Shown: positions 1-63,139 of the stretch, in pieces
Position numbering within the stretch: position 1 is the first letter of the stretch
How the letters are laid out: every line of letters starts with the position of its first letter
Assembly: GCF_006345805.1 (NCBI RefSeq)
Contig: NW_021832001.1
Span: 1 to 63,139 of the forward strand
Length of the DNA stretch: 63,139 bases
Direction: 5' to 3'
DNA from: Octopus sinensis
Taxonomy: Eukaryota
Notes under the pieces: generated by a model
The model's database searches: none
The model's input: only the letters and a program-made list of their open reading frames with translations
Told to the model about the DNA's origin: nothing
Position numbers and translations under genes: made by a program

Positions 1-271
1 ATACTTCTTCTGTCTTCTGCTAAGATGGGAAATTTGATGTAAGAGTGTAATTATTTTTGTTGTTTTAAAGCCCCAGGTTAGCCCCGATAGAGAGTGTTTA
101 TCATTACCTGGTCAAATTTATCCAAATCTTTAGAGAGATGACTGAGATATGGAGAGTGAGATGGAAATTAGCTGTTATTAAGAAACATCTGATAAGGGAA
201 TCGTGAACACAATTCTCTTAAAATTAAGTGAACAGGTTCCCTCATTAGTCGTTTAGCTTTAAGTCTTTTCT

Positions 272-274
<3 letters not shown>

Positions 275-327
<53 letters not shown>

Positions 328-408
328 AATCCAAACGGGAAACAAAAAAACAACAACAATGGAACAATTACAGTATTATTCTTAATAGGCGCTCAGGAAA
401 GGAAGCAG

Positions 409-475
<67 letters not shown>

Positions 476-730
476 TATATATATGCATATATATATACAT
501 AAATTATAAATAAGGATAATATCGATATTCAAATATCGATATTATCAAGTGGCCAGCATGGGAAAAATACCGTACAATGGTAATAATTTTTTTACACTAA
601 AATAAGGGTGTCTTAGAGACACCACCATGCCGAATAGAGTCAAAACCCTGACTTTAAAAACCACGTTAAATGTCAGTGTTTTGACTGCTATTTCGGCATG
701 GTGGTGTCTCTCAGAACACCTTATTTTTAG

Positions 731-807
<77 letters not shown>

Positions 808-1075
808 TATATGTATTATATATATTATATATATAATATATATATATAATGTGTATATATATAATGCATATATATATATGCATATATATATATATGCATA
901 TATATATATATATATATTATATATATCTATATATATGTATATATATATATATATATATATTTATGTATATATAATATTTTATATAATACATATTATTTAT
1001 ATATATATATATTATAATATAGTATGTATGTGCATGTATGAATCTATGCATGTATGTATGTATGTATGTATTGTC
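275..1075. repeat. (TA)n-dominated microsatellite block with short embedded inserts
   Basis: Long TA runs are directly visible; they produce the spurious YIYI ORFs. Confidence 0.95.
597..730. repeat. Imperfect fold-back palindrome inside a TA-flanked insert
   Basis: gagacaccaccatgccgaatagagtcaaaac is matched by its near reverse complement gttttgactgctatttcggcatggtggtgtctc; arms ~60 bp. Confidence 0.85.
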
Positions 1076-1703
1076 AAATAGATTTGAGGTTATTTTTGTC
1101 TAGATATGGAAATTCCCCTTTCTTTTCCTTCTATGAAGAAGTTATAAAAAAAAAGTAGAATAATGTTAGAAATCGAGATCAGAAGAACATCAAAAACACA
1201 TAATTTACCAAAAAAACCCCCCCAAAAAAACCCCCCAGTTTTTATTTGAAAGGAAAAACCATGTGTTACAAATAAACGAATTCAGAGACAGATAGAGGAG
1301 TGGGGTGAGGGTGAGGAAATTTGATTCTATAACTTACATGTGTGTGTGTGTGTGTGTGTGTAAACATGTATTTGTATACTTATAGAATAATACATTTGCA
1401 CAAGTATGTATATTTATACACACACACACAAACATATACACGTATTTATATAAATACCTTTGTATATATATGCATACACATATACATATTATACATACAT
1501 ATACATTTATATATATGTATATATGTCCGTGTTTTTTTGTGTCTTCTTCTAAATGTTTCACGTTCTTGTCCCAGTTTGTATATATTTTTTTTTATTTTTA
1601 CACATATATAATATATATAATACAACTTATTCGTATGTGTGTATATATATATATATATATACACATTTATATAATACACACATGCACACGAATATATATA
1701 TAT

Positions 1704-1742
<39 letters not shown>

Positions 1743-2991
1743 TCACTTTCGCTTGTCTCAATGTTATACATGCGCACATACGTATATATGTACATATGCT
1801 CGCGCAAACACACACACACATATAATATAATATATATATATATATATAGTATGTATATATATATAATATATATAAAACGTATGTAAGATATATATATAAC
1901 TATGTTATATATATATATATATATATATATAATAACGTTGTATATATATATATAAAAAACGTATGTATATATATATAACGTAATGTATATGTTATATTAT
2001 ATAATATAATATATATTAATATAACATATATACCCAGGCATATATTGGTGTATGTGGGGATTGTTGGTGTTATTTTAGGGATTAGAACGACATTAATTAT
2101 CTTGCTGAGTTTTTTTTTTTTACAGACTGCAAAATAAGGAATTAAAAATATATCTTTCTTTTACATGAATATGATAAAAGTACATTCGTTTAACCATTCT
2201 TTCGATTGTTTTATTTTATATATTCTTCCTCTTTTGTTCTGTTATTTTATGTATCTATTTATTTATTTATATTAGAAATATAAAAATATAACAGATAGAT
2301 TACTTGATAAAATTCTTCAGATAAATAAATGTAAACGGGGGGGGGGGGAAGAAAATGAATAAAAAAATAAATAGAAAAAGAATATGCAAAATTGAAATAG
2401 GACACTCTTCTGCTTTACATCAAAAGTCAACACACGCACACACAAATATATGCATATAAATATGTATGTATATATATATATGTGTGTGTGTACATTTATC
2501 CATATACATATATGTATGTTTATATATTTATATACATGTGTGTGTACGTGTGTGTGTGTTGTGTGTGATGATAAATCACGGATAAAAAAACGTATCAACT
2601 AGAAAAAGACAAATTGGATGTATGCGTTTAGGTAGCATAAATAAATATATGAATCGATATAATTGCACTTACACAAGCACATATTGCATATGTGCAGCAC
2701 ACATACATATTCTTAGTTGCACACTCATCTCTGTATATATTTAGCAAAAACCAGTGTTTCAATACAAGAGACTGGTAGATAATAGCAATGTGTGGACGGT
2801 TTAGATCGAAAATGAAACAGAACGAAACCGACAACTGTTTAGTTTAAGTTTACAAAATGTATACAACTTGTAAAGTATCACATACACACATATCTATAAT
2901 ACATACATTTTACGTCTATATCTATGCTAATTTAGTTATCTTTCTCTGTCCACTATATAATATATATATATTATATAATATATATATATCT

Positions 2992-3024
<33 letters not shown>

Positions 3025-3341
3025 CATATGTATATACATATATATATACATATATATATATACATATATAAGTATATATATATATTCATATATAAACATA
3101 AATATACATATATATACACATATATATATATGTATATATGTATATATATAGACATATATATGTATACATATATGTATATATATACATATATATGTATATA
3201 TATACATATATATGTATATATATATATGTATATGCATATATATATGTATATACATATATATACATATATATATATATATAATAATAGAAATATTAAAATT
3301 ACTAAGTCTCTCTAAAAGAGAACAACGCAGCGTTCCCGGAA

Positions 3342-3564
3342 AATAATAGTTATCGCCATACTAATATGGCATTCTTATAAAAATAAGAATAAAGCTGTCG
3401 CTTATTAGCTCCATGAGGCCATCGCCTTAAGTTAGCTATTTGATATGGATACACAGTTTGGTATAATAGCTAACTTAAGGCGATGGCCTCATGGAGCTAT
3501 AAGCGGACAGCTTTATTCTATATTTTTATAAGAATGCCATATTAGTATGGCGATAACTATTATT
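3342..3564. repeat. Fold-back palindrome (~100-bp arms) between TA tracts
   Basis: 3342-3440 is a near-exact reverse complement of 3465-3564. Confidence 0.9.
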
Positions 3565-4369
3565 ATACATATAATATTATATATATACATATATATATAC
3601 CATATATATACATATGTATATATACATATATATATATACATATATATGTGCTTGTGTATGTATGTATATGTGCGTGTGTATTTATAATATGTATATATAT
3701 ATATAATATATATATATTTATATTATGAAAACAGCCGAATATGATTGAGTATTTTGCCCTTAGAAAATGGAAAGATTTGCCGAAAGGCAGCTACGGAGAA
3801 TCGAACCATATACCTGTCAGGTACGAAGTGCAGGTGTGCATTGGTAAACGCGTTAAACACAAGCAAATAAAAAAAATGCACTTGGTACATGAACTACTGT
3901 TTGTATCTTTTTCAGAAGGTATTTCTTCTTGAATTGCTACTCTAAGTTTCACGATGACCGAGTTTCACGATGAAATATTATATTCCAGTGAATGTAGAAG
4001 AGAAGCTGTGTGACAATGTAAAAGCAAAATTATTCGTAAGCACATCGACATATGCTTAATCACCGGAATTTGATCGATTATGTCTCAGTAACAAAAAAAG
4101 GGGGCCAAGAAAATACCTCAGATTCATGTATCGAAGTATGATAATCAGAGCATATTGAGAATTCATATATTCGCATGCAAAATATTGTGATATTTTCGTG
4201 TTTTATATGTAAATTATAGAAAAAAAAAGGAAAATTGATACTGTTGATGTATTTTTATTGTTGAATGAAAACTGATTTTTTAAAAATATGTAACATTATT
4301 TTGTAGTGTAAGAAAATCATAAACTATTTTCGCCAATTTGTATTAGAAATTTCTCAATAAATATTGGTT

Positions 4370-4570
4370 TCAAATTTTGGCAGTAATTTTGTGGGAGGGG
4401 ATAAGTCGATTATATCGACCCAGTACACGGCTGGTACTTATTTTATCGACTCCTAAAAATTGAAAGACAAAATCGACCTTGGCGGTATTCGAACCCAGAA
4501 CGTAAAGACGGACGAGATGTTGCTAAGCATTTTACCCGGCGTTCTAACGATTCAGCCAGCACCGCCTTGA
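4370..4570 (-). mobile_element. Diverged SINE family C copy
   Basis: Degenerate match to the family C core (ctggtacttattttatcgac...aaatcgaccttggcgg...gaacccag). Further old copies lie at ~5410-5845, 8450-8600, 12100-12310, 12690-12860 and 33705-34285. Confidence 0.75.
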
Positions 4571-5886
4571 AGTTGCTCTAAATACTGATAGAAATATTCT
4601 GACGAATTCATCACGGCACTTTTGTTCAGTGTTGCGGCACATTATGACATAATAGTTTACTTTTCAGAGAGGCAAAGACTACATCTTATGAAGCAATTAT
4701 TATAGTCGGTTTAATATAGATGAATCAATATAAAAACCAATCAGCTTTATATTTTTTTATATTAGCATCCTTTAAATAATGTATATACTGTTATGGAAGC
4801 GACTGGGTTTTTGGTGCCATTGTTGCTAGCCTTGGCGGTAATTCTGTTAAATGTTATATATCAATCGTCTATGGGGAAATATTTCTTTGCAAGGTTTGGG
4901 AAAGTACCGGTAATATTGAAAAGAACGTTTAAAGTAAATGAAGAATTATACAATACAATATTTCGTTTCTATCTGTTGGAGGTCTCTCAGTATTTGTACT
5001 GTTTTTATATATCACATTTCCTACATTTGAAGCTACTGTTTTTAATGCATCAACGTAACAATGATTTAATGCATCACTGTAACGATGTATGATTAAAGAA
5101 TTCTTCGTCAAATGATAAACTGGATACGTTCTTACATATAATATCAGTTGCCCAAGGGTTTTTGAGAGAGAAAGTTAAAATGAATATTAATATAATGCAA
5201 CTTGTCGTCAGGTTTATCTTGAAGCAATGTTTACCAGTACATAAATATAGAGTGATATCTGAGAAATTAACTATACTTAGATTCGTATTATCGTCATTTT
5301 TAAATACGTAAAACTGTCCGAATATGTTAGCAAATTGTTTCTTAACAACATTGGGAAATCATTCACACCTTTCGCACTGACTAGAGCTTCATCATGGTTA
5401 AGACCTAATCGGTTATGTCGACCCCAAAGCTCAACTGGTACTTATTTCCATCCTTTGTGGGATAAAGGCAATGTTGATCTCGGTGAAATTTGAACTTAGG
5501 ATCTAAAGAGCCGGAAGAAATGCCAATAAGAATTTTGTCCCATGCTCTTACGATTCTGTAACTCACTGTCCTTAATATTAGCTGCTACTAATTTGGGCCC
5601 AAAACCATTAATTTTGAGGCAAGAGGACTTTTCAATGACATCGATTCCAATTTATTTAGAGATGGAAGATTGGGGTTTGTCGAAACCTTCGATCCCGAAT
5701 TTGATTGGTCCCTTATTTTATCAACACCAAAAGAATGAAAGATGAAGGTGACCTCGGCGGGATTTGATCCCAGAACATAGATTTGGAAGAAATACTTCGA
5801 GGCATTTTGTGCGATGGTTTAACGATTATGTCAATCCGCCGCCTCTCAACTCTGTACTATTTGCATTTGAGAGTCCTTTGGGATGT

Positions 5887-6271
5887 GGGGGAAGCACTCC
5901 GTCGGTTACGACGATGAGGGTTCCGGTTGATCCGATCAACGGAACAGCCTGCTCGTCAAATTAACGTGTAAGTGGCTGAGCACTCCACAGACACGTGTAC
6001 CCTTAATGTAGTTCTCGGGGATATTCAGCGTGACCCAGAGAGTGACACGGCCGGCCCTTTGAAATACAGGTACAACAGAAACAGGAAGTAAGAGTGAGAG
6101 AAAGTTGTGGCGAAAGAGTACAGCAGGGATCACCACCATCCCCTGCCGGAGCCTCGTGGAGCTTTAGATATTTTCGCTCAATAAACACTCACAACGCCCG
6201 GTCTGGGAATCGAAACCGCGATCCTACGACCGCGAGTCCGCTGCCCTAACCACTGGGTCATTGCGCCTCCA
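5887..6271 (-). mobile_element. SINE family B (tRNA-derived, ~385 bp), full length
   Basis: On the minus strand: A box TGACCCAGTGG and B box GGTTTCGATTCC. ~12-bp TSD cct(t/a)gggatgt-like. Near-identical to six other copies. Confidence 0.92.
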
Positions 6272-6471
6272 CCCTTAGGGATGTATCAATAAAAGCTTTC
6301 GATTATGAAACATGCAGCTTCTTATCAGTATTTCCATTATTATTATTATCATCACTATTCCATACACTCCTCCTTCAGCTTCTTTTCATCGTCATCGCCA
6401 CCGGCCATCAGCCAACCAAACAATCCACTAGACAGAAATGATATTGTTTGTTCGAGTCTTTCGTTGTTTTA

Positions 6472-6857
6472 TCTTTATATATAAAAGTGAAGTTGTGTGT
6501 CTGTCTCCTACGATTTAGATTCCTAACTACTCCCACATTTTGCAGTGCAGTGTAACCAAAAGCGGGTATCTTATAGTCGCGATTCATATCGAGCCCTTCT
6601 GGGTATTAGCGCGCGTCTACGATTTAAAAAAAAATTTACCATCATTTTTTCCCATTTTGAATGCATTTTTTTAGCTATTATATAAGGGAAGTAACTCTCT
6701 AATAATGTATTATTAAATCTCAGAACGTAAAAAGCTACAGTAACACCCCCACTTTGTGGTTAGCCATATTGAGATGGCTATTATACTTTACATCTCTAAA
6801 AATGCTTATATAGTTATTTCCCTTACAAACCCGAGCAACGCCGGGCGATACTGCTAG
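6472..6857 (+). mobile_element. Non-autonomous Helitron
   Basis: A|TC 5' end, 3' GC hairpin cccgagcaacgccggg followed by CTAG|T, no TSD. A sister copy lies at 44086-44598. Confidence 0.85.
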
Positions 6858-7035
6858 TTTATTATATTGGGAAGATTTGAACAGGCAGAGGAAAGATGGA
6901 TATCGAATTTTGCACTCAGCCAAAGTCATAATGCCGATGGCAACATTCGAACTCACGACACCGACATCAATTGTTTAAATTACTTTAGCCACAAAGCCAT
7001 TTCGTCCCTGAGAGGGAGTAAATGAGAGAGAGAGG

Positions 7036-7085
<50 letters not shown>

Positions 7086-7483
7086 AGGGAGAGAGAGATT
7101 GTTATGAAGTAGCCATCATTGATAATAAAATACACAGACTGCTGGATATTTCAAGAGAAGAAGAAAACCAAACGTTATTTTCGTCTTTTATTTCCTGTTA
7201 AAAAGCGATGCGCTTTTTTTACTGCCTTAATTTACGCTGATTTGTCTCTTTTCCAAACATTAAAAGTAAATGAACACTTAAATAACAATAAAGTGTAAGT
7301 AAATGACCATGAATAATGGGTAATTGCATAATTTTCATCAAAATAGAAATAGATTGCCAGATATTTTTATTTCAAAAGGCGTATGGGCAGTACATTCCGG
7401 AGAAACGGTTGAGTGACGGATAAAACGCATTACAACGTTCAACGTTCAGCTCTGTAATTCTATAATTTCAATTCCAATCATAC

Positions 7484-8317
7484 CTATTTCTTTATTACCC
7501 ACAAGGGGACAAACAAGGACAGACATAGGATTAAGTCGATTACATCAACCCCAGTGCGTAACTGGTACTTATTTTATCGACCCCAAAAGGATGAAAGGCA
7601 AAGTCGACCTCGGCGGAATTTGAACTCACAACGTAACGCAGACGAAATACCTATTTCTTTATTACCCACAAGGGGCTAAACACAGAGGGGGACAAACAGG
7701 ACAGACATAGGTATTAAGTCGATTACATCGACCCCAGTGCGTAACTGGTACTTAATTCATCGACCCCGAAGGATGAAAGGCAAAGTCGACCTCGGCGGAA
7801 TTGAACTCACAACGTAACGCAGACGAAATACCTATTTCTATTTCTTTATTACCCACAAGGGGCTAAACCACAGAGGGGGAAAAAAAGGGACAAACATAGG
7901 TATTAAGTCGATTACATGACCCCAGTGCGTAACTGGCACTTAATTTATCGACCCCGAAAGGATGAAAGGCAAAGTCGACCTCAGCGGAATTTGAACTCAC
8001 AACGTAACGCAGACGAAATACCGCTAAGCATTTCGCCCGGCGTGCTAACGTTTCTGCCAGCTCGCCGCCTTATTTCAATCATACCTATTTCTTTATTACC
8101 CACAAGGGGCTAAACATAGAGGGGACAAACAAGGACAGACATAGGTATTAAGTCGATTACATCGACCCCAGTGCGTAACTGGTACTTAATTTATCGACCC
8201 CGAAAGGATGAAAGGCAAAGTCGACCTCGGCGGAATTTGAACTCACAACGTAACGGCAGACGAAATACCGCTAAGCATTTCGCCCAGCGTGCTAACGTTT
8301 CTGCCAGCTCGCCGCCT
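7484..8317 (-). mobile_element. SINE family C trimer plus monomer
   Basis: Four ~180-230-bp units; the target sequence caatcatacct occurs three times (~7475, ~8076, ~8323). Confidence 0.9.
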
Positions 8318-8720
8318 TATTTCAATCATACCTGGTTCATCTTTGCCTTTGAGAGTCCAAGAGTAGGGGAAATGTACAATACCGCTAGTACCGCAATGGA
8401 ATAAATTAACTACACTTCGCTCATAAACTGTGTGGCCTTGGAAAATAAGTATAATAACGAAAGCTGTAGATTGATAGAACCGCAGAACGTCATGCAGGAT
8501 GTTTTGAGCGTGGTGATAGCTCTACATTTCGAATTCAAATCTGGTTGAAGTCGAGTACTTTGATTGTCATCCTTTCGTGGATAATCAAAATAAGTGTCAT
8601 CGAAGTCGGTATAATCATGAAATAGCGATATCAAAGGAGTCAAATGTATCTAGGTTATTCGTATCATTTTTGTGAATCAAAAGCTATCAAAAATGTTCAG
8701 ACTGACATATAGTTTTGTTT

Positions 8721-8940
<220 letters not shown>

Positions 8941-9480
8941 AAGTGACATCGTAAATATCATAACCGACAACTCTCTGATCAGTGTCAAACGTGCACAGCT
9001 AACAACTAATACGAACGGGGAAACAGCAACTGTTGTGTTCTAACCACCCTATGATCGCGATCAGAGTATACTGAGATACAAAACGGAAGTGGACACAAGA
9101 AGTAAAACGTAAATAGCTCAGATTGCTAACAGCATCTGGAAAAACCGTGTCGCTATTTAAGTGCACAGTATAGTCCTTAAGTGGAAGAATAGAGAACCTT
9201 AAACTATAGATCAGTAGAGTCAACTGACAACTTGCAAATCAGATGTCAGATCGATTTGTCCTAGATTTAAGTGACAGCAATAACAAAAATTTTGGTGTAT
9301 CAGATTTGTTTTGCCTCTTTGTACCAGAAATTGATGAAGGTAAACCAAGTGATTTCGAAGCAAAATGATATTAGGTATGTTTTGAAATGTACCCAGATCT
9401 GAAGCCAATATATACTTTGTGCGAAATACAGTTCTTTCCGTGTATTATTATTGTTACCGACTGAGCACTGCAATGTGTAT

Positions 9481-9694
9481 ACTCTTTTACTCTTTTACTT
9501 GTTTCAGTCATTTGACTGCGGCCATGCTGGAGCACCGACTTTTAGTCGAGCAAATCGATCCCGGGACTTATTCTTTTTGTAAGCCCAGTACTTATTCTAT
9601 CGGTCTCTTTTTGCCGAACCGCTAAGTGACGGGGACGTAAACACACCAGCATCGGTTGTCAAGCAATGCTAGGGGGACAAACACAGACACACAA

Positions 9695-9735
<41 letters not shown>

Positions 9736-9863
9736 CATATATACGACAGGCTTCTTTCAGTTTCCGTCTACCAAGTCCACCCACAAGGCATTGGTCGGCC
9801 CGGGGCTATAGCAGAAGACACTTGCCCAAGGTGCCACGCAGTGGGACTGAATCCGGAGCCATG
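9481..9863 (-). mobile_element. SINE family A (tRNA head, internal TA/CA microsatellite, LINE-like tail), slightly 5'-truncated
   Basis: Matches the copies at 12961 and 41172; tail ...gactgaaacaagtaaaagagtaaaagagt. Confidence 0.9.
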
Positions 9864-10240
9864 CGGTTTTTTTTTATACGAATATATAAATTTAAATGTG
9901 AGAAAAAATGAAAGGATAAATTTTCTATTTTCCAAATGCAAGAGAAACTTTTGAGTAAGATATTCTTTAGTCCAATTCAGCATTACATTTTGACTTATTT
10001 ATTTAGAGAAAGGACAGTTTCAATGGCCCCTAATCAGGGTCATCGAGTTTGGTGCGAGGAAGGGAAGTAGTTTTACTCAGATCACAAACCTAACCCGAGT
10101 ACTTGCAATACAATGAGCTCCACTAAAACTCCCAAGAGTCGAGTGGTAAATGTCAAACTCAACAATGGATTAAATCTAACCACCTTCCAAAGACCGTTGA
10201 CCAAATTTCATTCACAAGACTTTGGTCGACTCAAGACTAT

Positions 10241-10628
10241 GGAATGGAAGCACTCCGTCGGTTACGACGACGAGGGTTCCGGTTGATCCGAATCAACGGA
10301 ACAGCCTGCTCGTGAAATTAACGTGTAAGTGGCTGAGCACTCCACAGACACGTGTACCCTTAACGTAGTTCTCGGGGATATTCAGCGTGACACAGAGAGT
10401 GACAAGGCTGGCCCTTTGAAATACAGGTACAACAGAAACAGGAAGTAAGAGTGAGAGAAAGTTGTGGTGAAAGAGTACAGCAGGGATCACCACCATCCCT
10501 GCCGGAGCCTCGTGGAGCTTTAGGTGTTTTCGCTCAATAAACACTCACAACGCCCTGTCTGGGAATCGAAACCGCGATCCTATGACCGCGAGTCCGCTGC
10601 CCTAACCACTGGGCCATTGCGCCTCCAC
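10241..10628 (-). mobile_element. SINE family B, full length
   Basis: Exact 12-bp TSD actcaagactat (10229-10240 and 10629-10640); inserted into an old family A fragment. Confidence 0.93.
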
Positions 10629-11244
10629 ACTCAAGACTATACCGTGCATAGGGACTGAAACCTTAGATTGAAGAAATCTATGATGAAAGATATCCTACCT
10701 GTAATCTTCGCAACGTGTTGTACATCTAGGATTACTTTGTCCAACATTTACTTAATATAAAAATATTAATATCAATATTAAATGGTTGGATGAGATGTGA
10801 GGGAATTAGGCTGCTGTCTCAAACAGATCGACAAACAGCATAGAAGATTCCTCCAAGTTATTTGTGTTGCTTATTTAATGGTGTTCTTCGAACACTTAAC
10901 GGCGATTTGCTATGATCGGAGACTTTTATATTATCACCATCCCCAATTCATCCCTGGCCGTAAAGCCTATGCCAAAATGTATTCAAACCATCAGCAACGA
11001 TAGACAGTTGATATTTGTTTTAACACAATTGCTAATATATTATAATTATATATATATATTATATATATTATAATTATAATTATTATATAATTATATAATT
11101 GCTAATTATTATATAAGTTATTTCTAACGCTCGGTTGTCTCAGAAAATAACGTAGTCTTAGATATAATAACCCAGGAAAAGAGATGGGATGGTCACGGAT
11201 AAAATATTTTTGATAATTTTTTTTTCTCATATTGTTAATATACA

Positions 11245-11313
11245 TTTTATTTTATTTTATTTTATTTTATCTAGTTTCAGCTCACGAGCTGTGGCCATGC
11301 TGGGGCACCGCCA
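11245..11313 (-). mobile_element. Extremely 5'-truncated 3' end of the CR1-type LINE with (TAAAA)n tail
   Basis: Reverse complement reads ggcggtgccccagcatggccacagctcgtgagctgaaact, matching the LINE end at 20273-20312. Confidence 0.85.
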
Positions 11314-11422
11314 TACAAGAACTTTAAGAACTTTATAGTTTGAGGGATATTTGAATATTTGATTGCTATTTTTGACTGAGCAAACAAGAAAAGGCTAAAC
11401 TCGCTGAATAGTATTAGTTGTA

Positions 11423-11453
<31 letters not shown>

Positions 11454-12337
11454 ATGGGGATGATGGTGGTGGTGTTTTGTCAATACTTTTGTGATTACCT
11501 TCGATTGAAGGAACGATGTCCTGCTAGTTGCTGGAATTTCAAAAGTAAAGACAGTAGTAGTAGTAGTAGTAGTAGTAGCAGTAGTGGTAGTAGTAGCTGC
11601 TGCTGTGTGTTGTTGTGTATATATTTTGTAGTAGCTGTTGTTGTCTTTGAAAACTAAGAAAAAAGGAATAATTCTATGCTTGTTATGTAGTTATTGTTGT
11701 TGCTGTTGTTGTTGTTGTTAAAACTATGTTATTGTTGTAGATCGTTTGTCATACTTCTAATGTTCCCGTTAGGGGGCAACATGGAGTAGGGGTGTAGTTT
11801 ACCAGATCAAAACAATGCTACCTTACGCAGTGTTTTTATTTTTATTACTATCCTTATTATTATTATTATTCTTTCTATTACTTTTAGGGATGCTTTTCTT
11901 TCTTTTTAGTTCATAACCAAAGTATTCTATGATGTAAAATAATCTCACTCCCTACAAACAAAAAAGGAAACAATTTGACGCGGGGTTATTTCTTTTAAAA
12001 TTTTGCATTCAACCTTCTACCTCTATTAAACTTTTCAAAATTAAAATATCGATTATTTTGTTTGCCTACATTTTTTTGTTCTATAACAACGATAATCCTT
12101 TTTTCATTTTGGCACAAGGCCAGCAATATTGAGGGAAGAGGGAAGTCGATAACAGCGACCCCAGAGCTCAACTGGTACATATTTTATCGACCCCCGAAAG
12201 GATGAAAGGCAAAGTTGACATCGGGGGCATTTGAACCTGGAACGTCATGTGTCGGAAGAAATATTTCTAGGTATTTTGTCAGACGTTCTAACGGTCTTGG
12301 CAGCTCACCGTTTTAATAATAATTATAATGATAATAA

Positions 12338-12632
12338 GGAGGCGCAATGGCCTAGTGGTTAGGGCAGCGAACTCGCGGTCGTAGGATCGTGGTTTCGATT
12401 CCCAGACCGGGCGTTGTGTGTGTTTATTGAGCGAAAACACCTTAAAGCTCCACGAGGCTCTGGCAGGAGGTGGTGATCCCTGCTGTACTCTTTCACCACT
12501 CTTTCTCTCACTCTTTCTTCTGTTGGCCTGCTCGCTTAGCCAGCGGGGTGGCGTCATTCGAAGGCTAAAACAATGCGAACGCATTGTGACCAGCGATGTG
12601 TAGCAACATCTGATGGTCTGGTCGGTCATGTG
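12338..12632 (+). mobile_element. SINE with family B head and body but a different 3' tail
   Basis: Follows family B up to ctttctctcactctt, then switches to an unrelated tail ending ggtcggtcatgtgat. Confidence 0.85.
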
Positions 12633-12656
12633 ATGGTGATGATGGTGATGATAATG

Positions 12657-12688
<32 letters not shown>

Positions 12689-12960
12689 CTTTTCTACTAT
12701 AGATGCAAGGTCTGTGATTCTGTGGGGGAGCTGGTCGATTACCTCGACCGAAGTACTCGACTGGTACTTATTTTATCGACCGAACTTGAAACAGAACATA
12801 AAGACGGACGAAATAACCCTTAGCATTTTGTCTGACGTGCTAATGATTCTGCCAGCTTGTAGCTTTGATAATCATAGTGGTAATAATAATAATAATAATA
12901 TAATAATATGATCCTTTCTTCTGCTCTCACTCAATAATAATAATAATAATAATAATAATA

Positions 12961-13350
12961 GGCGTAGGAGTGGCTGTGTGGTAAGTAGCTTGCTTACCAA
13001 CCACATGGTTCCGGGTTCAGTCCCACTGCGTGGCACCTTAGGCAAGTGTCTTCTACTGTAGCCACGGGCCGACCAAAGCCTTGTGAGTGGATTTGGTAGA
13101 CGGAAACTGAAAGAAGCCCGTCGTATATATGTATATATATATATATGTATGTGTTTGTGTTTGTACCCCCAACATCGCTTGACAACCGATGCTGGTGTGT
13201 TTACATCCCCGTAACTTAGCGGTTCGGCAAAAGAGACCGATAGAATAAGTACTAGGCTTACAAAGAATAAGTCCTGGGGTCGATTTGCTCGACTAAAAGG
13301 TGGTGCTCCAGCATGGCCACAGTCAAATGACTGAAACAAGCAAAAGAGTA
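12961..13350 (+). mobile_element. SINE family A, full length, in an (AAT)n tract
   Basis: A box TGGCTGTGTGG, B box GGTTCAGTCCC, CORE-like ttaggcaagtgtctt, internal TA run, family tail. Confidence 0.92.
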
Positions 13351-13370
13351 ATAATAATAATAATAATAAT

Positions 13371-14150
13371 CTCTTCTACTAAAGGCACGAGGCCTGTAAT
13401 TTTGGAGGGAGGGAGCTAGTCGATTACATCGACCCCAGTGCTCGACTGGTACTTATTTTATTGACTCCGAAAGGATGAAAGGTAAAGTCGACCTCGGCGG
13501 AATTTGAACTCAGAAACGTAGCGGCAGACGAAATACCTATTTCTTTATTACCCACAAGGGGCTAAACACAGAGGGGTCAAACAAGGACAGACATAGGTAT
13601 TAAGTCGATTACATCGACCCCAGTGCGTAACTGGTACTTAATTTATCGACCCCGAAAGGATGAAAGGCAAAGTCGACCTCGGCGGAATTTGAACTCAGAA
13701 CGCTAAGCATTTCGCCCGGCGTGCTAAAGATCCTTTTCTACTCTAGGTACAAGGCCCGAAATGTTTTGGGAGGGGGCCAGTCGATTAGATCGACTTCAGT
13801 ACACAACTGGTACTTAATTTATCGACCTCGAAAGGATGAAAAGCAAAGTCGACTTCTGCGGAATTTGAACTCATAGTGTAAAGAGCCGGAAGAAGCATTT
13901 TGTCCGACGCGCCAACGATTCTGCCAGCTCGCCGCCCCTACAATTCTGCTAACAATAATAATCCATTCTACTATAGGCAGAAGGCCTGAAATTTTAGGGA
14001 GGTTGTAAGTCGATTATATCGAGTCCGGTGCTATACTGGTATTTATTTCATCGACTCCGAAAGGATGAAAGGCAAAGTCGAGCCCGACGAAATTTAAACT
14101 CAGAGCGTAACGACAGATGAAATGCCGTTAAGTAGTTTGCCAGGCTTCTG
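13371..14150 (-). mobile_element. Cluster of about four SINE family C copies with long- and short-tail variants
   Basis: Repeated ctggtactta...gaaaggatgaaaggcaaagtcgac cores. Confidence 0.85.
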
Positions 14151-14170
14151 CTAATAATGTTAATAATAAT

Positions 14171-16245
14171 CCTTTCTTTTCTGGCCACAAAGGCCGAACA
14201 CAAAAATATTTAGGGACAATACATAACAAGGTACCAGTGGGGTTTAAAACGGAAAACGCGTAAACAATAAAAAACAAAGAGTTAACAAAAATTTAGCAAA
14301 ATTCCCCAATGGGGGTGGGGTGGAGTTTCACTCAAGGTCAACCAGGGCCAACCAGGGCACGCCAGGTAGGCACCCATCTTCCCCTCAACTGCTCCGGTTA
14401 CAGACGAACATTCAGAGCCATTTTCATAACATTCACCCACTTTTCAACAAAATTACTGGGGAGGCATTACTTCCTCTCTACCCTCACATTCCTTTTCAAG
14501 TGGAATTTGAAAAAGTAGATGAGGGGTCGGCCAATGAGGAAAATGTCTGTCGTCAGTCCTTTCAGCCTCGTCCACCACACTACCACCTTCGCTATAGCCA
14601 CCAGACAGAGGAAAACTGCCTTTCCCTCCCAGCCAAAAGAAGGCGGCGGGGAGATCCTCACAATGGACTCGGATGATAAACGGATTCGTCATACACGTGA
14701 CAGCAGCTGTTCAACAAAGCTCCACAAGTTAGTAATGCACGGACACTGGACAAATGCATTCAGGACGGTTCCATCACCCTGCACTCATCTTGGAAAGGTC
14801 CGTCTGACAGCACTACCGTGTCTGTAGAGCTTTTCCCGAACCAGCAAAGCTGCCAGTAGTACTGAGAGGCCAGAGATTTCTGGAAGTTATCCATAGGCCC
14901 TGGACCGAAAGTCCTCCGGAAAGGACCAGTTAGTTGATCTCTCCCGACACCCAGAATTTTCCCGAGTACGGCCTCGCTCTTTCCCTTCACTAATTCCCTA
15001 TAGAACTCCATAGTGGAACTTCCACCAACCTCGTTGCCCAACTAGCAGAAAGATATGAGCGCTTGCCGACACTCCAGGTGCTAAGTGCCTTTTATTGGTC
15101 TACGCTTGACCTAGGACTGTAGCTCCATCAATGAGACGAGCTGTGGAAAGCCTTGTTTGACGAACGATAACCACACCTGCCCACCTTTAAGGAAACGCTG
15201 GAGATGTCACAGCTTCAGCGCATGTTTGCGCATCATTAGCCACGGCATGCCCAGTCCTCCACTGTTGACGAGCAGAACACGTCCCTTCAATAGAAAGTGG
15301 AAGAGCAAGTGGAGAAAGGGACGACGGTCAGACTTCAGTAGATGACGGAAGCGATGTATGCATTCGCCACCTCCGCTCGATCCTTCAGGGACAGCTTCCT
15401 CTCTGCCCACTTCTGGGTGAGACTGGCTACTTTGCTTGTCACCTCCCCCCAGTTCTTGTTCACCTGGAGGTCTGGGCTAAACCAGATCCCGAGCAATTTA
15501 ACCGGTCCTTCCGCCCAGCTCCCTAAAAAGCTGTCGGGTAGCATAGACTTACCTCTCTAGGTGCCGAGCTGCAGGAGCACCGACTTTTGGTTTATCTTTG
15601 CTCCTATCACCACTTCGTACTCCCTTAGTGCAGTGTCGACCACCTCGATTTCCGTGATGTCCGGCACTATTACGGTGACGTCATCCGCATAAGCCGATTC
15701 AAAACTACCGCATTTTAGATCACGCAGGATGCCCCTCAAAACATCCATATTCCACAGCAATGGCTTAAGAGCCAGTACGTACAGAAGGGGCGAGAGTGGG
15801 CATCCTTGACGGACCGAACGAGCAATACTAAGCGATTCTGATAGGTGGCTGGTTACTTTGACCACCGAATGGATGTCGTTGTACATTGCTGTGATCTAGC
15901 CTCTGAAAACGGGACCGAAACCTGCTGCCGCGAGAACAGCCTCCAAGTATTGGTGGTCGTCCCTATCCAAATTGATCAGGGCCTCACCCATGCCAAGTTC
16001 TTTACACACCCTCTCAATTATGTAGCGCGTGAGATGGAGGTTGTTGTGGATAGTTCTATTTGGAATAGCGCGTTTTTGCGTATCACCAACCAACTTATCG
16101 ATGACAAGCGCCAACCTCTTGGCTAACCCTTTGACCGAAATCTTATAATCTTCGTTCATCAGAGTTATAGGCCTAAAATTATTAATTTTGTCCCCCTTGT
16201 TCGGGTGTTTCCCCAACAGCACCACCACTCTACGGCTCACAGCGC
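14171..16245 (-). mobile_element. 5'-truncated Tx1/L1-clade LINE, degenerate RT and C-terminus
   Basis: Minus-strand ORF pieces FRPITLMNEDYKI, SVRQGCPLSPLLY, AYADDVTV, LLGIWF, with stops and frameshifts. The 3' end abuts (ATT)n. Confidence 0.9.
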
Positions 16246-16329
16246 GTAGAAAAAATCTAAGGGGAGGTAATTGGTGATTGTTATTATTCAGGGCAGAGGA
16301 AGTAATAGTACAGTTTTTGGGTGGTTACA

Positions 16330-16763
16330 AATTTTGGGTGTGATAAATTTACATAAACTCATGAGTTAAATTAGTAAGATGTATAACTATGTATGTGGGG
16401 GGAAATTCTTTCTTATGGTGAGAGGTATAAAGGTCATATCTAAAGCTACGGATTTAAATCTGTCCAGAGTTACCACTCTCCAGTATTTGCCGTTGATAAC
16501 AGCTAAAGAGCCAGAAAGCCGCGTATGAGAATCAATTAGGGGGTGATAATGGCGGTCAGATATGGCGTCTTTATACCTCTTCAATAAGTGAAAATTTTTC
16601 TCTCCGTTTTTTGTTTCTCTCTCGCCATTTTTTCCTCTCATCCCTTTCTGTCGAATCGTAGGTTCGAAATATCAAAGTCGACTCTATTTTTCCTAAGCGT
16701 CAGATTAATACACCTGCTTGTTCCCTCACTGTCTTTGTCTTTTGTTTTCTGTACATCTGAACC
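16330..16763. mobile_element. Penelope-associated fragment: possible inverted ORF remnant plus degenerate hammerhead tail (+ strand, 16644-16677)
   Basis: cttt-CTGTCGA...GAAATATC-aaag followed by the ttcctaagcg box shared with the 21.5-kb and 22.9-kb elements. Minus-strand peptide YHP...INGKYWRVV..D loosely resembles the Penelope RT C-terminal region. Confidence 0.5.
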
Positions 16764-16794
<31 letters not shown>

Positions 16795-16804
16795 GATATA
16801 TATA

Positions 16805-16849
<45 letters not shown>

Positions 16850-16879
16850 AATATATATAATATATATATATATAGAAAT

Positions 16880-16936
<57 letters not shown>

Positions 16937-16937
<1 letters not shown>

Positions 16938-19900
16938 GGTTCTACCTGAAAGGTGCCTGCCGGCATGGAGAGGAAGGTGCAGGCTGCCGCTTTGCACATC
17001 CGGGACCCTGCCACAGAAACCAACCACCGAAAGGAATGGGATGGACCACGCATCACCGGCCCCAAAACGGAGGTACGCAGATGTGGTGCGTACCACAAAC
17101 CACCAACATGTTGTTGAAAGGGCAGCTGCTGAGCAGGAATCTTTTTGTGCATGGCACAAAAGATTGTACAGCAGCTAACCTGCTCCATCAGGCTCAGGTC
17201 GCAGATGGAACTGCCCACGTTTCACAAGACCGCCACAGCAGATGGACCCAGGGTGGACACCACCGGCAACAGCATACACCTCACCTCGATGCTCCTACTG
17301 AACATCAGAGGACTACTAACACACAGTAACAGGACAAAAGTCCCGTTCCTGAGAGACTTTGTCGCATGCAATCAAGCCTTATGCATAGCACTCACAGAAA
17401 CGCATCTGAAACCGACATAGCAGATGCGGAATTACACCTACCACAGTATGTTGTACTACGGACCGACAGGAAAAAAGAAGTCATGGAGGAGTTGCTATGT
17501 ACATCCGTGGGGACCTCACACCCCAGGTCCTTTTGTCATACTCAAACTCGGTGTGTGACACACTAATTGTCACATAAGGCAACTTGATGTAGTTGTGTGT
17601 GGCTACATATCGCCCTCCAGATGCCCCAAGTCATATGGGCAAGTTTGAGGACTGCCTTTTAAAAATAAAGTTCTAACCACATTAGAACAACACATAAGTG
17701 TACTTCTCATGGGAGACTTCAAGCTACCGAATGTCAGATGGCCCGAGGGCCTTTCTCTCCCAGGAATGACAAGATGTGAACGAGGACAGGCGAGGTCCCT
17801 CCTGAACCTCACCAACACCCTGTACATGGAGCAAGTAATACTCCAACCAACCAGAGCGGGTACACACTGGATCTCTGCTTCACAAATAATATGGATCTCA
17901 TCCATAAGTGAAAGTGACAAGACACACCGACACTACTCTCGGATCACAACATGGTAGAGCTGACCATGTACGGCCAAAAGAGAGCACGGACATGCAGCCT
18001 ACAAGAACCCTCAGAATCTTTCCAGCTTGAACTTCAATAAGGCAAACTGGAAACAAATGAGAAAGAGATCCTCAAACAAAACTGGCCTGAATGTCTCTCC
18101 TCGCCGGACATCGACATTACTTACTTCAACAATTCATGTCTGTAATGCAAGCCATATGCTACAAATGTGTCCCAGAGAGAAAGGCCACTGTACACACAAG
18201 AACAATCCCCAGAGAGAGAAAAATTTTAATGAGACGGGGCGCACAAAAATCTCAAATCGCCTAAACAACAAATTGAAAGCAGTGAAAAGTCCCGCCTGAA
18301 AATAAAACTGTTGGAAATTGAAAATTGTCTGCAACTCTCCCATGAAAGGAAAGAGCAGACAAAGAAGCCTGGGCTATAGACAAATATAAAACTAACCCCA
18401 GAGCTTTCTACAGGTATGCCAAAGAAACAGCTACGGTGCACTGTAGGATAGGGCCACTCCTTGAAAAGGATGGCACACTCACAGGAAAACCAATGAGGGT
18501 AAGTGAAATACTGAATGAACAATTCAAGAGTGTTTTCACTCCACCCCTTGGGCATTTCCAAATCAGCAATCCAACTGACATTTTACCACTGCAGATATAG
18601 AATCAGAGGCGGCGACGTTAAATTACATCGATATAAAGGAAGACGATGTAATAAAGGCTATAGATGAAATGAAAATAGACTCAGCTATTGGCCCCGATGG
18701 ATTCCCGGCAATCCTCCTAAAAGTATGTAAGAGAGTCTTAGCAAGACCACTGCAGTTCCTCTTTCAGAGCTTCCTTGCAGCTGGCAAACTTCCAAGAAAA
18801 CTGAAGGAAGGTAAAATATGCCCTATTCATAAAGGAGGTAGCAGAGCGAGGCCAAGAACTACAGACCTATCTCTCTGACCTCACACATCAGCAGGTCATG
18901 GAACGAATAGTCAGAAGGAAACTAATCACCTTCCTTGAAGAAAATGACTTGCTGCCTGAACGCCCAACATGGTTTCCGACCAGGAAGAAGCTGCTTAACT
19001 CAGCTCCTGCAGCACACTATGACTGGGTGCTGAAACAACTGCTCAACCACTCAAATGTGGAAGTCATATATCTCGACTTCGCAAGGCCTTCGATAAAGTC
19101 GATCATGGAATGACGTGATTTTGTCACAACTGCGTGAGCTTGGCATAGTTGAAAACTAGGAGAATGGCTTCACGACTTTCTGAAGAATAGAAGTCAGGTG
19201 GTAGTAGCCAATGGGCCACTTCCATTAACACGCAAATAGTGAGCGGTGTTTCCACAGGGCACTGTTTTGGGACCACTACTGTTCATAATGGCCCTCTCAG
19301 ACATGCCCTCAGCCACGCGGAGAGCCACGATCACAAGTTATGCCGATGATACAAAGTTTCACAGGCAATACAGAACCCTGAAGACACTAGCACCTGCAAT
19401 GAAGCTGGACGAAATATACAAGTGGGGCTGAAAAGAATAGCATGCAGTTCAATGCTGAAAAGTTCAAGCTTTATACTATCAGCATGCAAAACTGAATGCA
19501 ATAACCCAAGGAATACACTGGACCGGAGGGATTGCAATCCCAGAGGCACAATCAGTGCGTGACCTGGGTATTCACATGAGTGATGACGCGACCTTCATGT
19601 ACTGTTGCTAAACTGACAATGAAATGCAGACGGCTGGCTGGATGGATTCTTAGAACCTTTAGAACAAGAGAACAAGAAACCATGATGGTCCTCTGGAGAC
19701 ACTTGTCCTAGTCACTTTGACTATTGCTCTCAGCTATGGTCACCATCCAGTGTCAAGTTGATCACAGAACTTGAGGCGATCCAACGAAGCTACACGAAAG
19801 AAATAGCCTCTATGCAGAATGTAAGCTACTGGGAAAGACTCAAGAGATTAAAATTATATTCCCTGGAGCGTAGGCGGGAAAAGATATGCCATAATATACA

Positions 19901-20338
19901 TCTGGAAGATCCTGGAGGGAAGTGTCCTGAACTTTGCATCGAGAGTTACGCAAACGCCAGAACTGGGCGCCACTGCGTGGTGCCTAGGACTCCAAACTTG
20001 CCATCAAGATGTAGGGACAAGATTCTGTGATAGCCTGGGCTTCCGAGGCCCACAGCTCTTCAATATCCTCCCGATGAACCTGAGAGACCTGCATGGGGTG
20101 GATACAGATGTCTTTAAAATGGAGCTGGATCTCTCTCCTGTCAGGTGTCCAGATGAACCAACTTCACGCAGGAGGGGCAGATGAGGGCAGCTGCATCGAA
20201 CTCTCTCTGCACCAAATAAATAGCAGTTGCTAGAAAGCCTCCATGAAGTGAAACCAAGTAGCAACACCAAATGGCGGTGCCCCAGCATGGCCACAGCTCA
20301 TAAGCTGAAACTGGAATCAATCAATCAATCAATCAATC
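16937..20338 (+). mobile_element. CR1/L2-group LINE: ORF1 remnant, APE endonuclease and RT, frameshifted; (AATC)n tail
   Basis: LLLNIRGL..ALTETHL, MGDFKLP, GPDGFP, YLDFA, PQGTVLGPLLF, SYADDTK, SYWERLKRLKLYSLERRR; flanked by (TA)n on both sides. Confidence 0.92.
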
Positions 20339-20532
20339 ATATATATATATATATATATATATTGTTCAAACGGTAACTGCTGTGAATTTACCTTTAGAAA
20401 TTAAAATATGTCACAAACATATTTCAACTAACCCAAAGTTAGTTTATGCCTAAACACTGTTTGGCACTGATATTGCTGATATAAATACATATAGATATAC
20501 ACACACACATACATGTATGTATGTATATATAT

Positions 20533-20715
20533 AAAGTTAATCCAAACATGAAAACACAAAGAGAAAACACAGCAACGCGAAGATGTGGAACAAGTATAGT
20601 ATTATTGGACGCTCAGGAAAGAAGGAAAGAATGAGGGTTTAACGTTTCGAGCGCTGCTCTTCGTCGGAAACATAGGAAAGGGAAGGATCCAAAGAAAGGA
20701 AGACGGAGGAGAATT
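20533..20715 (-). mobile_element. Hammerhead-bearing TA-associated element, subfamily H1 (core mutated to CCGACGA)
   Basis: Reverse-complement copy of 21442-21648; motif at 20637-20671. Confidence 0.8.
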
Positions 20716-21294
20716 ACCAATTGGTTGATAACTGATGAAGAATTAGGGACCTTCTGTGTTTGTCTCCCGTCCGGTTTTACGCTTAGTATACGTTATGTCG
20801 TTTGTTTGTTTACCATACATATTTTCATATATATATATATCATTGCAATATAGAGTTTCCAGACTGGGTACAAGACCACAAAACGTTTTGCATTGACATT
20901 GAACACACGATTATATCAATCCCAGTACTTGACTAGTACTTCAGTACTTTATTTTATTTATTCTGTAAGGAAGAGCAAAGTTGATTTCAGTGAAATTTTA
21001 ATCACAGAACGAAAAGGGCCGTAACCAAAGATCATAGATTTTGTCTAACGCTAAAACACAAAACAATACAATGAATCACACGTCACATGAATATTGTAAA
21101 GGTTGGACAATCCCCACTTTTTTTTTTACATAACACGGGGCAAAGATTCTGTTGCATATTTAATATTTTATTGATTTATATAAGAAGGATATTGATAATT
21201 GAAGTTTTCAAGAGATCAATCATTGATTTAGTGAATGTATGACGAAAACAGTGATAAGGGAGTGTTTGTAACTCTCTCTCTCTCTCTCTCTATA

Positions 21295-21336
<42 letters not shown>

Positions 21337-21386
21337 GCATATATATATATATAGACGCATGTATATATATAATATAGACGCATATA

Positions 21387-21430
<44 letters not shown>

Positions 21431-21441
21431 GTATATATATA

Positions 21442-21648
21442 ATGTGACAGCGTGTGTACCGTTGGCGATTTTTTCTCCTCTCTTCCCTTCTTTGGATCTT
21501 CCTTTTCCTATGTTTCTGACGAAGAGCTCCGCTCGAAACGTTAAACCCATTCTTTCCTTCCTTCCTGAGCATCCAATAATACTATATTTGTTCCACGTCC
21601 TCGCGTTGTTGTGTTTTCTCTTTGTGTTTTCATGTTGGATTAACATTA
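21442..21648 (+). mobile_element. Hammerhead-bearing TA-flanked element, subfamily H1
   Basis: ~205 bp between (TA)n tracts; second copy at 20533-20715. Confidence 0.8.
21512..21546 (+). ncRNA. Minimal type I hammerhead ribozyme motif (Penelope type)
   Basis: GUUU-CUGACGA-A-GAGC(ucc)GCUC-GAAACGU-U-AAAC: intact catalytic core, stems I and II, palindromic ACGU in place of helix III. Confidence 0.8.
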
Positions 21649-21668
21649 TATACATATATATATATTTG

Positions 21669-21725
<57 letters not shown>

Positions 21726-21997
21726 GTATTTATATATATATGTATATACATACACACATATATACACCATCATACGACCACCCTACGTCTTTAATTTATT
21801 CCAGAGGACATGGCTTATGTCGAAATAACCATTATTTAAATGTATATACATGTAATGATTAAAACCTTGGCTACCCTGGGTTGTTTTTATGTTAGCCTAC
21901 GAATTCGGTAAGTTGTTAAGCAAGCCTAGTTTTATTTTATATTAGAAAGAAATAATTTCAAATACTGTTCTGTTGCCTACCTGGTGGCTGACGTCGG

Positions 21998-22183
21998 TGC
22001 TGGCAGAAACGTTAGCACGCCGGGCGAAATGCGTAGCCGTATTTCGTCTGTCGTTACGCTGTGTTCAAATTCCGCCGAGGTCGACTTTGCTTTTCATCCT
22101 TTCGGGATGGAATCGACTTAAAACCTATGTCTGTCCTTGTTTGTCCCATCTATGTTTAGCCCCTTGTGGGTAATAAAGAAATA
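21998..22183 (+). mobile_element. SINE family C copy with internal deletion
   Basis: Head gctggcagaaacgttagcacg, B box ttcaaattcc, tail ttgtgggtaataaagaaatag. Confidence 0.85.
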
Positions 22184-22199
22184 GTTACTAGTTGAGGCT

Positions 22200-22460
22200 G
22201 GTGTAGGAGGAGGAGGAGATTACATACTAGATGTCGATGGTTGGGGATCATCAGCTGACTCCTGTTGTGTTGGTATAGATCGTTGTGCGAACTTGTCTAA
22301 AGTTCCTTGAATTATCTTTTTCTTCTTCTCTTCAAGGATTAGGTAATAAGATGCATGCAATAGTATCTTGACAACCCACCATTATTTTTACAAAAGGTTG
22401 TGCATTGGGATCCATTTCCTCAAGTAAAGTAAAACATCTATCTAAACGGGAAAAAAGCCT
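22200..22460 (-). pseudogene. pogo/Tigger transposase C-terminal fragment
   Basis: Manual minus-strand translation with one frameshift: DPNAQPFVKI...IAC.YYLILEEKKKKIIQGTLDKF...DDPQPSTS, resembling the Tigger C-terminal pattern. Confidence 0.55.
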
Positions 22461-22879
22461 CTTGCATTTTCTTCAACGTAAAACGACGAGGTACGGGATC
22501 AATGATGCATACTTTATTTTAACATTAATTTTAATATACTATACAGATTATGACTCTATTGCTTTTGAATGCATTTCCCGGAGGCGAATACGAACGTAAC
22601 CATTCGATACAACCCGGAACAAACAGTACAGTATAATATGAATGTTACTGTTGTTGTGCTAGCCGGCGTAAATTAATACAGTATTTAATAGTAATTAATA
22701 GTATTTAATAGTTATTCAATATTTTAGAAAGACCGACGTATCTTCGGAAATCACGTAAGTCGAAACGACTTAACCAGTGGTATATGTGTGTGTGTGTGTA
22801 TACTTGGAAGAGGATGCGTGGCGTTCAATCATATTATAATATAAATAATATATGTGTGTGTGTGTGTGTGTGCGTGTGT

Positions 22880-23081
22880 GTAACGCCATGTTAGATCGTT
22901 AGCTCCTACACGCATTTTTTTCTCTCCTTGTTTCTTTTCTGTGTATCTTTCTGTCGAAGAGCGTAGGCTCGAAACGTAAAAGACTTGTTTTATTTCTATT
23001 CCTGAGCGCCATACTAATACATTTGTTTGTTTGTACTCCACCTGCCTTCGTCTTTTGTTTATTTTCGTAAACCTTCCCGTT
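22880..23081 (+). mobile_element. Hammerhead-bearing element, subfamily H2 (motif 22946-22983)
   Basis: UCUUU-CUGUCGA-A-GAGC(guag)GCUC-GAAACGU-A-AAAGA; lies between (TG)n and (TA)n; second copy at 34727-34930. Confidence 0.75.
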
Positions 23082-23622
23082 ATATATATATATATATATA
23101 TATACACTACACGTGGGTATAAAAGAAAGATGTGAATTCTACTTCGCAGTATATTTCTGCGAGTATGGATGGATATTGGTTGAACGAAGTCGCAGCTTGT
23201 TCACATATTCATGGACATTCGTGAATTTATGCTATGGAATACCGGCGCTGATGAAGGCAATAGGTAATATCTTTTTTACTTTAAGCTGGAAACAGGATCT
23301 TGTACGCAGTTAACCAAAATCTTTAATTCATTTTCTTCCTTTTGCTAGCCTATTATGTGGTGTGTTATTCTCGAAGAATTTGTGATGGTAATAGTGTGTT
23401 TTGACGTCTATTTTTTCAGTGCGTGGTGAGGCGCAAGCCAACCCCTTGTAATAATTATGTATGTAATTATAAAATATTTGTGTATATATATATTCAAATA
23501 TAAATGATAAGCACCCGAGGAATGTAAATAATATTGAACACATCCATAAGATGTGTGTTTTCCCAAACCTGCCCACGAACTTGCAAAACAATTACCTAGT
23601 GAATGTATGTTCGATATTGTTT

Positions 23623-23680
<58 letters not shown>

Positions 23681-23693
23681 ATATATATATATA

Positions 23694-24955
23694 TCAGGCT
23701 GAGTAAAAAGTAAGCAACGTTTTGAACCAAGAAGAATTCGTACCGGAGTTCTGAATTATTTTTTTAAACATGTTTTTTGCAATTGTCTGATAATACAGAC
23801 ATAGACTTGCTTAAATGCATCGATAAATTAACATTGACATTTTTTTCACCCTTGTTACAATCATCTGAAATGGAACTGTCAAAGCACAATATTCGAGCAA
23901 TTTTGCTAATCAACTTCAAAAAAAGGACGTAAAGCAGCTGAAACTGCTCGCGATATCAACGAAACGTTTGATGAGGAAATGTCCAGTGAGTGGTCAGCTC
24001 GAAAATGGTTCAAACGATTTCTTAGTGGAGACCTGAGCCTTGAAGATCGTGATCGTAGTGGACGTCGACCTGTCATCGATGACGGTCAATTAAAGACCGT
24101 CATTGAGAAAGATCCACGTAAAACCACTCGAGAACTAGCAAAAGAATTTCAAGTTAGTCAGGAAACTGCCTGCAACCATTTGCTTGCAATCGGAAAATCA
24201 AAAGAGCTGGACAAATGGGTACCACACGTTTTGAGTGAAAATCAGAAAATGCGCAGATATGAAATTTGCTCGTCGCGTCTTATCCGTAACCAGACCGATC
24301 CATTTCTCGACAGTATTGTAACATGCAATGAAAAGTGGATTCTGTACAATAATAAAAAAAAAAAGTCTTCGAAGTGGTTGGACCAAAATGAAACACCGGA
24401 AACCTTCTCTAAACCCGAGCTCTTCAAAAAGAAGGATATAGTGACTGTTTGGTGTTGTACTGCTGGACTCATCCACTATAACTTCTTAAAACCCGGAATA
24501 ACCATTACAGCAAAAACATATTGTTGTGAAATTGCCAATATGAACGAAAAACTGCTACTCCTCCGTTCCGGACCGGTCAACAGAAGAGGGCCAAACATTT
24601 TCCATGACAATGCTCGATCACACGTTTCACTAATGACGTTCCAGAAGTTAAGGGAACTTGGCTACGAAGTCCTTCCCCACCCAGCTTATTCCCCAGACTA
24701 TCACTTTTTCTAGCAACTTGATGGTTTCCTGCTAGAGGAGGAGTTCTAAAATCAAACCTATGCTGAAAGTCCGTTCAAAGAGTTCATCAGCTCCAGAACT
24801 CCAAATTTTTATGTTACCAGAATAAACAAACTTGTAACACGTTGGAAAAAATGCGTTGATTGTAACGGTACTTACTTTGATGAATGAAATTTCCGCATTG
24901 CTGAAAAACTTGTGAATGATTTCATGTTTCAAACGTTGCTTACTGTATACTCGAC

Positions 24956-24959
<4 letters not shown>
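23694..24959 (+). mobile_element. Full-length mariner DNA transposon with transposase pseudogene (ATG 23870 to ~24885)
   Basis: Imperfect ~33-bp TIRs tcagg(ct/tc)gagta..agtaagcaacgttt. Motifs WVPHVL, TCNEKW (first catalytic D changed to N), HDNARSH, HPAYSPD with a deletion. Frameshift near 23920, stop at 24713. (TA)n on both sides. Confidence 0.95.
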
Positions 24960-25006
<47 letters not shown>

Positions 25007-25035
25007 ATACATATTTGTATGTGTGTGTATATGTA

Positions 25036-25091
<56 letters not shown>

Positions 25092-25126
25092 ATATCGTAG
25101 TATATATATATATATGTATGAATATA

Positions 25127-25342
25127 TATTCTTTTATTCTTTTACCCGTTGTTTCAGTCATTTGACAGCGGCCATGCTGGAGCACCGACTCTAGTCGAAC
25201 AAATCGACCCCAGGACTTAGTCTTTGTAAGCCCAGTACTTATCCTATCTGTTTCTTTTACCGAACCGCGAAGTTACTGAGACGTTAACACACCAACATAG
25301 GTTGTCAAGTGATGGTGGGGAGACAAACACAGACACACAAAT

Positions 25343-25412
<70 letters not shown>

Positions 25413-25869
25413 TAAGGAGAGGAGAAAACAAATTCAAAGGCCGATGTACATATTCATTCAATCCATATTAACGAAATTCTCCATGGTATACAAAGTACAT
25501 ACATAGATACATTCATCTATATGATATATAAAAAATTTCTTTTATATTCCTGAAGCGCTTGTCGGTTGAGCTGTAGAAAGTGGATACCTATATCACTTAT
25601 TCTTCATTATATAGCATATATATATATATATATAATATATATATACATATATGCCACACGCTAGGAGGGACATTCAAAGTCAATGGTAGTATTGACTTTG
25701 AAGGTCCCTCCTAGCGTGTGGCATTAAGTGTAATAAGGCCCTCTATATAATATGAATAAATATTTTCAAGTGAAAAAATTTTCAGATTTTTTCTCTTATG
25801 ATGTTTTTCACGCTAACTACCTGATAATTTCTTGTTAAGATTTCTTTTCAAGATTTTATCCTGAATTGT

Positions 25870-25926
<57 letters not shown>

Positions 25927-26091
25927 GACGGGCTTCTTTCAGTTTCCGTCTAACAGATCCTCTCACAAGGCTTTAATCGGCCCGAAGCTATAGAAGACAC
26001 TTGCCCAAGTGCCACACCGTGGGGCTGAACCCGCAACCGTGTGGTTAGGAAGCAAGCGTCTTACCACACAGCCACTCCTGAGCCACAGGAG
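25127..26091 (-). mobile_element. SINE family A split by ~500 bp of inserts in its internal TA run
   Basis: 3' half at 25127-25400 and 5' half at 25925-26091, colinear on the same strand. Confidence 0.8.
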
Positions 26092-27090
26092 TATATATAT
26101 ACATATATACGCTCACGCATATATCTGAAGAGAGACGGGCTCAACTAGGTTTAAACTGCATAAAACACCCTACATGTTTCGACAATGCCCCTACGATTTC
26201 AATACGAGTTGTGGGCACAATTCAAATCAATAAGTGTGTGCGTTTGTGTGTGTTTCTGTCTGCCAAATGCCACTCACGAGGAGGCCTATTAGGAGACTTT
26301 ATGGCCAATGTGTCGCGCTGTTGGACTGAACATGGTATGGTGTGGCTGCAAATCAGGTGAACCCTTTAATTTCATAGCCATATCTCTTTGAAACAAAAGA
26401 TAAAAAAAAAAGGACATTTAGTTTATCAGAGACAGTCTAGAGCTAAATAGAACCAGCTATTGAGACCAAAACGCCTTACCTTGACCACATGACCCAACAC
26501 ACTGCTTGTAACGTGAGATGAACCATTGATCTCGAGGCTAGATTTTTTTCCCTTTTTTTTTTGGTACGTTTCTTTCCTTCTATTCTCTTTTTTTTTTTTT
26601 TATTCACCTCGGCTTTCTATGTTCATCATGTAAACATCGTAAAGTATTTATTTCAACACAGCCTTTTTAATTTCACTGTTTTTGCAAGCTTCACTGCCAT
26701 TTATCTTGCTAAAATTAGTTAAAGAATGTTTTTTCTTCTTCGTTTTACAAAAGGTAAACCTAACCGCCAATGTAAAAGCAGTGTCAAATACCACTCTATT
26801 GTTTGCTCACAGTGGCGGCGGTGGAGGTGACGATGGTATTACAACTGGGTGACAGTGATGATGTTAGTGGTGGTCGGTTGGTAGGTAGGTAGGTAGGTAG
26901 GTAGTTTGGGATTTGGGCTTGAGGTTTGGTGGGAGGAAATGAAGTAACAGTGATAGAGAGACTTGAGGTGGGTGGCTACATTTTTATCATTTCATCATTT
27001 GCCGTTGTTCTTCTTGTTATTGTTGCCGATTGTTTTTAAGCGGAAAAGAGAGCAAGAGGGTGGTGGTCTGTTGTTCTTTTAAATTTTTCC

Positions 27091-27141
<51 letters not shown>

Positions 27142-28067
27142 GCAAGCATTGTTGTTGTTATTGCTATTGTTGTGGATATATTTTTGCAGTTTATTTGCTT
27201 TTTTTTTTTTTTCATGTTTTGTTACATTTTCTCAGGGTGGTAGGGACGGGTCGGGCCGGCGGAAAAATATTTAGTTGTTTAGATATTTGCTTTCTTTTAA
27301 TTTTAAAGGACAAGGGAGAAAGACGACAAATGTATACCTTCAATATCAACATCAACAATAATACCATAGAACAAAAAAGTGTATTATATCATATTTTTTT
27401 TGTTGTTATTTTCAAAAAAAATATTTCTATCTATATTTATATTTTTTTTTTTACTGATTTTAAAATTTTAATTTATTTAAAAATGAAAATTAAAAAAAAC
27501 AACAATAACAAAAAAAAAACAAATATAAATAAGAAGCATGCAAACAAATGAATGAAGATAGCAATAATGCCATCGTTGGTGATGATGTTGATGAAGGCGA
27601 CGACGTCGACGAGAACAATGATGATGATGGTGATGGCGCTGATGATGATACTACTACTACTACTACTACAACTACTACTACAATAAATAGTAGTAGTGGT
27701 AGTAATAATATTAATAATAATAGGTTTTTTTTTTCTCACTCATTTTTCCCCCTTCTTCCAAGATGAGGTTCCTTCAGATCAATTTCTTTGTCTTCTTTGT
27801 GAGTTGTGAAAGATTGGTCTAAATTACTACAGAGAAAATTGAAATAGCAAGCAAAGATTAAGAAGAGAAACCAAAAAACAAAACAAAAACATAAAAAAAC
27901 AAAAAAAAACAAAAAAAAACAAAGCAGGCCATCACCCCCCACAAAAAAAGGTTTATAACAACAACAACAAAAAGAATTTTAAGCAAAATATACCAACAAC
28001 AATATGACAGAAACAACGAAAAATCCGAACTACAATGAAAGTAAGCAAAAAAATTTTTCAAAAATAC

Positions 28068-28127
<60 letters not shown>

Positions 28128-28128
28128 C

Positions 28129-28174
<46 letters not shown>

Positions 28175-28179
28175 GTAAC

Positions 28180-28223
<44 letters not shown>

Positions 28224-28382
28224 TAATAACAATAATAATGACAATAATAATAAAAGTAATGAAATGAAAATTTTAAAAGCAAAAATTGTTTTTGAAATAA
28301 CATAAAAAAAAATAACAAAATAAGGAAAGAATATAAAAGATTAAAAACAACTCAGAATACAATATAGCCCCTTTGCCTGACA

Positions 28383-28424
28383 CTACGTCTTCCACCAATG
28401 GCACACTCCCCTCACACTCCAGTA
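28383..28424 (-). CDS. Candidate terminal coding exon of an unidentified host gene ([13 protein letters not shown])
   Basis: Acceptor-like ttccatttcatttcag, 13 codons to TAG, then ~1.7 kb of SINE-free UTR-like sequence with AATAAA (+ coordinates 26647-26652). Protein not recognised; phase assumed. Confidence 0.25.
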
Positions 28425-28547
28425 CTGAAATGAAATGGAACCAATATAAGACCGCCTTTGGACTGACTAAGAATAGGATGGAAATATTACACGTAGACAC
28501 ACAGATTCATACATATGCATGCACATACACGTATGTGCGTGTGTATG

Positions 28548-28627
<80 letters not shown>

Positions 28628-28749
28628 TATATATATATACACCCACACAGACACACTGAAAGAAGCGGGCAAGATTCTGTAACATCATCAGTCACTCACA
28701 GAGAAACTATTACAAAGCAATAATTTCAAATAAATCATCTCAAACATGG

Positions 28750-29006
28750 ACAGTAGTGGTGGCTGATGATGATGATGGCATCTGTGGTGGTGATGGTGAT
28801 GGTGGTGGTGGTATGGTGGTGGTAGTGGTGGTGGTGGGAGTAGTGGTGGGAGAAGTGGCAGTGATGATAATTGAGGAAGCGGTGGTGGTAGTGATAATGA
28901 TGATAATGATGATGATAGTGATGGTGGCAGTAGAGATACTGGTGGTGACGATGATGATTGTAGTGTAGTTCTGAAAGCGTGGTGGTGGTGGTAGTTGAAG
29001 CAGTAA

Positions 29007-29049
<43 letters not shown>

Positions 29050-29460
29050 TTTTTAACGTTAGTATTTGTATTAGTTGTAGGGGCCAATCTTTGTGGTAGG
29101 TGATGTGTTAGTGATGGTTTTTATGGTGTTAAATGCGACAGTAGTATTAGTGGTGGTGGTGGTGGTAGTAGTTGGATTAGTGCGGCGATGGTGGTGGGGG
29201 ATGAAGTGTTGATGTAAGTAGCGGTGGCAGCATTAGTAGTTTCAAATTTGGAGATGGTGACGGAGATGGTGATGGTAGAAGTGGTTTTGATGGTAGTGGT
29301 GGTAGTAAGGCTGAGGGTGGTGTTGGTGGTGATTGTCATAGTGGTAGTGATGGTGGTAGTCGTAGTAGCGATGGCGATGGCGGTAAATGTAGTGGTGGTG
29401 GTGGTGGTGGTGGTGGTGATGGTTGTCGTAATGGTGGTTGTGGTTGGTAGTAGTAGTGGA
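28750..29460. repeat. Degenerate (GGT/GAT/AGT)n trinucleotide low-complexity tract
   Basis: Directly visible. Confidence 0.9.
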
Positions 29461-29619
29461 AGTGGGGATTATACAGTAGGTGGCGTTGATGGTCCTACAT
29501 TAGATGGATATGATGGTCGCGGGTCGATAATAAATGAAATATAAATTTCAAATTTGAAAAAATTTGAAAATTTGAAAAAAAATTATTTTCCAAAATCGTA
29601 AAAGCATGGAGAAGGGAAG

Positions 29620-30870
29620 CGAGAGGGAGAGAGAGAGAGAGTGAGTGAGAGAAAGAGAGAGAGAGGGAGAGAGAGAGAGAGAAAGTGAGTGAGCGAGAGA
29701 GAGGGAGAGAGAGAGAGAGTGAGTGAGTGAGAGAAGGAGAGAGAGAGAAAGTGAGTGAGCGAGAGAGGGAGAGAGAGAAAGTGAGTGAATGAGGGGGAGA
29801 GAGAGAGAGAAAGTGAGTGAGTGAGAGAAGGAGAGAGAGAGAGAAAGTGAGTGAGCGAGAGAGAGAGAGAGAGAGAGAAAATATAATGAAGTTTAGGCAT
29901 ATGAGAAAGATATGTAATGAAGGGAAATGAAGAGACAAGGGTAAAGAAAATGAAAGAAAATGAAAGGAAGAAAGGAAGGGGAAAGAAAAAAGATGAGAAA
30001 AATGAAGAAGTAAAAGAGAGGAATAAGAAAAAGACAAAGAGACGGAAAGAGAAAGAAGGAAGAGAAACTGAAACGGCAAAAGAGAGAAATAAGAAGAAAC
30101 CAGAGAGAGACGGAAAGAGAAACAAGGCTAAAAGAATAATTTATGGAAGAAAGTGAAATCTAATGAGGCAGACAAGAGAAAGAGAGAGTGTTAAAAAGAG
30201 AGAGATTAGGAGAGAGGGAGAGAGAGAGTGAGTGAGAGAGGGAGAGAGGGAAAGTGAGTGAGTGAGAGAGGGAGATAGTGAGTGAGTGAGAGAGGGAGAG
30301 AGAGAGAGAAAGTGAGTGAGCGAGAGAGAGGGAGAGAGAGAGAGGGAGATAGTGAGTGAGTGAGCGAGAGAGGGAGAGAGAGAGAAAGTGAGTGAGCGAG
30401 AGAGGGAGAGAGAGAGAGAAAGTGAGCGAGAGAGGGAGGGAGAGAGAGAGAGAAAGTGAGTGAGCGAGAGAGGGAGAGAGAGAGAAAGTGAGGGAGTGAG
30501 AGAAGGAGAGAGAAAGAAAGTGAGTGAGTGAAAGAGGGAGAGAGAGAGAAAGTGAGTGAGTGAGAGAGGGAGAGAGAGAGAAAGTGAGTGAGTGAGGGAG
30601 GGAGAGAGAGTGAAAGAGGGAGAGAGAGAGAGAGAAGGTAAGTGAGTGAGAGAGGGAGAGAGAGAGAAAGTGAGTGTGAGAGAGGGAGAGAGAGAAAGTG
30701 AGTGAGCGAGAGGGGGAGAGAGAGAAAGTGAGTGAGCGAGAGGGGGAGAGAGAGAGAAAGTGAGTGAGTGAGATAGGGAGAGAGAGAAAGTGAGTGAGCG
30801 AGAGAGGGAGAGAGAGAGATAGTGAGGGAGGGAGAGAGAGAGAAAGTGAGTGAGGGAGAGAGACAGAGGG
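29620..30870. repeat. GA-rich compound minisatellite, unit ~ (ga)n-aagtgagtgagcgagagaggga
   Basis: ~28-36-bp unit in two blocks (29620-29880 and 30210-30870). Confidence 0.9.
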
Positions 30871-32021
30871 CGGTAGAGAAAGATCAGAACTGGTTGAAAG
30901 TAAGCATGATAGGAGAGGCGGGGTTGGGGGAAAAGCACGGAGAAATATCAATTAAAAAAGGGGAAGAAATCAAGAAGAAAAATGAAAAGAAAGCTGAAAT
31001 TTTTCTTAAAACATGTAAAATAATTCTGAATTTTTTGAAGTTATCTCCCTTTTTCTTTCTGAGCCGCTTACAGTGTTACCGCTAGGTTTTTGTCTTCTTT
31101 CTCCGACTAAGAAATAATCTTGACTTAATTGAAAATATTTTGCGTCGGTCGTTCAATGCATGATTTTTTTTTAACATGTCTCAATTCGTACGATTCGTCC
31201 TCCCGAGGATTTTTCTCAAACATTTATTTCAATTTTTTAATGTATGCAAATTACTAGAGCTAAAACTACTTTTCGTGTCCGAAAGGTTGAAAGACAAAGT
31301 TGACCTTGGTGGAATTCGAACTCAAGGTAAAAAGGGCCGGAAAAATTATCTGCAAAGCATTTTTCGAACACTCGAGTGATTCTGCTAGCTCACTGCCGAT
31401 TGCCATTTTTCCCACCTTCACCGAACTTTCAATAAAGTCAACCAGGACAATACCTCTCTCTTCGCCGTCAAATTCCTTTTAAAGTGAAACTTGATAAAGC
31501 CGATGAGGCGGGTCTCCGAAAAGGAAAGACTCTGTCGCCACACTGCTTCTTTCGCTATAGGCCACCAAACAGAAGGAAATTGTTTTCTCTGACTGCTTAA
31601 GGCAAGAGGGTGAGGTTGTCATCATCATGAACTCAGCCGACAGCCAGATCCAGCTGTTCAGCAAATTTTAATAAATCAGTAATTCTCGGACTCGGAACGC
31701 AAGCATGTAGAACGATTTCGACGCTCTACTCACACCTCGGACAAACCTGTCGGAGGTTGTGAATCAATCTGTTCGTGATCGCGCACGTTCTTGCTTCCTT
31801 GACCAGACTACCGACAACAAGGACAACACTTTTCGGTAACATCGTGGTCAAAATCTTAAAATCTGTGTTTGGCAGGGTTATGAACAGAATATTGCCTATC
31901 ATGTTCCCTTTCTCAGCAGTGTTACAACTAGCCGGCTCACAAAGCTAGCAATTGTCTCGTTTTACTAGTTGTGACAGACGTTTGCCAAGAGGCTACCATA
32001 CAAATCTGGTTCAAACTCGTA

Positions 32022-32254
32022 GGCGCTGAGCTGGCAGACATGTTAGCGCACGCCGGGCGAAATGCGTAGCCGTATTTCGTCTGCCGTTACGCTCTGAGTT
32101 CAAATTCCGCCGAGGTCGACTTTGCCTTTCATCCTTTCGGGGTCGATTAAATAAGTACCAGTAACGCACTGGGGTCGATGTAATCGACTTAATACCTATG
32201 TCTGTCCTTGTTTGTCCCCTCTGTGTTTAACCCCTTGTGGGTAGTAAAAAAATA
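32022..32254 (+). mobile_element. SINE family C monomer, full length
   Basis: Exact 25-bp TSD catacaaatctggttcaaactcgta (31997-32021 and 32255-32279). Confidence 0.95.
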
Positions 32255-32500
32255 CATACAAATCTGGTTCAAACTCGTAAAATTTGTAGTCAGACCATTC
32301 TGACTATCCTTATCTACTGACCAAGTGATTCCCAGACTTTTCCGGGCTGCTGCCCCCTTGGCACTCGGGCCACATTTCTAGCATCCTCCCCCACCGCACC
32401 TACTCACCATCAGAAACATAGACCGCTTTCTGCAGCAAATTCAAAACAACTTTATTTCACAAATAAAGAATTATTAACCCATTATTTTGCTATTGTTACT

Positions 32501-32795
32501 GGCGCATGGCTTAGTGGTTAGGGCATTCGGCTCATGATTGTAAGGTCGTGAGTTCAATTCCCGGCGACGCGTTGTGTCCTTGAGCAAGACACTTTATTTC
32601 ACATTGCTCCAGTCCACTCAGCTAGCAAAAATGAGTAGTACTTGTATTTGAAAGGGCCAGCTTTGTCAAATTTTGTATCAAGTCGAATCTCCCAGAGAAC
32701 TACGTGAAGGGTGCACGTGTCAGTGGAGTACTCAGCCACTTGTACTTTGATTTCACAAGTAAGCTGTTCTGTTGATCGGATCAACCGGAATCCTG
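32501..32795 (+). mobile_element. tRNA-headed SINE with CORE-like centre and family B tail
   Basis: A and B boxes; ttgtgtccttgagcaagacacttt; the 3' part matches the family B tail. Confidence 0.8.
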
Positions 32796-33132
32796 TGTGC
32801 CAGTTACATCCATCGCCCCCTTTTGGTCACGCCATTATTGCTTCCACTTTTCTTCAGCGCTCCCCTACTCCGAATATTTGTGTCTCCCCACAAACCCCAG
32901 AGGGGCTGTACCGCCCACTTTGAGAACCGATACACTAATTTAACGAGGCTGACCCGTTGTGGTTGCCCCATATCTACATTGAAACATCAGGTAAATCCAA
33001 TCGGTACCTCTTTGACTGTTGAAATCTTCTGAGTGTGTTTCCGAGGCTTTTGCACCCACTTTTTTCCTCTGCGCAAGCCCCATGCAGTCCTTCTTTGCAT
33101 CTAGAATGCTGTTCAAGTGCTTTGTTACTAGT

Positions 33133-33521
33133 GGAATGGAAGCACTCCGTCGGTTACGTCGACGAGGGTTCCGGTTGATCCGAATCAACGGAACAGCCTG
33201 CTCGTGAAATTAACGTGTAAGTGGCTGAGCACTCCACAGACACGTGTACCCTTAACGCAGTTCTCGGGGATATTCAGCGTGACACAGAGAGTGACAAGGT
33301 CGGCCCTTTGAAATACAGATACAACAGAAACAGGAAGTAAGAGTGAGAGAAAGTTGTGGTGAAAGAGTACAGCAGGGATCACCACCATCCCCTGCTGGAG
33401 CCTCGTGGAGCTTTAGGTGTTTTCGCTCAATAAACACTCACAACGCCCGGTCTGGGAATCGAAACCGCGATCCTATGACCGCGAGTCCGCTGCCCTAACC
33501 ACTGGGCCATTGCGCCTCCTA
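33133..33521 (-). mobile_element. SINE family B, full length
   Basis: TSD tgttactagt (33123-33132 and 33522-33531). Confidence 0.93.
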
Positions 33522-33865
33522 TGTTACTAGTAGTGATCTGGACGTTCCCAGGAATGGTTCTACACGTCTAAAGAAATTTGGCCTTCCAGCCCTTGGAGTA
33601 CAAACGGTCACAAGCCAAAGGCACCATCTTCGCTGATACTCATGTCCAGGACCACTAACTTGCAGTATCGGGCCAAGAAGATTATTCGTACCTTGAGAGC
33701 AATAATAATCCTTTCTAGTATAGGCACAAGGCCTGAAATTTGGGGGATGATGTAGTCGATTACATCGACCCCCAATACTCAATTGGTACTTAATTTATCG
33801 ACCCCGAAAAGATGAAAGGCAAAGTCGACCTCGAAAGCTAAAATTATTAATAATAATATAATAAA

Positions 33866-33899
<34 letters not shown>

Positions 33900-33980
33900 T
33901 AATAATAATAATAATAATAATATAATAATGACAATAATAATAATAATAATAATATAATAATAACAATAATAATAATAATG

Positions 33981-34027
<47 letters not shown>

Positions 34028-34450
34028 TAATAATAATAATATATGATAATAATAATAATAATAATAATAATCCTTTCTATTGTAGGCACAAGGCCTGAAA
34101 TTTGGTGGGAGGGACTGGTCGATTTCATCGACCCCTAGTACTTGACTGGTATTTATTGTATCGATTCCGAAAGGATAGAAGGCAAGTCTACCTCGGTGGA
34201 ATTTAAACTCAAAACATAAAGAGACACGAAATGCCGCTAAGCATTTTGTCAAGCATGATAACAATCCTGCCAGCTGGTCGCCTCGGCTACAACAACAACA
34301 ACATCAACAATGATTATAATAATCATAAAGGCAAAATTTAGAGGACTAATAGATCACCACCCACTGTCTTTTCCACTTATGTTCAGCAATGGTAAATGAT
34401 AAAATGATAAAAATGTAGCCCCACCTCATGTCATCCAACCTCATGTCATT

Positions 34451-34657
34451 CTCTCTTTTCTCTTTTACTTGTTTCAGTCATTTGACTGTGGCCATGCTGG
34501 AGCACCGCCTTTAATCGAGCAACTCGACCCCCGGGACTTATTCTTTTGTAAGCCCAGTACTTATTCTATCGGTTTCTTTTGCCGAACCGCTAAGTAACGG
34601 GGACATAAACACACCGGCGTCGGTTGTCAAGGAATGCTAGGGGGACAAAGACACACA

Positions 34658-34728
<71 letters not shown>

Positions 34729-35092
34729 CGGGAAGCTTTATGAAAATAAACAAAAGACGAAGGCAGGTGGAGTACAAACAAACAATTGTATTAGTATGGC
34801 GCTCAGGAATAGAAATAAAACAAGTCTTTTACGTTTCGAGCCTACGCTCTTCAACAAAAAGATACACAGAAAAGAAACACGGAGAGAAACAAGGAGAGAA
34901 AAAAAATGCGTGCAGAAGCTAGGGAATCAACATATATATATATATATAAATATATACGACGGGCTTCTTTCAGTTTCCGTCTACCAAATCCACTCACAAG
35001 GTGTTGGTCGGCCGGAGGCTATAGTAGAAGACACTTGCCCAAGGTGCCACGCAGTGGATCTGAACCCGGAACCATGTGGCTGGTAAACAAGC
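34451..35092 (-). mobile_element. SINE family A carrying an H2 element in its TA run
   Basis: Colinear SINE halves flank 34727-34930. Confidence 0.88.
34727..34930 (-). mobile_element. Subfamily H2 element with decayed hammerhead (34825-34862)
   Basis: Reverse complement of 22880-23081; core reads UUGUUGA. Confidence 0.8.
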
Positions 35093-35845
35093 TCTATCAT
35101 TTTTACTTCACTTGATCCCACTACAAAAAAATTACACAAAGCATATAGATGAATATTTGTGAAATTAATTCTTAATTTCATGCAATTATCTCCCTTCTTC
35201 TTTGGGACTCACTAACACTTGCTTGAAAGACGATTTCTTTCTCCAACTAAGAGTCTCATTTCAATTGTTTGATAAAAAAAAAAAAAAAAAATTTATGAAC
35301 GTCATTTAGTTCATCGCCTCTTTATCTAAATTCATGCTTTTAGCCGTGACTTATTTCCCTTAGCTCATTACGTTTATTTTAATTATGCAGGGACATGCAA
35401 ACTAGTAGAAGGCAGTGAAGCGTGGAGAATATTAGTAGTGGGAGAAAGAGGAGTGAAAGGAAATGGATTGGAGTGAAAAGAACTAAATAGAATTTTGATG
35501 AAACAAAGAGATGTCCCAAGTCGAAGACACTGGCGAAGTGCATAAGGCATATTGACTTCCTCTTCATTGATCGCATGTTCAAATCAACTGCAGGCATGTA
35601 CTTGCCCCTCCCCACTTTTTTTGTCAGAACATTGTATTGTACATAAGTGCAGGTTGTTGTTTTTATTGTTATATATCGCCTCAGCAAATGGAGAATACTT
35701 TGAAGGCGATAAAAGTGTAAAGATGTAAAACTAAGTGAATAATATATTATTGCAAAATTCTGGTTTCTTTTTAGTACAGCCTCGTTTATGAATGCCCGAA
35801 AGTCATAATCCTGCCTTAACCATCTGTTTTTACTTTCGATATAAC

Positions 35846-36168
35846 GGCTCAGTGGTTAGAGCGTCGAGCTTACGATCATGAGGTTGTGAGCTCGAATCCC
35901 GGACCGGGCTGCGTGTTGTGTTCTTGAGCAAGGCACTTTATTTTCACGTTGCTCCAGTTCACTCAGCTGTAGAAATGAGTTGCGACGTCACTGGTGCCAA
36001 GCTGTATCGACCTTTGTCTTTCCCTTGGATAACGCTGGTGGCGTGGAGAGAGGAGGCTGGTATGCATGGGCGACTGCTGGTCTTCCATAAACAACCTTGT
36101 GTCTAGGAGGGTAACTTTCTAGGTGCAATCCCATGGTCATTCATGACCGAAGGGGGTCTTTACCCCCT
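35846..36168 (+). mobile_element. tRNA-headed SINE with CORE-like centre and a third tail type
   Basis: ggctcagtggttagagcg...gagctcgaatccc, then ttgtgttcttgagcaaggcacttt; possible TSD tataacg. Confidence 0.8.
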
Positions 36169-36263
36169 TTATAACGCCCCTCTTAGACATAATATTTCAA
36201 AATTTATTTTCTTTTATTAAACAGAGGAGAGTTGTTGGTGGGCAGGAGATATAGGTAGATCAA

Positions 36264-37334
36264 AGCGGCGAGCTGGCAGAAACGTTAGCACGCCGGGCGA
36301 AATGCGTAGCCGTATTTTGTCTGCCGCTACGTTCTGGGTTCAAATTCCGTCGAGGTCGACTTTGCTTTTCATCCTTTCGGGGTCGATTAAATAAGTACCA
36401 GCTACGCACTGGGGTCGATATAATCGACTTAATCCGTTTGTCTGTCCTTGTTTGTCCTCTCTGTGTTTAGCCCCTTGTGGGTAGTAAAGAAATAGGTATT
36501 TTGTCTGCCGCTACGTTCTGGGTTCAAATTCAGTCGAGGTCGACTTTGCCTTTCATCCTTTCGGGGTCGATTAAATAAGTACCAGTTACGCACTGGGGTC
36601 GATATAATCGACTTAATCCGTTTGTCTGTCCTTGTTTGTTCTCTCTGTGTTTAGCCCTTTGTGGGTAGTAAAGAAATAGGTATTTTGTCTGCCGCTACGT
36701 TCTGGGTTCAAATTCGGTCGAGGTCGACTTTGCCTTTCATCCTTTCGGGGTCGATAAATTAAGTACCAGTTACGCACTGGGGTCGATATAATCGACTTAA
36801 TCCGTTTGTCTGTCCTTGTTGGTCCTCTCTGTGTTTAGCCCCTTGTCTGCCGCTACGTTCTGGGTTCAAATTCGGTCGAGGTCGACTTTGCCTTTCATCC
36901 TTTCGGGGTCGATAAATTAAGTACCAGTTACGCACTGGGGTCGATATAATCGACTTAATCCGTTTGTCTGTCCTTGTTGTCCTCTCTGTGTTTAGCCCCT
37001 TGTCTGCCGCTACGTTCTGGTTCAAATTCGGTCGAGGTCGACTTTGCCTTTCATCCTTTCGGGGTCGATAAATTAAGTACCAGTTACGCACTGGGGTCGA
37101 TATAATCGACTTAATCCGTTTGTCTGTCCTTGTTGGTCCTCTCTGTGTTTAGCCCCTTGTCTGCCGCTACGTTCTGGGTTCAAATTCCGTCGAGGTCGAC
37201 TTTGCCTTTCATCCTTTCGGGGTCGATAAATTAAGTACCAGTTGCGCACTGGGGTCGATGTAATCGACTTAATCCCTTTGGCTATTCTTGTTTGTCCCCT
37301 CTACGTTTAGCCCCTTGTGGGCAATAAAGAAATA
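36264..37334 (+). mobile_element. SINE family C hexamer within one TSD
   Basis: One full head plus five headless units; 17-bp TSD aggagatataggtagat (36244-36260 and 37335-37351). Confidence 0.92.
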
Positions 37335-37627
37335 AGGAGATATAGGTAGATGGAACGTCCATACTGCTTCGTTTGTTGTTTAACCCCTAGTGAAACAAGA
37401 TCAATATGACCTATGGTCAATGATGTTCGAACTGTAGCAGTCCTATCTTTTATCCACAAAGTATATTTAGGTCTGCAATGAGTGGTTTCTTTCTAAAGAT
37501 TTTAGAGAAATTTGGCCGTTATTTCTTGTAGCCTGACGAAGATGTAGAAGCTCCTTGCATAATTGTTATTTTTTGTTAAGCTCCAGGTCACTCCTCATCA
37601 TGCAGACACACGATCAAAAGTATTCTT

Positions 37628-38761
37628 ATTTCATATTTCTTTATTGCCCAGACAAACAAGGACAGACAAAGGGATTAAGTCGATTACATCGACCCCAGTG
37701 CGTAACTGGTACTTAATTTATCGACCCCGAATGGATGAAAGACAAAGTCGACCTCGGCGGAATTTGAACTCAGAACAAAAAGACAGACGAAATACCTATT
37801 TCTTTACTACCCACAAGGGACTAAACACAGAGAAGACAAACAAGGACAGATAAATGGATTAAGTCGATTACATCGACCCCAGTGGGTAACTGGTACTTAA
37901 TTTATCGACCCCTAAAGGATGAAGGCAAAGTCGACCTCGGCGGAATTTGAACTCAGAACGGAAAGATAGACGAAATACCTATTTCTTTACTACTCACAGG
38001 GGGCTAAACACAGAGAGGACAAACAAGGGCAGATAAACGTATTAAGTCAATTACATCGACTCCAGTGCGTAACTGGTACTTAATTTATCGTCCCCGAAAG
38101 GATGAAGGCAAAGTCGACCTCGGCGGAATTTGAACTTGGAACGTAACGGCAGACAAAATACGTATTTCTTTACTACCCACAAGGGGCTAAACACAGAGAA
38201 GACAAACAAGGACAGATAAATGGATTAAGCCAATTACATCAACCCCAGTGCGTAACTGGTACTTAATTTATCGACCCCGAACGGATGAAAGGCAAAGTCG
38301 ACCACGGCGGAATTTGAACTCAGAACAAAAAGACAGACGAAATACCTATTTCTTTACTACTCACAAGGGGCTAAACACAGAGAAGACAAACAAGGACAGA
38401 TAAATGGATTAAGTCGATTACATCGACCCCAGTGCGTAACTGGTACTTAATTTATCGACCCCGAAAGGATGAAGGCAAAGTCGACCTCGGCGGAATTTGA
38501 ACTCAGAACGGAAAGACAGACGAAATACCTATTTCTTTACTACCCACAAGGGACTAAACACAGAGAAGACAAACAAGGACAGATAAACGGATTAAGTCGA
38601 TTACATCGACTCCAGTGCGTAACTGGTACTTAATTTATCGACCCCGAAAGGATGAAGGCAAAGTCGACCTCGGCGGAATTTGAACTCGGAAGGTAACGGC
38701 AGGCGAAATACGGCTACGCATTTCGCCCGGCGTGCTAACGTTTCTGCCAGCTCGCCGCCTT
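37628..38761 (-). mobile_element. SINE family C hexamer within one TSD
   Basis: Six ~183-bp units; 15-bp TSD atcaaaagtattctt (37613-37627 and 38762-38776). Confidence 0.92.
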
Positions 38762-38853
38762 ATCAAAAGTATTCTTGCTATGACCATCTTGTCTATTTTT
38801 CTCAAACGTAAAATGTCTAGTACTGCATTATCCAATGAGTCCTACATAAAAAA

Positions 38854-39239
38854 AGAGGCGTAATGGCCCAATGGTTAGGGCAGCGGACTCGCGGTCGTAG
38901 GATCGCGGTTTCGATTCCCAGACCGGGCGTTGTGAGTGTTTATTGAGCGAAAACACCTAAAGCTCCACGAGGCTCCGGCAGGAGATGGTGGTGATCCCTG
39001 CTGTACTCTTTCACCACAACTTTCTCTCACTCTTACTTCCTGTTTCTGTTGTACCTGTATTTCAAAAGGGCCGGCCTTGTCACTCTTTGTGTCACGCTGA
39101 ATATCCTCCGAGAACTACGTTAAGGGTACACGTGTCTGTGGAGTGCTCAGCCACTTACACGTTAATTTCACGAGCAGGCTGTTCCGTTGATTCGGATCAA
39201 CCGGAACCCTCATCGTCGCAACCGACGGAGTGCTTTCCC
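38854..39239 (+). mobile_element. SINE family B, full length
   Basis: A and B boxes; TSD acataaaaaa. Confidence 0.92.
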
Positions 39240-39613
39240 ACATAAAAAAGAAAATATATTTAGGCTTTTTCTCTGCTGTTGCTGTTATTAATTTTGCTAA
39301 TTTTATTATTTCTGTTGTGTTTTATGTTGTGGCTCGAGATGTATTAAATCATCTCAGGATTCTAATTGCGGCGAACTGGTCTTCTAACCATAGAACAATT
39401 TATCTCTCATCTGGTTTACACTATGGCATAAGAGGCTCAGCGGAGATTAAGTAATGTTATCCCTACATTTTTTTCCCCTTAATTTTGGAAAGTGTGCACC
39501 AAATGTTCATTTTTTTCTGCGAGAAAGACAAAAAGTGGGGGAGTATGACAGAAGAAAGAAACGAGTAATGGTGTGACAGAAAGTGTGTGTGTGTGAGTGT
39601 GTATGTGTGTGTA

Positions 39614-39663
<50 letters not shown>

Positions 39664-40064
39664 ACTTATAGTTGAAAGAGAAAGAGGGGAAGAGAAGGGA
39701 AGAGATGAGGGGAGGGTGAGACAAAGGTAAGGAGAGAGAAAGAAAGAGAAGGAGAAAAAGAAAGAGAGGGAGAGAGAGAGGAGAGAGACAGAGATCATAA
39801 ATGGGTACAAGATGAAAAATGTAGAATTGTGTGACAGAAAAAGAAAATCTGAAATAGAGAGTGGTAAAAGGGTGACAAGAAGAGAGAAGGTATATGAGGA
39901 TTTGAAAGAAAGGGACAGTGAGACAGAGAAAGAGAGAAAGAAAAAAAGACAGCGGCAGAGCGAAATTTATGGTATAATGTAAAAAAAATTAATTATAGAT
40001 AAACAGTGAAGGAGTGAGACAGACGAAGAGACAAGCAGACAGATAGACGGACATACAGAAATAG

Positions 40065-40469
<405 letters not shown>

Positions 40470-41171
40470 ATTCCTAAAGCAAAAATTCTTGAATTATTGC
40501 ATACTTTTGTTGAAGACATTAATAACTTGTAGGTACGTGATATTTCATTATGTAACCATAACATACTATGAATTATACTGAATGTTTTTATAAGTCAAAA
40601 CCACATTCTGCTGTGTTAGAAGTGTTTATTACATTATTTTGTTATGGTTATTTCTACAGAAATTTTAACCAGCAATGGTTTTTTTGGTACAACGTTTCGA
40701 ATCGAGACGTCAAATGTAAACAAACAATGAGATTGAAGACAAAAATGGGCAATGAGTATATATGCCATGTTTCGGTTGTTTTTTCCTTCATCAGCACCCA
40801 TCTAACGCACTCTTGCCTCCGCGGTAGAGCAGACTTGCATAACACGTATTAAATGTGTTTAAGTGGAAATATGGATGTCTCTATGTCAGTCATGAGCAAA
40901 CTGCGGCCCGCGGGACTCCGTGAATTGCACACCAGGGAAAAAATTACCTTCAATGCTTATTTAGTAGTGCTGCCCGCTTGGTGATGGACCATGTCACATG
41001 TGACCCGCTTCTCGAAAAGGATGCCTGCTTCATGTTGTTGTTGTTGCTGCTAGCATGAAAATGTTGATTCCCCCCCACACACACACACGCATCCCTAAAA
41101 GCAATGATGAGGATGAAGGAGAAGAGGATGAAAAATTGTATAAAATGAAAAACTAAGTAACAGGAGTAACA

Positions 41172-41535
41172 GGCGCAAGAATGGCTGTGTGGTAAGTAGC
41201 TTGCTAACCAACCACATGGTTCCTGGTTCAGTCCCACTGCGTGGCATCTTGGGCAAGTGTCTTCTGCTATAGCCCCGGGCCGACCAATGCCTTGTGAGTG
41301 GATTTGGTAGACGGAAACTGAAAGAAGCCCGTCGTATATATGTATATATATATATAAGTGTGTGTGTATATGTTTGTGTGTCTGTGTTTACGTCCCCGTC
41401 ACTTAGAGACCGATAGAATAAGTACTGGGCTTACAAAGAATAAGTCCCGGTGTCGATTTGCTCGACTAAAGGCGGTGCTCCAGCATGGCCGCAGTCAAAT
41501 GACTGAAACAAGTAAAAGAGTAAAAGAGTAAAGAG
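41172..41535 (+). mobile_element. SINE family A with internal deletions
   Basis: Head ggcgcaagaatggctgtgtgg; tail (gtaaaaga)n. Confidence 0.9.
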
Positions 41536-41992
41536 AGTAACAAAGAAAAAAAAGAATTGAGAGGGAGGTGATAGATAGAGAGAGAGAATGAGTGAAAACG
41601 ATTGACAAATAGAGGAAAACACAGAAACAGAGTGTGTGAGAATGAGTGAGAAAGGAATAGACAGAGAAATAGAAAGGAAAAACACAAAGTGTAAGAGGAG
41701 AGAGTGAAAGATATGAAACCTAACAGAGAATATAAAAGTTAGAAAATAACTGGCAAATGATTTGCATATGAGCTGAAATAAAAAAAAAGAATGGAAACGA
41801 GGGAGTGGGTGAGAGAGAGAGAGAAAGAAAGAAAGAAAGCGAGAGAGAAACAAACAGACGAATAGACATGCAGTGATTTAGTTGTTAAAATATTCAACAA
41901 TGCAAGGAATATATACTACTGAGTCTATCGTTGTGTGGTAGTTGAAAAACACGGCACTCAAATATTAGTGAGAGAGAATATGTGTATTAATA

Positions 41993-42145
41993 CACATTAT
42001 TTACATTTGACAGATATTTGTCCTCATCTTGTTTGTTGTTAACACAACGTTTCGGCTGATATACCCTCAGGTGACTTGGGGAAATTTCGAACCTGGGTTC
42101 TCATTCTTAAGGTATTCTTCGATATAATCATTATTATTATTATTA

Positions 42146-42193
<48 letters not shown>

Positions 42194-42298
42194 TCCCTGC
42201 CTGGAGTCGAACTCGGAATCTTGGGGTTAGTAGCCCGCGCTCTTAACCACTACACCATATGCCCGTGGGCATATGGTGTAGTGGTTAAGAGCGCGGGC
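41993..42298 (-). mobile_element. tRNA-headed element with (AAT)n spacer, hammerhead remnant and fold-back head duplication
   Basis: Minus strand: TGGTGTAGTGG A box, GAGTTCGACTCC B box, (aat)n, then cac-CTGA...gcc-GAAACGT-T-gtg (42043-42073). Perfect 32-bp palindrome at 42233-42298. Confidence 0.7.
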
Positions 42299-42299
42299 A

Positions 42300-43600
42300 C
42301 TTTACTCAGAAAAAATATACGAACACCATCCAAAACATATTACATAAGAAGAACGTGGTGGGAAATAAAGCAAGCAGTCAAGTACATGAAATGTAAGATT
42401 CTTTTTTTCTGCGGCCTTAATAACCCTAACCCCCACCTAAAAGAATCAACTACAAAGCAAGAACCAGATCCTCCCCCACAAAGAAATAATAAATAAATAT
42501 ATAAAGACAGTGAAGCCTATGGAGCTGATCTTTTACAACTAGTGAATAATAGATTCCGTGAGTATACAAACCCCTTCCAGAACTTAGATCTGATATCAAA
42601 AAGATTAAAAGTCTTTCATATTTTCCAACGTAACTAATAATCTATACGAAATGAATCCTATTAAATATAAGAAAGCACTTAATGATGTCTTTAAAAACTA
42701 GAAAAAGAAACCGCTAAACAAACATAGAATGACATTAATTCGGAAGCTAAATATATAACCAAGAAAATACGATTAGATAATAGGATTGAATGCCTACCTA
42801 CGCAAGAAGCTTATATTACATTTAAGGATCACAAAAGTGATTTTAATATTAACCCCAGATTTAGATTCATAAAACACCCAACCAAGATAAAAGTAGGACT
42901 AATCAATAAAACAGATTATATAGAAGATTAATCAAAAAATTAGAAAAAGGCGGCTAATTTACAATAATGAATTAACCATAAAGCTATCATCGAATTGTTC
43001 AAGAATATTAAAGATAAAAGCAATTTTAGATTTACACAATTTGATATTTCTGATGTGTATCCAACTTAACACTTTACCTCCTTAGTAAAGTATTACATTG
43101 CATCGCATAAAAATTGTGACATTCATTAGTTAGACCCAGAGATAATCACCTATGCTAGGAAACCGTATTATTTGATAAAGGCTGTTTGAATGAAAAAAGT
43201 TGGTTGGCCTCTTTACGCTAGATGGCCTGAAGGGAAAAAATATTGACAGCATCCTCAACACTGGCCTTTAACGAGATGATGGATTAGCTATATCCACTTA
43301 AAACTTAGAAATATCTTGCCACTTTCATATAACTAGGACTCGTGATAAGAAACAATACTGAACTAAAATAATTAATTTCTTTTAAAAAAAACTTCATTTA
43401 GATACTACAGTATATTAATTGCCTCTCGCTACCGGTCAATTGCTTTTGAAATTCTGACCTGTAATATCAGTACAAGAATCTTTAAACTCTCTTCGAGCAA
43501 AAAGTCTTTGATAGAACAACACCGAACTTTGGGACTGCTTTAACCAAAAACAGTTTCAAAAATAGGTTTAAATACATTCTTCATTCATCCTCTTTGATAT
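42300..43600 (+). pseudogene. Penelope-like (Naiad-type) reverse transcriptase remnant
   Basis: Manual translation: KNIRTPSKTYY...KYMKCKILFF, QEAYITFKDHKSDFNINPRFRFI, QFDISDVYP, (Y>*)RDDGL; many stops and frameshifts. Confidence 0.8.
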
Positions 43601-44085
43601 CCAAAAATAAGTCTAAATCTGTTTTAGTTCGATTTATGACACTAGCTGTTGAATTATTCATGAAATAGTGCTTATAGTCCCTGATAGAGATATACGCTTT
43701 TTTAGTGTAATAGTTTCTTCCTTATCTTCTATGTTAAGCTTTGTGGCGAAGTATTTGACCTCGTTATTTAGTGAATTTCATGTATTAATGTTTGTTTAAT
43801 TAATTATTAGTGAAATTGTTTGATGGTAAATTACTACAATCTATATTAGTGCATTTCATGTACACTTTTTCTTTTGCTTATCTTGACAAATATCTTTTAA
43901 TTTCCTGACTTACCCTTCACATTATTCAACATTTTCTGCTTGAAAGTGTTGCTCACTTTCTTGAATTTTATTTCCTCGACTATTTTGAAAATATTCATCT
44001 CGAAAGATCCAAATAGTTTGTCACTCGGTGGCCTTTTTCTAGTCCTAAATCACGCTTGTTTTTGTTTTCTCATTTTTATTTAAAA

Positions 44086-44598
44086 CTAGCAGTATCGCCC
44101 GGCGTTGCTCGGGTTTGTAAGGGAAATAACTATATAAGCATTTTTAGAGAGTTACTTCCCTTATAGATGCCAATTCGGGCTTTCTTAGCCATTTCTGTTT
44201 TGGTGTCTTCAAGCCATGAAGTCGTTGTTCTAAAAGAACGCTGGTCTCCTTGACAACGCTTTACGACGTTGATTTCCTTACACTCCCTTCCTCACAGCTT
44301 CACGAGGGAGGGAAGAAGGGGGAGAAGCAAACAGGTGCAGGTGTGACCATGGACACCAACTCCGCCGCCATCGACACACGAAAAATTATGCATTAAAATG
44401 GAATAAAAAATGATTTTAAATTATTTTTAAAATCGTAGACTCATCGTTGACGCGCGCTAATACTCAGACGGGCTCGATATTGATCACGACTATAAGATAC
44501 CCGAATTTGGTTAAACTGCACCGCAAAATGTGGGAGTAGTTAGGAATCTAAATCGAAGGGGACAGACACTCACACAACTACAGTTTTATATATATAGA
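44086..44598 (-). mobile_element. Non-autonomous Helitron, longer sister of 6472-6857
   Basis: Same TC start, hairpin and CTAG end; extra internal segment. Confidence 0.85.
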
Positions 44599-44752
44599 TG
44601 AACGACTTCAAGCGCTTTTATAAATCTAAGTCTCCGGTGCAATACATTATTTAAATGTTTGATTGTCGATATGCCCAAATAGTGGTGGTTACATTTATCA
44701 GTAGCTATACTTAATGTGCTAAGAGGCATCCTCTTGGTTAGACGCGATCCAC

Positions 44753-44977
44753 TACTCTTTTTACTCTTTTTACTTGTTTCAGTCATTTGACTGCGGCCAT
44801 GCTGGAGCACCGCCGTTAATCGAGCAACTCGACCCCGGGACTTATTCTTTTTTGTAAGCCCAGTACTTATTCTATCGGTCTTTTTTGCCGAACCGCTAAG
44901 TAACGGGGACATAAACACACCAGCATCAGTTGTCAAGCAATGTTAGGGGGACAAACACAGACACACAAACACACACA

Positions 44978-45035
<58 letters not shown>

Positions 45036-45133
45036 TACGACGGGCTTCTTTTCAGTTTCCGTCTACCAAATCCACTCACAAGGCTTTGGTCGGCCGGAGG
45101 CTAGAGTAAAAGACACTTGCCCAAGGTGCCGCA
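44753..45133 (-). mobile_element. SINE family A, 5'-truncated
   Basis: Matches the family sequence. Confidence 0.9.
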
Positions 45134-45450
45134 CACATCTTTTTTTTTTATTAATAGCTGGATATTATATATTCATATTACAACTTCAGGTTTCAACTCC
45201 ACAGGTCGGCTCGAAAGATCAAGTGGGGCAAGATTCAAGTCCCACTTTTATACATTAAAATATGATTTACTCTTTTATATTTAAAATGTAGTGGGGTCGA
45301 TTCTTTCAACTAAAATTCTTCAAGGTGGTGCCCCACTATGTGAATATATGAATGCGTGTGTGTGCGTATGTGTGTGTGTGTGTGTGTGCACGTGTGTGTG
45401 CGTTTGCGTATTGAAGCTGTCAGAGAAGGCAAAGATGCAATGGGGTATCG

Positions 45451-45486
<36 letters not shown>

Positions 45487-45626
45487 GACAGAGACAGAGA
45501 CAGAGAGATGCAGATATGATGGGTCTCTTTTGCCGAAACGCTAAGTTACGGGAACGTAAACACACCACCATCGGTTGTCAAGCGATGTTGGGGGACAAAC
45601 ACAGACACACAGACACATACACACAC

Positions 45627-45729
<103 letters not shown>

Positions 45730-45765
45730 GTGTGTGTGTGTGTATGTATATATGTGTTTGTGTTT

Positions 45766-45837
<72 letters not shown>

Positions 45838-46052
45838 GTATGTCAGAAATGCTATGAAGGTGCTAAAGGATGTAGAAATATAGTAGAGGTGTCAAAGGAA
45901 GCAGAAATTCACTGGAAATATTTATGAAAAATCAGAAATGTGATACAGAATAATAAAAAGGCACAAAATGCTGAAGATGTATCAATAGAAGTGCCACGAA
46001 GTTACCAAAACGAGAAAAGAAAGAATTGCAATGTAGATATTAATTTTAAAAT

Positions 46053-46441
46053 GGGAATGGAAGCACTCCGTCGGTTACGACGATGAGGGTTCCGGTTGAT
46101 CCGAATGAACGGAACAGCCTGCTCGTGAAATTAACGTGTATGTGGCTGAGCACTCCACAGACACGTGTACCCTTAATGTAGTTCTCGGGGATATTCAGCG
46201 TGACACAGAGAGTGACAAGGCCGGCCCTTTGAAATACAGGTACAACAGAAAGAGGAAGTAAGAGTGAGAGAAAGTTGTGGTGAAAGAGTACAGCAGGGAT
46301 CACCACCATCCCTGCCGGAGCCTCGTGGAGCTTTTAGGTGTTTTCGCTCAATAAACACTCACAACTCCCGGTCTGGGAATCGAAACCGCGATCCTACGAC
46401 CGCGAGTACGCTGCCCTAACCACTGGGCCATTGCGCCTCCA
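46053..46441 (-). mobile_element. SINE family B, full length
   Basis: TSD taattttaaaat. Confidence 0.93.
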
Positions 46442-46621
46442 CTAATTTTAAAATAGGGTGGGTAGAAATGCAATGAAATCTGTTGGAAGAAGCAGAAATA
46501 CAGTCAAATGAAATAAGTAGAAAACCAGCAATGTCTCCAAAAACTGAGAACTGCCATTTATGTTATAAGATGCCTCGATACGGTATCGAAGGAAGTATAT
46601 ATTTCAATCGTGAACAAACTG

Positions 46622-46952
46622 GGCGTAGGAGTGGCTGTGTGGTACGTAACTTGCTTACGAACCACATGGTTGCGGGTTCAGTCTCATTGCGTGGCACCTT
46701 GGGCAAGTGTCTTCTACTATAGCCTCTGGCCGACCAAAACCTTGTGAGTGGATTTGATAGACGGAAACTGAAAGAAGCCCGTCATATATATGTATATCTA
46801 TATATATATACACATATATATATATATATACTTATTCTATCGGTCTCTTTTGCCGAAACGCTAAGTTACGGGGACGTAAACACACCACCATCGGTTGTCA
46901 AGCGATGTTGGGGGGACAAACACAGACACACAGATACATACACACACACACA

Positions 46953-46994
<42 letters not shown>

Positions 46995-47029
46995 GTGTGT
47001 GTATGTATATATGTGTTTGTGTTTCAACA

Positions 47030-47065
<36 letters not shown>

Positions 47066-47310
47066 TGTATGTATGTATGTATGTATGTGTGTATGTGTTT
47101 GTGTGTCTGTGTTTGTCCCCCCAACATCGCTTGACAACCGATGCTGGTGTGTTTACGTCCCCGTAACTTAGCGTTTCGGCAAAAGAGACCGATAGAATAA
47201 GTATTAGGCTTACAAAGAATATGTCCTGGGGGCGATTTGCTCGACTAAAGGCGGTGCTCCAGCTTGGCCACAGTCAAAGGACTGAAACATGTAAAAGAGT
47301 AAAAGAGTAA
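46622..47310 (+). mobile_element. SINE family A with an inverted family A segment in its TA run
   Basis: 46829-46932 is the reverse complement of ~47099-47203. Confidence 0.85.
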
Positions 47311-47489
47311 ACTGTGACCTACGGGTCTTTCTGAATAATACGTCTAATAAAAAATTATCTTGAATTTTTTTAGTTGTATAGCCCGCCTGATGGTGCGCTG
47401 TGTCTCACGTTGCTCTTCTCGGAAAAAGATTGCCCGTGCTTGATTTATACTGTTGAAACGTTAAAGAAGGTAAGGATATAATAGGGATA

Positions 47490-48800
47490 TCAAAGAAAGC
47501 AGACGTGCAGTGGGGGTGTCAAAGGAATGTCAGAGGAAGCAGACAAATAGTGGAGTTGCTAAAGGAAGTAGAAATGCAGTGGAGTTGTTAAAGGAAACGG
47601 AAATGCAGTGGAGTTGCCAAAAGTAGCAGAAATTCCAAAGGAAGCTGAAATGCAGTGGAATTGCTAAAAATACCAGAAACGCAGTGGAGTCGCTAAAATA
47701 CCAGAAACGCAGTGGAGTTGCTAAAGGAAACAGAAATGCAGTGGAATTACTTACAGAAGTAGAAATGCAGTGGAGTTGCTAAAGGATGTAGAAGTGCAGT
47801 GAAGTTGTCAAAGGAAGCAGAAATGCAGTGGGGTTGCTAGAGGAAGCAGAAATGCAGTGGAGTTGCCAAAGGAAACAGAAATGCGGTGGAATTGCTAAAG
47901 GAAGCAGAAATGCAGTGGGTTTGTTAAAGGAAGCAGAAATGCAGTGGGTTTGCTAAAGGAAGCAGAAATGCAGTGGAGTAGCCAAAGGAGACAAAAATGC
48001 GGTGGAATTGCTAAAGGAAGCAGAAATGCAGTGGAGTTGTTAAAGGAAGCAGAAATGCAGTAGGGTTGCTAAAGGAAGCAGAAATGCAGTGGAGTTGTTA
48101 AAGGAAGCAGAAATGCAGTAGGGTTGCTAAAGGAAGCAGAAATGCTGTGGAGTTGCCAAAGGAGACAGAAATGCGGTGGAATTGCTAAAGGAAGCAGAAA
48201 TGCAGTGGAGTTGCTAAAGGAAGCAGAAATGCTGTGGAGTTGTTAAAGGAAGCAGAAATGCAGTGGAGTTGTTAAAGGAAGCAGAAATTCAGTAGGGTTG
48301 CTAAAGGAAGCAGAAATGCAGTGGAGTTGTTAAAGGAAGCAGAAATGCAGTGGAGTTGTTAAAGGAAGCAGAAATTCAGTAGGGTTGCTAAAGGAAGCAG
48401 AAATGCAGTGGGGTTGCTAAAGGAAGCAGAAATGCTGTGGAGTTGTTAAAGGAAGCAGAAATGCAGTGGAGTTGTTAAAGGAAGCAGAAATGCAGTAGGG
48501 TTGCTAAAGGAAGCAGAAATGCTGTGGAGTTGCCAAAGGAGACAGAAATGCGGTGGAATTGCTAAAGGAAGCAGAAATGCAGTGGAGTGTTAAAGGAAGC
48601 AGAAATGCAGTGGAGTTGCCAAAGGAGACAGAAATGTGGTGGAATTGCTAAAGGAAGCAGAAATGCAGTGGGGTTGTTAAAGGAAGCAGAAATGCAGTGG
48701 AGTTGCCAAAGGAGACAGAAATGTGGTGGAATTGCTAAAGGAAGCAGAAATGCAGTGGGGTTGTTAAAGGAAGCAGAAATGCAGTGGAATTCCTGAAGGA
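47490..48800. repeat. 29-bp tandem satellite, ~45 copies, consensus AAAGGAAGCAGAAATGCAGTGGAGTTGCT
   Basis: Head-to-tail units with no spacers; 87-bp higher-order repeat at the right end. Confidence 0.95.
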
Positions 48801-49990
48801 AACAGTGTTAAAAAATGAAAAAGTAGAAATCAACAGAGAAAGGTAGCAGAGATGCATTTGAGACTTTAAAAGGAAACAGAGATAAAGTGGAATTATCAAA
48901 AGGAAGCTAAATGTCAGTGGAAAAGTTAAAGGTAGGGAAATTTCAGAAAGTTCTAAAATGAGAAAGATAAAAAAAAAAAACAGAATGGAATTAGTTTTTG
49001 GAAAGTGAAGAAAAAGGACGAAAAAGACGAATGAAATAAGATTTGAGAAGAGACGTGAAAAAAAGCCCCCAAAAATGTATGAGAATTCGAAAGGTAAAAA
49101 AGGAAGAAGTGCAGCAAAATGGATGAGGACTTATGAGGAAATGAAGTTGAAGAGGAAGAATAAAGTTGATGATGATGAGGATGATGATGATGATGATGAG
49201 AAGGAGGAGGAGGAGGAGGAAGGGGAGGTGGAGGAGGCGGAGTGTGGCGGCGGCGGCGGTGGTGGCGTGATAATGATGATGATGATGAGGAGGAGGAGGT
49301 GGTGGTGGAGGAATGTGGTGACGGCGGTGGTGGTGATGATGATGATAAGGAGGAAGACGACAGTTATGATGATGATGATGATGATGTTAGTGGTGATGGT
49401 CATGATGGTGATGGGCAGTGTTGGTAAATATGATGGTTAGAGTGTAGTGATGCAGAGTGTAGTAGTAGTGCAAGTGATGGTGGAGTTGGTGGTGATAATG
49501 ATGAAGATGATGACGATGACGACGACGACGATAATGATCGTGGGAGAAAGCCAGAAAAGAAGACGACTTTACCTTTCATCCTTTCTGAGTCGCTAAAATA
49601 GGTACCAGTTGAATACTGGAGTCAATGTAATCGACTCATCCCTTTCGCCGAAATTGCTGGCTTTGTGTCAAAATTTAAAACCATTATTATTTCCTCTTTA
49701 TCACAGGTTTTTTTGGAGCTCCTGGAGTCTTGCATGCGTATCGGGCTTACTACCTGCAGCCTACGGTACCATGTTATTAGTTCTTTTCAGCTATCTAATA
49801 CTTTCCTGATTATTCTGGCCGTGCCAAGGAGGCAAACCGTTTGTAACAGTTCTACTGGACACTCTATTCCTGTTTCCTTTATATTCCTCTTGATGCCTTC
49901 TGATACTGTTCCCAAGGACCCACCAAAAATGGCGCTTCATTTTCCATAGCCGGGCTATTTCGTACTTAAGAGGGTTGTATCTATCTTTCC

Positions 49991-50228
49991 TATTTCTTTA
50001 CTACCCACAAGGGGCTAAACACAGAGGGGGACAAACAAGGACAGACAAACGGATTAAGTCGATTACATCGACCTCCAGTGCATTACTGGTACTTAATTTA
50101 TCGACCCCGAAAGGGATGAAAGGCAAAGTCGACCTTGGCGGGATTTGAACTCAGAACATAGCGGCAGACGAAATACGGCTACGCATTTCACCCGGCGTGC
50201 TAACGTTTCTGCCAGCTCGCCGCCTTTT
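49991..50228 (-). mobile_element. SINE family C monomer inside the R4/Dong endonuclease region
   Basis: TSD tatctatctttcc (49978-49990 and 50229-50241). Confidence 0.93.
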
Positions 50229-50565
50229 TATCTATCTTTCCGCCTTCCTTTTTGACTATTCGTGGGTCAAAGGGGCATGCAACGTCTACTATATAGCATA
50301 TGTGGTGCACCTTGTCCATCACCACTAAATCCGGCCTGTTATGCTCTAGCACCTGATCTGTTTGGATTGGGAAATCCCAGAGGATTTTGCTAGACTCCGA
50401 CTCTACCACTCACTGCGGTTTGTGCTCATACCAGACCTTGTCTCTCTCTAGCCCCCACTTTTCACAGTTTCCAATGTAGCACTTTCGCTACCTGGTCGTG
50501 TCGCCACGAGTTGTAGCGGTTCTGGCCAAGTCTAGGGCATTCATTCATTAGATGAGCAATGGTTT

Positions 50566-51486
50566 TATAACGGGTGTTGATGAAATATCATGATTATTGG
50601 TGTTGCAGATGTGCAAGATGAAAGAACAGTGATCGAAGTGGTAAACAAATATTTAGTACCGTTACTTTGTATATAGCCAAACCACGACGAATTGATAATT
50701 CGTAAAGCATGCGAGGTAAAGAGAGATATCGTTGATTTTCCTTGTATAGTTTGTGTTTGTGTTCTCGTCATTGTGTAGTTGTAAATCACAGATAGAGATA
50801 GGATAATGTTGTAGAGAAGAGAAAGTGAGATAGTGAAAGTGAGGGTGGTGGGACGAAACAACTGCTTCGTTAGTGAGTTACCATAGTTGTCTCTCTGTGC
50901 CTTTTCCTTCAGAGATGGCGTTCGTTTAGCCGGTCAACCGACACGGTTCTCACTTACTGACTTTGGCTTACGGTGTTCTTGTATTTATAACTATGCAAAA
51001 CTAGCTAAAAAATGGTTATATTGCAGAGAACAAAAATATTCTCCACTGCATACAAGAGGTTAGAAGGGTCAAGTGGCAAAGACATAAATCGGCTTGGCAA
51101 AGCCATATGTTAAATTTAACGGATCTTTTCTTTTTGAAGGCCAGATTTTCCTAGTTAACTAAACAATTTGAAACTTCGTATACTGGTAGAATGTGTCAAA
51201 AGAAAACATTATTGTAAACAAAATGGAAAACAAAATTGTAATTCGTAACTTAAACATAGTTTAATTTTAAGAATTGTTTACAATAATGTTTTCTTTTGAC
51301 ACATTCTACCAGTATACGAAGTTTCAAATTGTTTAGTTAACTAGGAAAATCTGGCCTTCAAAATGAAAAGATCCAATTTAACTACTGTCAACCATTGTTT
51401 CTCTGTGAGAAAATGCTGTTGAAATATTATGGGAAATTTGCCTATTCAAGTTCGAATCTACTTTATGCCTAAATGAAGTCACTACA
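50566..51486. mobile_element. Probable solo LTR inserted in the R4/Dong zinc knuckle
   Basis: Clean ~920-bp interruption with a 4-bp direct repeat GTTT. Ends TATAA...CTACA, i.e. TG..CA with one change. Confidence 0.5.
51121..51374. mobile_element. Palindromic MITE with GG termini and 8-bp TSD (Merlin-like, tentative)
   Basis: 101-bp inverted arms with one mismatch; TSD aatttaac (51113-51120 and 51375-51382). Confidence 0.88.
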
Positions 51487-52303
51487 GTTTCATCCACTCT
51501 ATTGCAGATGCGACACAGCGGAGAGACACTTGCTTATTCCTAAGATTCCAGTTTGTGACCAAAGCTTGGTCTTGTGCTGCCAGTATAGTGCTCTCGATCT
51601 CATTTTTTAGGGTTCCTTTCATTAGCCAATCCATGGAATTGATTATGTAGTCCCTTCTTGCGTAATTCTTCTTCATGTCCTTTTTGCACTTCTTCCCCCT
51701 CCTTTTTTTCTCTGCTTTCAATACTCTCTCGTTCCTAATTGTCACTAGCAAGGTTTCCTTATTTTGGGTCAGGTATCTCATTAAACGTACTCAGTCTTCC
51801 CCACTTATCAATCTCCTTCCTCCATTTGCTCTCTTCATGTATAGGCGACCACGTGGATGATGGGCTCCATGCATTGTTAGGAGCTTTATTGACTTCTTGT
51901 CCATCTCCTTTAGCTCCTCCTCTGTCCACTTCGGGATTCCAGCGCCATACGGAACTACTGCGATTGCGTGCGAGTTTATTGCCGAAATTATGTTTCTGAC
52001 ATTCAGCTTTGAAGCCGATATTTTTCTCACTCGCGGCTGGTACTCTCTTTTTGTCTTTTCCTTTCATATAGCGGTGTTTGATTCCATCTGTCTCAAGTAT
52101 TCTCTGGTATTTATAGCTGGATTGAGGTTGGATTGCTTTCATCATTTCACCACTAGGCAAACACATGCCCTCTGTTCTGGCAAGCCTTTCCTCGTCTCAT
52201 CACCACCGAGGCACATTCTGAGACCCCCAAACTCCATCTTAATATCATTTGAAAAAAATCCGCACAGACTGGACCAGGCTGTCCAGTTCTGCTTCAGTTT
52301 TTG

Positions 52304-52305
<2 letters not shown>

Positions 52306-52355
<50 letters not shown>

Positions 52356-52431
52356 TGATGATGATGATGATGATGAGGAGGAGGAGGAGGAGGAGGATAA
52401 TGATGATAATAATTACATCATGATAATAATG

Positions 52432-52483
<52 letters not shown>

Positions 52484-52763
52484 TAACAATAACAATTATC
52501 ATCATCATCATCATTATCATCATCATTATTATTATTATGTCAATATTTACATCTAGGTCTGGTCTGATTGAATAGGCCTGCGATCATAATGTTTCCGATC
52601 TTGACCATCACGACTTTTTATATCAATGATTACATTGTCAATTATATATTTTCAAAGATATAAAGATGTGATTTGAGGGAAATTTGACTGCTCTTTCACG
52701 TGATAGTAGTGGTGGGGATAATGGTGGTTATAGATAGACGGAATGATACATAAACAAATAGAT

Positions 52764-52801
<38 letters not shown>

Positions 52802-53212
52802 GAGAGAGAGGGAGAGAGAGAGAGAGAGGGAGGAGGAGAGTGAGAAGAGAGAGAGAGAGAGAGAGGGAGGGAAAACCAAGATCGAGAGCAAAGTGCTAAG
52901 CAAGAGAAAAGATAGGGAGGAACAAGAAAGTAATGCGTAAGAGAGTAACAGGAAATATATAAAGAGAGTGAGACAAGAAGTTAAAGAAAGAAAGAAAGAA
53001 GAAAAGATAAAAGAACAGGAAAGAGAAAAGAGAGAGAAAATGAGAAAGAAGAAAAAGAAAAAAGAAAGAAAGAAAAAAAGAGAAAGAAAGAAAGAAAGAA
53101 AGAGAAAAAGAAAGAATGAATGAAAGAAAGAAACAAAGAAAAGTAAAAGGGGAAACAGAGATGCAGAAAGTAGAATTGAGAAATAATTTAAGAGGAAAAG
53201 TTTGTGCGAGTC

Positions 53213-53247
<35 letters not shown>

Positions 53248-53289
53248 TGAGAGAGAGATGAGAGAGAAGGAGGCGGAGAAGAAGAGAGA

Positions 53290-53333
<44 letters not shown>

Positions 53334-53430
53334 GAGTGAAGGAGAAGAAAGGAAAGAGGGAGAGAGAGAGAGAGAGAGAGATGAGAGTGAAGGAGAAGAA
53401 AGGAAAGAGGGAGAGAGAAAAAAGTAAGAG
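52306..53430. repeat. (AAT)n/(GAT)n and GA-rich low-complexity tracts
   Basis: Directly visible. Confidence 0.9.
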
Positions 53431-54606
53431 AGAGAATAAATGAATGTCAAAAGTAAAAAGAGAGAAAACTAGATAACGAAATTTAGTGAGAAAGTGAAAG
53501 TACGATAAAGGAGATTTTACAAAAAAAATGTTAAAGAAAATAGGTGATGGTTAGAAGGTTTGGAGAAGGAGTAAAACGGAAGGAGAAGCTACAGAGAAGA
53601 GGAGAGGTATTTAAATAGAAAGGGAGGTAACAAGGGAAACGGAGTGAGGACAAACAGGATGTAGGAGGAGTAGGCAAAAAGTTAGAACGGAGTATTTGAC
53701 AGTTGGGTGGAGAAAGGGTGTTGGTTGTGGGAATGTTGAGTGCTCTGTTTTTCAAGACAATAAATAAATAAAAAAGGAAAAAGTATGCAAAATATAACAG
53801 GAAGGAATTGTGTGGAGGGGTTGAAGTAAGATAATGATGATGGGGTATTCGATATGGGGCTGGTAATTATGGGTAGCAATGAATTCTGGGTAGACTCAAA
53901 AAGAGACAAAGTGGGTGATAGGTGGGAGATGGGTAACGGTTTTGGGAATTGGTGACAGAGCAAGAGGAATACAGGTTAAAAATGTAAACAAAAATATCAC
54001 GGTACCAAAACCCGAGGGAAATAAAAGAGAGGTAATCATGTTATTTAAGATCTCGATTGAACTGATGTATTTGCATGATAGACCAGTGTCATATGTAATT
54101 AGTCCCTAGACGAATAAAATTTTTCAATATGATCTCAAGGACACAGATTTCTAACGAAAGGTTACAGGAGATTGAATTAACCCCCAATAGATCGCTAGTA
54201 TTTCTGTTATCAACTGGGTGGGAAAGAAAAGGCTAAAAAATTTTTTTTAAACCCAACCTTGGTGAAACTTAAATTCGAAACACTGAGGGTCGTTAAGAAG
54301 ATAATTTGTTGATTTTACCCCCTCGATCGTCTTTTCACACTCAAAACAAGTGTCACAAGGTCACAGACTTTAACTGACACTTATGTTAACAATGTCACGC
54401 AGATAAAAGGTAAAATAATTTTTTTTTTTAAATCGATCATAGAAGGATTTGAACTCAGAAAGTAAAATGTTGTACTGACTAAATATTCCAGTGCATTCCT
54501 TCAGTGCTCTACTCATTCTACTATACGATACATTGCATTTATTTTACAATATCTCTTTCGGATTTCTCAAAGATTAACACCACTGGTCTCTCTCTCTCTC
54601 CCTCAC

Positions 54607-54637
<31 letters not shown>

Positions 54638-54731
54638 CATCCATAGCTTATCAAGATGAAGCAATAATAGTTTTCCTGATTTTCATATTTGTTAATTGGC
54701 TACTTATTTAATTAAGCTTCGCATATTTATA

Positions 54732-54952
54732 CACGAGGGGTTGCCGTAAATTTCCTGGCTTTGGGTAAAAGAAAATACAGGAGGATCTGTTAATTATGAT
54801 TTTATTCAACATATTTCTCTCTCAGATTCACACACCTATTGCAGTGGTCCTTCAGGTTTTCTGAACCCTATAAAAGAACTCGGAAGGTTGGGCCTCCAAT
54901 CAGGCCTTCCACGACGTCCTTAAAGCCAGGAACTTTTCAGTACCCCCTCGTA
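54732..54952. mobile_element. Tc1/mariner-type MITE
   Basis: Imperfect TIRs cgaggggttgccgtaaatttcctggcttt and aaagccaggaacttttcagtaccccctcg; TA flanks. Confidence 0.75.
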
Positions 54953-55121
54953 TAATACAACATCAGTCTGAATTCCTGAAACTAATACAATGCAGGTAAA
55001 TGCAGGTAAATATATACGTATCTACTTTACATATAGCCGAGGAAATTGAAATCTTCGATTGTTCTAAGTCAGCAAAACCATTGGTCCGAACGATTGTCAA
55101 TCCATTACCTTAAATTAATGT

Positions 55122-55506
55122 GGAATGGAAGCACTCCGTCGGTTACGACGACGAGGGTTCCGGTTGATCCGAATGAACGGAACAGCCTGCTCGTGAAATT
55201 AACGTGTAAGTGGCTGAGCACTCCACAGACACGTGTACCCTTAATGTAGTTCTCGGGGATATTCAGCGTGACACAGAGAGTGACAAGGCCGGCCCTTTGA
55301 AATACAGGTACAACAGAAACAGAAGTAAGAGTGAGAGAAGTTGTGGTGAAAGAGTACAGCAGGGATCACCACCATCCCCTGCCGGAGCCTCGTGGAGCTT
55401 GAGGCGTTTCGCTCAATAAACACTCACAACGCCCGGTCTGGGAATCGAAACCGCGATCCTATGACCGCGAGTCCGCTGCCCTAACCACTGGGCCATTGCG
55501 CCTCCT
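55122..55506 (-). mobile_element. SINE family B, full length
   Basis: TSD aattaatgt. Confidence 0.92.
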
Positions 55507-56497
55507 GAATTAATGTACGTGTAAACCAACTCATAACCACTTTCTTCAGAGCTCTAGCATTGTCCATGGAAACGAGCGATAGTGTACTATAAGGACATGC
55601 AGTTCAATTAATGAATTCAAAACATTATCGATAATGATCCGGAAAAATGATAATCATCACCAAAGAACTTCAAGTTTCGGAGTGGACTATCAGAACTGCG
55701 GTGCACAAGGGCATTCGGTAGAAATCGTGCGAACTGAAGAGAGGTCAGTTAATGTATGAAAAGACACAGGAAAGCCGTTTGATCAGTATCAAGCAGTTAC
55801 TTAACAAGTCTAATATCCTTTAAGAACATGACATGCTTTGATTCTTCTCCGATGTGGAAAACTTCGACCAAGACCAAAGGTCATATAGGAGAAATGACTG
55901 ATGGTAATGTTTAGTTTATCCTGATGTCCCTATGTAGGGAATTAATAATAATGATACACCCCTCCCACGTGACGAATGGAAAGTAAAGAGAAGTACATGG
56001 AGTACGGGAGAACGTAGGAGGAGGTCTGAGACAGTCGTGACTTTACTGGTTTTACTAAGTATACTGTATACTGAAGTGGGTGTTATAATAATCCGACATT
56101 TTAAGGATTACAACAGTAAGTCTCAAGCAATTGTAATGGTTGTACTAATACAGGATCATAGACACATGCACAAGGCAAGATATCTTAAGGCTTCTAACGT
56201 GACTCTCTACTAGTCGTTCATATAATAATCCTGAATCATGTTATGTTATGACAAAGTCGTGTATTTACTGGTAGTGACGACACATTATAAGCGAAAAAAC
56301 ATGGAAATATGTCGGTAAGCAGAAGTTAATTAAATCTAAAAAGGTAGCACATGGTGGTACGGGAAAAAGATTATATTTTTCGGTGAATTCGTATGTAGTG
56401 CAATATTTCAAGAACAAACGAAAAAGACAAAGATGTATGTATCAAAAGAATCACTTGGCACAGAGTGGATTGAAATATAGATTGAAATGTGTGGAAA

Positions 56498-57806
56498 TAT
56501 ACCCGAGGAAGAACATATGGCATTGTGGAGGTGCGTTTCACGACGGAGGATGAAGCGATTAAGAATTCAACAGAAGCAATACGAACAGAGGAATGGGTGT
56601 TTTTGCCGTCCTACTGTGGCAAACGTGTTGCCAGAGTAAGAGTTGGCAGAGTGCCACCAGAGATAAAAGAAACATGGCTGATGGCAGCCATCATGTACAA
56701 TATGGAGGAGGAGACCAAGATTCTCAAGGCGACAAGAAACAAAAAGGGTGAACTATTAAGGATATGGCATAGAAATGGCCATTCAAGCTAGTATAGATGG
56801 CCTCAATAGAATCGCGGAAGAAATAGTTCTGCTTCAGGACGTAAGGCTGCGAGTGGTGTTGGAGGGTAGGCCGCCTATATGCTATGTATGTGGAGAAAAG
56901 GGCCACATAAAGAGAGAACAACAGATGGAACAGACGGAGAAGCAAGAGAGTGCAGACCAAGAGGTACAAGTCGAGGTAAAGGAGACAAGAATGGAAGAAG
57001 GATTTACGGTAGTAAAAAAAAGAAAGAGAAGTGATAGAGTAAGCTCTCCGCCAGAAGGGGCAGAAAAAGAAGAAAGAAAATGTAGAGAAAGAAATTATGA
57101 AGGAAGTCAGAAGGAAAGAATATAAAATGGTGGTTGACAAGGAGATCGAAAGAAACTTGAAAAGGAGCTCGAAGAGGAGTTGCAGAAGGAGGAGACAGCA
57201 GCAAAAACATTGATTGTACGAGTAGAGGAATAGGATTCAGGAGAACAATTATACGAGGGTGAAATAGAGAGATTATTTAGAGTGGAAAGAGAAAAGGTAC
57301 CAGCAGTGGAGCAGGAAAAGAGAAAGCAAGTAAGAAAACCCCCAAAATATCGATGGAATTTTGTGACATATGCGAAAAACAAGGAAACAGAACGGAAAAT
57401 AAAGAAATTTAAGTTTATCATAAGGGTGAAGCTTCCCACAGACGTGTATTCAGAAAATGTGAAGGCCATTGTGATCGACAGGGAGAAATACAACAGGTTG
57501 AGAGATATGTGTGGAGAGGGAATTGATCCGCCAGGAGTAGCGGTGGATTTCGATGAATTGCCACCGGTAGTGGAACTGAAAGATCTTGAACCTTTTATGA
57601 AATACTAAAAAAGGGAAAAAGTAAATAAAATTCTTTATCGGAAAAAAAGTTTAAAAAAAAGTAAAATGGGACTGCATGAGGAGTGGGGCCCATGCAGCCA
57701 TTTCATTTTCCTTATATAACATCTTCATTTTCATTCGTTTTATGTTTTTTGTCCCTACTGTAATGTTCGGTCTGTGTTATGGCCGTAGTGCCAAATAAAG
57801 AAAAGA
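56498..57806 (+). mobile_element. ORF1-only (HAL1-like) non-LTR element, copy 1, 5'-truncated and frameshifted
   Basis: Gag-like ORF with CYVCGEKGH knuckle and FTVVKKRKR, stop at ~57607, short UTR, Tx1-like 3' module, no ORF2. Confidence 0.7.
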
Positions 57807-57829
57807 GTACGTTGTAAGCGGTGAGACAT

Positions 57830-59600
57830 ATTTGCATCAATTGGAGTTAATTTTGTCGTGTTTTCTCGATTGCTGTTAGACGTAAGTCACTTTGTTAAAT
57901 ATTTGTTGAAGGTCTCCCCTCGTGGGTGTACCCAAGATTATTGATTGTAACTGTTGAAATTGCTGTTCTTGTTATTGTTGAATTGTTGTTCTTTTTCCCA
58001 TTGCGGGAAAGATGGAGAAAGTGCCAGTAGGAGGCCACAGTTATGCGGCAGCAACTGGTAGAGAAATGGAGGTTGAAGCTTTGGAGGTCCGCGAAGTGAA
58101 AGTTGAGCCGAAGGAGATGAAAGAATGTGAGAAATTATTGAAAAGGGAGGGAAACACGTTGAGACTAACGCCACCTGAGGAACTCACAAGTAGTATAACC
58201 AAGAGAATAGTGATTTTTAAAACACTGAAGGTGTCAAGTAGGAAGATCAAAATAGCAACAACTGAGGCTATTGAGAATTGTTTGAAGGATATTAAGAAAT
58301 TCACAACGTTCATCACACGTGGAAGGAGGTATGGAAAAGTGGAGGTGCGTTTCGCGATGGAGGACGAAGTGGTTAAGCACTCCACGGAAGCCATAAGAAC
58401 GGAAGAATGGGTACTTTTGCCGACGTACTATGGCAAGCGTGTTGCCAGGGTGAGAGTTGGCAAAGTACCCCCAGAGATAAAGGAAACATGGCTGATGGCG
58501 GCCATAATATTTGACATGAAGGGAGATGCCAAGATACTCAAGGCAACGAAAACCAAAAGGTTGAATTATTGGAGGTATGGCATAGAGATGGCCATACAAG
58601 CGAGTTTGGAAGACCTCAACAGAATTGCAGAAGAAATAGTTCTGCACGAGGATATAAGGCTAAGAGTGGTTGGTGGTGGTGGGTAGGCCTCTCATATGCT
58701 ACTTGTGTGGAGAAAAAGGGCCATATGAAGGCGACGTGCCCCCAGAAAGAAAATGAACAACAGATGGAACAGACTGTGGCGCAGGAGAGTGTAGACTAAG
58801 TGGTACACTTCGATGTAAAGGAGGCAAGAACAGAGGAGGAATTCACGGTGGTCAAAAAGAGAAAGAGAAGTGAAAGAGTAAGCTCTCTGCCAGAGAGGCA
58901 GAAACAGAAAAAAGAAGTGGTTAAGGAGATGGCGAAAGAGGTTGTGAAGGAAGTCAGAAGAGAGGAAGGGGAGAAGATGGTTGATAAGGAGATTGAAAAG
59001 GAGCTTGAAGAGGAGCTCGAGGAGGGGTTTCAGAAGGCGGAGACAGCAGCAAGGACACTGGTTATACCAGTGGAGGAAAATAATTTAGGCGAACAACTGT
59101 ATGAGGGTGAAATGGCGAAACTATTCAGAGTGGAGGAGGAAAAAGAAAAAGTACCAGGAGTGGCGCAAGAAAAGGAAAAACAAGCAAGGAAGGCGAAAAA
59201 ATACCGATGGAATTTGGTGACATACACTAAAAATAAAGAAACTGAACGGAAAATAATGAAATTTAAGTCCATTATAAGGGTTAAGTTGTCCACAGATGTG
59301 TATTCGGAGAACGTGAGGGCCATTGTGGTCGACAAGGAGAGGTACAACAGGCCGAAAAATATGTGTGGAAGAGGCATTGATACGGCATTGATAGTTGCGG
59401 TGGAATTTGATGAATTGCTACCAGTGGTTGAATTGAAAGATCTTGAACCTTTCATGAGATATTAAAAAAGGAAAAAAAGTAAAATCGCTTTATGTAAGAA
59501 AAAAAAAAGTAAAATTGATTTATTTTAAAAAAGAAAACGATGATAAAGGAAAAAAACAAAGGAATAATGAACGATTGGAAACGAGTGCGAGGAATATTCA
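57830..59600 (+). mobile_element. ORF1-only (HAL1-like) element, copy 2 (ORF 58012-59465, disrupted)
   Basis: N-terminal SYAAA; CYLCGEK/GHMKATC knuckle at 58697-58739 with a 1-nt frameshift; same C-terminus ELKDLEPFM(K/R)Y* as copy 1. Confidence 0.7.
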
Positions 59601-59619
59601 TGCAGTATATGGGGATCGA

Positions 59620-60998
59620 ACAATAAGCGTAAGTTAGTGCCAACGGTGGTTCCAGAAATTCCGAGCCGGAAACTAGAGCCTAGAAGACGAGCCTCGTCCT
59701 GGAAGATCTGTAGAGCTCGACGAGAACATCCTGCAAACCCTGCTGGAATAAAATCCCCAGGTAACTATTGAGGAACCAGCAAAGGAGCTTGGATTTGGTC
59801 ATTCAACCATTCATCGAAACATGCGTGCTATCGGAAAAGTCAGCAGATTGGGTCAATGGGTTTCTCACAAACTTTCCGAGTCTAATTGGATGGAAGCACT
59901 CCGTCGGTTACGACGATGAGGGTTCCGGTTGATCCGAATCAACGGAACAGCCTGCTCGTGAAATTAACGTGTAAGTGGCTGAGCACTCCACAGACACGTG
60001 TACCCTTAGCGCAGTTCTTGGGGATATTCAGCGTGACACAGAGAGTGACAAGGCCGGCCCTTTGAAATACAGGTACAACAGAAACAGGAAGTAAGAGTGA
60101 GAGAATGTTGTGGTGAAAGAGTACAGCAGGGATCACCACCATCTCCTGCCGGAGTCTCGTGGAGCTTTAGGTGTTTTCGCTCAATTAACACTCACAACGC
60201 CCGGTCTGGGAATCGAAACCGCGATCCTACGACCGCGAGTCCGCTGCCCTAACCACTGGGCCATTGCGCCTCCACTCCGAGTCTAATTACACGCAGAGTG
60301 AATGTGTGTTCTTTGGTGTCACGTCTCACAAATGAACCTTTTCTGGACCGAATAGTAGTGACTGGTGATGAGAAATGAGTTCTCTATAAAATGCCAAGCG
60401 CCGAAGACAGTGGGTAGGGAAAGGAGAAACACTGGCACCTCAGGCTAAAGAACATAAGGTGTTGTTATCTGTTTGGTGGGATATGAAAGGTTTAGTCCAC
60501 TTTGAACTTTTAAACCCAAACCAAACGGTAACAAAGGAGATCTACTGCGATCATCTTGAACGGCTTAAGTCAGCGTTAGAAGGAAAAGGACCATCTTTGC
60601 TTTCAATACGAAAGGTGTTCTTCTATCAGGATAATGCTCGGCCACATACAGCGAGGATGACATTCCAAAGGCTGAAGCAGTTTGAATGGGAAACGATGCC
60701 CCACACAGCATATTCGCCGGACATTGCCCCATCTGATTATCATTTAGTCCGCAGTCTTCAAAATCATTTGAACAGAAAAAAAAATGAATTCTTAGATGAC
60801 GTCAGAACAGTAGTAGAGGAGTACTCTTCGTTATAGACAAGTGAATTTTGGAAGAGGAGGCCTTGCAAGTCTAGCAATTAGATAGAAGAGTATTGAAGAA
60901 AATGAAGAAGAGTATATTTTAGATTAAAAAAGAACTTTGTTTATCTTAATTTTGAAACATAAAGGAAAAACTGCATTTTTTTATGGGACGACGCAATA
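59620..60998 (+). mobile_element. 5'-truncated mariner transposon, transposase pseudogene
   Basis: QRWFQKFRAGN*SLEDEPRPGR, WVSHKL, VTGDEK*, QDNARPH, YSPDIAPSDYHL; TIR-like right end gcatttttttatgggacgacgcaata. Confidence 0.9.
59888..60275 (-). mobile_element. SINE family B inserted in the mariner
   Basis: TSD tccgagtctaatt (59875-59887 and 60276-60288). Confidence 0.93.
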
Positions 60999-61156
60999 TA
61001 CATACATACATACATACATATACATACACTCACACATACATACAAACATGCATATATATATTTATGTTTGTGTGTGTCTCTCTCTATATATACATACACA
61101 CATATATTTACATATATATATTGATAGATAGATACCATATGTGTATATTATATATA

Positions 61157-61211
<55 letters not shown>

Positions 61212-61275
61212 ATATGTATATATGTATGTATATATATATAATATATATATATATGTATGTACGTATGTATGTATG

Positions 61276-61307
<32 letters not shown>

Positions 61308-61314
61308 TACATAT

Positions 61315-61708
61315 TCTTTTAGTTGTTTCGGTCATTTGACTGCAGCCATGCTGGAGCACCGCCTTTAGTCGAGCAAATCGACCCCAGGACTTATTCTATC
61401 GTTTGTAAGCCTAGTACTTATTCTATCGGTCTCTTTTACCCAACCACTAAGTTACGGGAACGTAAACACACCATCTTCGCCTGTCGGGCGATGTTGGGGC
61501 AAATACAGACACACACAAACACACACACACAACACACCACACAACACACACACAACACACACACACACATCTTTCAGTTTCCGTCAACCGAATCTACTCA
61601 CAAGGCTTTGGTCGGCTCGAGGCTATAGTAGAAGACACTTGCTGTGGGACTGAACCTGGAACCATGTGGTTGATAAGCAAGCTACTTACCACAACCATTC
61701 CTGCGCCT
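61315..61708 (-). mobile_element. SINE family A, diverged
   Basis: Matches the family sequence. Confidence 0.88.
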
Positions 61709-61790
61709 AATAAATTATTATTTCCATTATTTAAAATGATTAATAATTAAGTGGCCATCAAGTATAACCTATATAGGTAAAATATTGTAC

Positions 61791-61965
61791 AAATAAAGTA
61801 GGATACTGGAATACCACTTGCTAGAAATAGGAGTTAATACTCCAAAACCACAAATTTCTCACTCTTTGTTACATTCAACGTGCGTTTCTTAATAGTAAGA
61901 AATTTGTGAATTTGGAGTGTTAACTACTATTTCTAGCGAGTGGTATTCCGGCCCCTGCTTTATTT
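61791..61965. repeat. Imperfect fold-back palindrome (~70-bp arms)
   Basis: ggaataccacttgctagaaataggagttaa pairs with ttaactactatttctagcgagtggtattcc. Confidence 0.8.
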
Positions 61966-62019
61966 ATCTGCATACATACATGTGTGTATGTGTGTGTGTG
62001 CGTGCGTGTGTGGGTGTAT

Positions 62020-62064
<45 letters not shown>

Positions 62065-62388
62065 CGTATGCGATGGTTTTTAGTAAGCAGTTTCGATTTT
62101 TACAATTCTGTAAATGAAAATATTTTATAAGTTTAGAGGTTATAAGCGATCACCGTGTAATGACTAAAGAAAATAGTTGAATATTGGGGCATATAAATCC
62201 TCATATATATATATCATTATATACAAAAACTAAAAAAAATTTTAATAATTTTTTTAATTAAAATAAATAAATAAACTTTTTGTACAAGTTTTTACCGATA
62301 ATGGGTTTTTTTTCCATACCGAAACTACTTGGTAAAATTTTTATTATTAATTAATAATTCTTTACTCTATATCTGTAATGAGTAATAT

Positions 62389-62427
<39 letters not shown>

Positions 62428-62782
62428 ATATAATTATTAATGTGCTCTCATATGTACAGACATAAAAAGATGCAATTATCAATGACAATTATATATATAT
62501 ATAATATATATATATATATAATATATATTATACTATAATATATATATATGTATATATATATATATAAACTTATTGGAGAAAAGAAAAGAAAGAAACGAAA
62601 CGACGAGAGGGCGCTCAGTCATAAATATTTTAATAAATAAAATATATGCATACATACATACATATATGTACGTACCTACATTTACATGTATGTATACATG
62701 CATATATAATATATATATATATATATTATTATATATATAATATATATATATATATATAATATATAGCTATATAATATATATC

Positions 62783-63044
62783 TAAGCAATTAAGTGTTAG
62801 CAACGAATTGCCTTACCGCCACCGGAATTTAGAATAGCAGTCAAAGAAGATTATAGTATTTCTTCAAATTCGAGTGTGTGCGGTAAGGCAATTCGGTGTG
62901 CGGTAAGGCAATTCGTGCTAAACCCTTAATTGGTTAGTATTACTTAACTTTTCCTCGAATGAGGCTTTTACATGCCGAAGACTACTTGGGTAATTGATAA
63001 TTATTCCAAATTAATTAATTTTCACCCTTCATTGGTTACTCATA

Positions 63045-63045
<1 letters not shown>
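62783..63045. mobile_element. TA-flanked insert with fold-back (62783-62935) and hammerhead-like remnant (62951-62990)
   Basis: cgaattgccttaccgc pairs with gcggtaaggcaattcg; then cGAATGA-GGC(ttttacat)GCC-GAAgAC. Confidence 0.55.
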
Positions 63046-63086
<41 letters not shown>

Positions 63087-63139
63087 TATATATAATATAT
63101 ATTATATATATATATACTAATAACAATATGGATGAAGTC

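What the first reader, a model, noticed from the sequence alone, without database searches (positions are those of the whole stretch)
14171..14225. One 3' module shared by a Tx1 LINE, an ORF1-only element and SINE-C
Seen: the Tx1 3' end (minus) reads ttgtccctaaatatttttgtgttcggcctttgtggccagaaaagaaa. The ORF1-only end at ~57749-57803 reads ttgtccctactgtaatgttcggtctgtgttatggccgtagtgccaaataaagaaa. The SINE-C tail reads ttgtcccctctgtgtttagccccttgtgggtagtaaagaaa. All share TTGTCCC...TGTT-hairpin-AAAGAAA. Established: mammalian L1 recognises poly(A), whereas stringent LINEs recognise a 3' sequence. Inference: a three-member system of RT donor, ORF1-only satellite element and SINE, using a sequence-specific tail.
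Basis: partly seen in the sequence, partly recalled or inferred. Interest (0 to 1): 0.75.

Follow-up and report, generated by a model that had tools for sequence, protein, structure and literature searches.

The report
Shared hairpin tail of octopus retrotransposons
In this octopus-like DNA, a broken L1/Tx1-type jumping gene, a version of such an element that keeps only its first gene, and a short parasitic repeat all end in a similar small RNA hairpin, which suggests that this class of copying enzyme recognises a structured tail in animals rather than only a poly(A) run.

Summary
The three tails are there and are alike beyond chance. A profile built from SINE-C tails alone ranks the L1/Tx1 end first and the ORF1-only end second among all non-SINE positions of the window; two other LINE ends in the window do not score. 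The conserved core is not TTGTCCC but a 4-bp stem with a YTTGT loop followed by an A-rich end. The stem covaries across tail classes. Best reading: a family of related, stringent-type recognition tails from several L1/Tx1 lineages, captured more than once by SINE-C and kept by a HAL1-like ORF1-only element. One donor serving all three is not shown: identity is only 15-21 of 32 nt, loops and ages differ, the LINE copy is dead, and only one LINE end and one ORF1-only end were available. SINE/LINE tail sharing and ORF1-only LINEs are known kinds; I found no tail-based animal Tx1-SINE pair in ten literature searches. New variant of a known kind; interest 0.5.

The parts
14173..14219 (-). 3' tail of the L1/Tx1-type LINE copy
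   Evidence: lies at the end of a ~225-nt 3' UTR after the ORF2 stop (14398-14400)
14183..14195 (-). LINE hairpin: stem GGCC/GGCC, loop TTTGT
14161..14172 (-). GG(ATT)n run right after the LINE tail; same ending as SINE-C tail B; either part of the LINE end or target sequence
14398..16243 (-). ORF2 remnant: RT and C-terminal region, no endonuclease, stops and two frameshifts, 5'-truncated
   Evidence: Pfam RVT_1 E 4e-14; 54-61% to an Argonauta hians RT protein in three frames; best PDB match human L1 ORF2p E 1e-15, R2 7e-8
56422..57608 (+). ORF1 copy 1, 5'-truncated and broken; zinc knuckle; stop at 57606-57608
   Evidence: 77% to copy 2 over 1213 columns; zf-CCHC E 3.5e-4; 5' limit
57609..57803 (+). 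195-nt 3' UTR of ORF1 copy 1, no ORF2
   Evidence: no convincing tblastn match of five ORF2 proteins in 55401-63139 (three chance-level hits, E 0.24-0.95)
57780..57793 (+). ORF1-only hairpin: stem TGGC/GCCA, 6-nt loop CGTAGT, followed by AATAAAGAAA (to 57803)
   Evidence: an alternative 5-bp stem one register upstream is the single-sequence minimum
57804..59515 (+). ORF1 copy 2 abutting the tail of copy 1: putative 5' UTR, ATG 58012, stop 59463-59465, A-rich spacer; its 3' tail is absent, a mariner fragment follows from ~59584
   Evidence: N-terminal 224 aa fold as two RRM-like domains
7485..8318 (-). SINE-C tail-A array, four units
13364..14150 (-). cluster of four SINE-C copies directly downstream of the LINE end, same strand (tails B, B, A, B)
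21999..22183 (+). SINE-C tail A, single, internally deleted
32021..32254 (+). SINE-C tail A, single, 25-bp target duplication, inserted in a second L1/Tx1 fragment
36262..37334 (+). SINE-C tail-A array, six units
37634..38761 (-). SINE-C tail-A array, six units (a doubled trimer)
49991..50226 (-). SINE-C tail A, single, 13-bp target duplication
33703..34284 (-). two SINE-C copies with tail B1 (stem AGGC/GCCT, end AGAAAGG(ATT)n)
12093..12860 (-). two SINE-C copies with tail B; the one ending at 12093 has the B2 stem TGGC/GCCA, the same stem as the ORF1-only element
49564..49688 (+). SINE-C fragment with tail B2
31402..32010 (-). second L1/Tx1 fragment, internally deleted, 3' UTR missing, so it gives no second LINE tail

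Best explanation
The tails are homologous 3' recognition signals of a group of related L1/Tx1-clade LINE families in an octopod genome. The signal is a U-rich stretch, a 4-bp stem closing a YTTGT-type loop, and a short A-rich end. ORF2p of these LINEs binds the hairpin and starts target-primed reverse transcription at the end just behind it (inferred from the L2 model). SINE-C, a tRNA-headed SINE, captured such ends more than once (older tail B, younger tail A) and is copied in trans. The ORF1-only element is an internally deleted LINE of the HAL1 kind that kept ORF1 and a tail. Shown: positions, similarity, covariation, target duplications of tail-A copies. Inferred: homology, protein binding, trans-mobilisation. 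The dead copy at 14173-16243 is a relative of the donors, not demonstrably the donor of either SINE tail.
For: SINE-only profiles find the two ends without being trained on them: tail-A HMM, best two non-SINE hits are the LINE end (E 0.049) and the ORF1-only end (E 0.10); tail-B HMM, best non-SINE hit is the LINE end (E 0.0008). A 32-nt A+B HMM gives the LINE end E 2.3e-4; a weight matrix with pairing term ranks LINE (19.2) and ORF1-only (14.9) first and second outside SINE-C; 0 of 1500 random 121-nt stretches reach 14.9 (max 13.6), and the CR1-like and Dong/R4-like LINE ends score -5.9 and -13.6. Stem: 92.6% of 68 cells paired, 3 of 4 pairs change on both sides, covariation 0.744 against 0.222 shuffled (0 of 500) and at most 0.233 when slid; RNAalifold predicts the same stem unaided. 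A stem-loop descriptor hits 14 SINE-C tails, the LINE end and the ORF1-only end and nothing else; 0.2 expected (written after seeing the data). Tail-A insertions have 13-25-bp target duplications at 5 of 6 loci, as made by APE-type LINEs. The ORF1 has the RRM+CCHC build reported for Tx1-type ORF1, and the two copies differ mostly at third codon positions (17/20/37 and 9/11/31), so the gene was under selection. Conserved loop with exchangeable stem is the pattern shown for L2 tails (PMC4176376).
Against: Only one LINE end and one ORF1-only end could be examined. Identity of the LINE and ORF1-only cores to SINE tails is 15-21 of 32 nt, below the 72-95% of published bivalve pairs and below the 30 of 39 nt of the CR1-like/SINE-B pair in this window. 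The ORF1-only end alone is weak against SINE profiles (E 1.9 with the short HMM; 204 of 3000 without the last 10 nt) and breaks two of four pairs in the gapless register. The covariation counts related copies, about five independent variants, and the register was chosen by me; the SINE-only alignment put A and B two columns apart. No target duplication was found for the LINE copy, the ORF1-only element or four tail-B copies. No ORF1-ORF2 fusion linking this ORF1 to an RT was found (weak tests).
Confidence: 0.6

Rival explanations
1. Strict reading of the first reader: one LINE family, represented by the copy at 14173-16243, is the RT donor for both the ORF1-only element and SINE-C.
For: The LINE end bridges the other variants: it shares its upstream part with the ORF1-only end and tail A, and its last 14 nt with tail B. 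L2 stems are exchangeable, so stem differences need not block recognition.
Against: Loops differ (TTTGT, CTTGT, CGTAGT), and in L2 the loop decides specificity. Tails A and B differ about fivefold in divergence and in their ends and insertion habits. O. vulgaris has 80 L1-Tx1 consensus families (PMC13282606 supplement), so closer donors are likely.
Confidence: 0.15
2. The last ~50 nt behind the LINE are a truncated, diverged tail-B SINE-C that inserted there, not the LINE's own end.
For: The LINE end heads a same-strand cluster of four SINE-C copies and ends AGAAAGG(ATT)n exactly like tail B; tail-B HMM E 0.0008; its identity to B copies (15-21 of 32) overlaps the low end of B-B identities (17-30).
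Against: No SINE body precedes it; it needs an ~8-nt insertion or two compensatory stem changes to fit tail B; its best match in the window is the ORF1-only end, 43 kb away and not next to any SINE-C; without the ATT run the match to B1 is modest (42 of 3000), although the match to one B2 copy stays strong (0 of 3000).
Confidence: 0.12
3. Convergence: U-rich sequence, a short GC hairpin and an AATAAA-like A-rich end are generic 3'-end or polyadenylation features that arose separately.
For: AATAAA is present in the ORF1-only end and in many tail-A copies; similarity drops when the last 10 nt are removed; single tails do not fold unusually well.
Against: Same stem length, loop sequence and spacing with compensatory changes; two other LINE ends and two other SINE ends in the window do not score; LINE vs ORF1-only stays at 13 of 3000 without the A-rich end.
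Confidence: 0.1
4. The module belongs to another LINE clade not represented by a 3' end in this window (for example RTE), and both SINE-C and the L1/Tx1 elements took it over by template switching.
For: Long target duplications and short terminal repeats also fit RTE-driven SINEs (own knowledge); RTE is abundant in octopus.
Against: No third kind of element carries the module in the window (26 hits above 27 bits, next 13.9); two L1/Tx1-type ends would both have had to acquire it.
Confidence: 0.05

Closest known systems
Stringent SINE/LINE pairs (UnaL2/UnaSINE, ZfL2; CR1, L2, RTE, Nimb pairs; PMC3747384 Table 1, PMC4176376, PMC11481361)
   Same: Short shared 3' tail with a stem-loop, compensatory stem changes and a conserved loop; tail swapping on one SINE body (also PMC4824008).
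   Different: Partner is L1/Tx1-type, a clade absent from the animal rows of the 58-pair table; identity is lower (47-66% vs 72-95%); no assay.
Maize LINE1-1_ZM / ZmSINE2-3 and Chlamydomonas L1-1_CR / SINEX-3_CR (PMC3472496, PMC3747384)
   Same: L1-clade LINE sharing a ~50-nt hairpin tail with SINEs; variable stem, conserved loop and flank.
   Different: Those three are the only L1-clade pairs in that survey and are in plants and an alga; this case is in an animal and includes an ORF1-only element.
SINEU / Tx1-Mar of crocodilians (PMC4494074)
   Same: SINEs thought to be mobilised by Tx1; tandem SINE insertions sandwiching a target duplication.
   Different: SINEU have snRNA heads and poly(A) tails; the link rests on target preference, and no LINE sharing the SINEU-1 3' end was found. 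Here the link is the tail.
ORF1-only LINE derivatives HAL1 (L1), HeT-A (Jockey), Ag-Sponge (CR1) (PMC5786205, PMC5753468)
   Same: ORF1 kept under selection, ORF2 absent, LINE-type 3' end; head-to-tail neighbours recall HeT-A (own knowledge).
   Different: No Tx1-derived example is in that list; here the junction is seen in one copy only.
Bivalve tandem SINE arrays TSD-(SINE)n-TSD (PMC11481361) and reptile SINE satellites (PMC10702118)
   Same: First unit with a full head, later units with the same head truncation, one pair of target duplications around the array.
   Different: Here most internal units keep the whole tail and start exactly at the 3' arm of a long head hairpin.

Membership tests
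Stringent SINE/LINE pair | SINE tail similar to the extreme 3' end of the LINE | tested here: met
   SINE-only HMMs hit the LINE end at E 2.3e-4 to 0.049; weak by published standards (15-21 of 32 nt)
Stringent SINE/LINE pair | stem-loop with compensatory changes and conserved loop | tested here: met
   about five independent variants
Stringent SINE/LINE pair | overlapping periods of activity | tested here: inconclusive
   tail A 2.6%, tail B 14%; no consensus to date the single LINE copy
Stringent SINE/LINE pair | tail needed for trans-mobilisation by the LINE protein | not testable with these tools
   needs a cell assay
L1/Tx1 group of LINEs | RT closest to L1-type ORF2; APE-RT-zinc-finger build | tested here: met
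   PDB: L1 ORF2p E 1e-15 vs R2 7e-8; many full-length relatives carry PF03372, PF00078, PF13966; the endonuclease is lost from this copy
Tx1 clade proper | groups with reference Tx1 elements in an RT tree | not tested
Tx1 clade proper | target-sequence preference | tested here: inconclusive
   no target duplication for the LINE copy; tail-A insertion sites all follow a C (5 of 5) and 10 of 17 tail-A ends join one site of the SINE head
ORF1-only LINE derivative (HAL1 kind) | LINE-type ORF1 | tested here: met
   two RRM-like domains (model pLDDT 86.6; Foldseek E 8e-6 to IMP3 RRM12; VIA Z 8.6, rmsd 2.4, 81 aligned, a middling score) plus CCHC; this build is not specific to Tx1
ORF1-only LINE derivative (HAL1 kind) | no ORF2 between ORF1 and the 3' end | tested here: met
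   copy 1: 195 nt from stop to end, no convincing ORF2 match; copy 2 is cut off after the spacer and cannot tell
ORF1-only LINE derivative (HAL1 kind) | amplified as a family with the same junction, with target duplications | tested here: inconclusive
   one copy shows the junction; no duplication found; 432 protein clusters of relatives but without genomic context
ORF1-only LINE derivative (HAL1 kind) | ORF1 homologous to the ORF1 of the partner LINE | tested here: inconclusive
   the LINE copy has no ORF1; no fused ORF1-ORF2 found
tRNA-derived SINE | tRNA-like head with A and B boxes, short, multicopy, target duplications | tested here: met
   ~240 nt, 28 copies by body motif, duplications; boxes read by eye from recalled consensus; ARAGORN and Rfam found no tRNA
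Named octopus SINEs OK, OR1, OR2 and the Meta/CORE superfamilies | match to the family consensus | tested here: inconclusive

The most novel reading that the evidence does not exclude
Octopod L1/Tx1 LINEs are stringent: they recognise a small YTTGT-loop hairpin rather than poly(A), and this one module family supports a whole guild of parasites, namely a selected ORF1-only derivative and a SINE that has re-captured the tail from successive LINE families. It would be the first tail-based L1/Tx1-SINE partnership in animals. The same RT would also build the SINE arrays by end-to-end template jumping from SINE RNA cut at the apex of its head hairpin.
Probability: 0.35. Interest if true: 0.72.

Novelty: new variant of a known kind. 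Interest (0 to 1): 0.5.

Why it matters
Whether the ancestor of L1-clade elements recognised a specific 3' structure, and lost it in mammals and most plants, is an open proposal resting on three plant and algal pairs (PMC3472496). An animal L1/Tx1 lineage with a covarying hairpin shared by its parasites would be an independent case, and L1-Tx1 families are reported as recently active in O. vulgaris (13 families, 421 insertions; PMC13282606), so an intact ORF2 for an assay probably exists. It would also name a driver for one of the SINE families that make up about 12% of that genome.

Tried and rejected
Single-sequence folding of 11 tail windows gave no clear signal for the hairpin (the one z of -3.1 comes from a body hairpin). 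TTGTCCC as the anchor was rejected. Similarity upstream of the last 60 nt of the two 3' UTRs: none. The second L1/Tx1 fragment has no 3' UTR, so no second LINE tail. ORF1 copy 2 has no tail (score 2.8). Searches for longer or fused relatives of ORF1 found nothing; the ORF1 profile gave only E 0.008 and 0.04 on 2 of 120 ORF2 relatives. Pfam on 27 of the 150 ORF1 relatives showed zinc knuckles in 9, unrelated host domains in a few, and no RT or endonuclease. Rfam and ARAGORN gave nothing relevant. The covariance model R1 was trained on the LINE and ORF1-only ends too, so its hits on them are not evidence; it served only to show no further carrier. SINE-only alignments by MAFFT placed tails A and B two columns out of structural register; the register used comes. 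A hit at 6981-6999 (E 0.12) has no element around it. The idea that SINE-C is a MetaSINE was not supported by the bivalve Meta sequences read. The Dong/R4-like fragment had no PDB match. Names and sources of the ORF1 relatives, and an Atlas label for the RT, were not obtained. No eukaryotic genome collection was available, so other copies of these elements stayed unchecked.

Full report
Setting. The window is AT-rich, full of microsatellites, SINEs and mariner remnants. The best named relatives of the RT are from Argonauta hians (60%) and Octopus bimaculoides, so an octopod genome is inferred.

The observation. The LINE and ORF1-only ends are quoted correctly; the SINE tail is a consensus. The LINE end closes a ~225-nt 3' UTR behind a broken ORF2 remnant at 14398-16243. 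The RT is L1/Tx1-type: its best solved match is human L1 ORF2p, ahead of R2, and many full-length relatives have endonuclease, RT and zinc-finger domains. Membership of Tx1 proper was not tested against references. The ORF1-only end closes 195 nt after the stop of a 5'-truncated ORF1 and directly abuts a second ORF1 copy, 77% identical, that has lost its own 3' end. The ORF1 models as two RRM-like domains followed by a CCHC knuckle, the type I build that PMC5203782 finds consistent with Tx1 but which other LINE clades share.

Is the likeness real? Pairwise tests against dinucleotide shuffles gave 0 to 11 of 2000 for the seven LINE, ORF1-only and tail-A comparisons; block shuffles that keep local composition gave 1 to 19 of 3000 for five such comparisons. 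The stronger test is blind. An HMM from 15 tail-A copies has, outside SINE-C, the LINE end and the ORF1-only end as its best two hits (E 0.049, 0.10), and an HMM from 9 tail-B copies has the LINE end first (E 0.0008). A weight matrix from 16 SINE tails (8 of the 20 A, 8 of the 9 B) scores them 19.2 and 14.9; none of 1500 random stretches reaches 14.9; the CR1-like and Dong/R4-like LINE ends and the ends of two other SINE families score -5.9 to -13.6 (those two clade labels are recalled from motifs, with only a weak endonuclease hit). The ORF1-only link is the weaker: E 1.9 with the short HMM, and not significant against tail A once the last 10 nt are removed. Its link to the LINE end is firmer (best of 12,614 tiles; 13 of 3000 without the A-rich end).

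What is conserved. Not TTGTCCC, which is out of register and also common in another SINE. The core is a 4-bp stem, a 5-nt YTTGT loop and an A-rich end. Stems: GGCC/GGCC (LINE), GCCC/GGGY (tail A), AGGC/GCCT (tail B1), TGGC/GCCA (tail B2 and, with a 6-nt loop, the ORF1-only element). On 17 distinct rows 92.6% of cells pair and 3 of 4 pairs change on both sides, above all 500 shuffles and all slid controls; RNAalifold finds the same stem. The rows are related, so this amounts to about five independent variants, and I chose the windows so that the stems were in register.

Of 35 matches to the SINE-C body motif, 19 carry tail A and 9 tail B; 7 were other sequence or had no recognisable tail. A 20th tail-A copy lacks that motif. 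Tail A is young (median 2.6% from consensus) with 13-25-bp target duplications at 5 of 6 loci; tail B is older (14%), ends in GG(ATT)n and tends to sit in ATT runs. The LINE copy ends like tail B in its last 14 nt and like tail A and the ORF1-only element further upstream. So SINE-C has swapped between related tails, as described for other SINE bodies (PMC4824008, PMC11481361).

Mechanism. By analogy with zebrafish L2, where ORF2p binds the tail stem-loop, the loop gives specificity and stems can be exchanged (PMC4176376), the module is most likely the ORF2p binding and priming signal. Shown here: location, similarity, covariation, target duplications. Inferred: binding, trans-mobilisation, descent of the ORF1-only element from the same LINE group. 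Identity is 15-21 of 32 nt, against 30 of 39 for a conventional pair in the same window (CR1-like end and SINE-B). That points to a family of cousins rather than one donor; O. vulgaris has 80 L1-Tx1 consensus families. The main rival for the LINE end, a truncated tail-B SINE that landed there, is not excluded with one copy, but does not explain the match to the ORF1-only end.

Comparison. Tail-sharing pairs are well known for CR1, L2, RTE, Nimb and others. A survey of 58 pairs lists only three with L1-clade tails, all in plants and an alga, and none for Tx1 (PMC3747384, PMC3472496). SINEU was tied to Tx1 by target preference; it has poly(A) tails and no LINE sharing its 3' end was found (PMC4494074). 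ORF1-only derivatives are known from L1, Jockey and CR1 (PMC5786205). I found no tail-based Tx1-SINE pair and no Tx1-derived ORF1-only element in ten searches. The library lacks most subscription papers and I could not see Repbase or Dfam entries, where such a pair may be noted.

What I saw of each paper. PMC4824008: parts 1-3 of 6, supplement part 1 and one search. PMC3472496: part 1 of 3. PMC13282606: part 1 of 3 and one supplement search. PMC3747384: passages and part 1 of the tables section. PMC4494074: passages and section 16. PMC4758252, PMC5786205, PMC4176376, PMC11481361, PMC10702118, PMC5203782, PMC11203168, PMC5753468, PMC8967140, PMC3531059: passages only. Ohshima and Okada 1994 (octopus SINEs), Bao and Jurka 2010 (HAL1) and Bibillo and Eickbush 2004 (template jumping): seen only as citations. 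Figures and unread supplements of these papers hold consensus sequences that could name SINE-C.

Verdict. Observation confirmed and sharpened; interpretation partly supported; new variant of a known kind; interest 0.5.

Noticed in passing
window 7485-8318 (-), 13364-13727 (-), 36262-37334 (+), 37634-38761 (-): SINE-C arrays: 10 of 17 tail-A ends join the same site of the SINE head, the first base of the 3' arm of a 12-bp hairpin with a UAGC loop. One pair of target duplications flanks a whole array; one array is a doubled trimer. Fits RT template jumping from RNA cut at the loop, or targeted insertion into the head; not resolved. Similar arrays are described in a bivalve.
   Followed up: partly
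window 13364-13727 (-): A tail-A unit is joined at that same site to a unit ending in tail B, so the two tail types meet in one array.
   Followed up: partly
window 8333, 32005, 36244, 38776, 50243 (approximate flanks of tail-A insertions): All five clear target duplications of tail A are preceded by C and four start with a purine, a possible endonuclease signature; noticed after the fact.
   Followed up: partly
window 20273-20311 (+) and SINE-B ends such as 13299-13337 (+); orphan end 11270-11314 (-): A second, conventional SINE/LINE pair: the 3' end of a CR1-like LINE (17600-20330) matches the SINE-B tail at 30 of 39 nt.
   Followed up: yes
window 49690-52240 (-): Dong/R4-like LINE (label recalled) whose 3' end lies in the ATT run of a tail-B SINE on the other strand; it is itself interrupted by a tail-A SINE and by a palindromic MITE-like element at 51109-51382.
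   Followed up: partly
window 57803/57804: ORF1 copy 2 begins directly at the tail of copy 1, head to tail, without a visible spacer; the pair lies between two mariner-type remnants.
   Followed up: partly
window 13049-13066, 35017-35031, 46710-46724, 61617-61635: Tail B shares CTATAGTAGAA with the reverse complement of the central domain of SINE-B (weak hits); probably chance or an old module exchange.
   Followed up: no
window 47484-48942 and 45844-45917: Array of ~21-nt repeats, possibly a repetitive coding exon or minisatellite.
   Followed up: no
window 13237-13350 (+), 61320-61430 (-): SINE-B carries a body segment resembling the SINE-C body, suggesting a shared central module.
   Followed up: no

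Follow-up and report, generated by a model that had tools for sequence, protein, structure and literature searches.

In our reading, to which we assign a probability of about 0.8, the units of about 200 bases studied here represent the 3' ends of Penelope-like elements (PLEs) that carry an endonuclease (EN+) and form two sister families; they probably stem from reverse transcription primed at a nicked (TA)n site and halting, as a rule, after about 200 bases, and the hammerhead is predicted to be weak and likely unneeded for copying. It is established that the 3' ends are fixed, that the units are continuous with the PLE 3' UTR and with frames coding for reverse transcriptase and endonuclease (RT-EN), and that direct repeats surround full frames; the copy numbers, the A6U and U4C cores of whole lineages and the copies extending over the predicted cut site are established as well. 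An earlier note on this DNA had proposed solo pLTRs or non-coding ribozyme retroelements. The units indeed look like solo pLTR ends, while a separate class of non-coding ribozyme retroelements is superfluous, since the sequence of the units continues into the 3' UTRs and ORFs of PLEs.

We begin with the window, that is, the whole stretch of 63,139 nt of Octopus sinensis DNA analysed here. It contains all five motifs and the ribozyme-less stub reported in the earlier note (Table 1), and the pattern GAAGAGC-N3/4-GCTCGAAACGT matches it four times, compared with none in 100 dinucleotide shuffles. All six copies (A to F) run directly into (TA)n at their 3' end, which also agrees with that description. 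The supposition of a single family, however, has to be given up: identity is 90% between copies A and B (194 nt) and 96% between copies C and D (180 nt), whereas B and C reach only 74% and can be aligned only around the motif, over 86 nt. Judged by these identities, the window units are of two well-separated types, A/B and C/D. Copies A to D bear out the Penelope-type minimal hammerhead architecture with the parts that had been listed, to which an omitted extra A between A9 and stem II has to be added; in copy B the parts are stem I GUUU/AAAC, CUGACGA, the extra A, stem II GAGC/GCUC, GAAA, the palindrome ACGU and U17. The extra base between positions 9 and 10.1, the G10.1-C11.1 pair, stem II and GAAA are kept in A to D, with the palindrome ACGU at 15.1-16.1 in place of helix III, and the NUH site and short stem I are those of a minimal type I hammerhead. 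Copy E fails in these features, its stem II being short by 2 nt and its palindrome altered. Copy A is truncated about 50 nt upstream of the core, where it meets another repeat end head to head; of the loci fetched, L101 alone matches this second repeat (80% over 111 nt), and the parent of the repeat is not found among them. Longer copies of the type of stub F, with the core CCGACGA, are present at L114, L142 and L240. An Rfam scan of the window gives no hammerhead among the best 150 of 189 matches, such a scan being uninformative for minimal motifs, and tblastn finds no remnant of a PLE frame in the window. The RT pieces at 15.6-20.2 kb are parts of other retroelements.

Table 1. Units, hammerhead motifs and common boxes in the window
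Feature	Position	Strand	Motif, core and predicted site
Copy A, A/B type, 5'-truncated 3' end	20533..20715	-	motif 20671-20637, core CCGACGA (U4C), loop AGC, predicted site after 20641
T-rich repeat end, then (TA)n; unlike copy A and head-to-head with it	20716..20830	+	
Copy B, A/B type, modal-length 3' end, flanked by two (TA)n tracts	21442..21648	+	
Minimal type I hammerhead motif of copy B	21512..21546	+	canonical core CTGACGA, loop TCC, predicted cut after 21542
Copy C, C/D-type PLE 3' end	22883..23081	+	motif 22946-22983, core CUGUCGA (A6U), loop GTAG, predicted site after 22978
Copy D, C/D-type PLE 3' end	34727..34933	-	motif 34862-34825, core UUGUUGA (A6U plus C3U)
Copy E, diverged C-like end	16590..16763	+	motif from 16644, degenerate
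Stub F, 3'-most part, third A/B-related lineage, between two (TA)n tracts	322..410	-	without ribozyme
TTCCTGAGCG-type box, common to all types	21562..21571; 22999-23008; 16690-16699	+	
TTCCTGAGCG-type box, continued	20610-20619; 34800-34809; 390-399	-	

The parent of the C/D type can be followed into coding sequence. Read upstream, the long C copies pass through a pyrimidine- and CA-rich region and then reach a GIY-YIG endonuclease and RT (L088/L141). A protein search with the endonuclease only gives 15,308 candidates, 150 of which were scored and 30 loci fetched; the D end lies downstream on the same strand in 28 of these 30 loci (in one of them partially), which provides the autonomous PLEs with the same terminus that the earlier note had anticipated. 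When loci are chosen for long frames instead, the D end is present in all ten, and in six of the ten it is doubled, as direct repeats of 480-1390 nt spaced 4273-4508 nt around the frame. The RT-EN frames flanked by C/D ends have 835-1009 aa; the direct pseudo-LTRs of the C/D type, derived from partial tandems, are fixed at the 3' end and vary at the 5' end. The longest frame, at L207, has 1009 aa from stop to stop and matches RVT_1 with 32 bits (cut-off 29.6); the Pfam match of its C-terminal GIY-YIG is weak and below the cut-off (E 0.0078), so the endonuclease call rests on the visible motifs, namely IIY..YIG, CxxC and two His. Its linker CSRPRCRTC at residue 774 has the form CX2-5CxxC before the endonuclease, and the succession of RT, CX2-5CxxC linker and C-terminal GIY-YIG is that of the Neptune/Nematis type (PMC8557442); judged by its residues, L207 is by definition of this type, the name denoting the type of linker only and not a clade placed by an RT tree. 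Short and long C/D copies are 87-96% identical, the range also found between copy D and the ends of the EN-bearing loci, and past the pLTR end the tandem junctions continue with ATATAT or TTATATA. On this evidence from sequence, the C/D units are the 3' ends (pLTR ends) of EN+ PLEs and not free-standing ribozyme elements. Another PLE family, with 780-aa frames and most of the Pfam GIY-YIG matches, was rejected as the parent because its ends differ; the B and C copies near it look like separate insertions. As for the A/B type, its long copies have in common a CA-rich upstream sequence of up to 1.7 kb. At L204 two A/B repeats surround an internally deleted RT-EN frame with 53-61% protein identity to L207, and at L134 an A/B copy is joined to the N-terminal piece of a frame; no ORF match is found at L205 and L206, and no intact B-type frame among the loci examined. 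The A/B type appears to end a sister PLE family, whose parent is based on one deleted locus, L204, given that L205 and L206 are without a frame.

We now turn to the motifs in the genome as a whole, counted as exact-pattern matches. With the seven core positions left free, there are 14,560 matches for the C/D pattern and 9,386 for the A/B pattern, both lower bounds, while the reversed control patterns have none in the same genome; the pattern with the canonical core has 3,311. Among otherwise identical patterns of the C/D type, U6 is present in 12,543 copies and the canonical A6 in 128, and in the six long-frame loci with two repeats position 6 is non-A in both repeats (6/6). In the B type, C4 occurs in 71 and U4 in 29 of the first 100 copies listed (hand count, one contig). 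The core CUGANGA is present in copy B and absent from A, C, D and E, so the observation that only the motif at 21512 has a perfect core is true; the remaining cores, however, are the majority state of their own lineages and not imperfections. The earlier note had named a family consensus lacking CUGANGA as an outcome that would speak against its reading, and this is what is found for the C/D type (A6U) and for the A/B majority (U4C); the assumption of a working ribozyme is weakened by these cores. As judged from the counts, the non-canonical cores are lineage states rather than decay. CpG decay was considered for U4 among the B-type copies and is disfavoured by base counts, as hand counts among the first 100 copies listed give 29 with U4 and 7 with G8A, and 3 of the 71 C4 copies have G5A, which makes two lineages likelier. 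Most copies, those with intact genes included, share a changed base, and cutting is likely weakened; this suggests that the element may not need cutting. In practice, most motifs of this kind in the Octopus sinensis genome would escape a search that requires CUGANGA.

The fold around the changed bases is nevertheless well kept. In the first 100 U6 copies listed, N7 is U in 50, A in 22, C in 16 and G in 12 (hand count), while the remaining core changes are scattered (10 of 100 copies). At position 17, the 149 distinct copies from the fetched loci have U (92), A (52), C (4) or G (1); this sample is non-random, as A17 was fixed in the choice of 30 C loci and U4 in that of many B loci. Pairs 1-4 of stem I are intact in 69-73 of 75 copies of the B type and in 73 of 74 of the C type. 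In a comparison of B with C, the 35-nt hammerhead block is 81% identical, the 5' flank 54% and the other flank 61%, with shuffle maxima of 59%, 63% and 59% respectively, i.e. the 5' flank is at shuffle level and the other flank just over its maximum. The pattern of core and fold suggests, without proving, selection on the hammerhead fold, since the changes at N7 and position 17 are few lineage-level events and not independent copies. Covariation is thin: stem I had been described as covarying, and one G-C/C-G pair is indeed seen in the window, but that count is reached by 348 of 500 shuffles. The genome has other stem II types, GGAC/GUCC and GGCUG/CAGCC, with 259 matches, most of those listed being mutated B copies; as family covariation these compensatory pairs were rejected, because they belong to different families, one of them without stem I.

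For the motif we propose that selection keeps the hammerhead fold, while cleavage would be slow at best and assisted by dimer formation or by protein. The energy model gives -7.3 kcal/mol for the active dimer and -24.7 kcal/mol for the most stable form of B, and -15.9 versus -23.6 kcal/mol for C; with the active dimer so unfavoured, and with changes at A6 and U4 that reduce activity in vitro without necessarily abolishing it (PMC3088659, PMC7151607), weak and assisted cleavage at most is to be expected. It is quite conceivable, though we hold it to be less than an even chance, that the A6U and U4C motifs are fully working natural variants which cut as dimers or with the PLE protein, and that this cutting matters, by releasing RNA 5' ends or forming circles. 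This alternative concerns catalysis and is compatible with the identity of the units as PLE ends. In accordance with it, C3-G8, G10.1-C11.1, GAAA, the palindrome and stem I are kept and position 17 is almost never G; natural A6C and U4C hammerheads retain low activity (PMC3088659), and A6C cleaves well with Mn2+ (PMC7151607). Stub F starts at the predicted cut site or a few bases beyond, and it and L143 both start at the site or 2 nt after. Against this, 119 of the 127 ends extend over the predicted cut site (most were fetched via the motif or adjacent to it), only 2 of 8 motif-less ends start at it, which are too few to weigh, and minimal hammerheads are slow even with a canonical core (PMC4209133). 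At the other extreme, the motif could be a dead remnant that drifts neutrally, its conservation being merely recent common ancestry. The most successful type has lost A6, the single compensatory pair in the window is not above shuffles, and Naiad PLEs spread without canonical hammerheads, whose authors suggest that hammerheads may only parasitise PLEs (PMC8557442). We consider this improbable, as the 35-nt block keeps its 81% in a pair of families with 5' flanks no more alike than shuffles and with proteins about 40% different, and as the lineage-level changes hit N7, position 17 and loop 2.

The layout of the copies in the genome bears on how they are made. The 5' ends and flanks were read from 30 B and 30 C loci, chosen by core pattern and in order along contig 1. 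Downstream, 26 of the C and 24 of the B loci have a tract of at least (TA)4 within 170 nt, these being raw counts and not an enrichment over background; microsatellites are dense in the window. Upstream, the B-type 5' ends lie 67-84 nt from C3 in 24 of 30 loci, 15 of them at 75-76 nt, and this modal start coincides with ATGTG, which matches a TA/TG target, and with a predicted hairpin. The C-type 5' ends are spread over 7-101 nt, the extents in diverged sub-lineages being underestimated. An extension of more than 200 nt upstream is found in one of 30 B and three of 30 C loci, the three C copies exceeding 280 nt. A stall and a defined short transcript would explain the sharp 5' end of the B type equally well, which leaves room for a short non-autonomous transcript. 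We propose that the protein of the element nicks (TA)n and that priming takes place at an AU-rich site just past the pLTR end, where the junction ATATAT or TTATATA, about 6 nt of AT, could pair with the nicked (TA)n target; copying would often halt 70-85 nt upstream of the core, where a hairpin is predicted, and the stalled end would join the target via short AT/TG matches, ATGTG or ATCG. A precedent is a Poseidon PLE that nicks DNA rich in AT and begins reverse transcription at a point within its RNA beyond the end of the pLTR; uncut RNA is its main template, and its hammerhead cuts only with protein, a cleavage dispensable for insertion in vitro (PMC11167929). Instead of a stall, the 200-nt unit may be a non-autonomous, SINE-like derivative, whose short RNA would be transcribed from a promoter in the pLTR, with a fixed start about 75-85 nt upstream of the core, and copied in trans by the PLE protein. 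The clustered B 5' ends and the great excess of short over long copies speak for such a derivative, and non-autonomous PLE derivatives and start sites inside pLTRs have been described (PMC8557442). It is hardly to be expected, however, when the modal B start falls on the target match and hairpin, the C-type ends are spread, the upstream repeats of full elements have another start point (480-1390 nt), short and long C/D copies are so nearly identical, and ARAGORN finds no tRNA gene in the window (decayed heads would be missed). Finally, that the units are monomers of a tandem non-LTR retrozyme moving via small circular RNAs is very improbable: retrozyme monomer derivatives and a PLE origin of retrozymes are reported (bioRxiv 10.64898/2026.07.22.740005) and one rearranged 608-nt tandem array with B-type motifs does exist (L159-L161), but none of the 29 best other B copies, full-length units that are for the most part embedded in microsatellites, is accompanied by another full B copy within 1.5 kb (a 3' stub lies near one of them), which also upholds the dispersal as monomers claimed earlier; the ends coincide with the pLTR end rather than being permuted at the cut site, and the units are joined to PLE frames.

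As a repeat family the finding is ordinary, and the part worth following is the lineage-wide A6U and U4C cores in successful elements. Here we venture a wider interpretation, tentative and in our judgement rather doubtful: two successful PLE lineages may have fixed different core substitutions, A6U in the autonomous one and U4C in its sister, with the stems, the palindrome, a free N7 and a non-G cut site kept, and the hammerhead would be either a tolerant ribozyme that works with the help of protein and has an A6U core not described before, or a structure retained for the recognition of RNA once catalysis had been relaxed. If this is true, canonical and variant lineages in one genome form a natural experiment on the purpose of PLE hammerheads, for which RNA processing, a parasite of the element and a structure for the protein are candidate roles. 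Elements with intact frames and more than 12,000 copies have a core altered in a way that should slow cutting, and with a canonical-core lineage alongside they offer matched natural substrates. In the papers searched, we find no description of these families or of an A6U core in PLE hammerheads, and the texts found to pair 'hammerhead' with 'A6U' appear to concern other RNAs. The work of Lunse et al. is reportedly a large survey of PLE hammerhead variants; that survey, or Repbase/Dfam, may already include these families or cores.

The kind of motif is already known, as it fits the published minimal-hammerhead consensus. The hammerheads of metazoan PLE pLTRs (PMC4209133) likewise have a U-rich 5' flank, a short stem I, an extra base at 9/10.1, G10.1-C11.1, GAAA-C-G-U-H and no helix III, and copy B fits the consensus in the supplement of that paper letter for letter, the extra base after A9 and the C-G-U-H end included; most motifs there are single, probably from truncated PLEs. 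Stem II, however, has 4 bp here and 7-8 bp in Schistosoma (PMC4209133), and the rows compared from supplement file 2 all have U4 and A6, the descriptor having a fixed core, whereas A6U and U4C dominate here; the same file contains no Octopus or cephalopod term. Penelope-like expansions have been reported in an octopus (PMC13282606), in a main text without 'hammerhead' or 'ribozyme'. The EN+ PLEs of Neptune/Nematis (PMC8557442) are alike in the order RT-linker-GIY-YIG, the partial tandems and the heavy 5' truncation, and a (TA)n bias has been proposed for the linker in PLEs of that type; the sharp modal length of 200 nt and the non-canonical cores are peculiar to the units here, as far as the comparison goes. 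Poseidon PAc of Anolis (PMC11167929) shares the hammerhead in the pLTR region, the AT-rich targets, the copies of uncut RNA and the start of reverse transcription past the pLTR end; unlike the units here, it has a canonical core overlapping the ORF start and is primed without homology. Non-LTR retrozymes (PMC7229834; bioRxiv 10.64898/2026.07.22.740005) resemble the units in small size, type I hammerhead and link to pLTRs, but they are tandem ribozyme-bearing units with circular RNAs, while those described here are dispersed ends of coding elements. Changes at the same core positions are known from phage Bcep176 (A6C) and a viroid (U4C), with low but detectable activity (PMC3088659, PMC7151607); these variants are rare single cases in larger hammerheads, whereas in Octopus sinensis the changed core belongs to a minimal motif present in thousands of copies.

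Besides the hammerhead-bearing ends, the window holds the other features listed in the table. Copy E, a diverged Penelope-like element (PLE) end with a damaged hammerhead motif, lies between a broken non-LTR retroelement on the minus strand and another on the plus strand. The T-rich repeat end joined to copy A has a single further match (80%) among the fetched loci of the same genome, in L101. The SINE-like repeat of the tandem arrays recurs at 13.4-14.1 kb and 22.0-22.2 kb of the window. No Pfam match was obtained for the single piece of the charged-rich frame searched (57982-58683), and the matches of the long inverted repeats to miRNA precursors in Rfam were sub-threshold and spurious.

Features of the window
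Feature	Position	Strand	Remarks
Tandem arrays of a SINE-like dispersed repeat	7505-8333, 36312-37318, 37650-38711		units 158-184 nt
Broken non-LTR retroelement	14900-16324	-	RVT_1 matches at 15560-16324
Broken non-LTR retroelement	17300-20200	+	weak endonuclease match at 17649-17954
T-rich repeat end with CTGATGAAG	20716-20830		fused head-to-head with copy A
Mariner-type transposase fragments	23910-24713, 60390-60836		Transposase_1 matches
Minisatellite	47637-48805		29-nt unit, ~40 copies, 85% matches
Long inverted repeats	51126-51369, 61788-61969		MITE-like
Broken charged-rich reading frame	56486-59465		two copies side by side

Elsewhere in the genome, older ends at L220, L222, L231, L233 and L237 have a canonical core and an imperfectly paired stem II of the GGAC/GUCC type. 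A repeat family at L219, L223-L225, L235, L236, L238, L242 and L246 carries CTGATGA-A, a 5-bp stem GGCTG/CAGCC and GAAACGTT, lacks stem I pairing, and lies in A-rich context without a (TA)n tail. Another abundant PLE family (L091-L102, including L093:1-7091, G000:C1:207473000-207480100) has RT-EN frames of 780 aa, several of them intact, a 479-aa frame upstream and direct repeats of 1.15 kb. The scan detected no hammerhead in this family, although the family's end holds a long-looped CTGACGAAGGG...CCCTGAAA stretch, a form to which the scan is blind.

Ends of different lineages often succeed one another within one (TA)n tract (L068, L083, L114, L117, L137 and L138), in the same orientation and a few hundred bases apart. 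Because the ACGU palindrome is common to all of them, mixed dimers between lineages are conceivable if the ends are co-transcribed. A 608-nt tandem array is also present at L159-L161 (G000:C6921:39544-43865), every unit of which contains a B-type motif in truncated form, together with a piece of the A type in inverted orientation. This array is similar in size to retrozymes, but differs from them in being rearranged.

Follow-up and report, generated by a model that had tools for sequence, protein, structure and literature searches.

Tandem SINE multimers in an octopus contig share a junction at the loop edge of the head hairpin

Tandem SINE multimers have been described in the blood clam Scapharca broughtonii, where arrays of 4–15 units follow two layouts, TSD1-(SINE)n-TSD1 and TSD1-(SINE-TSD1)n, according to the part of that study used here (PMC11481361). 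SINE multimers of squamates (sSat) and jerboas (Dip/B1) are built from units that correspond to a portion of a SINE; the terminal unit is longer, and units are homogenised within the locus. The excerpted text further reports alternating di/trimeric patterns in sSat and copy numbers that differ between orthologues (PMC10702118). In Octopus vulgaris, SINEs account for ~11.6% of the genome, as given in the section of the study consulted (PMC13282606). Titles and abstract openings yielded no report of such multimers in cephalopods; Repbase or Dfam may hold a dimer consensus.

All counts given here come from one 63-kb window with four multimer loci. The window is the whole stretch of DNA analysed, 63,139 nucleotides of an Octopus sinensis contig; it is microsatellite-rich eukaryotic DNA with mariner and LINE remnants. 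A 235-bp array query has 34 blastn matches in the window, older relatives of the SINE included. These older relatives end in (ATT)n, and seven loci carry the young tail (AAAGAAATA), namely, A (7.5 kb), B (13.5 kb), C (36.5 kb), D (38 kb) and monomers at 22, 32 and 50 kb (Table 1). Multimers account for four of the seven. The monomer measures ~232 bp and is present in several dispersed copies, consistent with a short interspersed repeat (<1 kb), and C, D and two of the monomers are flanked by TSDs of 13–25 bp, as SINEs are. The head is tRNA-like, with terminal GGCGG/CCGCC pairing and box-like motifs recognised both by eye and in folds. Those we take to be A-box-like and B-box-like in the head of C1 were read by eye against the consensus. 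ARAGORN predicted no tRNA gene, and Rfam gave no tRNA match to the SINE head. Octopus SINEs bear the names OK, OR1 and OR2. SINE motifs had no match in the searched part of the supplement of PMC4758252, and an exact 22-nt search of a contig collection without eukaryotic genomes returned two matches that show no SINE similarity and are due to chance. Older (ATT)n-tailed copies also form a cluster of uniform orientation at 12100-14150 on the minus strand, each copy adjoining the preceding tail, and locus B lies inside it.

Table 1. Coordinates of the SINE loci, their parts and the LINE in the window
Feature	Position	Strand	Details
Array A	7465..8332	-	target, headed A1, target, headed A2, headless A3, A4, target
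Array A target copies	8318-8332, 8071-8085, 7465-7484	-	
Locus B	13370..13728	-	truncated head, young unit, standard junction, older-type body
Decayed L1/Tx1-type LINE	14165..16330	-	stops and frameshifts; RVT_1 matches; 3' end resembles SINE tail
SINE monomer with internal deletion	21996..22183	+	TSD none seen
SINE monomer	32022..32254	+	25-bp TSD
Array C, left TSD	36244..36260	+	17 bp; identical to 37335-37351
C1, headed unit	36261..36494	+	234 bp; tRNA-like head, body, LINE-like tail ending AAAGAAATA
C1 A-box-like motif	36274-36284	+	by eye
C1 head hairpin	36295..36322	+	TAGC tetraloop 36307-36310; headless start = equivalent of 36311
C1 B-box-like motif	36337-36348	+	by eye
C2, headless	36495..36678	+	184 bp; join GAAATA-GGTATTT
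C3, headless	36679..36842	+	164 bp; tail gone at TTGT microhomology
C4 + C5	36843..37156	+	157 bp each; both ends cut at TTGT
C6, terminal chimera	37157..37334	+	178 bp; 5' half array-type; 3' half other subfamily, ending GGGCAATAAAGAAATA
Array C, right TSD	37335..37351	+	perfect 17-bp direct repeat
Array D TSD	37613-37627 and 38762-38776		15 bp, perfect
Array D, head + 6 units	37628..38761	-	four G junctions and one C junction (38163-38162)
SINE monomer	49991..50226	-	13-bp TSD

The original prediction described the multimers as one headed unit followed by headless units within a single TSD. This architecture holds for C and D and fails for the other two loci, since A has two heads and three targets and B is a hetero-dimer. 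The left and middle targets of A are identical in sequence, and the right copy is 6 bases longer. In locus B, the young unit is 5'-truncated in its head and internally deleted, lacking its first 20 body bases, and the downstream body carries the 3' end of the older (ATT)n family, uniting two families in one dimer. By-eye inspection revealed no TSD at B.

Array C comprises six units, headed C1 and five headless ones (C2–C6). It contains a second junction, CCCCTTGTCTGCC, which had been noted in this array only, and indeed all three copies in the window lie within C. This junction uses a 4-nt TTGT microhomology and requires C>T at column 60 of the alignment, a change present in all six C units and elsewhere in D4 only. 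It arose by a local deletion at the microhomology and was duplicated afterwards. C3, C4 and C5 have no substitutions among them and no private substitutions, whereas C1 and C2 carry three private ones apiece (post-hoc conditional p 0.004). They are best read as a recent DNA-level sub-array, although the single-G losses in C4 and C5 could also point to an assembly artefact. C6 is a different kind of unit: relative to C3, its 5' half differs at 1 of 79 positions and its 3' half at 10 of 78 (Fisher p 0.005), with p 0.058 for the same contrast against C1. The nearest relative of the 3' half of C6 is D6.

The units of array D pair as 1/4, 2/5 and 3/6, with 8 of 12 informative columns in agreement; in the test of this period-3 order, the result (48 of 720 orders, p 0.067) is the lowest attainable. 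D4 starts with C, like the D1 head, and its body is D1-like (columns 53, 66, 68, 78, 158 and 181). Bodies of D2, D3, D5 and D6 carry GTCTTT or ATCTTT, resembling the older copies, and D3 and D6 have a T5 run in common. A T4 run is found in C1–C3. GGGCAATAAAG is present in two of 17 tails, belonging to the last unit of each of these arrays (C and D), and these GGGCAAT-tailed units differ in their 5' halves. The two arrays are positioned tail to tail with 261 bp (37352-37612) between their TSDs, forming an inverted repeat with ~1-kb arms, and conversion within this inverted repeat could be an alternative source of the common GGGCAAT tail. The spacer opens with a weak tail-like sequence.

The main junction, GAAATA[GC]GTATTT, is present in ten copies in the window: two in A, one in B, two in C and five in D, that is, in all four arrays for which it had been reported and nowhere else. 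The first base after the tail is G in nine junctions and C in one (D3-D4). All ten joins between tail and hairpin arm begin at the identical base, the 3' edge of the TAGC loop, across four of the seven young-tail loci, and the main-type headless units all begin at the loop-closing base. The earlier placement of the junction at the 3' arm of the head hairpin is thereby refined to the very edge of the loop, in a hairpin that is longer than had been stated (11–13 bp; pairing probability 0.97–1.0 in all five headed copies folded). Microhomology at the main junction does not exceed 1 nt. The joins span two tail variants, GGTAAT and G(G/A)TAGT, and several types of downstream bodies, including the older (ATT)n family. 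A1, A2, B1 and three of seven older copies close the loop with a T.G pair; C1, D1 and all three monomers do so with G-C. For eight of ten junctions, the first base fits the type of head that goes with the body downstream, the exceptions being both junctions of array C. The loop-closing pair (e.g. 36306-36311 and 8274-8269) changes on both sides between subfamilies, which suggests that the head hairpin is under selection.

The hexamer that ends the tail is reverse-complementary to one located two bases into the unit (post-hoc chance ~0.003). In three of the four monomers checked, the reverse complement of the terminal GAAATA is found once per monomer, 1 nt past the G of GTATTT; it is missing in C1 because of a C>T change. 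The proposed mimicry of the 5' arm by the tail thus stands in sequence and fails as competition in intact RNA, where invasion of the hairpin by the tail has a probability of at most 0.0003 in five of five monomers (-3.6 versus -15.1 kcal/mol). Since the tail cannot compete with the 5' arm in intact RNA, its mimicry would matter only once the 5' half is gone. A switch to the 5' arm through GAAAT microhomology was rejected as well: it should leave a product that keeps the loop, of which the window contains no copy. When monomers were beheaded artificially, their ends folded together in two of five cases (P 0.95–0.98), and none of the seven real headless units reached P 0.5 for the end helix, so a special circularising fold of these units lacks support. 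Controls with the same ends and a shuffled middle (12 shuffles each) often equalled or surpassed the real headless units. A tRNA-intron (TSEN) site was set aside, since the loop edge does not appear to coincide with the intron boundary expected from tRNA geometry. As for ribozymes, an Rfam gathering search of the whole window gave no match, an E-value search of 36200-38800 gave one unrelated match (E 9.6), and a regular-expression search for the hammerhead core CTGAnGA found none on either strand of A, C and D.

To follow the history of units within arrays, we compared 16 units of A, C and D over 160 shared columns in a distance permutation test; B2 was excluded from the distance matrix and the tree because of its non-homologous 3' end. 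Differences are 0.056 for units of one array and 0.101 for units of different arrays (0 of 5000 permutations), as expected if units are more alike within arrays, the check attached to the original prediction. Tandem units derived from part of a SINE and homogenised within the locus are also one of the traits that define sSat. In the tree, every array falls on one side of a branch, and full support is reached on none. Under a one-template star model restricted to non-CpG columns, D has 8 shared substitution columns versus a mean of 1.6 (1 of 2000). The same model is rejected weakly for C (24 of 2000) and A (33 of 2000), the two non-CpG columns of A adjoining indels, and no rejection is obtained when CpG columns are included at a 10x rate (121, 282 and 336 of 1000). 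The units of an array are not same-age copies of one template. Runs of four or five T would hinder read-through by Pol III. Spread at the DNA level would therefore be favoured for units with such runs, T5 in D3 and D6 and T4 in C1–C3. Outer ends that escaped homogenisation would be the expected residue when a hetero-dimer undergoes unequal exchange. Ordinary DNA-level duplication is likely to account for much of the unit number. Later DNA-level expansion, one half of what had been named as evidence against the original prediction, is found for part of C and probably took place in D.

The window also contains a candidate partner of the SINE. The reverse transcriptase fragment of the decayed LINE is 63% identical to a protein of Argonauta hians, its best named relative, and relatives of the LINE carry PF03372, PF00078 and PF13966 (endonuclease, reverse transcriptase and zf-RVT), a domain set that fits L1/Tx1. 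When the last 40 nt of the SINE were compared with 2922 tiles of sequence, the 3' ends of the LINE (14161-14240, minus strand) and of an ORF1-only element (57761-57840) occupied ranks 1 and 2 for two of three queries; for the third query, they ranked joint 3 and 1, respectively. The match of the 72-nt tail to the LINE is modest, being equalled in 12 of 1000 shuffles and exceeded by other tiles. From sequence resemblance, the L1/Tx1-type LINE is likely to be the partner of this SINE. It ends in AAAAGAAA, right before the (ATT)n tract heading the cluster of older SINEs, and a short related fragment lies at 31402-31540. Two related head-to-tail elements at ~56400-57806 and ~57807-59500 (plus strand) have a zinc-knuckle ORF1-like frame, and no reverse transcriptase frame was seen in them; the former shares its 3' tail with the SINE and the LINE. 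These elements are likely ORF1-only non-autonomous partners. Other repeats include a 29-bp minisatellite (47637-48805, ~40 copies, 85% matches) and mariner transposase remnants at 23910-24713 and 60390-60836 (plus strand; PF01359, PF17906). Broken ORFs at 18805-20184 (plus) and 51482-52196 (minus) have no Pfam match at E 0.01; their motifs, CR1-like and R4/RTE-like, are presumably those of other LINE reverse transcriptase pieces.

An identical non-homologous join at four loci can hardly be the result of separate DNA slips, so either an origin at the RNA or reverse transcription level or a multimeric source copy is needed, as the original prediction held. Furthermore, the perfect TSDs of 17 and 15 bp indicate a single insertion for C and for D. 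With a probability of roughly 0.55, we favour the reading that the join arose at the RNA or reverse transcription step, that the dimer was moved by L1/Tx1-type machinery and that expansion at the DNA level came later. A SINE RNA or cDNA without its 5' half, lost at the loop, would have been joined to the 3' end of another SINE by an end-to-end jump of the reverse transcriptase or by RNA ligation, possibly aided by the 6-bp GAAATA/TATTTC complementarity. This join was likely made once or a few times. Source copies with one head and two bodies would then have brought the junction to new loci, each with a single TSD; such a multimer would be transcribed from one head, as the A-box-like motif stays in the first unit only. 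Finally, the 184-bp direct repeats would have recombined by unequal crossover, slipped and converted one another, so that the arrays were expanded and homogenised while their outer ends were spared. No dimeric source copy was seen directly in the window, and the C at D3-D4 and the hetero-dimer B hint at a recurring rather than an inherited join.

Such recurrence is the core of a possible but doubtful alternative, in which frequent cleavage of SINE RNA at the tetraloop frees a 5'-OH half that is ligated or jumped to another SINE 3' end, anew for each locus. It would account for the agreement between first bases and downstream head types: the C of D3-D4 precedes a D1-like body, and the G junctions of D precede GTCTTT bodies, as in the older copies. 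It also fits locus B, which unites two families. Homology-free precedents exist in the U6/L1 chimeras made by RtcB (PMC6789731) and the template jumping of R2 (PMC11194090), as far as the portions of these papers used here go. Nevertheless, both C junctions have G although the C1 head has C, which an inherited junction and a later change of the head would explain, and conversion or one point mutation could account for the C of D4. Moreover, a 12-bp stem would keep the cut halves together, and the end helix is not favoured in the real headless units, where controls often do as well or better. Self-targeted insertion seems unlikely. Here, the partner endonuclease would nick a SINE copy at TAGC-(G/C)GTATTT and the cDNA would anneal to the homologous overhang, the product being a seamless head with n bodies inside the TSD of the host copy; the mechanism would place LINE 3' ends against GTATTTCG of SINE heads. 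Tx1-clade elements often show target preferences. Locus B does look like a 5'-truncated young copy set at the loop edge of a copy from an older family that lies among other old copies, the last units of B, C and D have 3' halves from other subfamilies, and the target of A, which starts with GGTAT, was struck or duplicated twice. In addition, tandem SINEU-3 copies sandwich a TSD, as described in the part of PMC4494074 used here. However, a host would keep its own head, so that self-targeting predicts the head of the downstream partner, and the heads of C and D contradict this: they belong to the G-C type of the first unit, whereas the G junctions would call for a T.G head. Independent insertions would not have array-private variants in common either, and the five TSD targets resemble the loop edge weakly, with C at -1 in three of five (read off directly).

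The two remaining explanations fit worst. The original prediction had proposed re-priming or rolling of the reverse transcriptase on a circularised SINE RNA; as the source of unit number, several rounds on a headless circle within one insertion event now appear improbable. Higher similarity within arrays, the folding together of ends in two of five beheaded monomers and a unit length of 184 bp, within the ~150–300 bp range given for animal retrozymes in the section of PMC7761336 consulted, would agree with rolling. But the units are nested and of unequal age, all four loci open with a head or head fragment that a headless circle would lack, the second junction starts mid-array, and the searches described above found neither a ribozyme nor a real headless unit that favours the end helix. 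A strictly local origin, in which every locus duplicated its own monomer at the DNA level, is more improbable still. It draws on the DNA-level expansion evident in C and D and on the TTGT junction, a textbook microhomology product; yet the main junction, with its minimal microhomology, is identical at four loci with different flanks, and the GAAAT-homology product that slippage would favour is absent. Compared with these, an RNA-level or reverse transcription-level join carried by a dimer and expanded later remains the preferred reading.

The architecture of the arrays is known already; the new detail is a fixed junction at the loop edge that is common across subfamilies. What is unusual is the exactness of this tetraloop-edge join across subfamilies, together with the high share of multimers (four of seven loci in one window). 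If this share holds genome-wide, monomer-based repeat libraries miscount and misdate insertions, and the loci represent a large natural series on the seeding of satellites by SINEs. The fixed junction provides a single cheap marker, with which reads, the first base and flanking SNPs can separate dimeric inheritance, repeated joining and self-targeting. Repeated joining, if true, would mean that multimeric retroposons can form without a ribozyme; otherwise, the octopus arrays are a tidy cephalopod case of a known process. We are sceptical that SINE RNA is routinely cut at the head tetraloop, with the freed 5' end caught by the complementary GAAAUA tail of its own or a different SINE RNA and ligated or jumped. 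If it were, ribozyme-free concatemers or circles of SINE RNA would be a standing source of cross-subfamily multimeric insertions in octopods.

Comparison with known systems, based on the portions of the cited papers used here, places the octopus arrays closest to the clam multimers. The TSD1-(SINE)n-TSD1 layout, in which the first unit has a full head, the internal units are truncated and the last unit has a complete tail, is seen in C and D and not in A or B. C3–C5 are cut at both ends, as clam SINE units are, and array A matches the TSD1-(SINE-TSD1)n layout; the clam elements are tRNA-SINEs (PMC11481361), as the octopus ones with their tRNA-like heads probably are. Unlike in the clam, however, the main octopus units retain the whole tail and lack the head up to the tetraloop, and their junction recurs across loci and subfamilies. 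The clam arrays are attributed to unequal recombination between TSDs, and the sections considered describe no fixed hairpin-edge junction (PMC11481361). With sSat, the octopus arrays share tandem partial-SINE units, a longer terminal unit, homogenisation within the locus and an alternating pattern (PMC10702118), but they are short (2–6 units) and interspersed, whereas sSat is typified by long arrays in subtelomeric or heterochromatic regions. They also keep a TSD and the SINE termini at both ends, as only a minor variant of sSat does. As in dimeric or complex SINEs such as Alu, B1-dID and Twin (SINEBase, PMC3531059), two units would be amplified together from one promoter. Such families have a fixed multi-unit consensus, with position-specific units at many loci; in the octopus, by contrast, the second unit lacks half its head and the unit number varies. 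Tandem SINEU-3 copies mobilised by Tx1-Mar (PMC4494074) resemble A1/A2 in that a TSD is sandwiched between two copies, and their partner is of the Tx1 type, as that of the octopus SINE may be. SINEU elements, however, bear snRNA heads and are directed to a Mariner. Non-LTR retrozymes (PMC7761336), with tandem 150–300-bp units and TSDs, are the model behind the rolling idea; they bear a hammerhead ribozyme in every repeat and accumulate as circular RNA. The octopus SINE has a tRNA-like head and a LINE-like tail, and the searches described above found no hammerhead in it. Finally, U6/L1 ligation by RtcB (PMC6789731) and end-to-end jumping by R2 (PMC11194090) join two RNAs without homology and are precedents for the initial joining step only.

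Follow-up and report, generated by a model that had tools for sequence, protein, structure and literature searches.

Why do two related retroelement relics, each looking like an ORF1 without its ORF2, lie one behind the other in octopus DNA, and how could they have spread? The preliminary description of the window (the whole 63,139-nucleotide stretch of Octopus sinensis DNA studied here) took them for a HAL1-like lineage under protein-level selection that inserts next to its relatives. We favour, at a probability of roughly 0.55, the following reading: copy 1 is a decayed LINE ORF1 with a short 3′ UTR, a LINE-type tail and no ORF2; copy 2 is a diverged relative, likely of the same build; and the two would have been mobilised in trans, separately, by a probably L1/Tx1-type LINE that likely favours related ends. 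The features concerned are:

14173..16240, minus strand: broken LINE ORF2 relic, 5′-truncated, running from the RT to the C-terminus; stop at 14400-14398, 3′ UTR of ~225 nt
56498..57608, plus strand: copy 1 ORF1 relic, 5′-truncated, with the end of RRM1, RRM2, an incomplete CCHC, a charged linker and the C-terminal domain
57609..57665, plus strand: A-rich start of the copy 1 3′ UTR (61% A), homologous to the post-stop sequence of copy 2
57658..57709, plus strand: predicted long hairpin in the copy 1 3′ UTR, weakly supported
57740..57804, plus strand: copy 1 3′ tail, with TTGTCCCTA (57749-57757), TGTGTT, a stem-loop, AATAAA and GAAAA
57810..58011, plus strand: probable 5′ UTR of copy 2, abutting the copy 1 tail, its boundary set from this single copy
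58012..59465, plus strand: ORF1 relic of copy 2, start codon present, with two predicted RRMs, an interrupted CCHC, a charged linker and the C-terminal domain
59466..59583, plus strand: A-rich stretch 3′ of the copy 2 stop (58% A), its first ~50 nt resembling the copy 1 UTR, with no terminal tail
59584..60999, plus strand: mariner relic without left TIR and transposase N-terminus, with a right TIR-like end at ~60980-60999
~59888-60275: SINE-like repeat interrupting the mariner relic, with a 13-bp TSD

Copy 1 and copy 2 are same-strand ORF1-like homologues placed head-to-tail, as first described: BLASTN aligns them at 77% over 1213 columns, and 890 of 1109 aligned columns are identical in a global alignment. 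The conserved C-terminal motif quoted in that description occurs in both, together with the terminal stop codon (57606-57608 and 59463-59465), and profile matches cover 56498-56614, 56639-56918 and 57360-57599 of copy 1. A profile search in all six frames returned no third ORF1 copy in the window. While the homology of these gag-like sequences stands, the reading frame is damaged in each. Copy 1, which is 5′-truncated at ~56498, shifts frame near 56736, 57055 and 57149 and is interrupted by stops at 56757 and 57231; in copy 2 the frame shifts near 58667 and 58713, and a stop interrupts it at 58797. The CCHC knuckle reported for both is present yet intact in neither, since a net 21-nt deletion removed its last Cys in copy 1 and frameshifts interrupt it in copy 2. 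The truncation point of copy 1 abuts unrelated sequence: the upstream flank (55506-56497) holds neither a third copy nor the missing 5′ part, and four pieces of it gave no Pfam match. The probable 5′ UTR of copy 2 has short low-complexity matches only elsewhere in the window, and Rfam and ARAGORN matched nothing anywhere in it.

Its domains assign the protein to the Type I LINE ORF1s: a pair of predicted RRMs is followed by a CCHC, a charged linker and, at the C-terminus, a conserved domain. The RRMs fall at residues ~55-142 and ~140-224 of copy 2; their tandem model (pLDDT 89) finds IMP3 RRM12 in Foldseek at E 3e-5 and superposes on the La RRM with Z 9.4 and rmsd 2.3 over 82 aligned residues. 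Pfam zf-CCHC is matched on copy 1 at E 3.5e-4, just at the cut-off, and the top matches of a PDB sequence search with alignment A2 are all of knuckle type. Type I ORF1 is defined by RRM and CCHC and found in Tx1-type elements, though not exclusive to Tx1, according to PMC5203782. Transposase_22 gave no match at E<=1 in pieces of the window, and the Atlas clusters DUF4780 and PRE_C2HC were reached at 0.86 only. The structure prediction called for on the C-terminal domain did yield a model (pLDDT 69). The domain has no Pfam family, its model no Foldseek match at E<=0.001, and its top Atlas score of 0.80 is uninformative. Its best structural match is to ferredoxin-like folds (Z 6.4, rmsd 3.0, 69 aligned), a common arrangement with no bearing on function or novelty.

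The two copies are not recent duplicates. Their differences fall 50, 46 and 115 times on codon positions 1, 2 and 3 (354 gap-free codons), in agreement with the third-position excess noticed earlier; this bias, a dS of 0.5-0.8 and 80% identity rule out a recent tandem duplication. The dN/dS between them, 0.17-0.31 across four methods, is well away from the neutral value of ~1, in line with the proposed protein-level selection: NG86 gives 0.169 (bootstrap 0.11-0.24) and LWL85 0.245 (0.18-0.34), while neutral simulations, 500 runs each, never fell below 0.39 and 0.46, respectively. The source lineages of copy 1 and copy 2 diverged under purifying selection at the protein level. This selection could date from when both ancestors were autonomous, as dN/dS is blind to whether it acted before or after the loss of ORF2.

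Past its stop, copy 1 reaches its tail in ~196 nt, in which the longest open frame has 47 codons and no ORF2 remnant was found. Over the 400 nt past each stop, no open frame exceeds 47 codons for copy 1 or 66 for copy 2. The A-rich sequences after the two stops are homologous (57610-57667 against 59466-59515, 74.6% over 59 columns, E 0.005). Copy 2 continues for 118 A-rich nt and then meets the headless mariner, its terminal tail gone. Because the 3′ end of copy 2 and the left end of the mariner are both missing, copy 1 alone demonstrably lacks ORF2: of the A-rich UTR said to replace ORF2 in each copy, the A-richness holds for both and the replacement just for copy 1.

The mariner was said to cut copy 2. 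It does adjoin it and is recognised as Transposase_1 at E 2e-20, but the similarity begins at 59584, inside the transposase, and a search of the whole window allowing 5 mismatches in 20 turned up no left TIR. With its left end missing the mariner is not a clean insertion, and a clean insertion into copy 2 is ruled out. Also rejected is the idea that the pair landed within a single, intact mariner, given the missing left TIR and an upstream flank unlike the mariner pieces of the window.

The tail of copy 1 carries a 4-bp TGGC/GCCA stem with a 6-nt loop (57780-57793), followed by AATAAA at 57794-57799. Copy 1 provides the single complete ORF1-to-tail junction in the data. By folding energy, the terminal hairpins do not stand out from shuffled sequence (equalled by 17-29 of 200 shuffles in four tails and by 93 of 200 in a fifth), whole-UTR folding gives z of -0.98 and +1.06, and the hairpin at 57658..57709 (-18.6 kcal/mol, z -1.96) is equalled by 9 of 200 shuffles.

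The last ~65 nt of the LINE relic UTR match the copy 1 tail, the rest of that UTR being unlike. In a comparison of the final 70 nt of each, designed after the likeness had been spotted by eye, the score of 48 was reached by none of 5000 dinucleotide shuffles (maximum 39). The match is reciprocal: for the copy 1 tail, the LINE relic end is the best non-self match among 12,612 search windows (52, next 45), and from the LINE relic end (14173-14240, minus strand) the copy 1 tail comes out best (44, next 38). Compared over whole UTRs, the score is reached by 1 of 5000 shuffles. The Tx1-like tail ascribed to copy 1 is supported as a LINE-type, probably L1/Tx1-type, tail. The relic itself is matched by RVT_1 at E 7.7e-5 and 1.1e-7; one half of its RT is closest to L1 ORF2p (E 2e-4), and the other matches R2 and L1 both weakly. 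It represents, as far as sequence can tell, the kind of autonomous partner proposed for copy 1. The helper LINE is probably of L1/Tx1 type, the lean towards L1 coming from the one RT half. Recent activity is reported for 421 L1-Tx1 insertions. Since copy 1 has no enzyme gene and a tail like that of an RT-bearing element, it likely used the enzyme of a helper. A related tail is also present on 15 SINE copies. At one stem position the LINE and copy 1 have G-C where the SINEs have C-G, with a covariation score reached in 4 of 500 shuffles; both-sided change is seen in this one of four stem pairs only, a count matched by 157 of 500 shuffles. Altogether, copy 1 is very probably an ORF1-only element with a LINE-derived tail.

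Is it one of a family? The named relatives of its ORF1 are Octopus bimaculoides gene models. In all there are 176 matches at E<=1e-3, with C-terminal domains down to ~30% identity. Fifteen matches include the C-terminal domain, and nine of these end within 5 residues of the complete domain. Four of the fifteen extend beyond a C-terminal domain that is partial or internal, three of them into another ORF1 (P0010, P0118, P0128) and one into a host RGS domain. With P0002, P0074 and P0008, six gene models contain ORF1-ORF1 joins, bearing in mind that such joins may span long introns and that an ORF1 query and 50% clustering favour these chimeras. The parts so joined have diverged from each other (31% in P0010, 44% in P0002; the halves of P0074 are seen by profile, with no pairwise alignment). 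Seven non-colinear models (P0006, P0007, P0051, P0055, P0107, P0111, P0151), read as proteins with repeated knuckles, were left aside. A tree of the C-terminal domain resolved little (1 of 15 inner branches starred), and nothing here rests on it.

The best surviving competitor derives both copies from autonomous L1/Tx1 elements of the usual kind: one deletion or template jump removed ORF2 from copy 1, which never multiplied in that form; copy 2 lost it in the deletion at the mariner end; and the clustering reflects a target preference of the autonomous family. The pair would then be ordinary repeat debris. We regard this as possible, on the unlikely side. Internal deletion is described as a route to non-autonomous LINEs (PMC4494074), purifying selection is expected in autonomous lineages anyway, the downstream part of copy 2 is missing, and the copy 1 UTR is about as long as that of the LINE relic. 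A one-off deletion sits less well with the A-rich post-stop sequence common to both copies, with read-through in P0010 and P0017, beyond this same stop, into K-rich sequence, and with the lack of any ORF2 remnant before the copy 1 tail. Moreover, EN or RT was reached by none of the four run-on models, and no EN or RT Pfam domain at E<=1e-4 was found in the 150 scanned of 154 matches (P0006, P0007, P0055 and P0092 left out); gene models normally end at the ORF1 stop, so this absence is weak evidence. Equally weak is the lack of longer or fused forms: 0 of 1858 candidates with the N-terminal piece against 393-2000-aa proteins, and 0 of 7999 scored with alignment A1 against 708-2020-aa proteins. 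On balance we lean towards the ORF1-only elements being a replicating family. As to the HAL1-like lineage first proposed, the structure is borne out by copy 1; a self-sustaining lineage does not follow, as the selection may predate ORF2 loss, and HAL1 serves as an analogy.

Such a family may be real and the pair still be made of chance neighbours, or of an untargeted insertion into an A-rich tail in a repeat-dense genome. We find this doubtful. The locus was chosen for being a pair, and with L1-Tx1 elements occupying 56.3 Mb in O. vulgaris (80 families, about 2% of the genome; PMC13282606) some copies are bound to be neighbours by accident. Nor did a target motif emerge: the common target supposed for the 5′ and 3′ flanks did not appear as shared sequence, nor was there a TSD for copy 1 or for the pair, copy 2 showing A-rich 7-mers only, in a search where two SINEs taken as control gave clear TSDs. 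Against chance, joins to recognisable sequence are ORF1-ORF1 in six models and lead to other domains in two (P0005, P0014), despite that modest genome share, and 10 of the 15 tail-bearing SINE copies lie in arrays, with one and the same motif downstream of each. For the claim that these elements insert beside relatives, same-strand joining in six other gene models speaks in favour and the flanks give no sign of sequence targeting; we put an insertion preference behind the stacking at about even odds.

Finally, an ORF1 might have been domesticated as a host gene with two RRMs and a zinc knuckle, whose family grew by tandem duplication and later decayed, its AATAAA being a simple polyadenylation signal. 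Domestication could account for paralogues in head-to-tail order that show purifying selection, for the pairs that recur in gene models and for the lack of a TSD, but is very improbable given a tail common to an RT-bearing LINE and SINEs, the truncation of copy 1 against unrelated sequence, the damage to both copies, and matches that are mostly short fragments, some joined to a transposase or RGS gene, as dispersed repeats would give.

Returning to trans-mobilised ORF1-only elements, their cycle can be sketched as follows. An element coding, as copy 1 does, for the Type I ORF1 protein only would have its RNA bound and packaged by the two predicted RRMs and the zinc knuckle. The TGTGTT-stem-loop-A-rich tail, common to the LINE and the SINE family, may be recognised by helper ORF2p, leading to target-primed reverse transcription, which when incomplete would produce the 5′ truncation of copy 1. 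Purifying selection acted on ORF1 in the lineages leading to both copies, and successive insertions at or beside a resident relative could build head-to-tail stacks of different subfamilies. A later deletion would have taken the copy 2 tail together with the mariner left end.

A broader picture can be offered tentatively: octopus may harbour an old, diversified ORF1-only L1/Tx1 parasite clade that shares a 3′ hairpin 'address' with a LINE and a SINE and inserts at its members' ends into interstitial, HeT-A-like stacks, a second and non-telomeric case linking ORF2 loss with arrays. ORF1-only LINEs are rare and, having no RT, would be missed by RT-based annotation. If true, stacking of L1/Tx1-type ORF1-only elements off telomeres tests the payoff of keeping ORF1 and borrowing ORF2 in a shared target niche. 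The tail match between LINE, ORF1-only element and SINE points to a candidate driver of an abundant octopus SINE and would give the L1 group an animal case of stringent 3′-end recognition. TTAGGG and TTAGG are telomeric repeat motifs, and the 63-kb window contains neither in tandem.

How does the octopus element compare with known systems? PMC5786205 names three groups of ORF1-only LINEs, from the Jockey, L1 and CR1 clades. We found no description of ORF1-only Tx1 elements from cephalopods in the literature; Repbase, Dfam and the O. vulgaris repeat library lay outside this search, and the family is possibly catalogued there. HAL1 of mammals is a non-autonomous member of the L1 group that encodes ORF1p only and needs ORF2p in trans (PMC5753468, PMC5786205). 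The octopus element would resemble it in being ORF1-only, L1-type and dependent on a proposed helper ORF2p. It differs in its Type I ORF1 (two predicted RRMs, CCHC and C-terminal domain), whereas HAL1 derives from mammalian L1, with a Type II ORF1 (coiled coil, single RRM, CTD; Transposase_22), so 'HAL1-like' holds as analogy only. Its 3′ end also differs, being a short stem-loop tail common to a LINE and SINEs; mammalian L1 recognises poly(A) (PMC3747384). Ag-Sponge, likewise ORF1-only and non-autonomous, derives from the CR1 clade and has a different ORF1 (PMC5786205).

HeT-A and other Drosophila telomeric elements of the Jockey clade are ORF1-only, lie head-to-tail with different families and use the ORF2 of another family (PMC13534243), much as proposed here. 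The octopus element is probably L1/Tx1 rather than Jockey, forms a pair rather than a long array, has a short 3′ UTR and lies in a window free of tandem telomeric repeats. The same 2026 study reports repeated ORF2 loss in telomeric arrays, but Jockey elements away from telomeres apparently do not show it. Tx1-clade LINEs (Tx1, Keno, Kibi, Koshi, Tx1-Mar) share the Type I ORF1, and their preferred targets are repeats, including other transposons; target sites of the Tx1 clade and SINEU may show a TSD, a truncation or no change, and tandem SINEU-3 copies come from sequential insertion (PMC4494074). Those LINEs carry an ORF2, which copy 1 does not. The octopus element is best read as HAL1-like in strategy without being HAL1: a non-autonomous, ORF1-only element of L1/Tx1 type, prone to stacking.

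The two ORF1 relics lie in repeat-rich animal DNA (131 tandem-repeat rows), where Rfam and tRNA searches of the window gave no match. Self-comparison retrieves them as the single homologous ORF1 pair (56501-57667 against 58315-59515, 77% over 1213 columns), and profiles built from relatives, run in every frame, found no third ORF1 copy in the window. The features concerned are:

56498-57608 (+), copy 1, ORF1 relic
58012-59465 (+), copy 2, ORF1 relic
14173-16240 (-), RT-bearing LINE ORF2 relic (RVT_1 match), 5'-truncated and broken, 3' UTR complete
7505-8333 (-), 13540-13570 (-), 22151, 32222, 36312-37332 (+), 37650-38711 (-), 49993-50023 (-), SINE-like family with 15 tail matches
23910-24713 (+), second mariner-type relic, its transposase 33-37% identical to that of the mariner at 59584
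55120-55505, 59888-60275, with matches at 5890, 10240, 33128, 38855-39246 and 46050, young ~390-bp repeat, 95-97% identical
47637-48805, 29-bp minisatellite, ~40 copies, 85% matches

At ~56498, unrelated sequence gives way sharply to copy 1; copy 2 has its start codon at 58012. Both are broken. In copy 1 the frame shifts three times and is stopped twice, and a net loss of 21 nt took the last knuckle cysteine; in copy 2 the frame shifts twice around the knuckle and meets one stop. The CCHC knuckle ascribed to these gag-like ORFs in the preliminary description is therefore present, but intact in neither. Immediately upstream of copy 1, 55940-56497 is not ORF1 and has no other match in the window. 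The broken frame at 55600-55935 (+) resembles, by eye, a piece of a Tc1/mariner-type transposase; two short pieces of it had no Pfam match, and it did not match the other mariners of the window.

Over 354 gap-free codons, the copies share 261 identical residues and differ at 50, 46 and 115 first, second and third codon positions, respectively. Their dN/dS is 0.169 (NG86), 0.245 (LWL85), 0.312 (YN00) or 0.186 (ML), with a minimum in the RRM block (0.11-0.17) and a maximum in the linker (0.27-0.69). Two sets of 500 neutral simulations, matched to the number and type of observed changes, gave means of 0.68 and 0.80, with no run under 0.39 and 0.46, respectively. The third-position excess and low dN/dS rule out a recent duplication and indicate that the copies derive from separately evolving coding lineages; on both points, the tandem duplication and the protein-level selection, the preliminary description was right.

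For the origin of the pair we favour, with a probability of roughly 0.55 for the joint claim, an ORF1-only, non-autonomous element copied by a helper through a shared tail and landing beside its relatives. It would encode its own RNA-binding protein, ORF1; the ORF2p of a helper LINE would recognise the shared tail and copy the element; and each new insertion would land beside resident relatives. The alternatives weighed below overlap partly with this reading.

The modelled N-terminal 224 residues of copy 2 (mean pLDDT 89, 72-row alignment) form two alpha/beta domains. Tandem-RRM proteins are the best of 31 Foldseek matches at E<=0.001 (IMP3 RRM12, E 3e-5), domain 1 aligns with the La RRM (Z 9.4, rmsd 2.3, 82 aligned), and the CCHC knuckle lies C-terminal to the two predicted RRMs. 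RRM plus CCHC constitutes the Type I ORF1 present in Tx1-type elements, mammalian L1 being Type II (PMC5203782). The C-terminal domain is kept across subfamilies at identities down to ~30%. Its model is middling (pLDDT 69), has no Foldseek match at E<=0.001 and resembles ferredoxin-like folds (best Z 6.4) only at the level of a common arrangement. At a guess, it might be a third domain for nucleic-acid binding, or one for assembly.

Past its stop at 57608, copy 1 has no frame above 47 codons within 400 nt. It runs through an A-rich stretch, then a weakly supported hairpin and T-rich sequence, into the tail, which terminates AATAAAGAAAA at ~57804; copy 1 is ORF1-only, with no ORF2 between stop and tail. 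The first ~50 nt past the copy 2 stop match the copy 1 UTR (74.6% over 59 columns). Because its terminal tail is not present, copy 2 is only likely to be ORF1-only, so the proposed label is secure for the first copy alone. Mariner similarity begins at 59584, already within the transposase, and no left TIR occurs in the window; contrary to the preliminary description, the mariner does not plainly cut copy 2. Most simply, we infer, one deletion took both the copy 2 tail and the mariner left end.

The five relatives of the ORF with an assigned species are gene models of Octopus bimaculoides (33-70% identity), which makes an octopus the likely host. A search with one related protein, P0003, gave 176 proteins at E<=0.001; the best 150 of 176, with an earlier search using the ORF, make a set of 154, and a Pfam scan of 150 of these found no EN or RT domain (E<=1e-4), in models that usually stop at the ORF1 stop. 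The C-terminal domain is carried by 15 relatives among the matches listed. Nine of them stop no more than 5 residues from a complete domain, and two stop within the domain itself; in the other four, the run-on models, a partial or internal domain leads on, to another ORF1 in three cases (P0010, P0118, P0128) and to a host RGS domain in the fourth. P0010, whose second C-terminal domain also terminates the protein, is counted as run-on. That both copies are autonomous relics whose ORF2 was lost in a one-off event is conceivable but rather doubtful; the purifying-selection signal is compatible with lineages either with or without ORF2 at that time.

For the non-autonomous element we favour, the tail points to a helper. 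The last ~65 nt of the RT relic and the copy 1 tail are reciprocal best non-self matches in the window (52 against 45 for the next among 12,612 windows; reciprocally, 44 against 38). The score of a 70-nt tail comparison was attained in 0/5000 shuffles and that of the whole UTRs in 1/5000, comparisons designed after the likeness was noticed by eye. A related tail occurs in 15 SINE-like copies, and LINE, copy 1 and SINE tails share TGTGTT, a 4-bp stem, a loop ending GT and an A-rich end. The stem covariation score was attained in 4/500 shuffles, with two-sided change in only one of four pairs, and tail hairpins were no more stable than shuffles. A shared 3' tail is an accepted sign of a non-autonomous element borrowing a LINE enzyme (PMC3747384, PMC4494074). 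L1 ORF2p is the sole match of one RT half among significant PDB rows, and the other half weakly matches R2 and L1; by these matches the relic is probably L1/Tx1-type and, its RT leaning to L1, a candidate type of helper. Among other LINE pieces, the ORF list holds a long broken one at 17133-20184 (+) with endonuclease- and RT-like fragments; broken ORF fragments at 50200-52200 (-) resemble, by eye, a LINE of R2/R4 type that has a restriction-like endonuclease.

Neither copy 1 nor the pair showed a TSD; two control SINEs gave clear ones. Since Tx1-driven insertions may leave duplication, truncation or nothing (PMC4494074), this is neutral on targeting. Tandem copies can result from sequential insertion (PMC4494074). 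Among gene models, six join two ORF1s and two join ORF1 to other recognisable domains (P0005, P0014); these counts take in only recognised partners, come from models whose introns can be long, and are biased towards chimeras by the ORF1 query. L1-Tx1 occupies 56.3 Mb of the O. vulgaris genome (PMC13282606 supplement), or ~2% (56.3 Mb / 2.8 Gb), which together with the six joins against two suggests that ORF1-ORF1 joins reflect real clustering. Joined parts are diverged (31% within P0010, 44% within P0002); besides the three run-on models, the six comprise P0002 and P0074, in which N-terminal or middle parts recur, and P0008, which is 36% identical to P0015 in its first half and 90% in its second. 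No fused ORF1 forms were found among longer proteins, in searches weak as evidence. P0014 (ORF1 piece plus host RGS domain) and P0005 (ORF1 piece plus ISXO2-like transposase) are probably annotation chimeras. An untargeted pairing at this locus, within a real ORF1-only family, we consider unlikely.

Ten of the 15 SINE tails have the same downstream motif, in ~183-bp head-to-tail arrays that could reflect the same stacking behaviour as the ORF1 pair or simple tandem amplification; the family is a candidate SINE partner for the L1/Tx1-type LINE and may target itself. The ~390-bp repeat has seven near-full copies in the window, with clear TSDs at both copies checked; one copy interrupts the mariner. 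Two short open frames at 4766-5358, of ordinary non-repetitive composition, may be host exons or chance. A domesticated tandem gene family, selected at the protein level and now broken in both copies, is very improbable.

A comparable head-to-tail arrangement is that of Drosophila telomeric elements, which have lost ORF2 repeatedly (PMC13534243); unlike that setting, the window has no telomeric repeats. In the papers searched we found no description of ORF1-only Tx1-type elements in cephalopods. Three ORF1-only groups have been named, HAL1, HeT-A and Ag-Sponge (PMC5786205; HAL1 also in PMC5753468), and the present element would share their way of working. The earlier term HAL1-like is apt in that sense but not as an identity: with a Type I ORF1 and a non-mammalian host, the element is not HAL1, and it probably belongs to the Tx1 clade.
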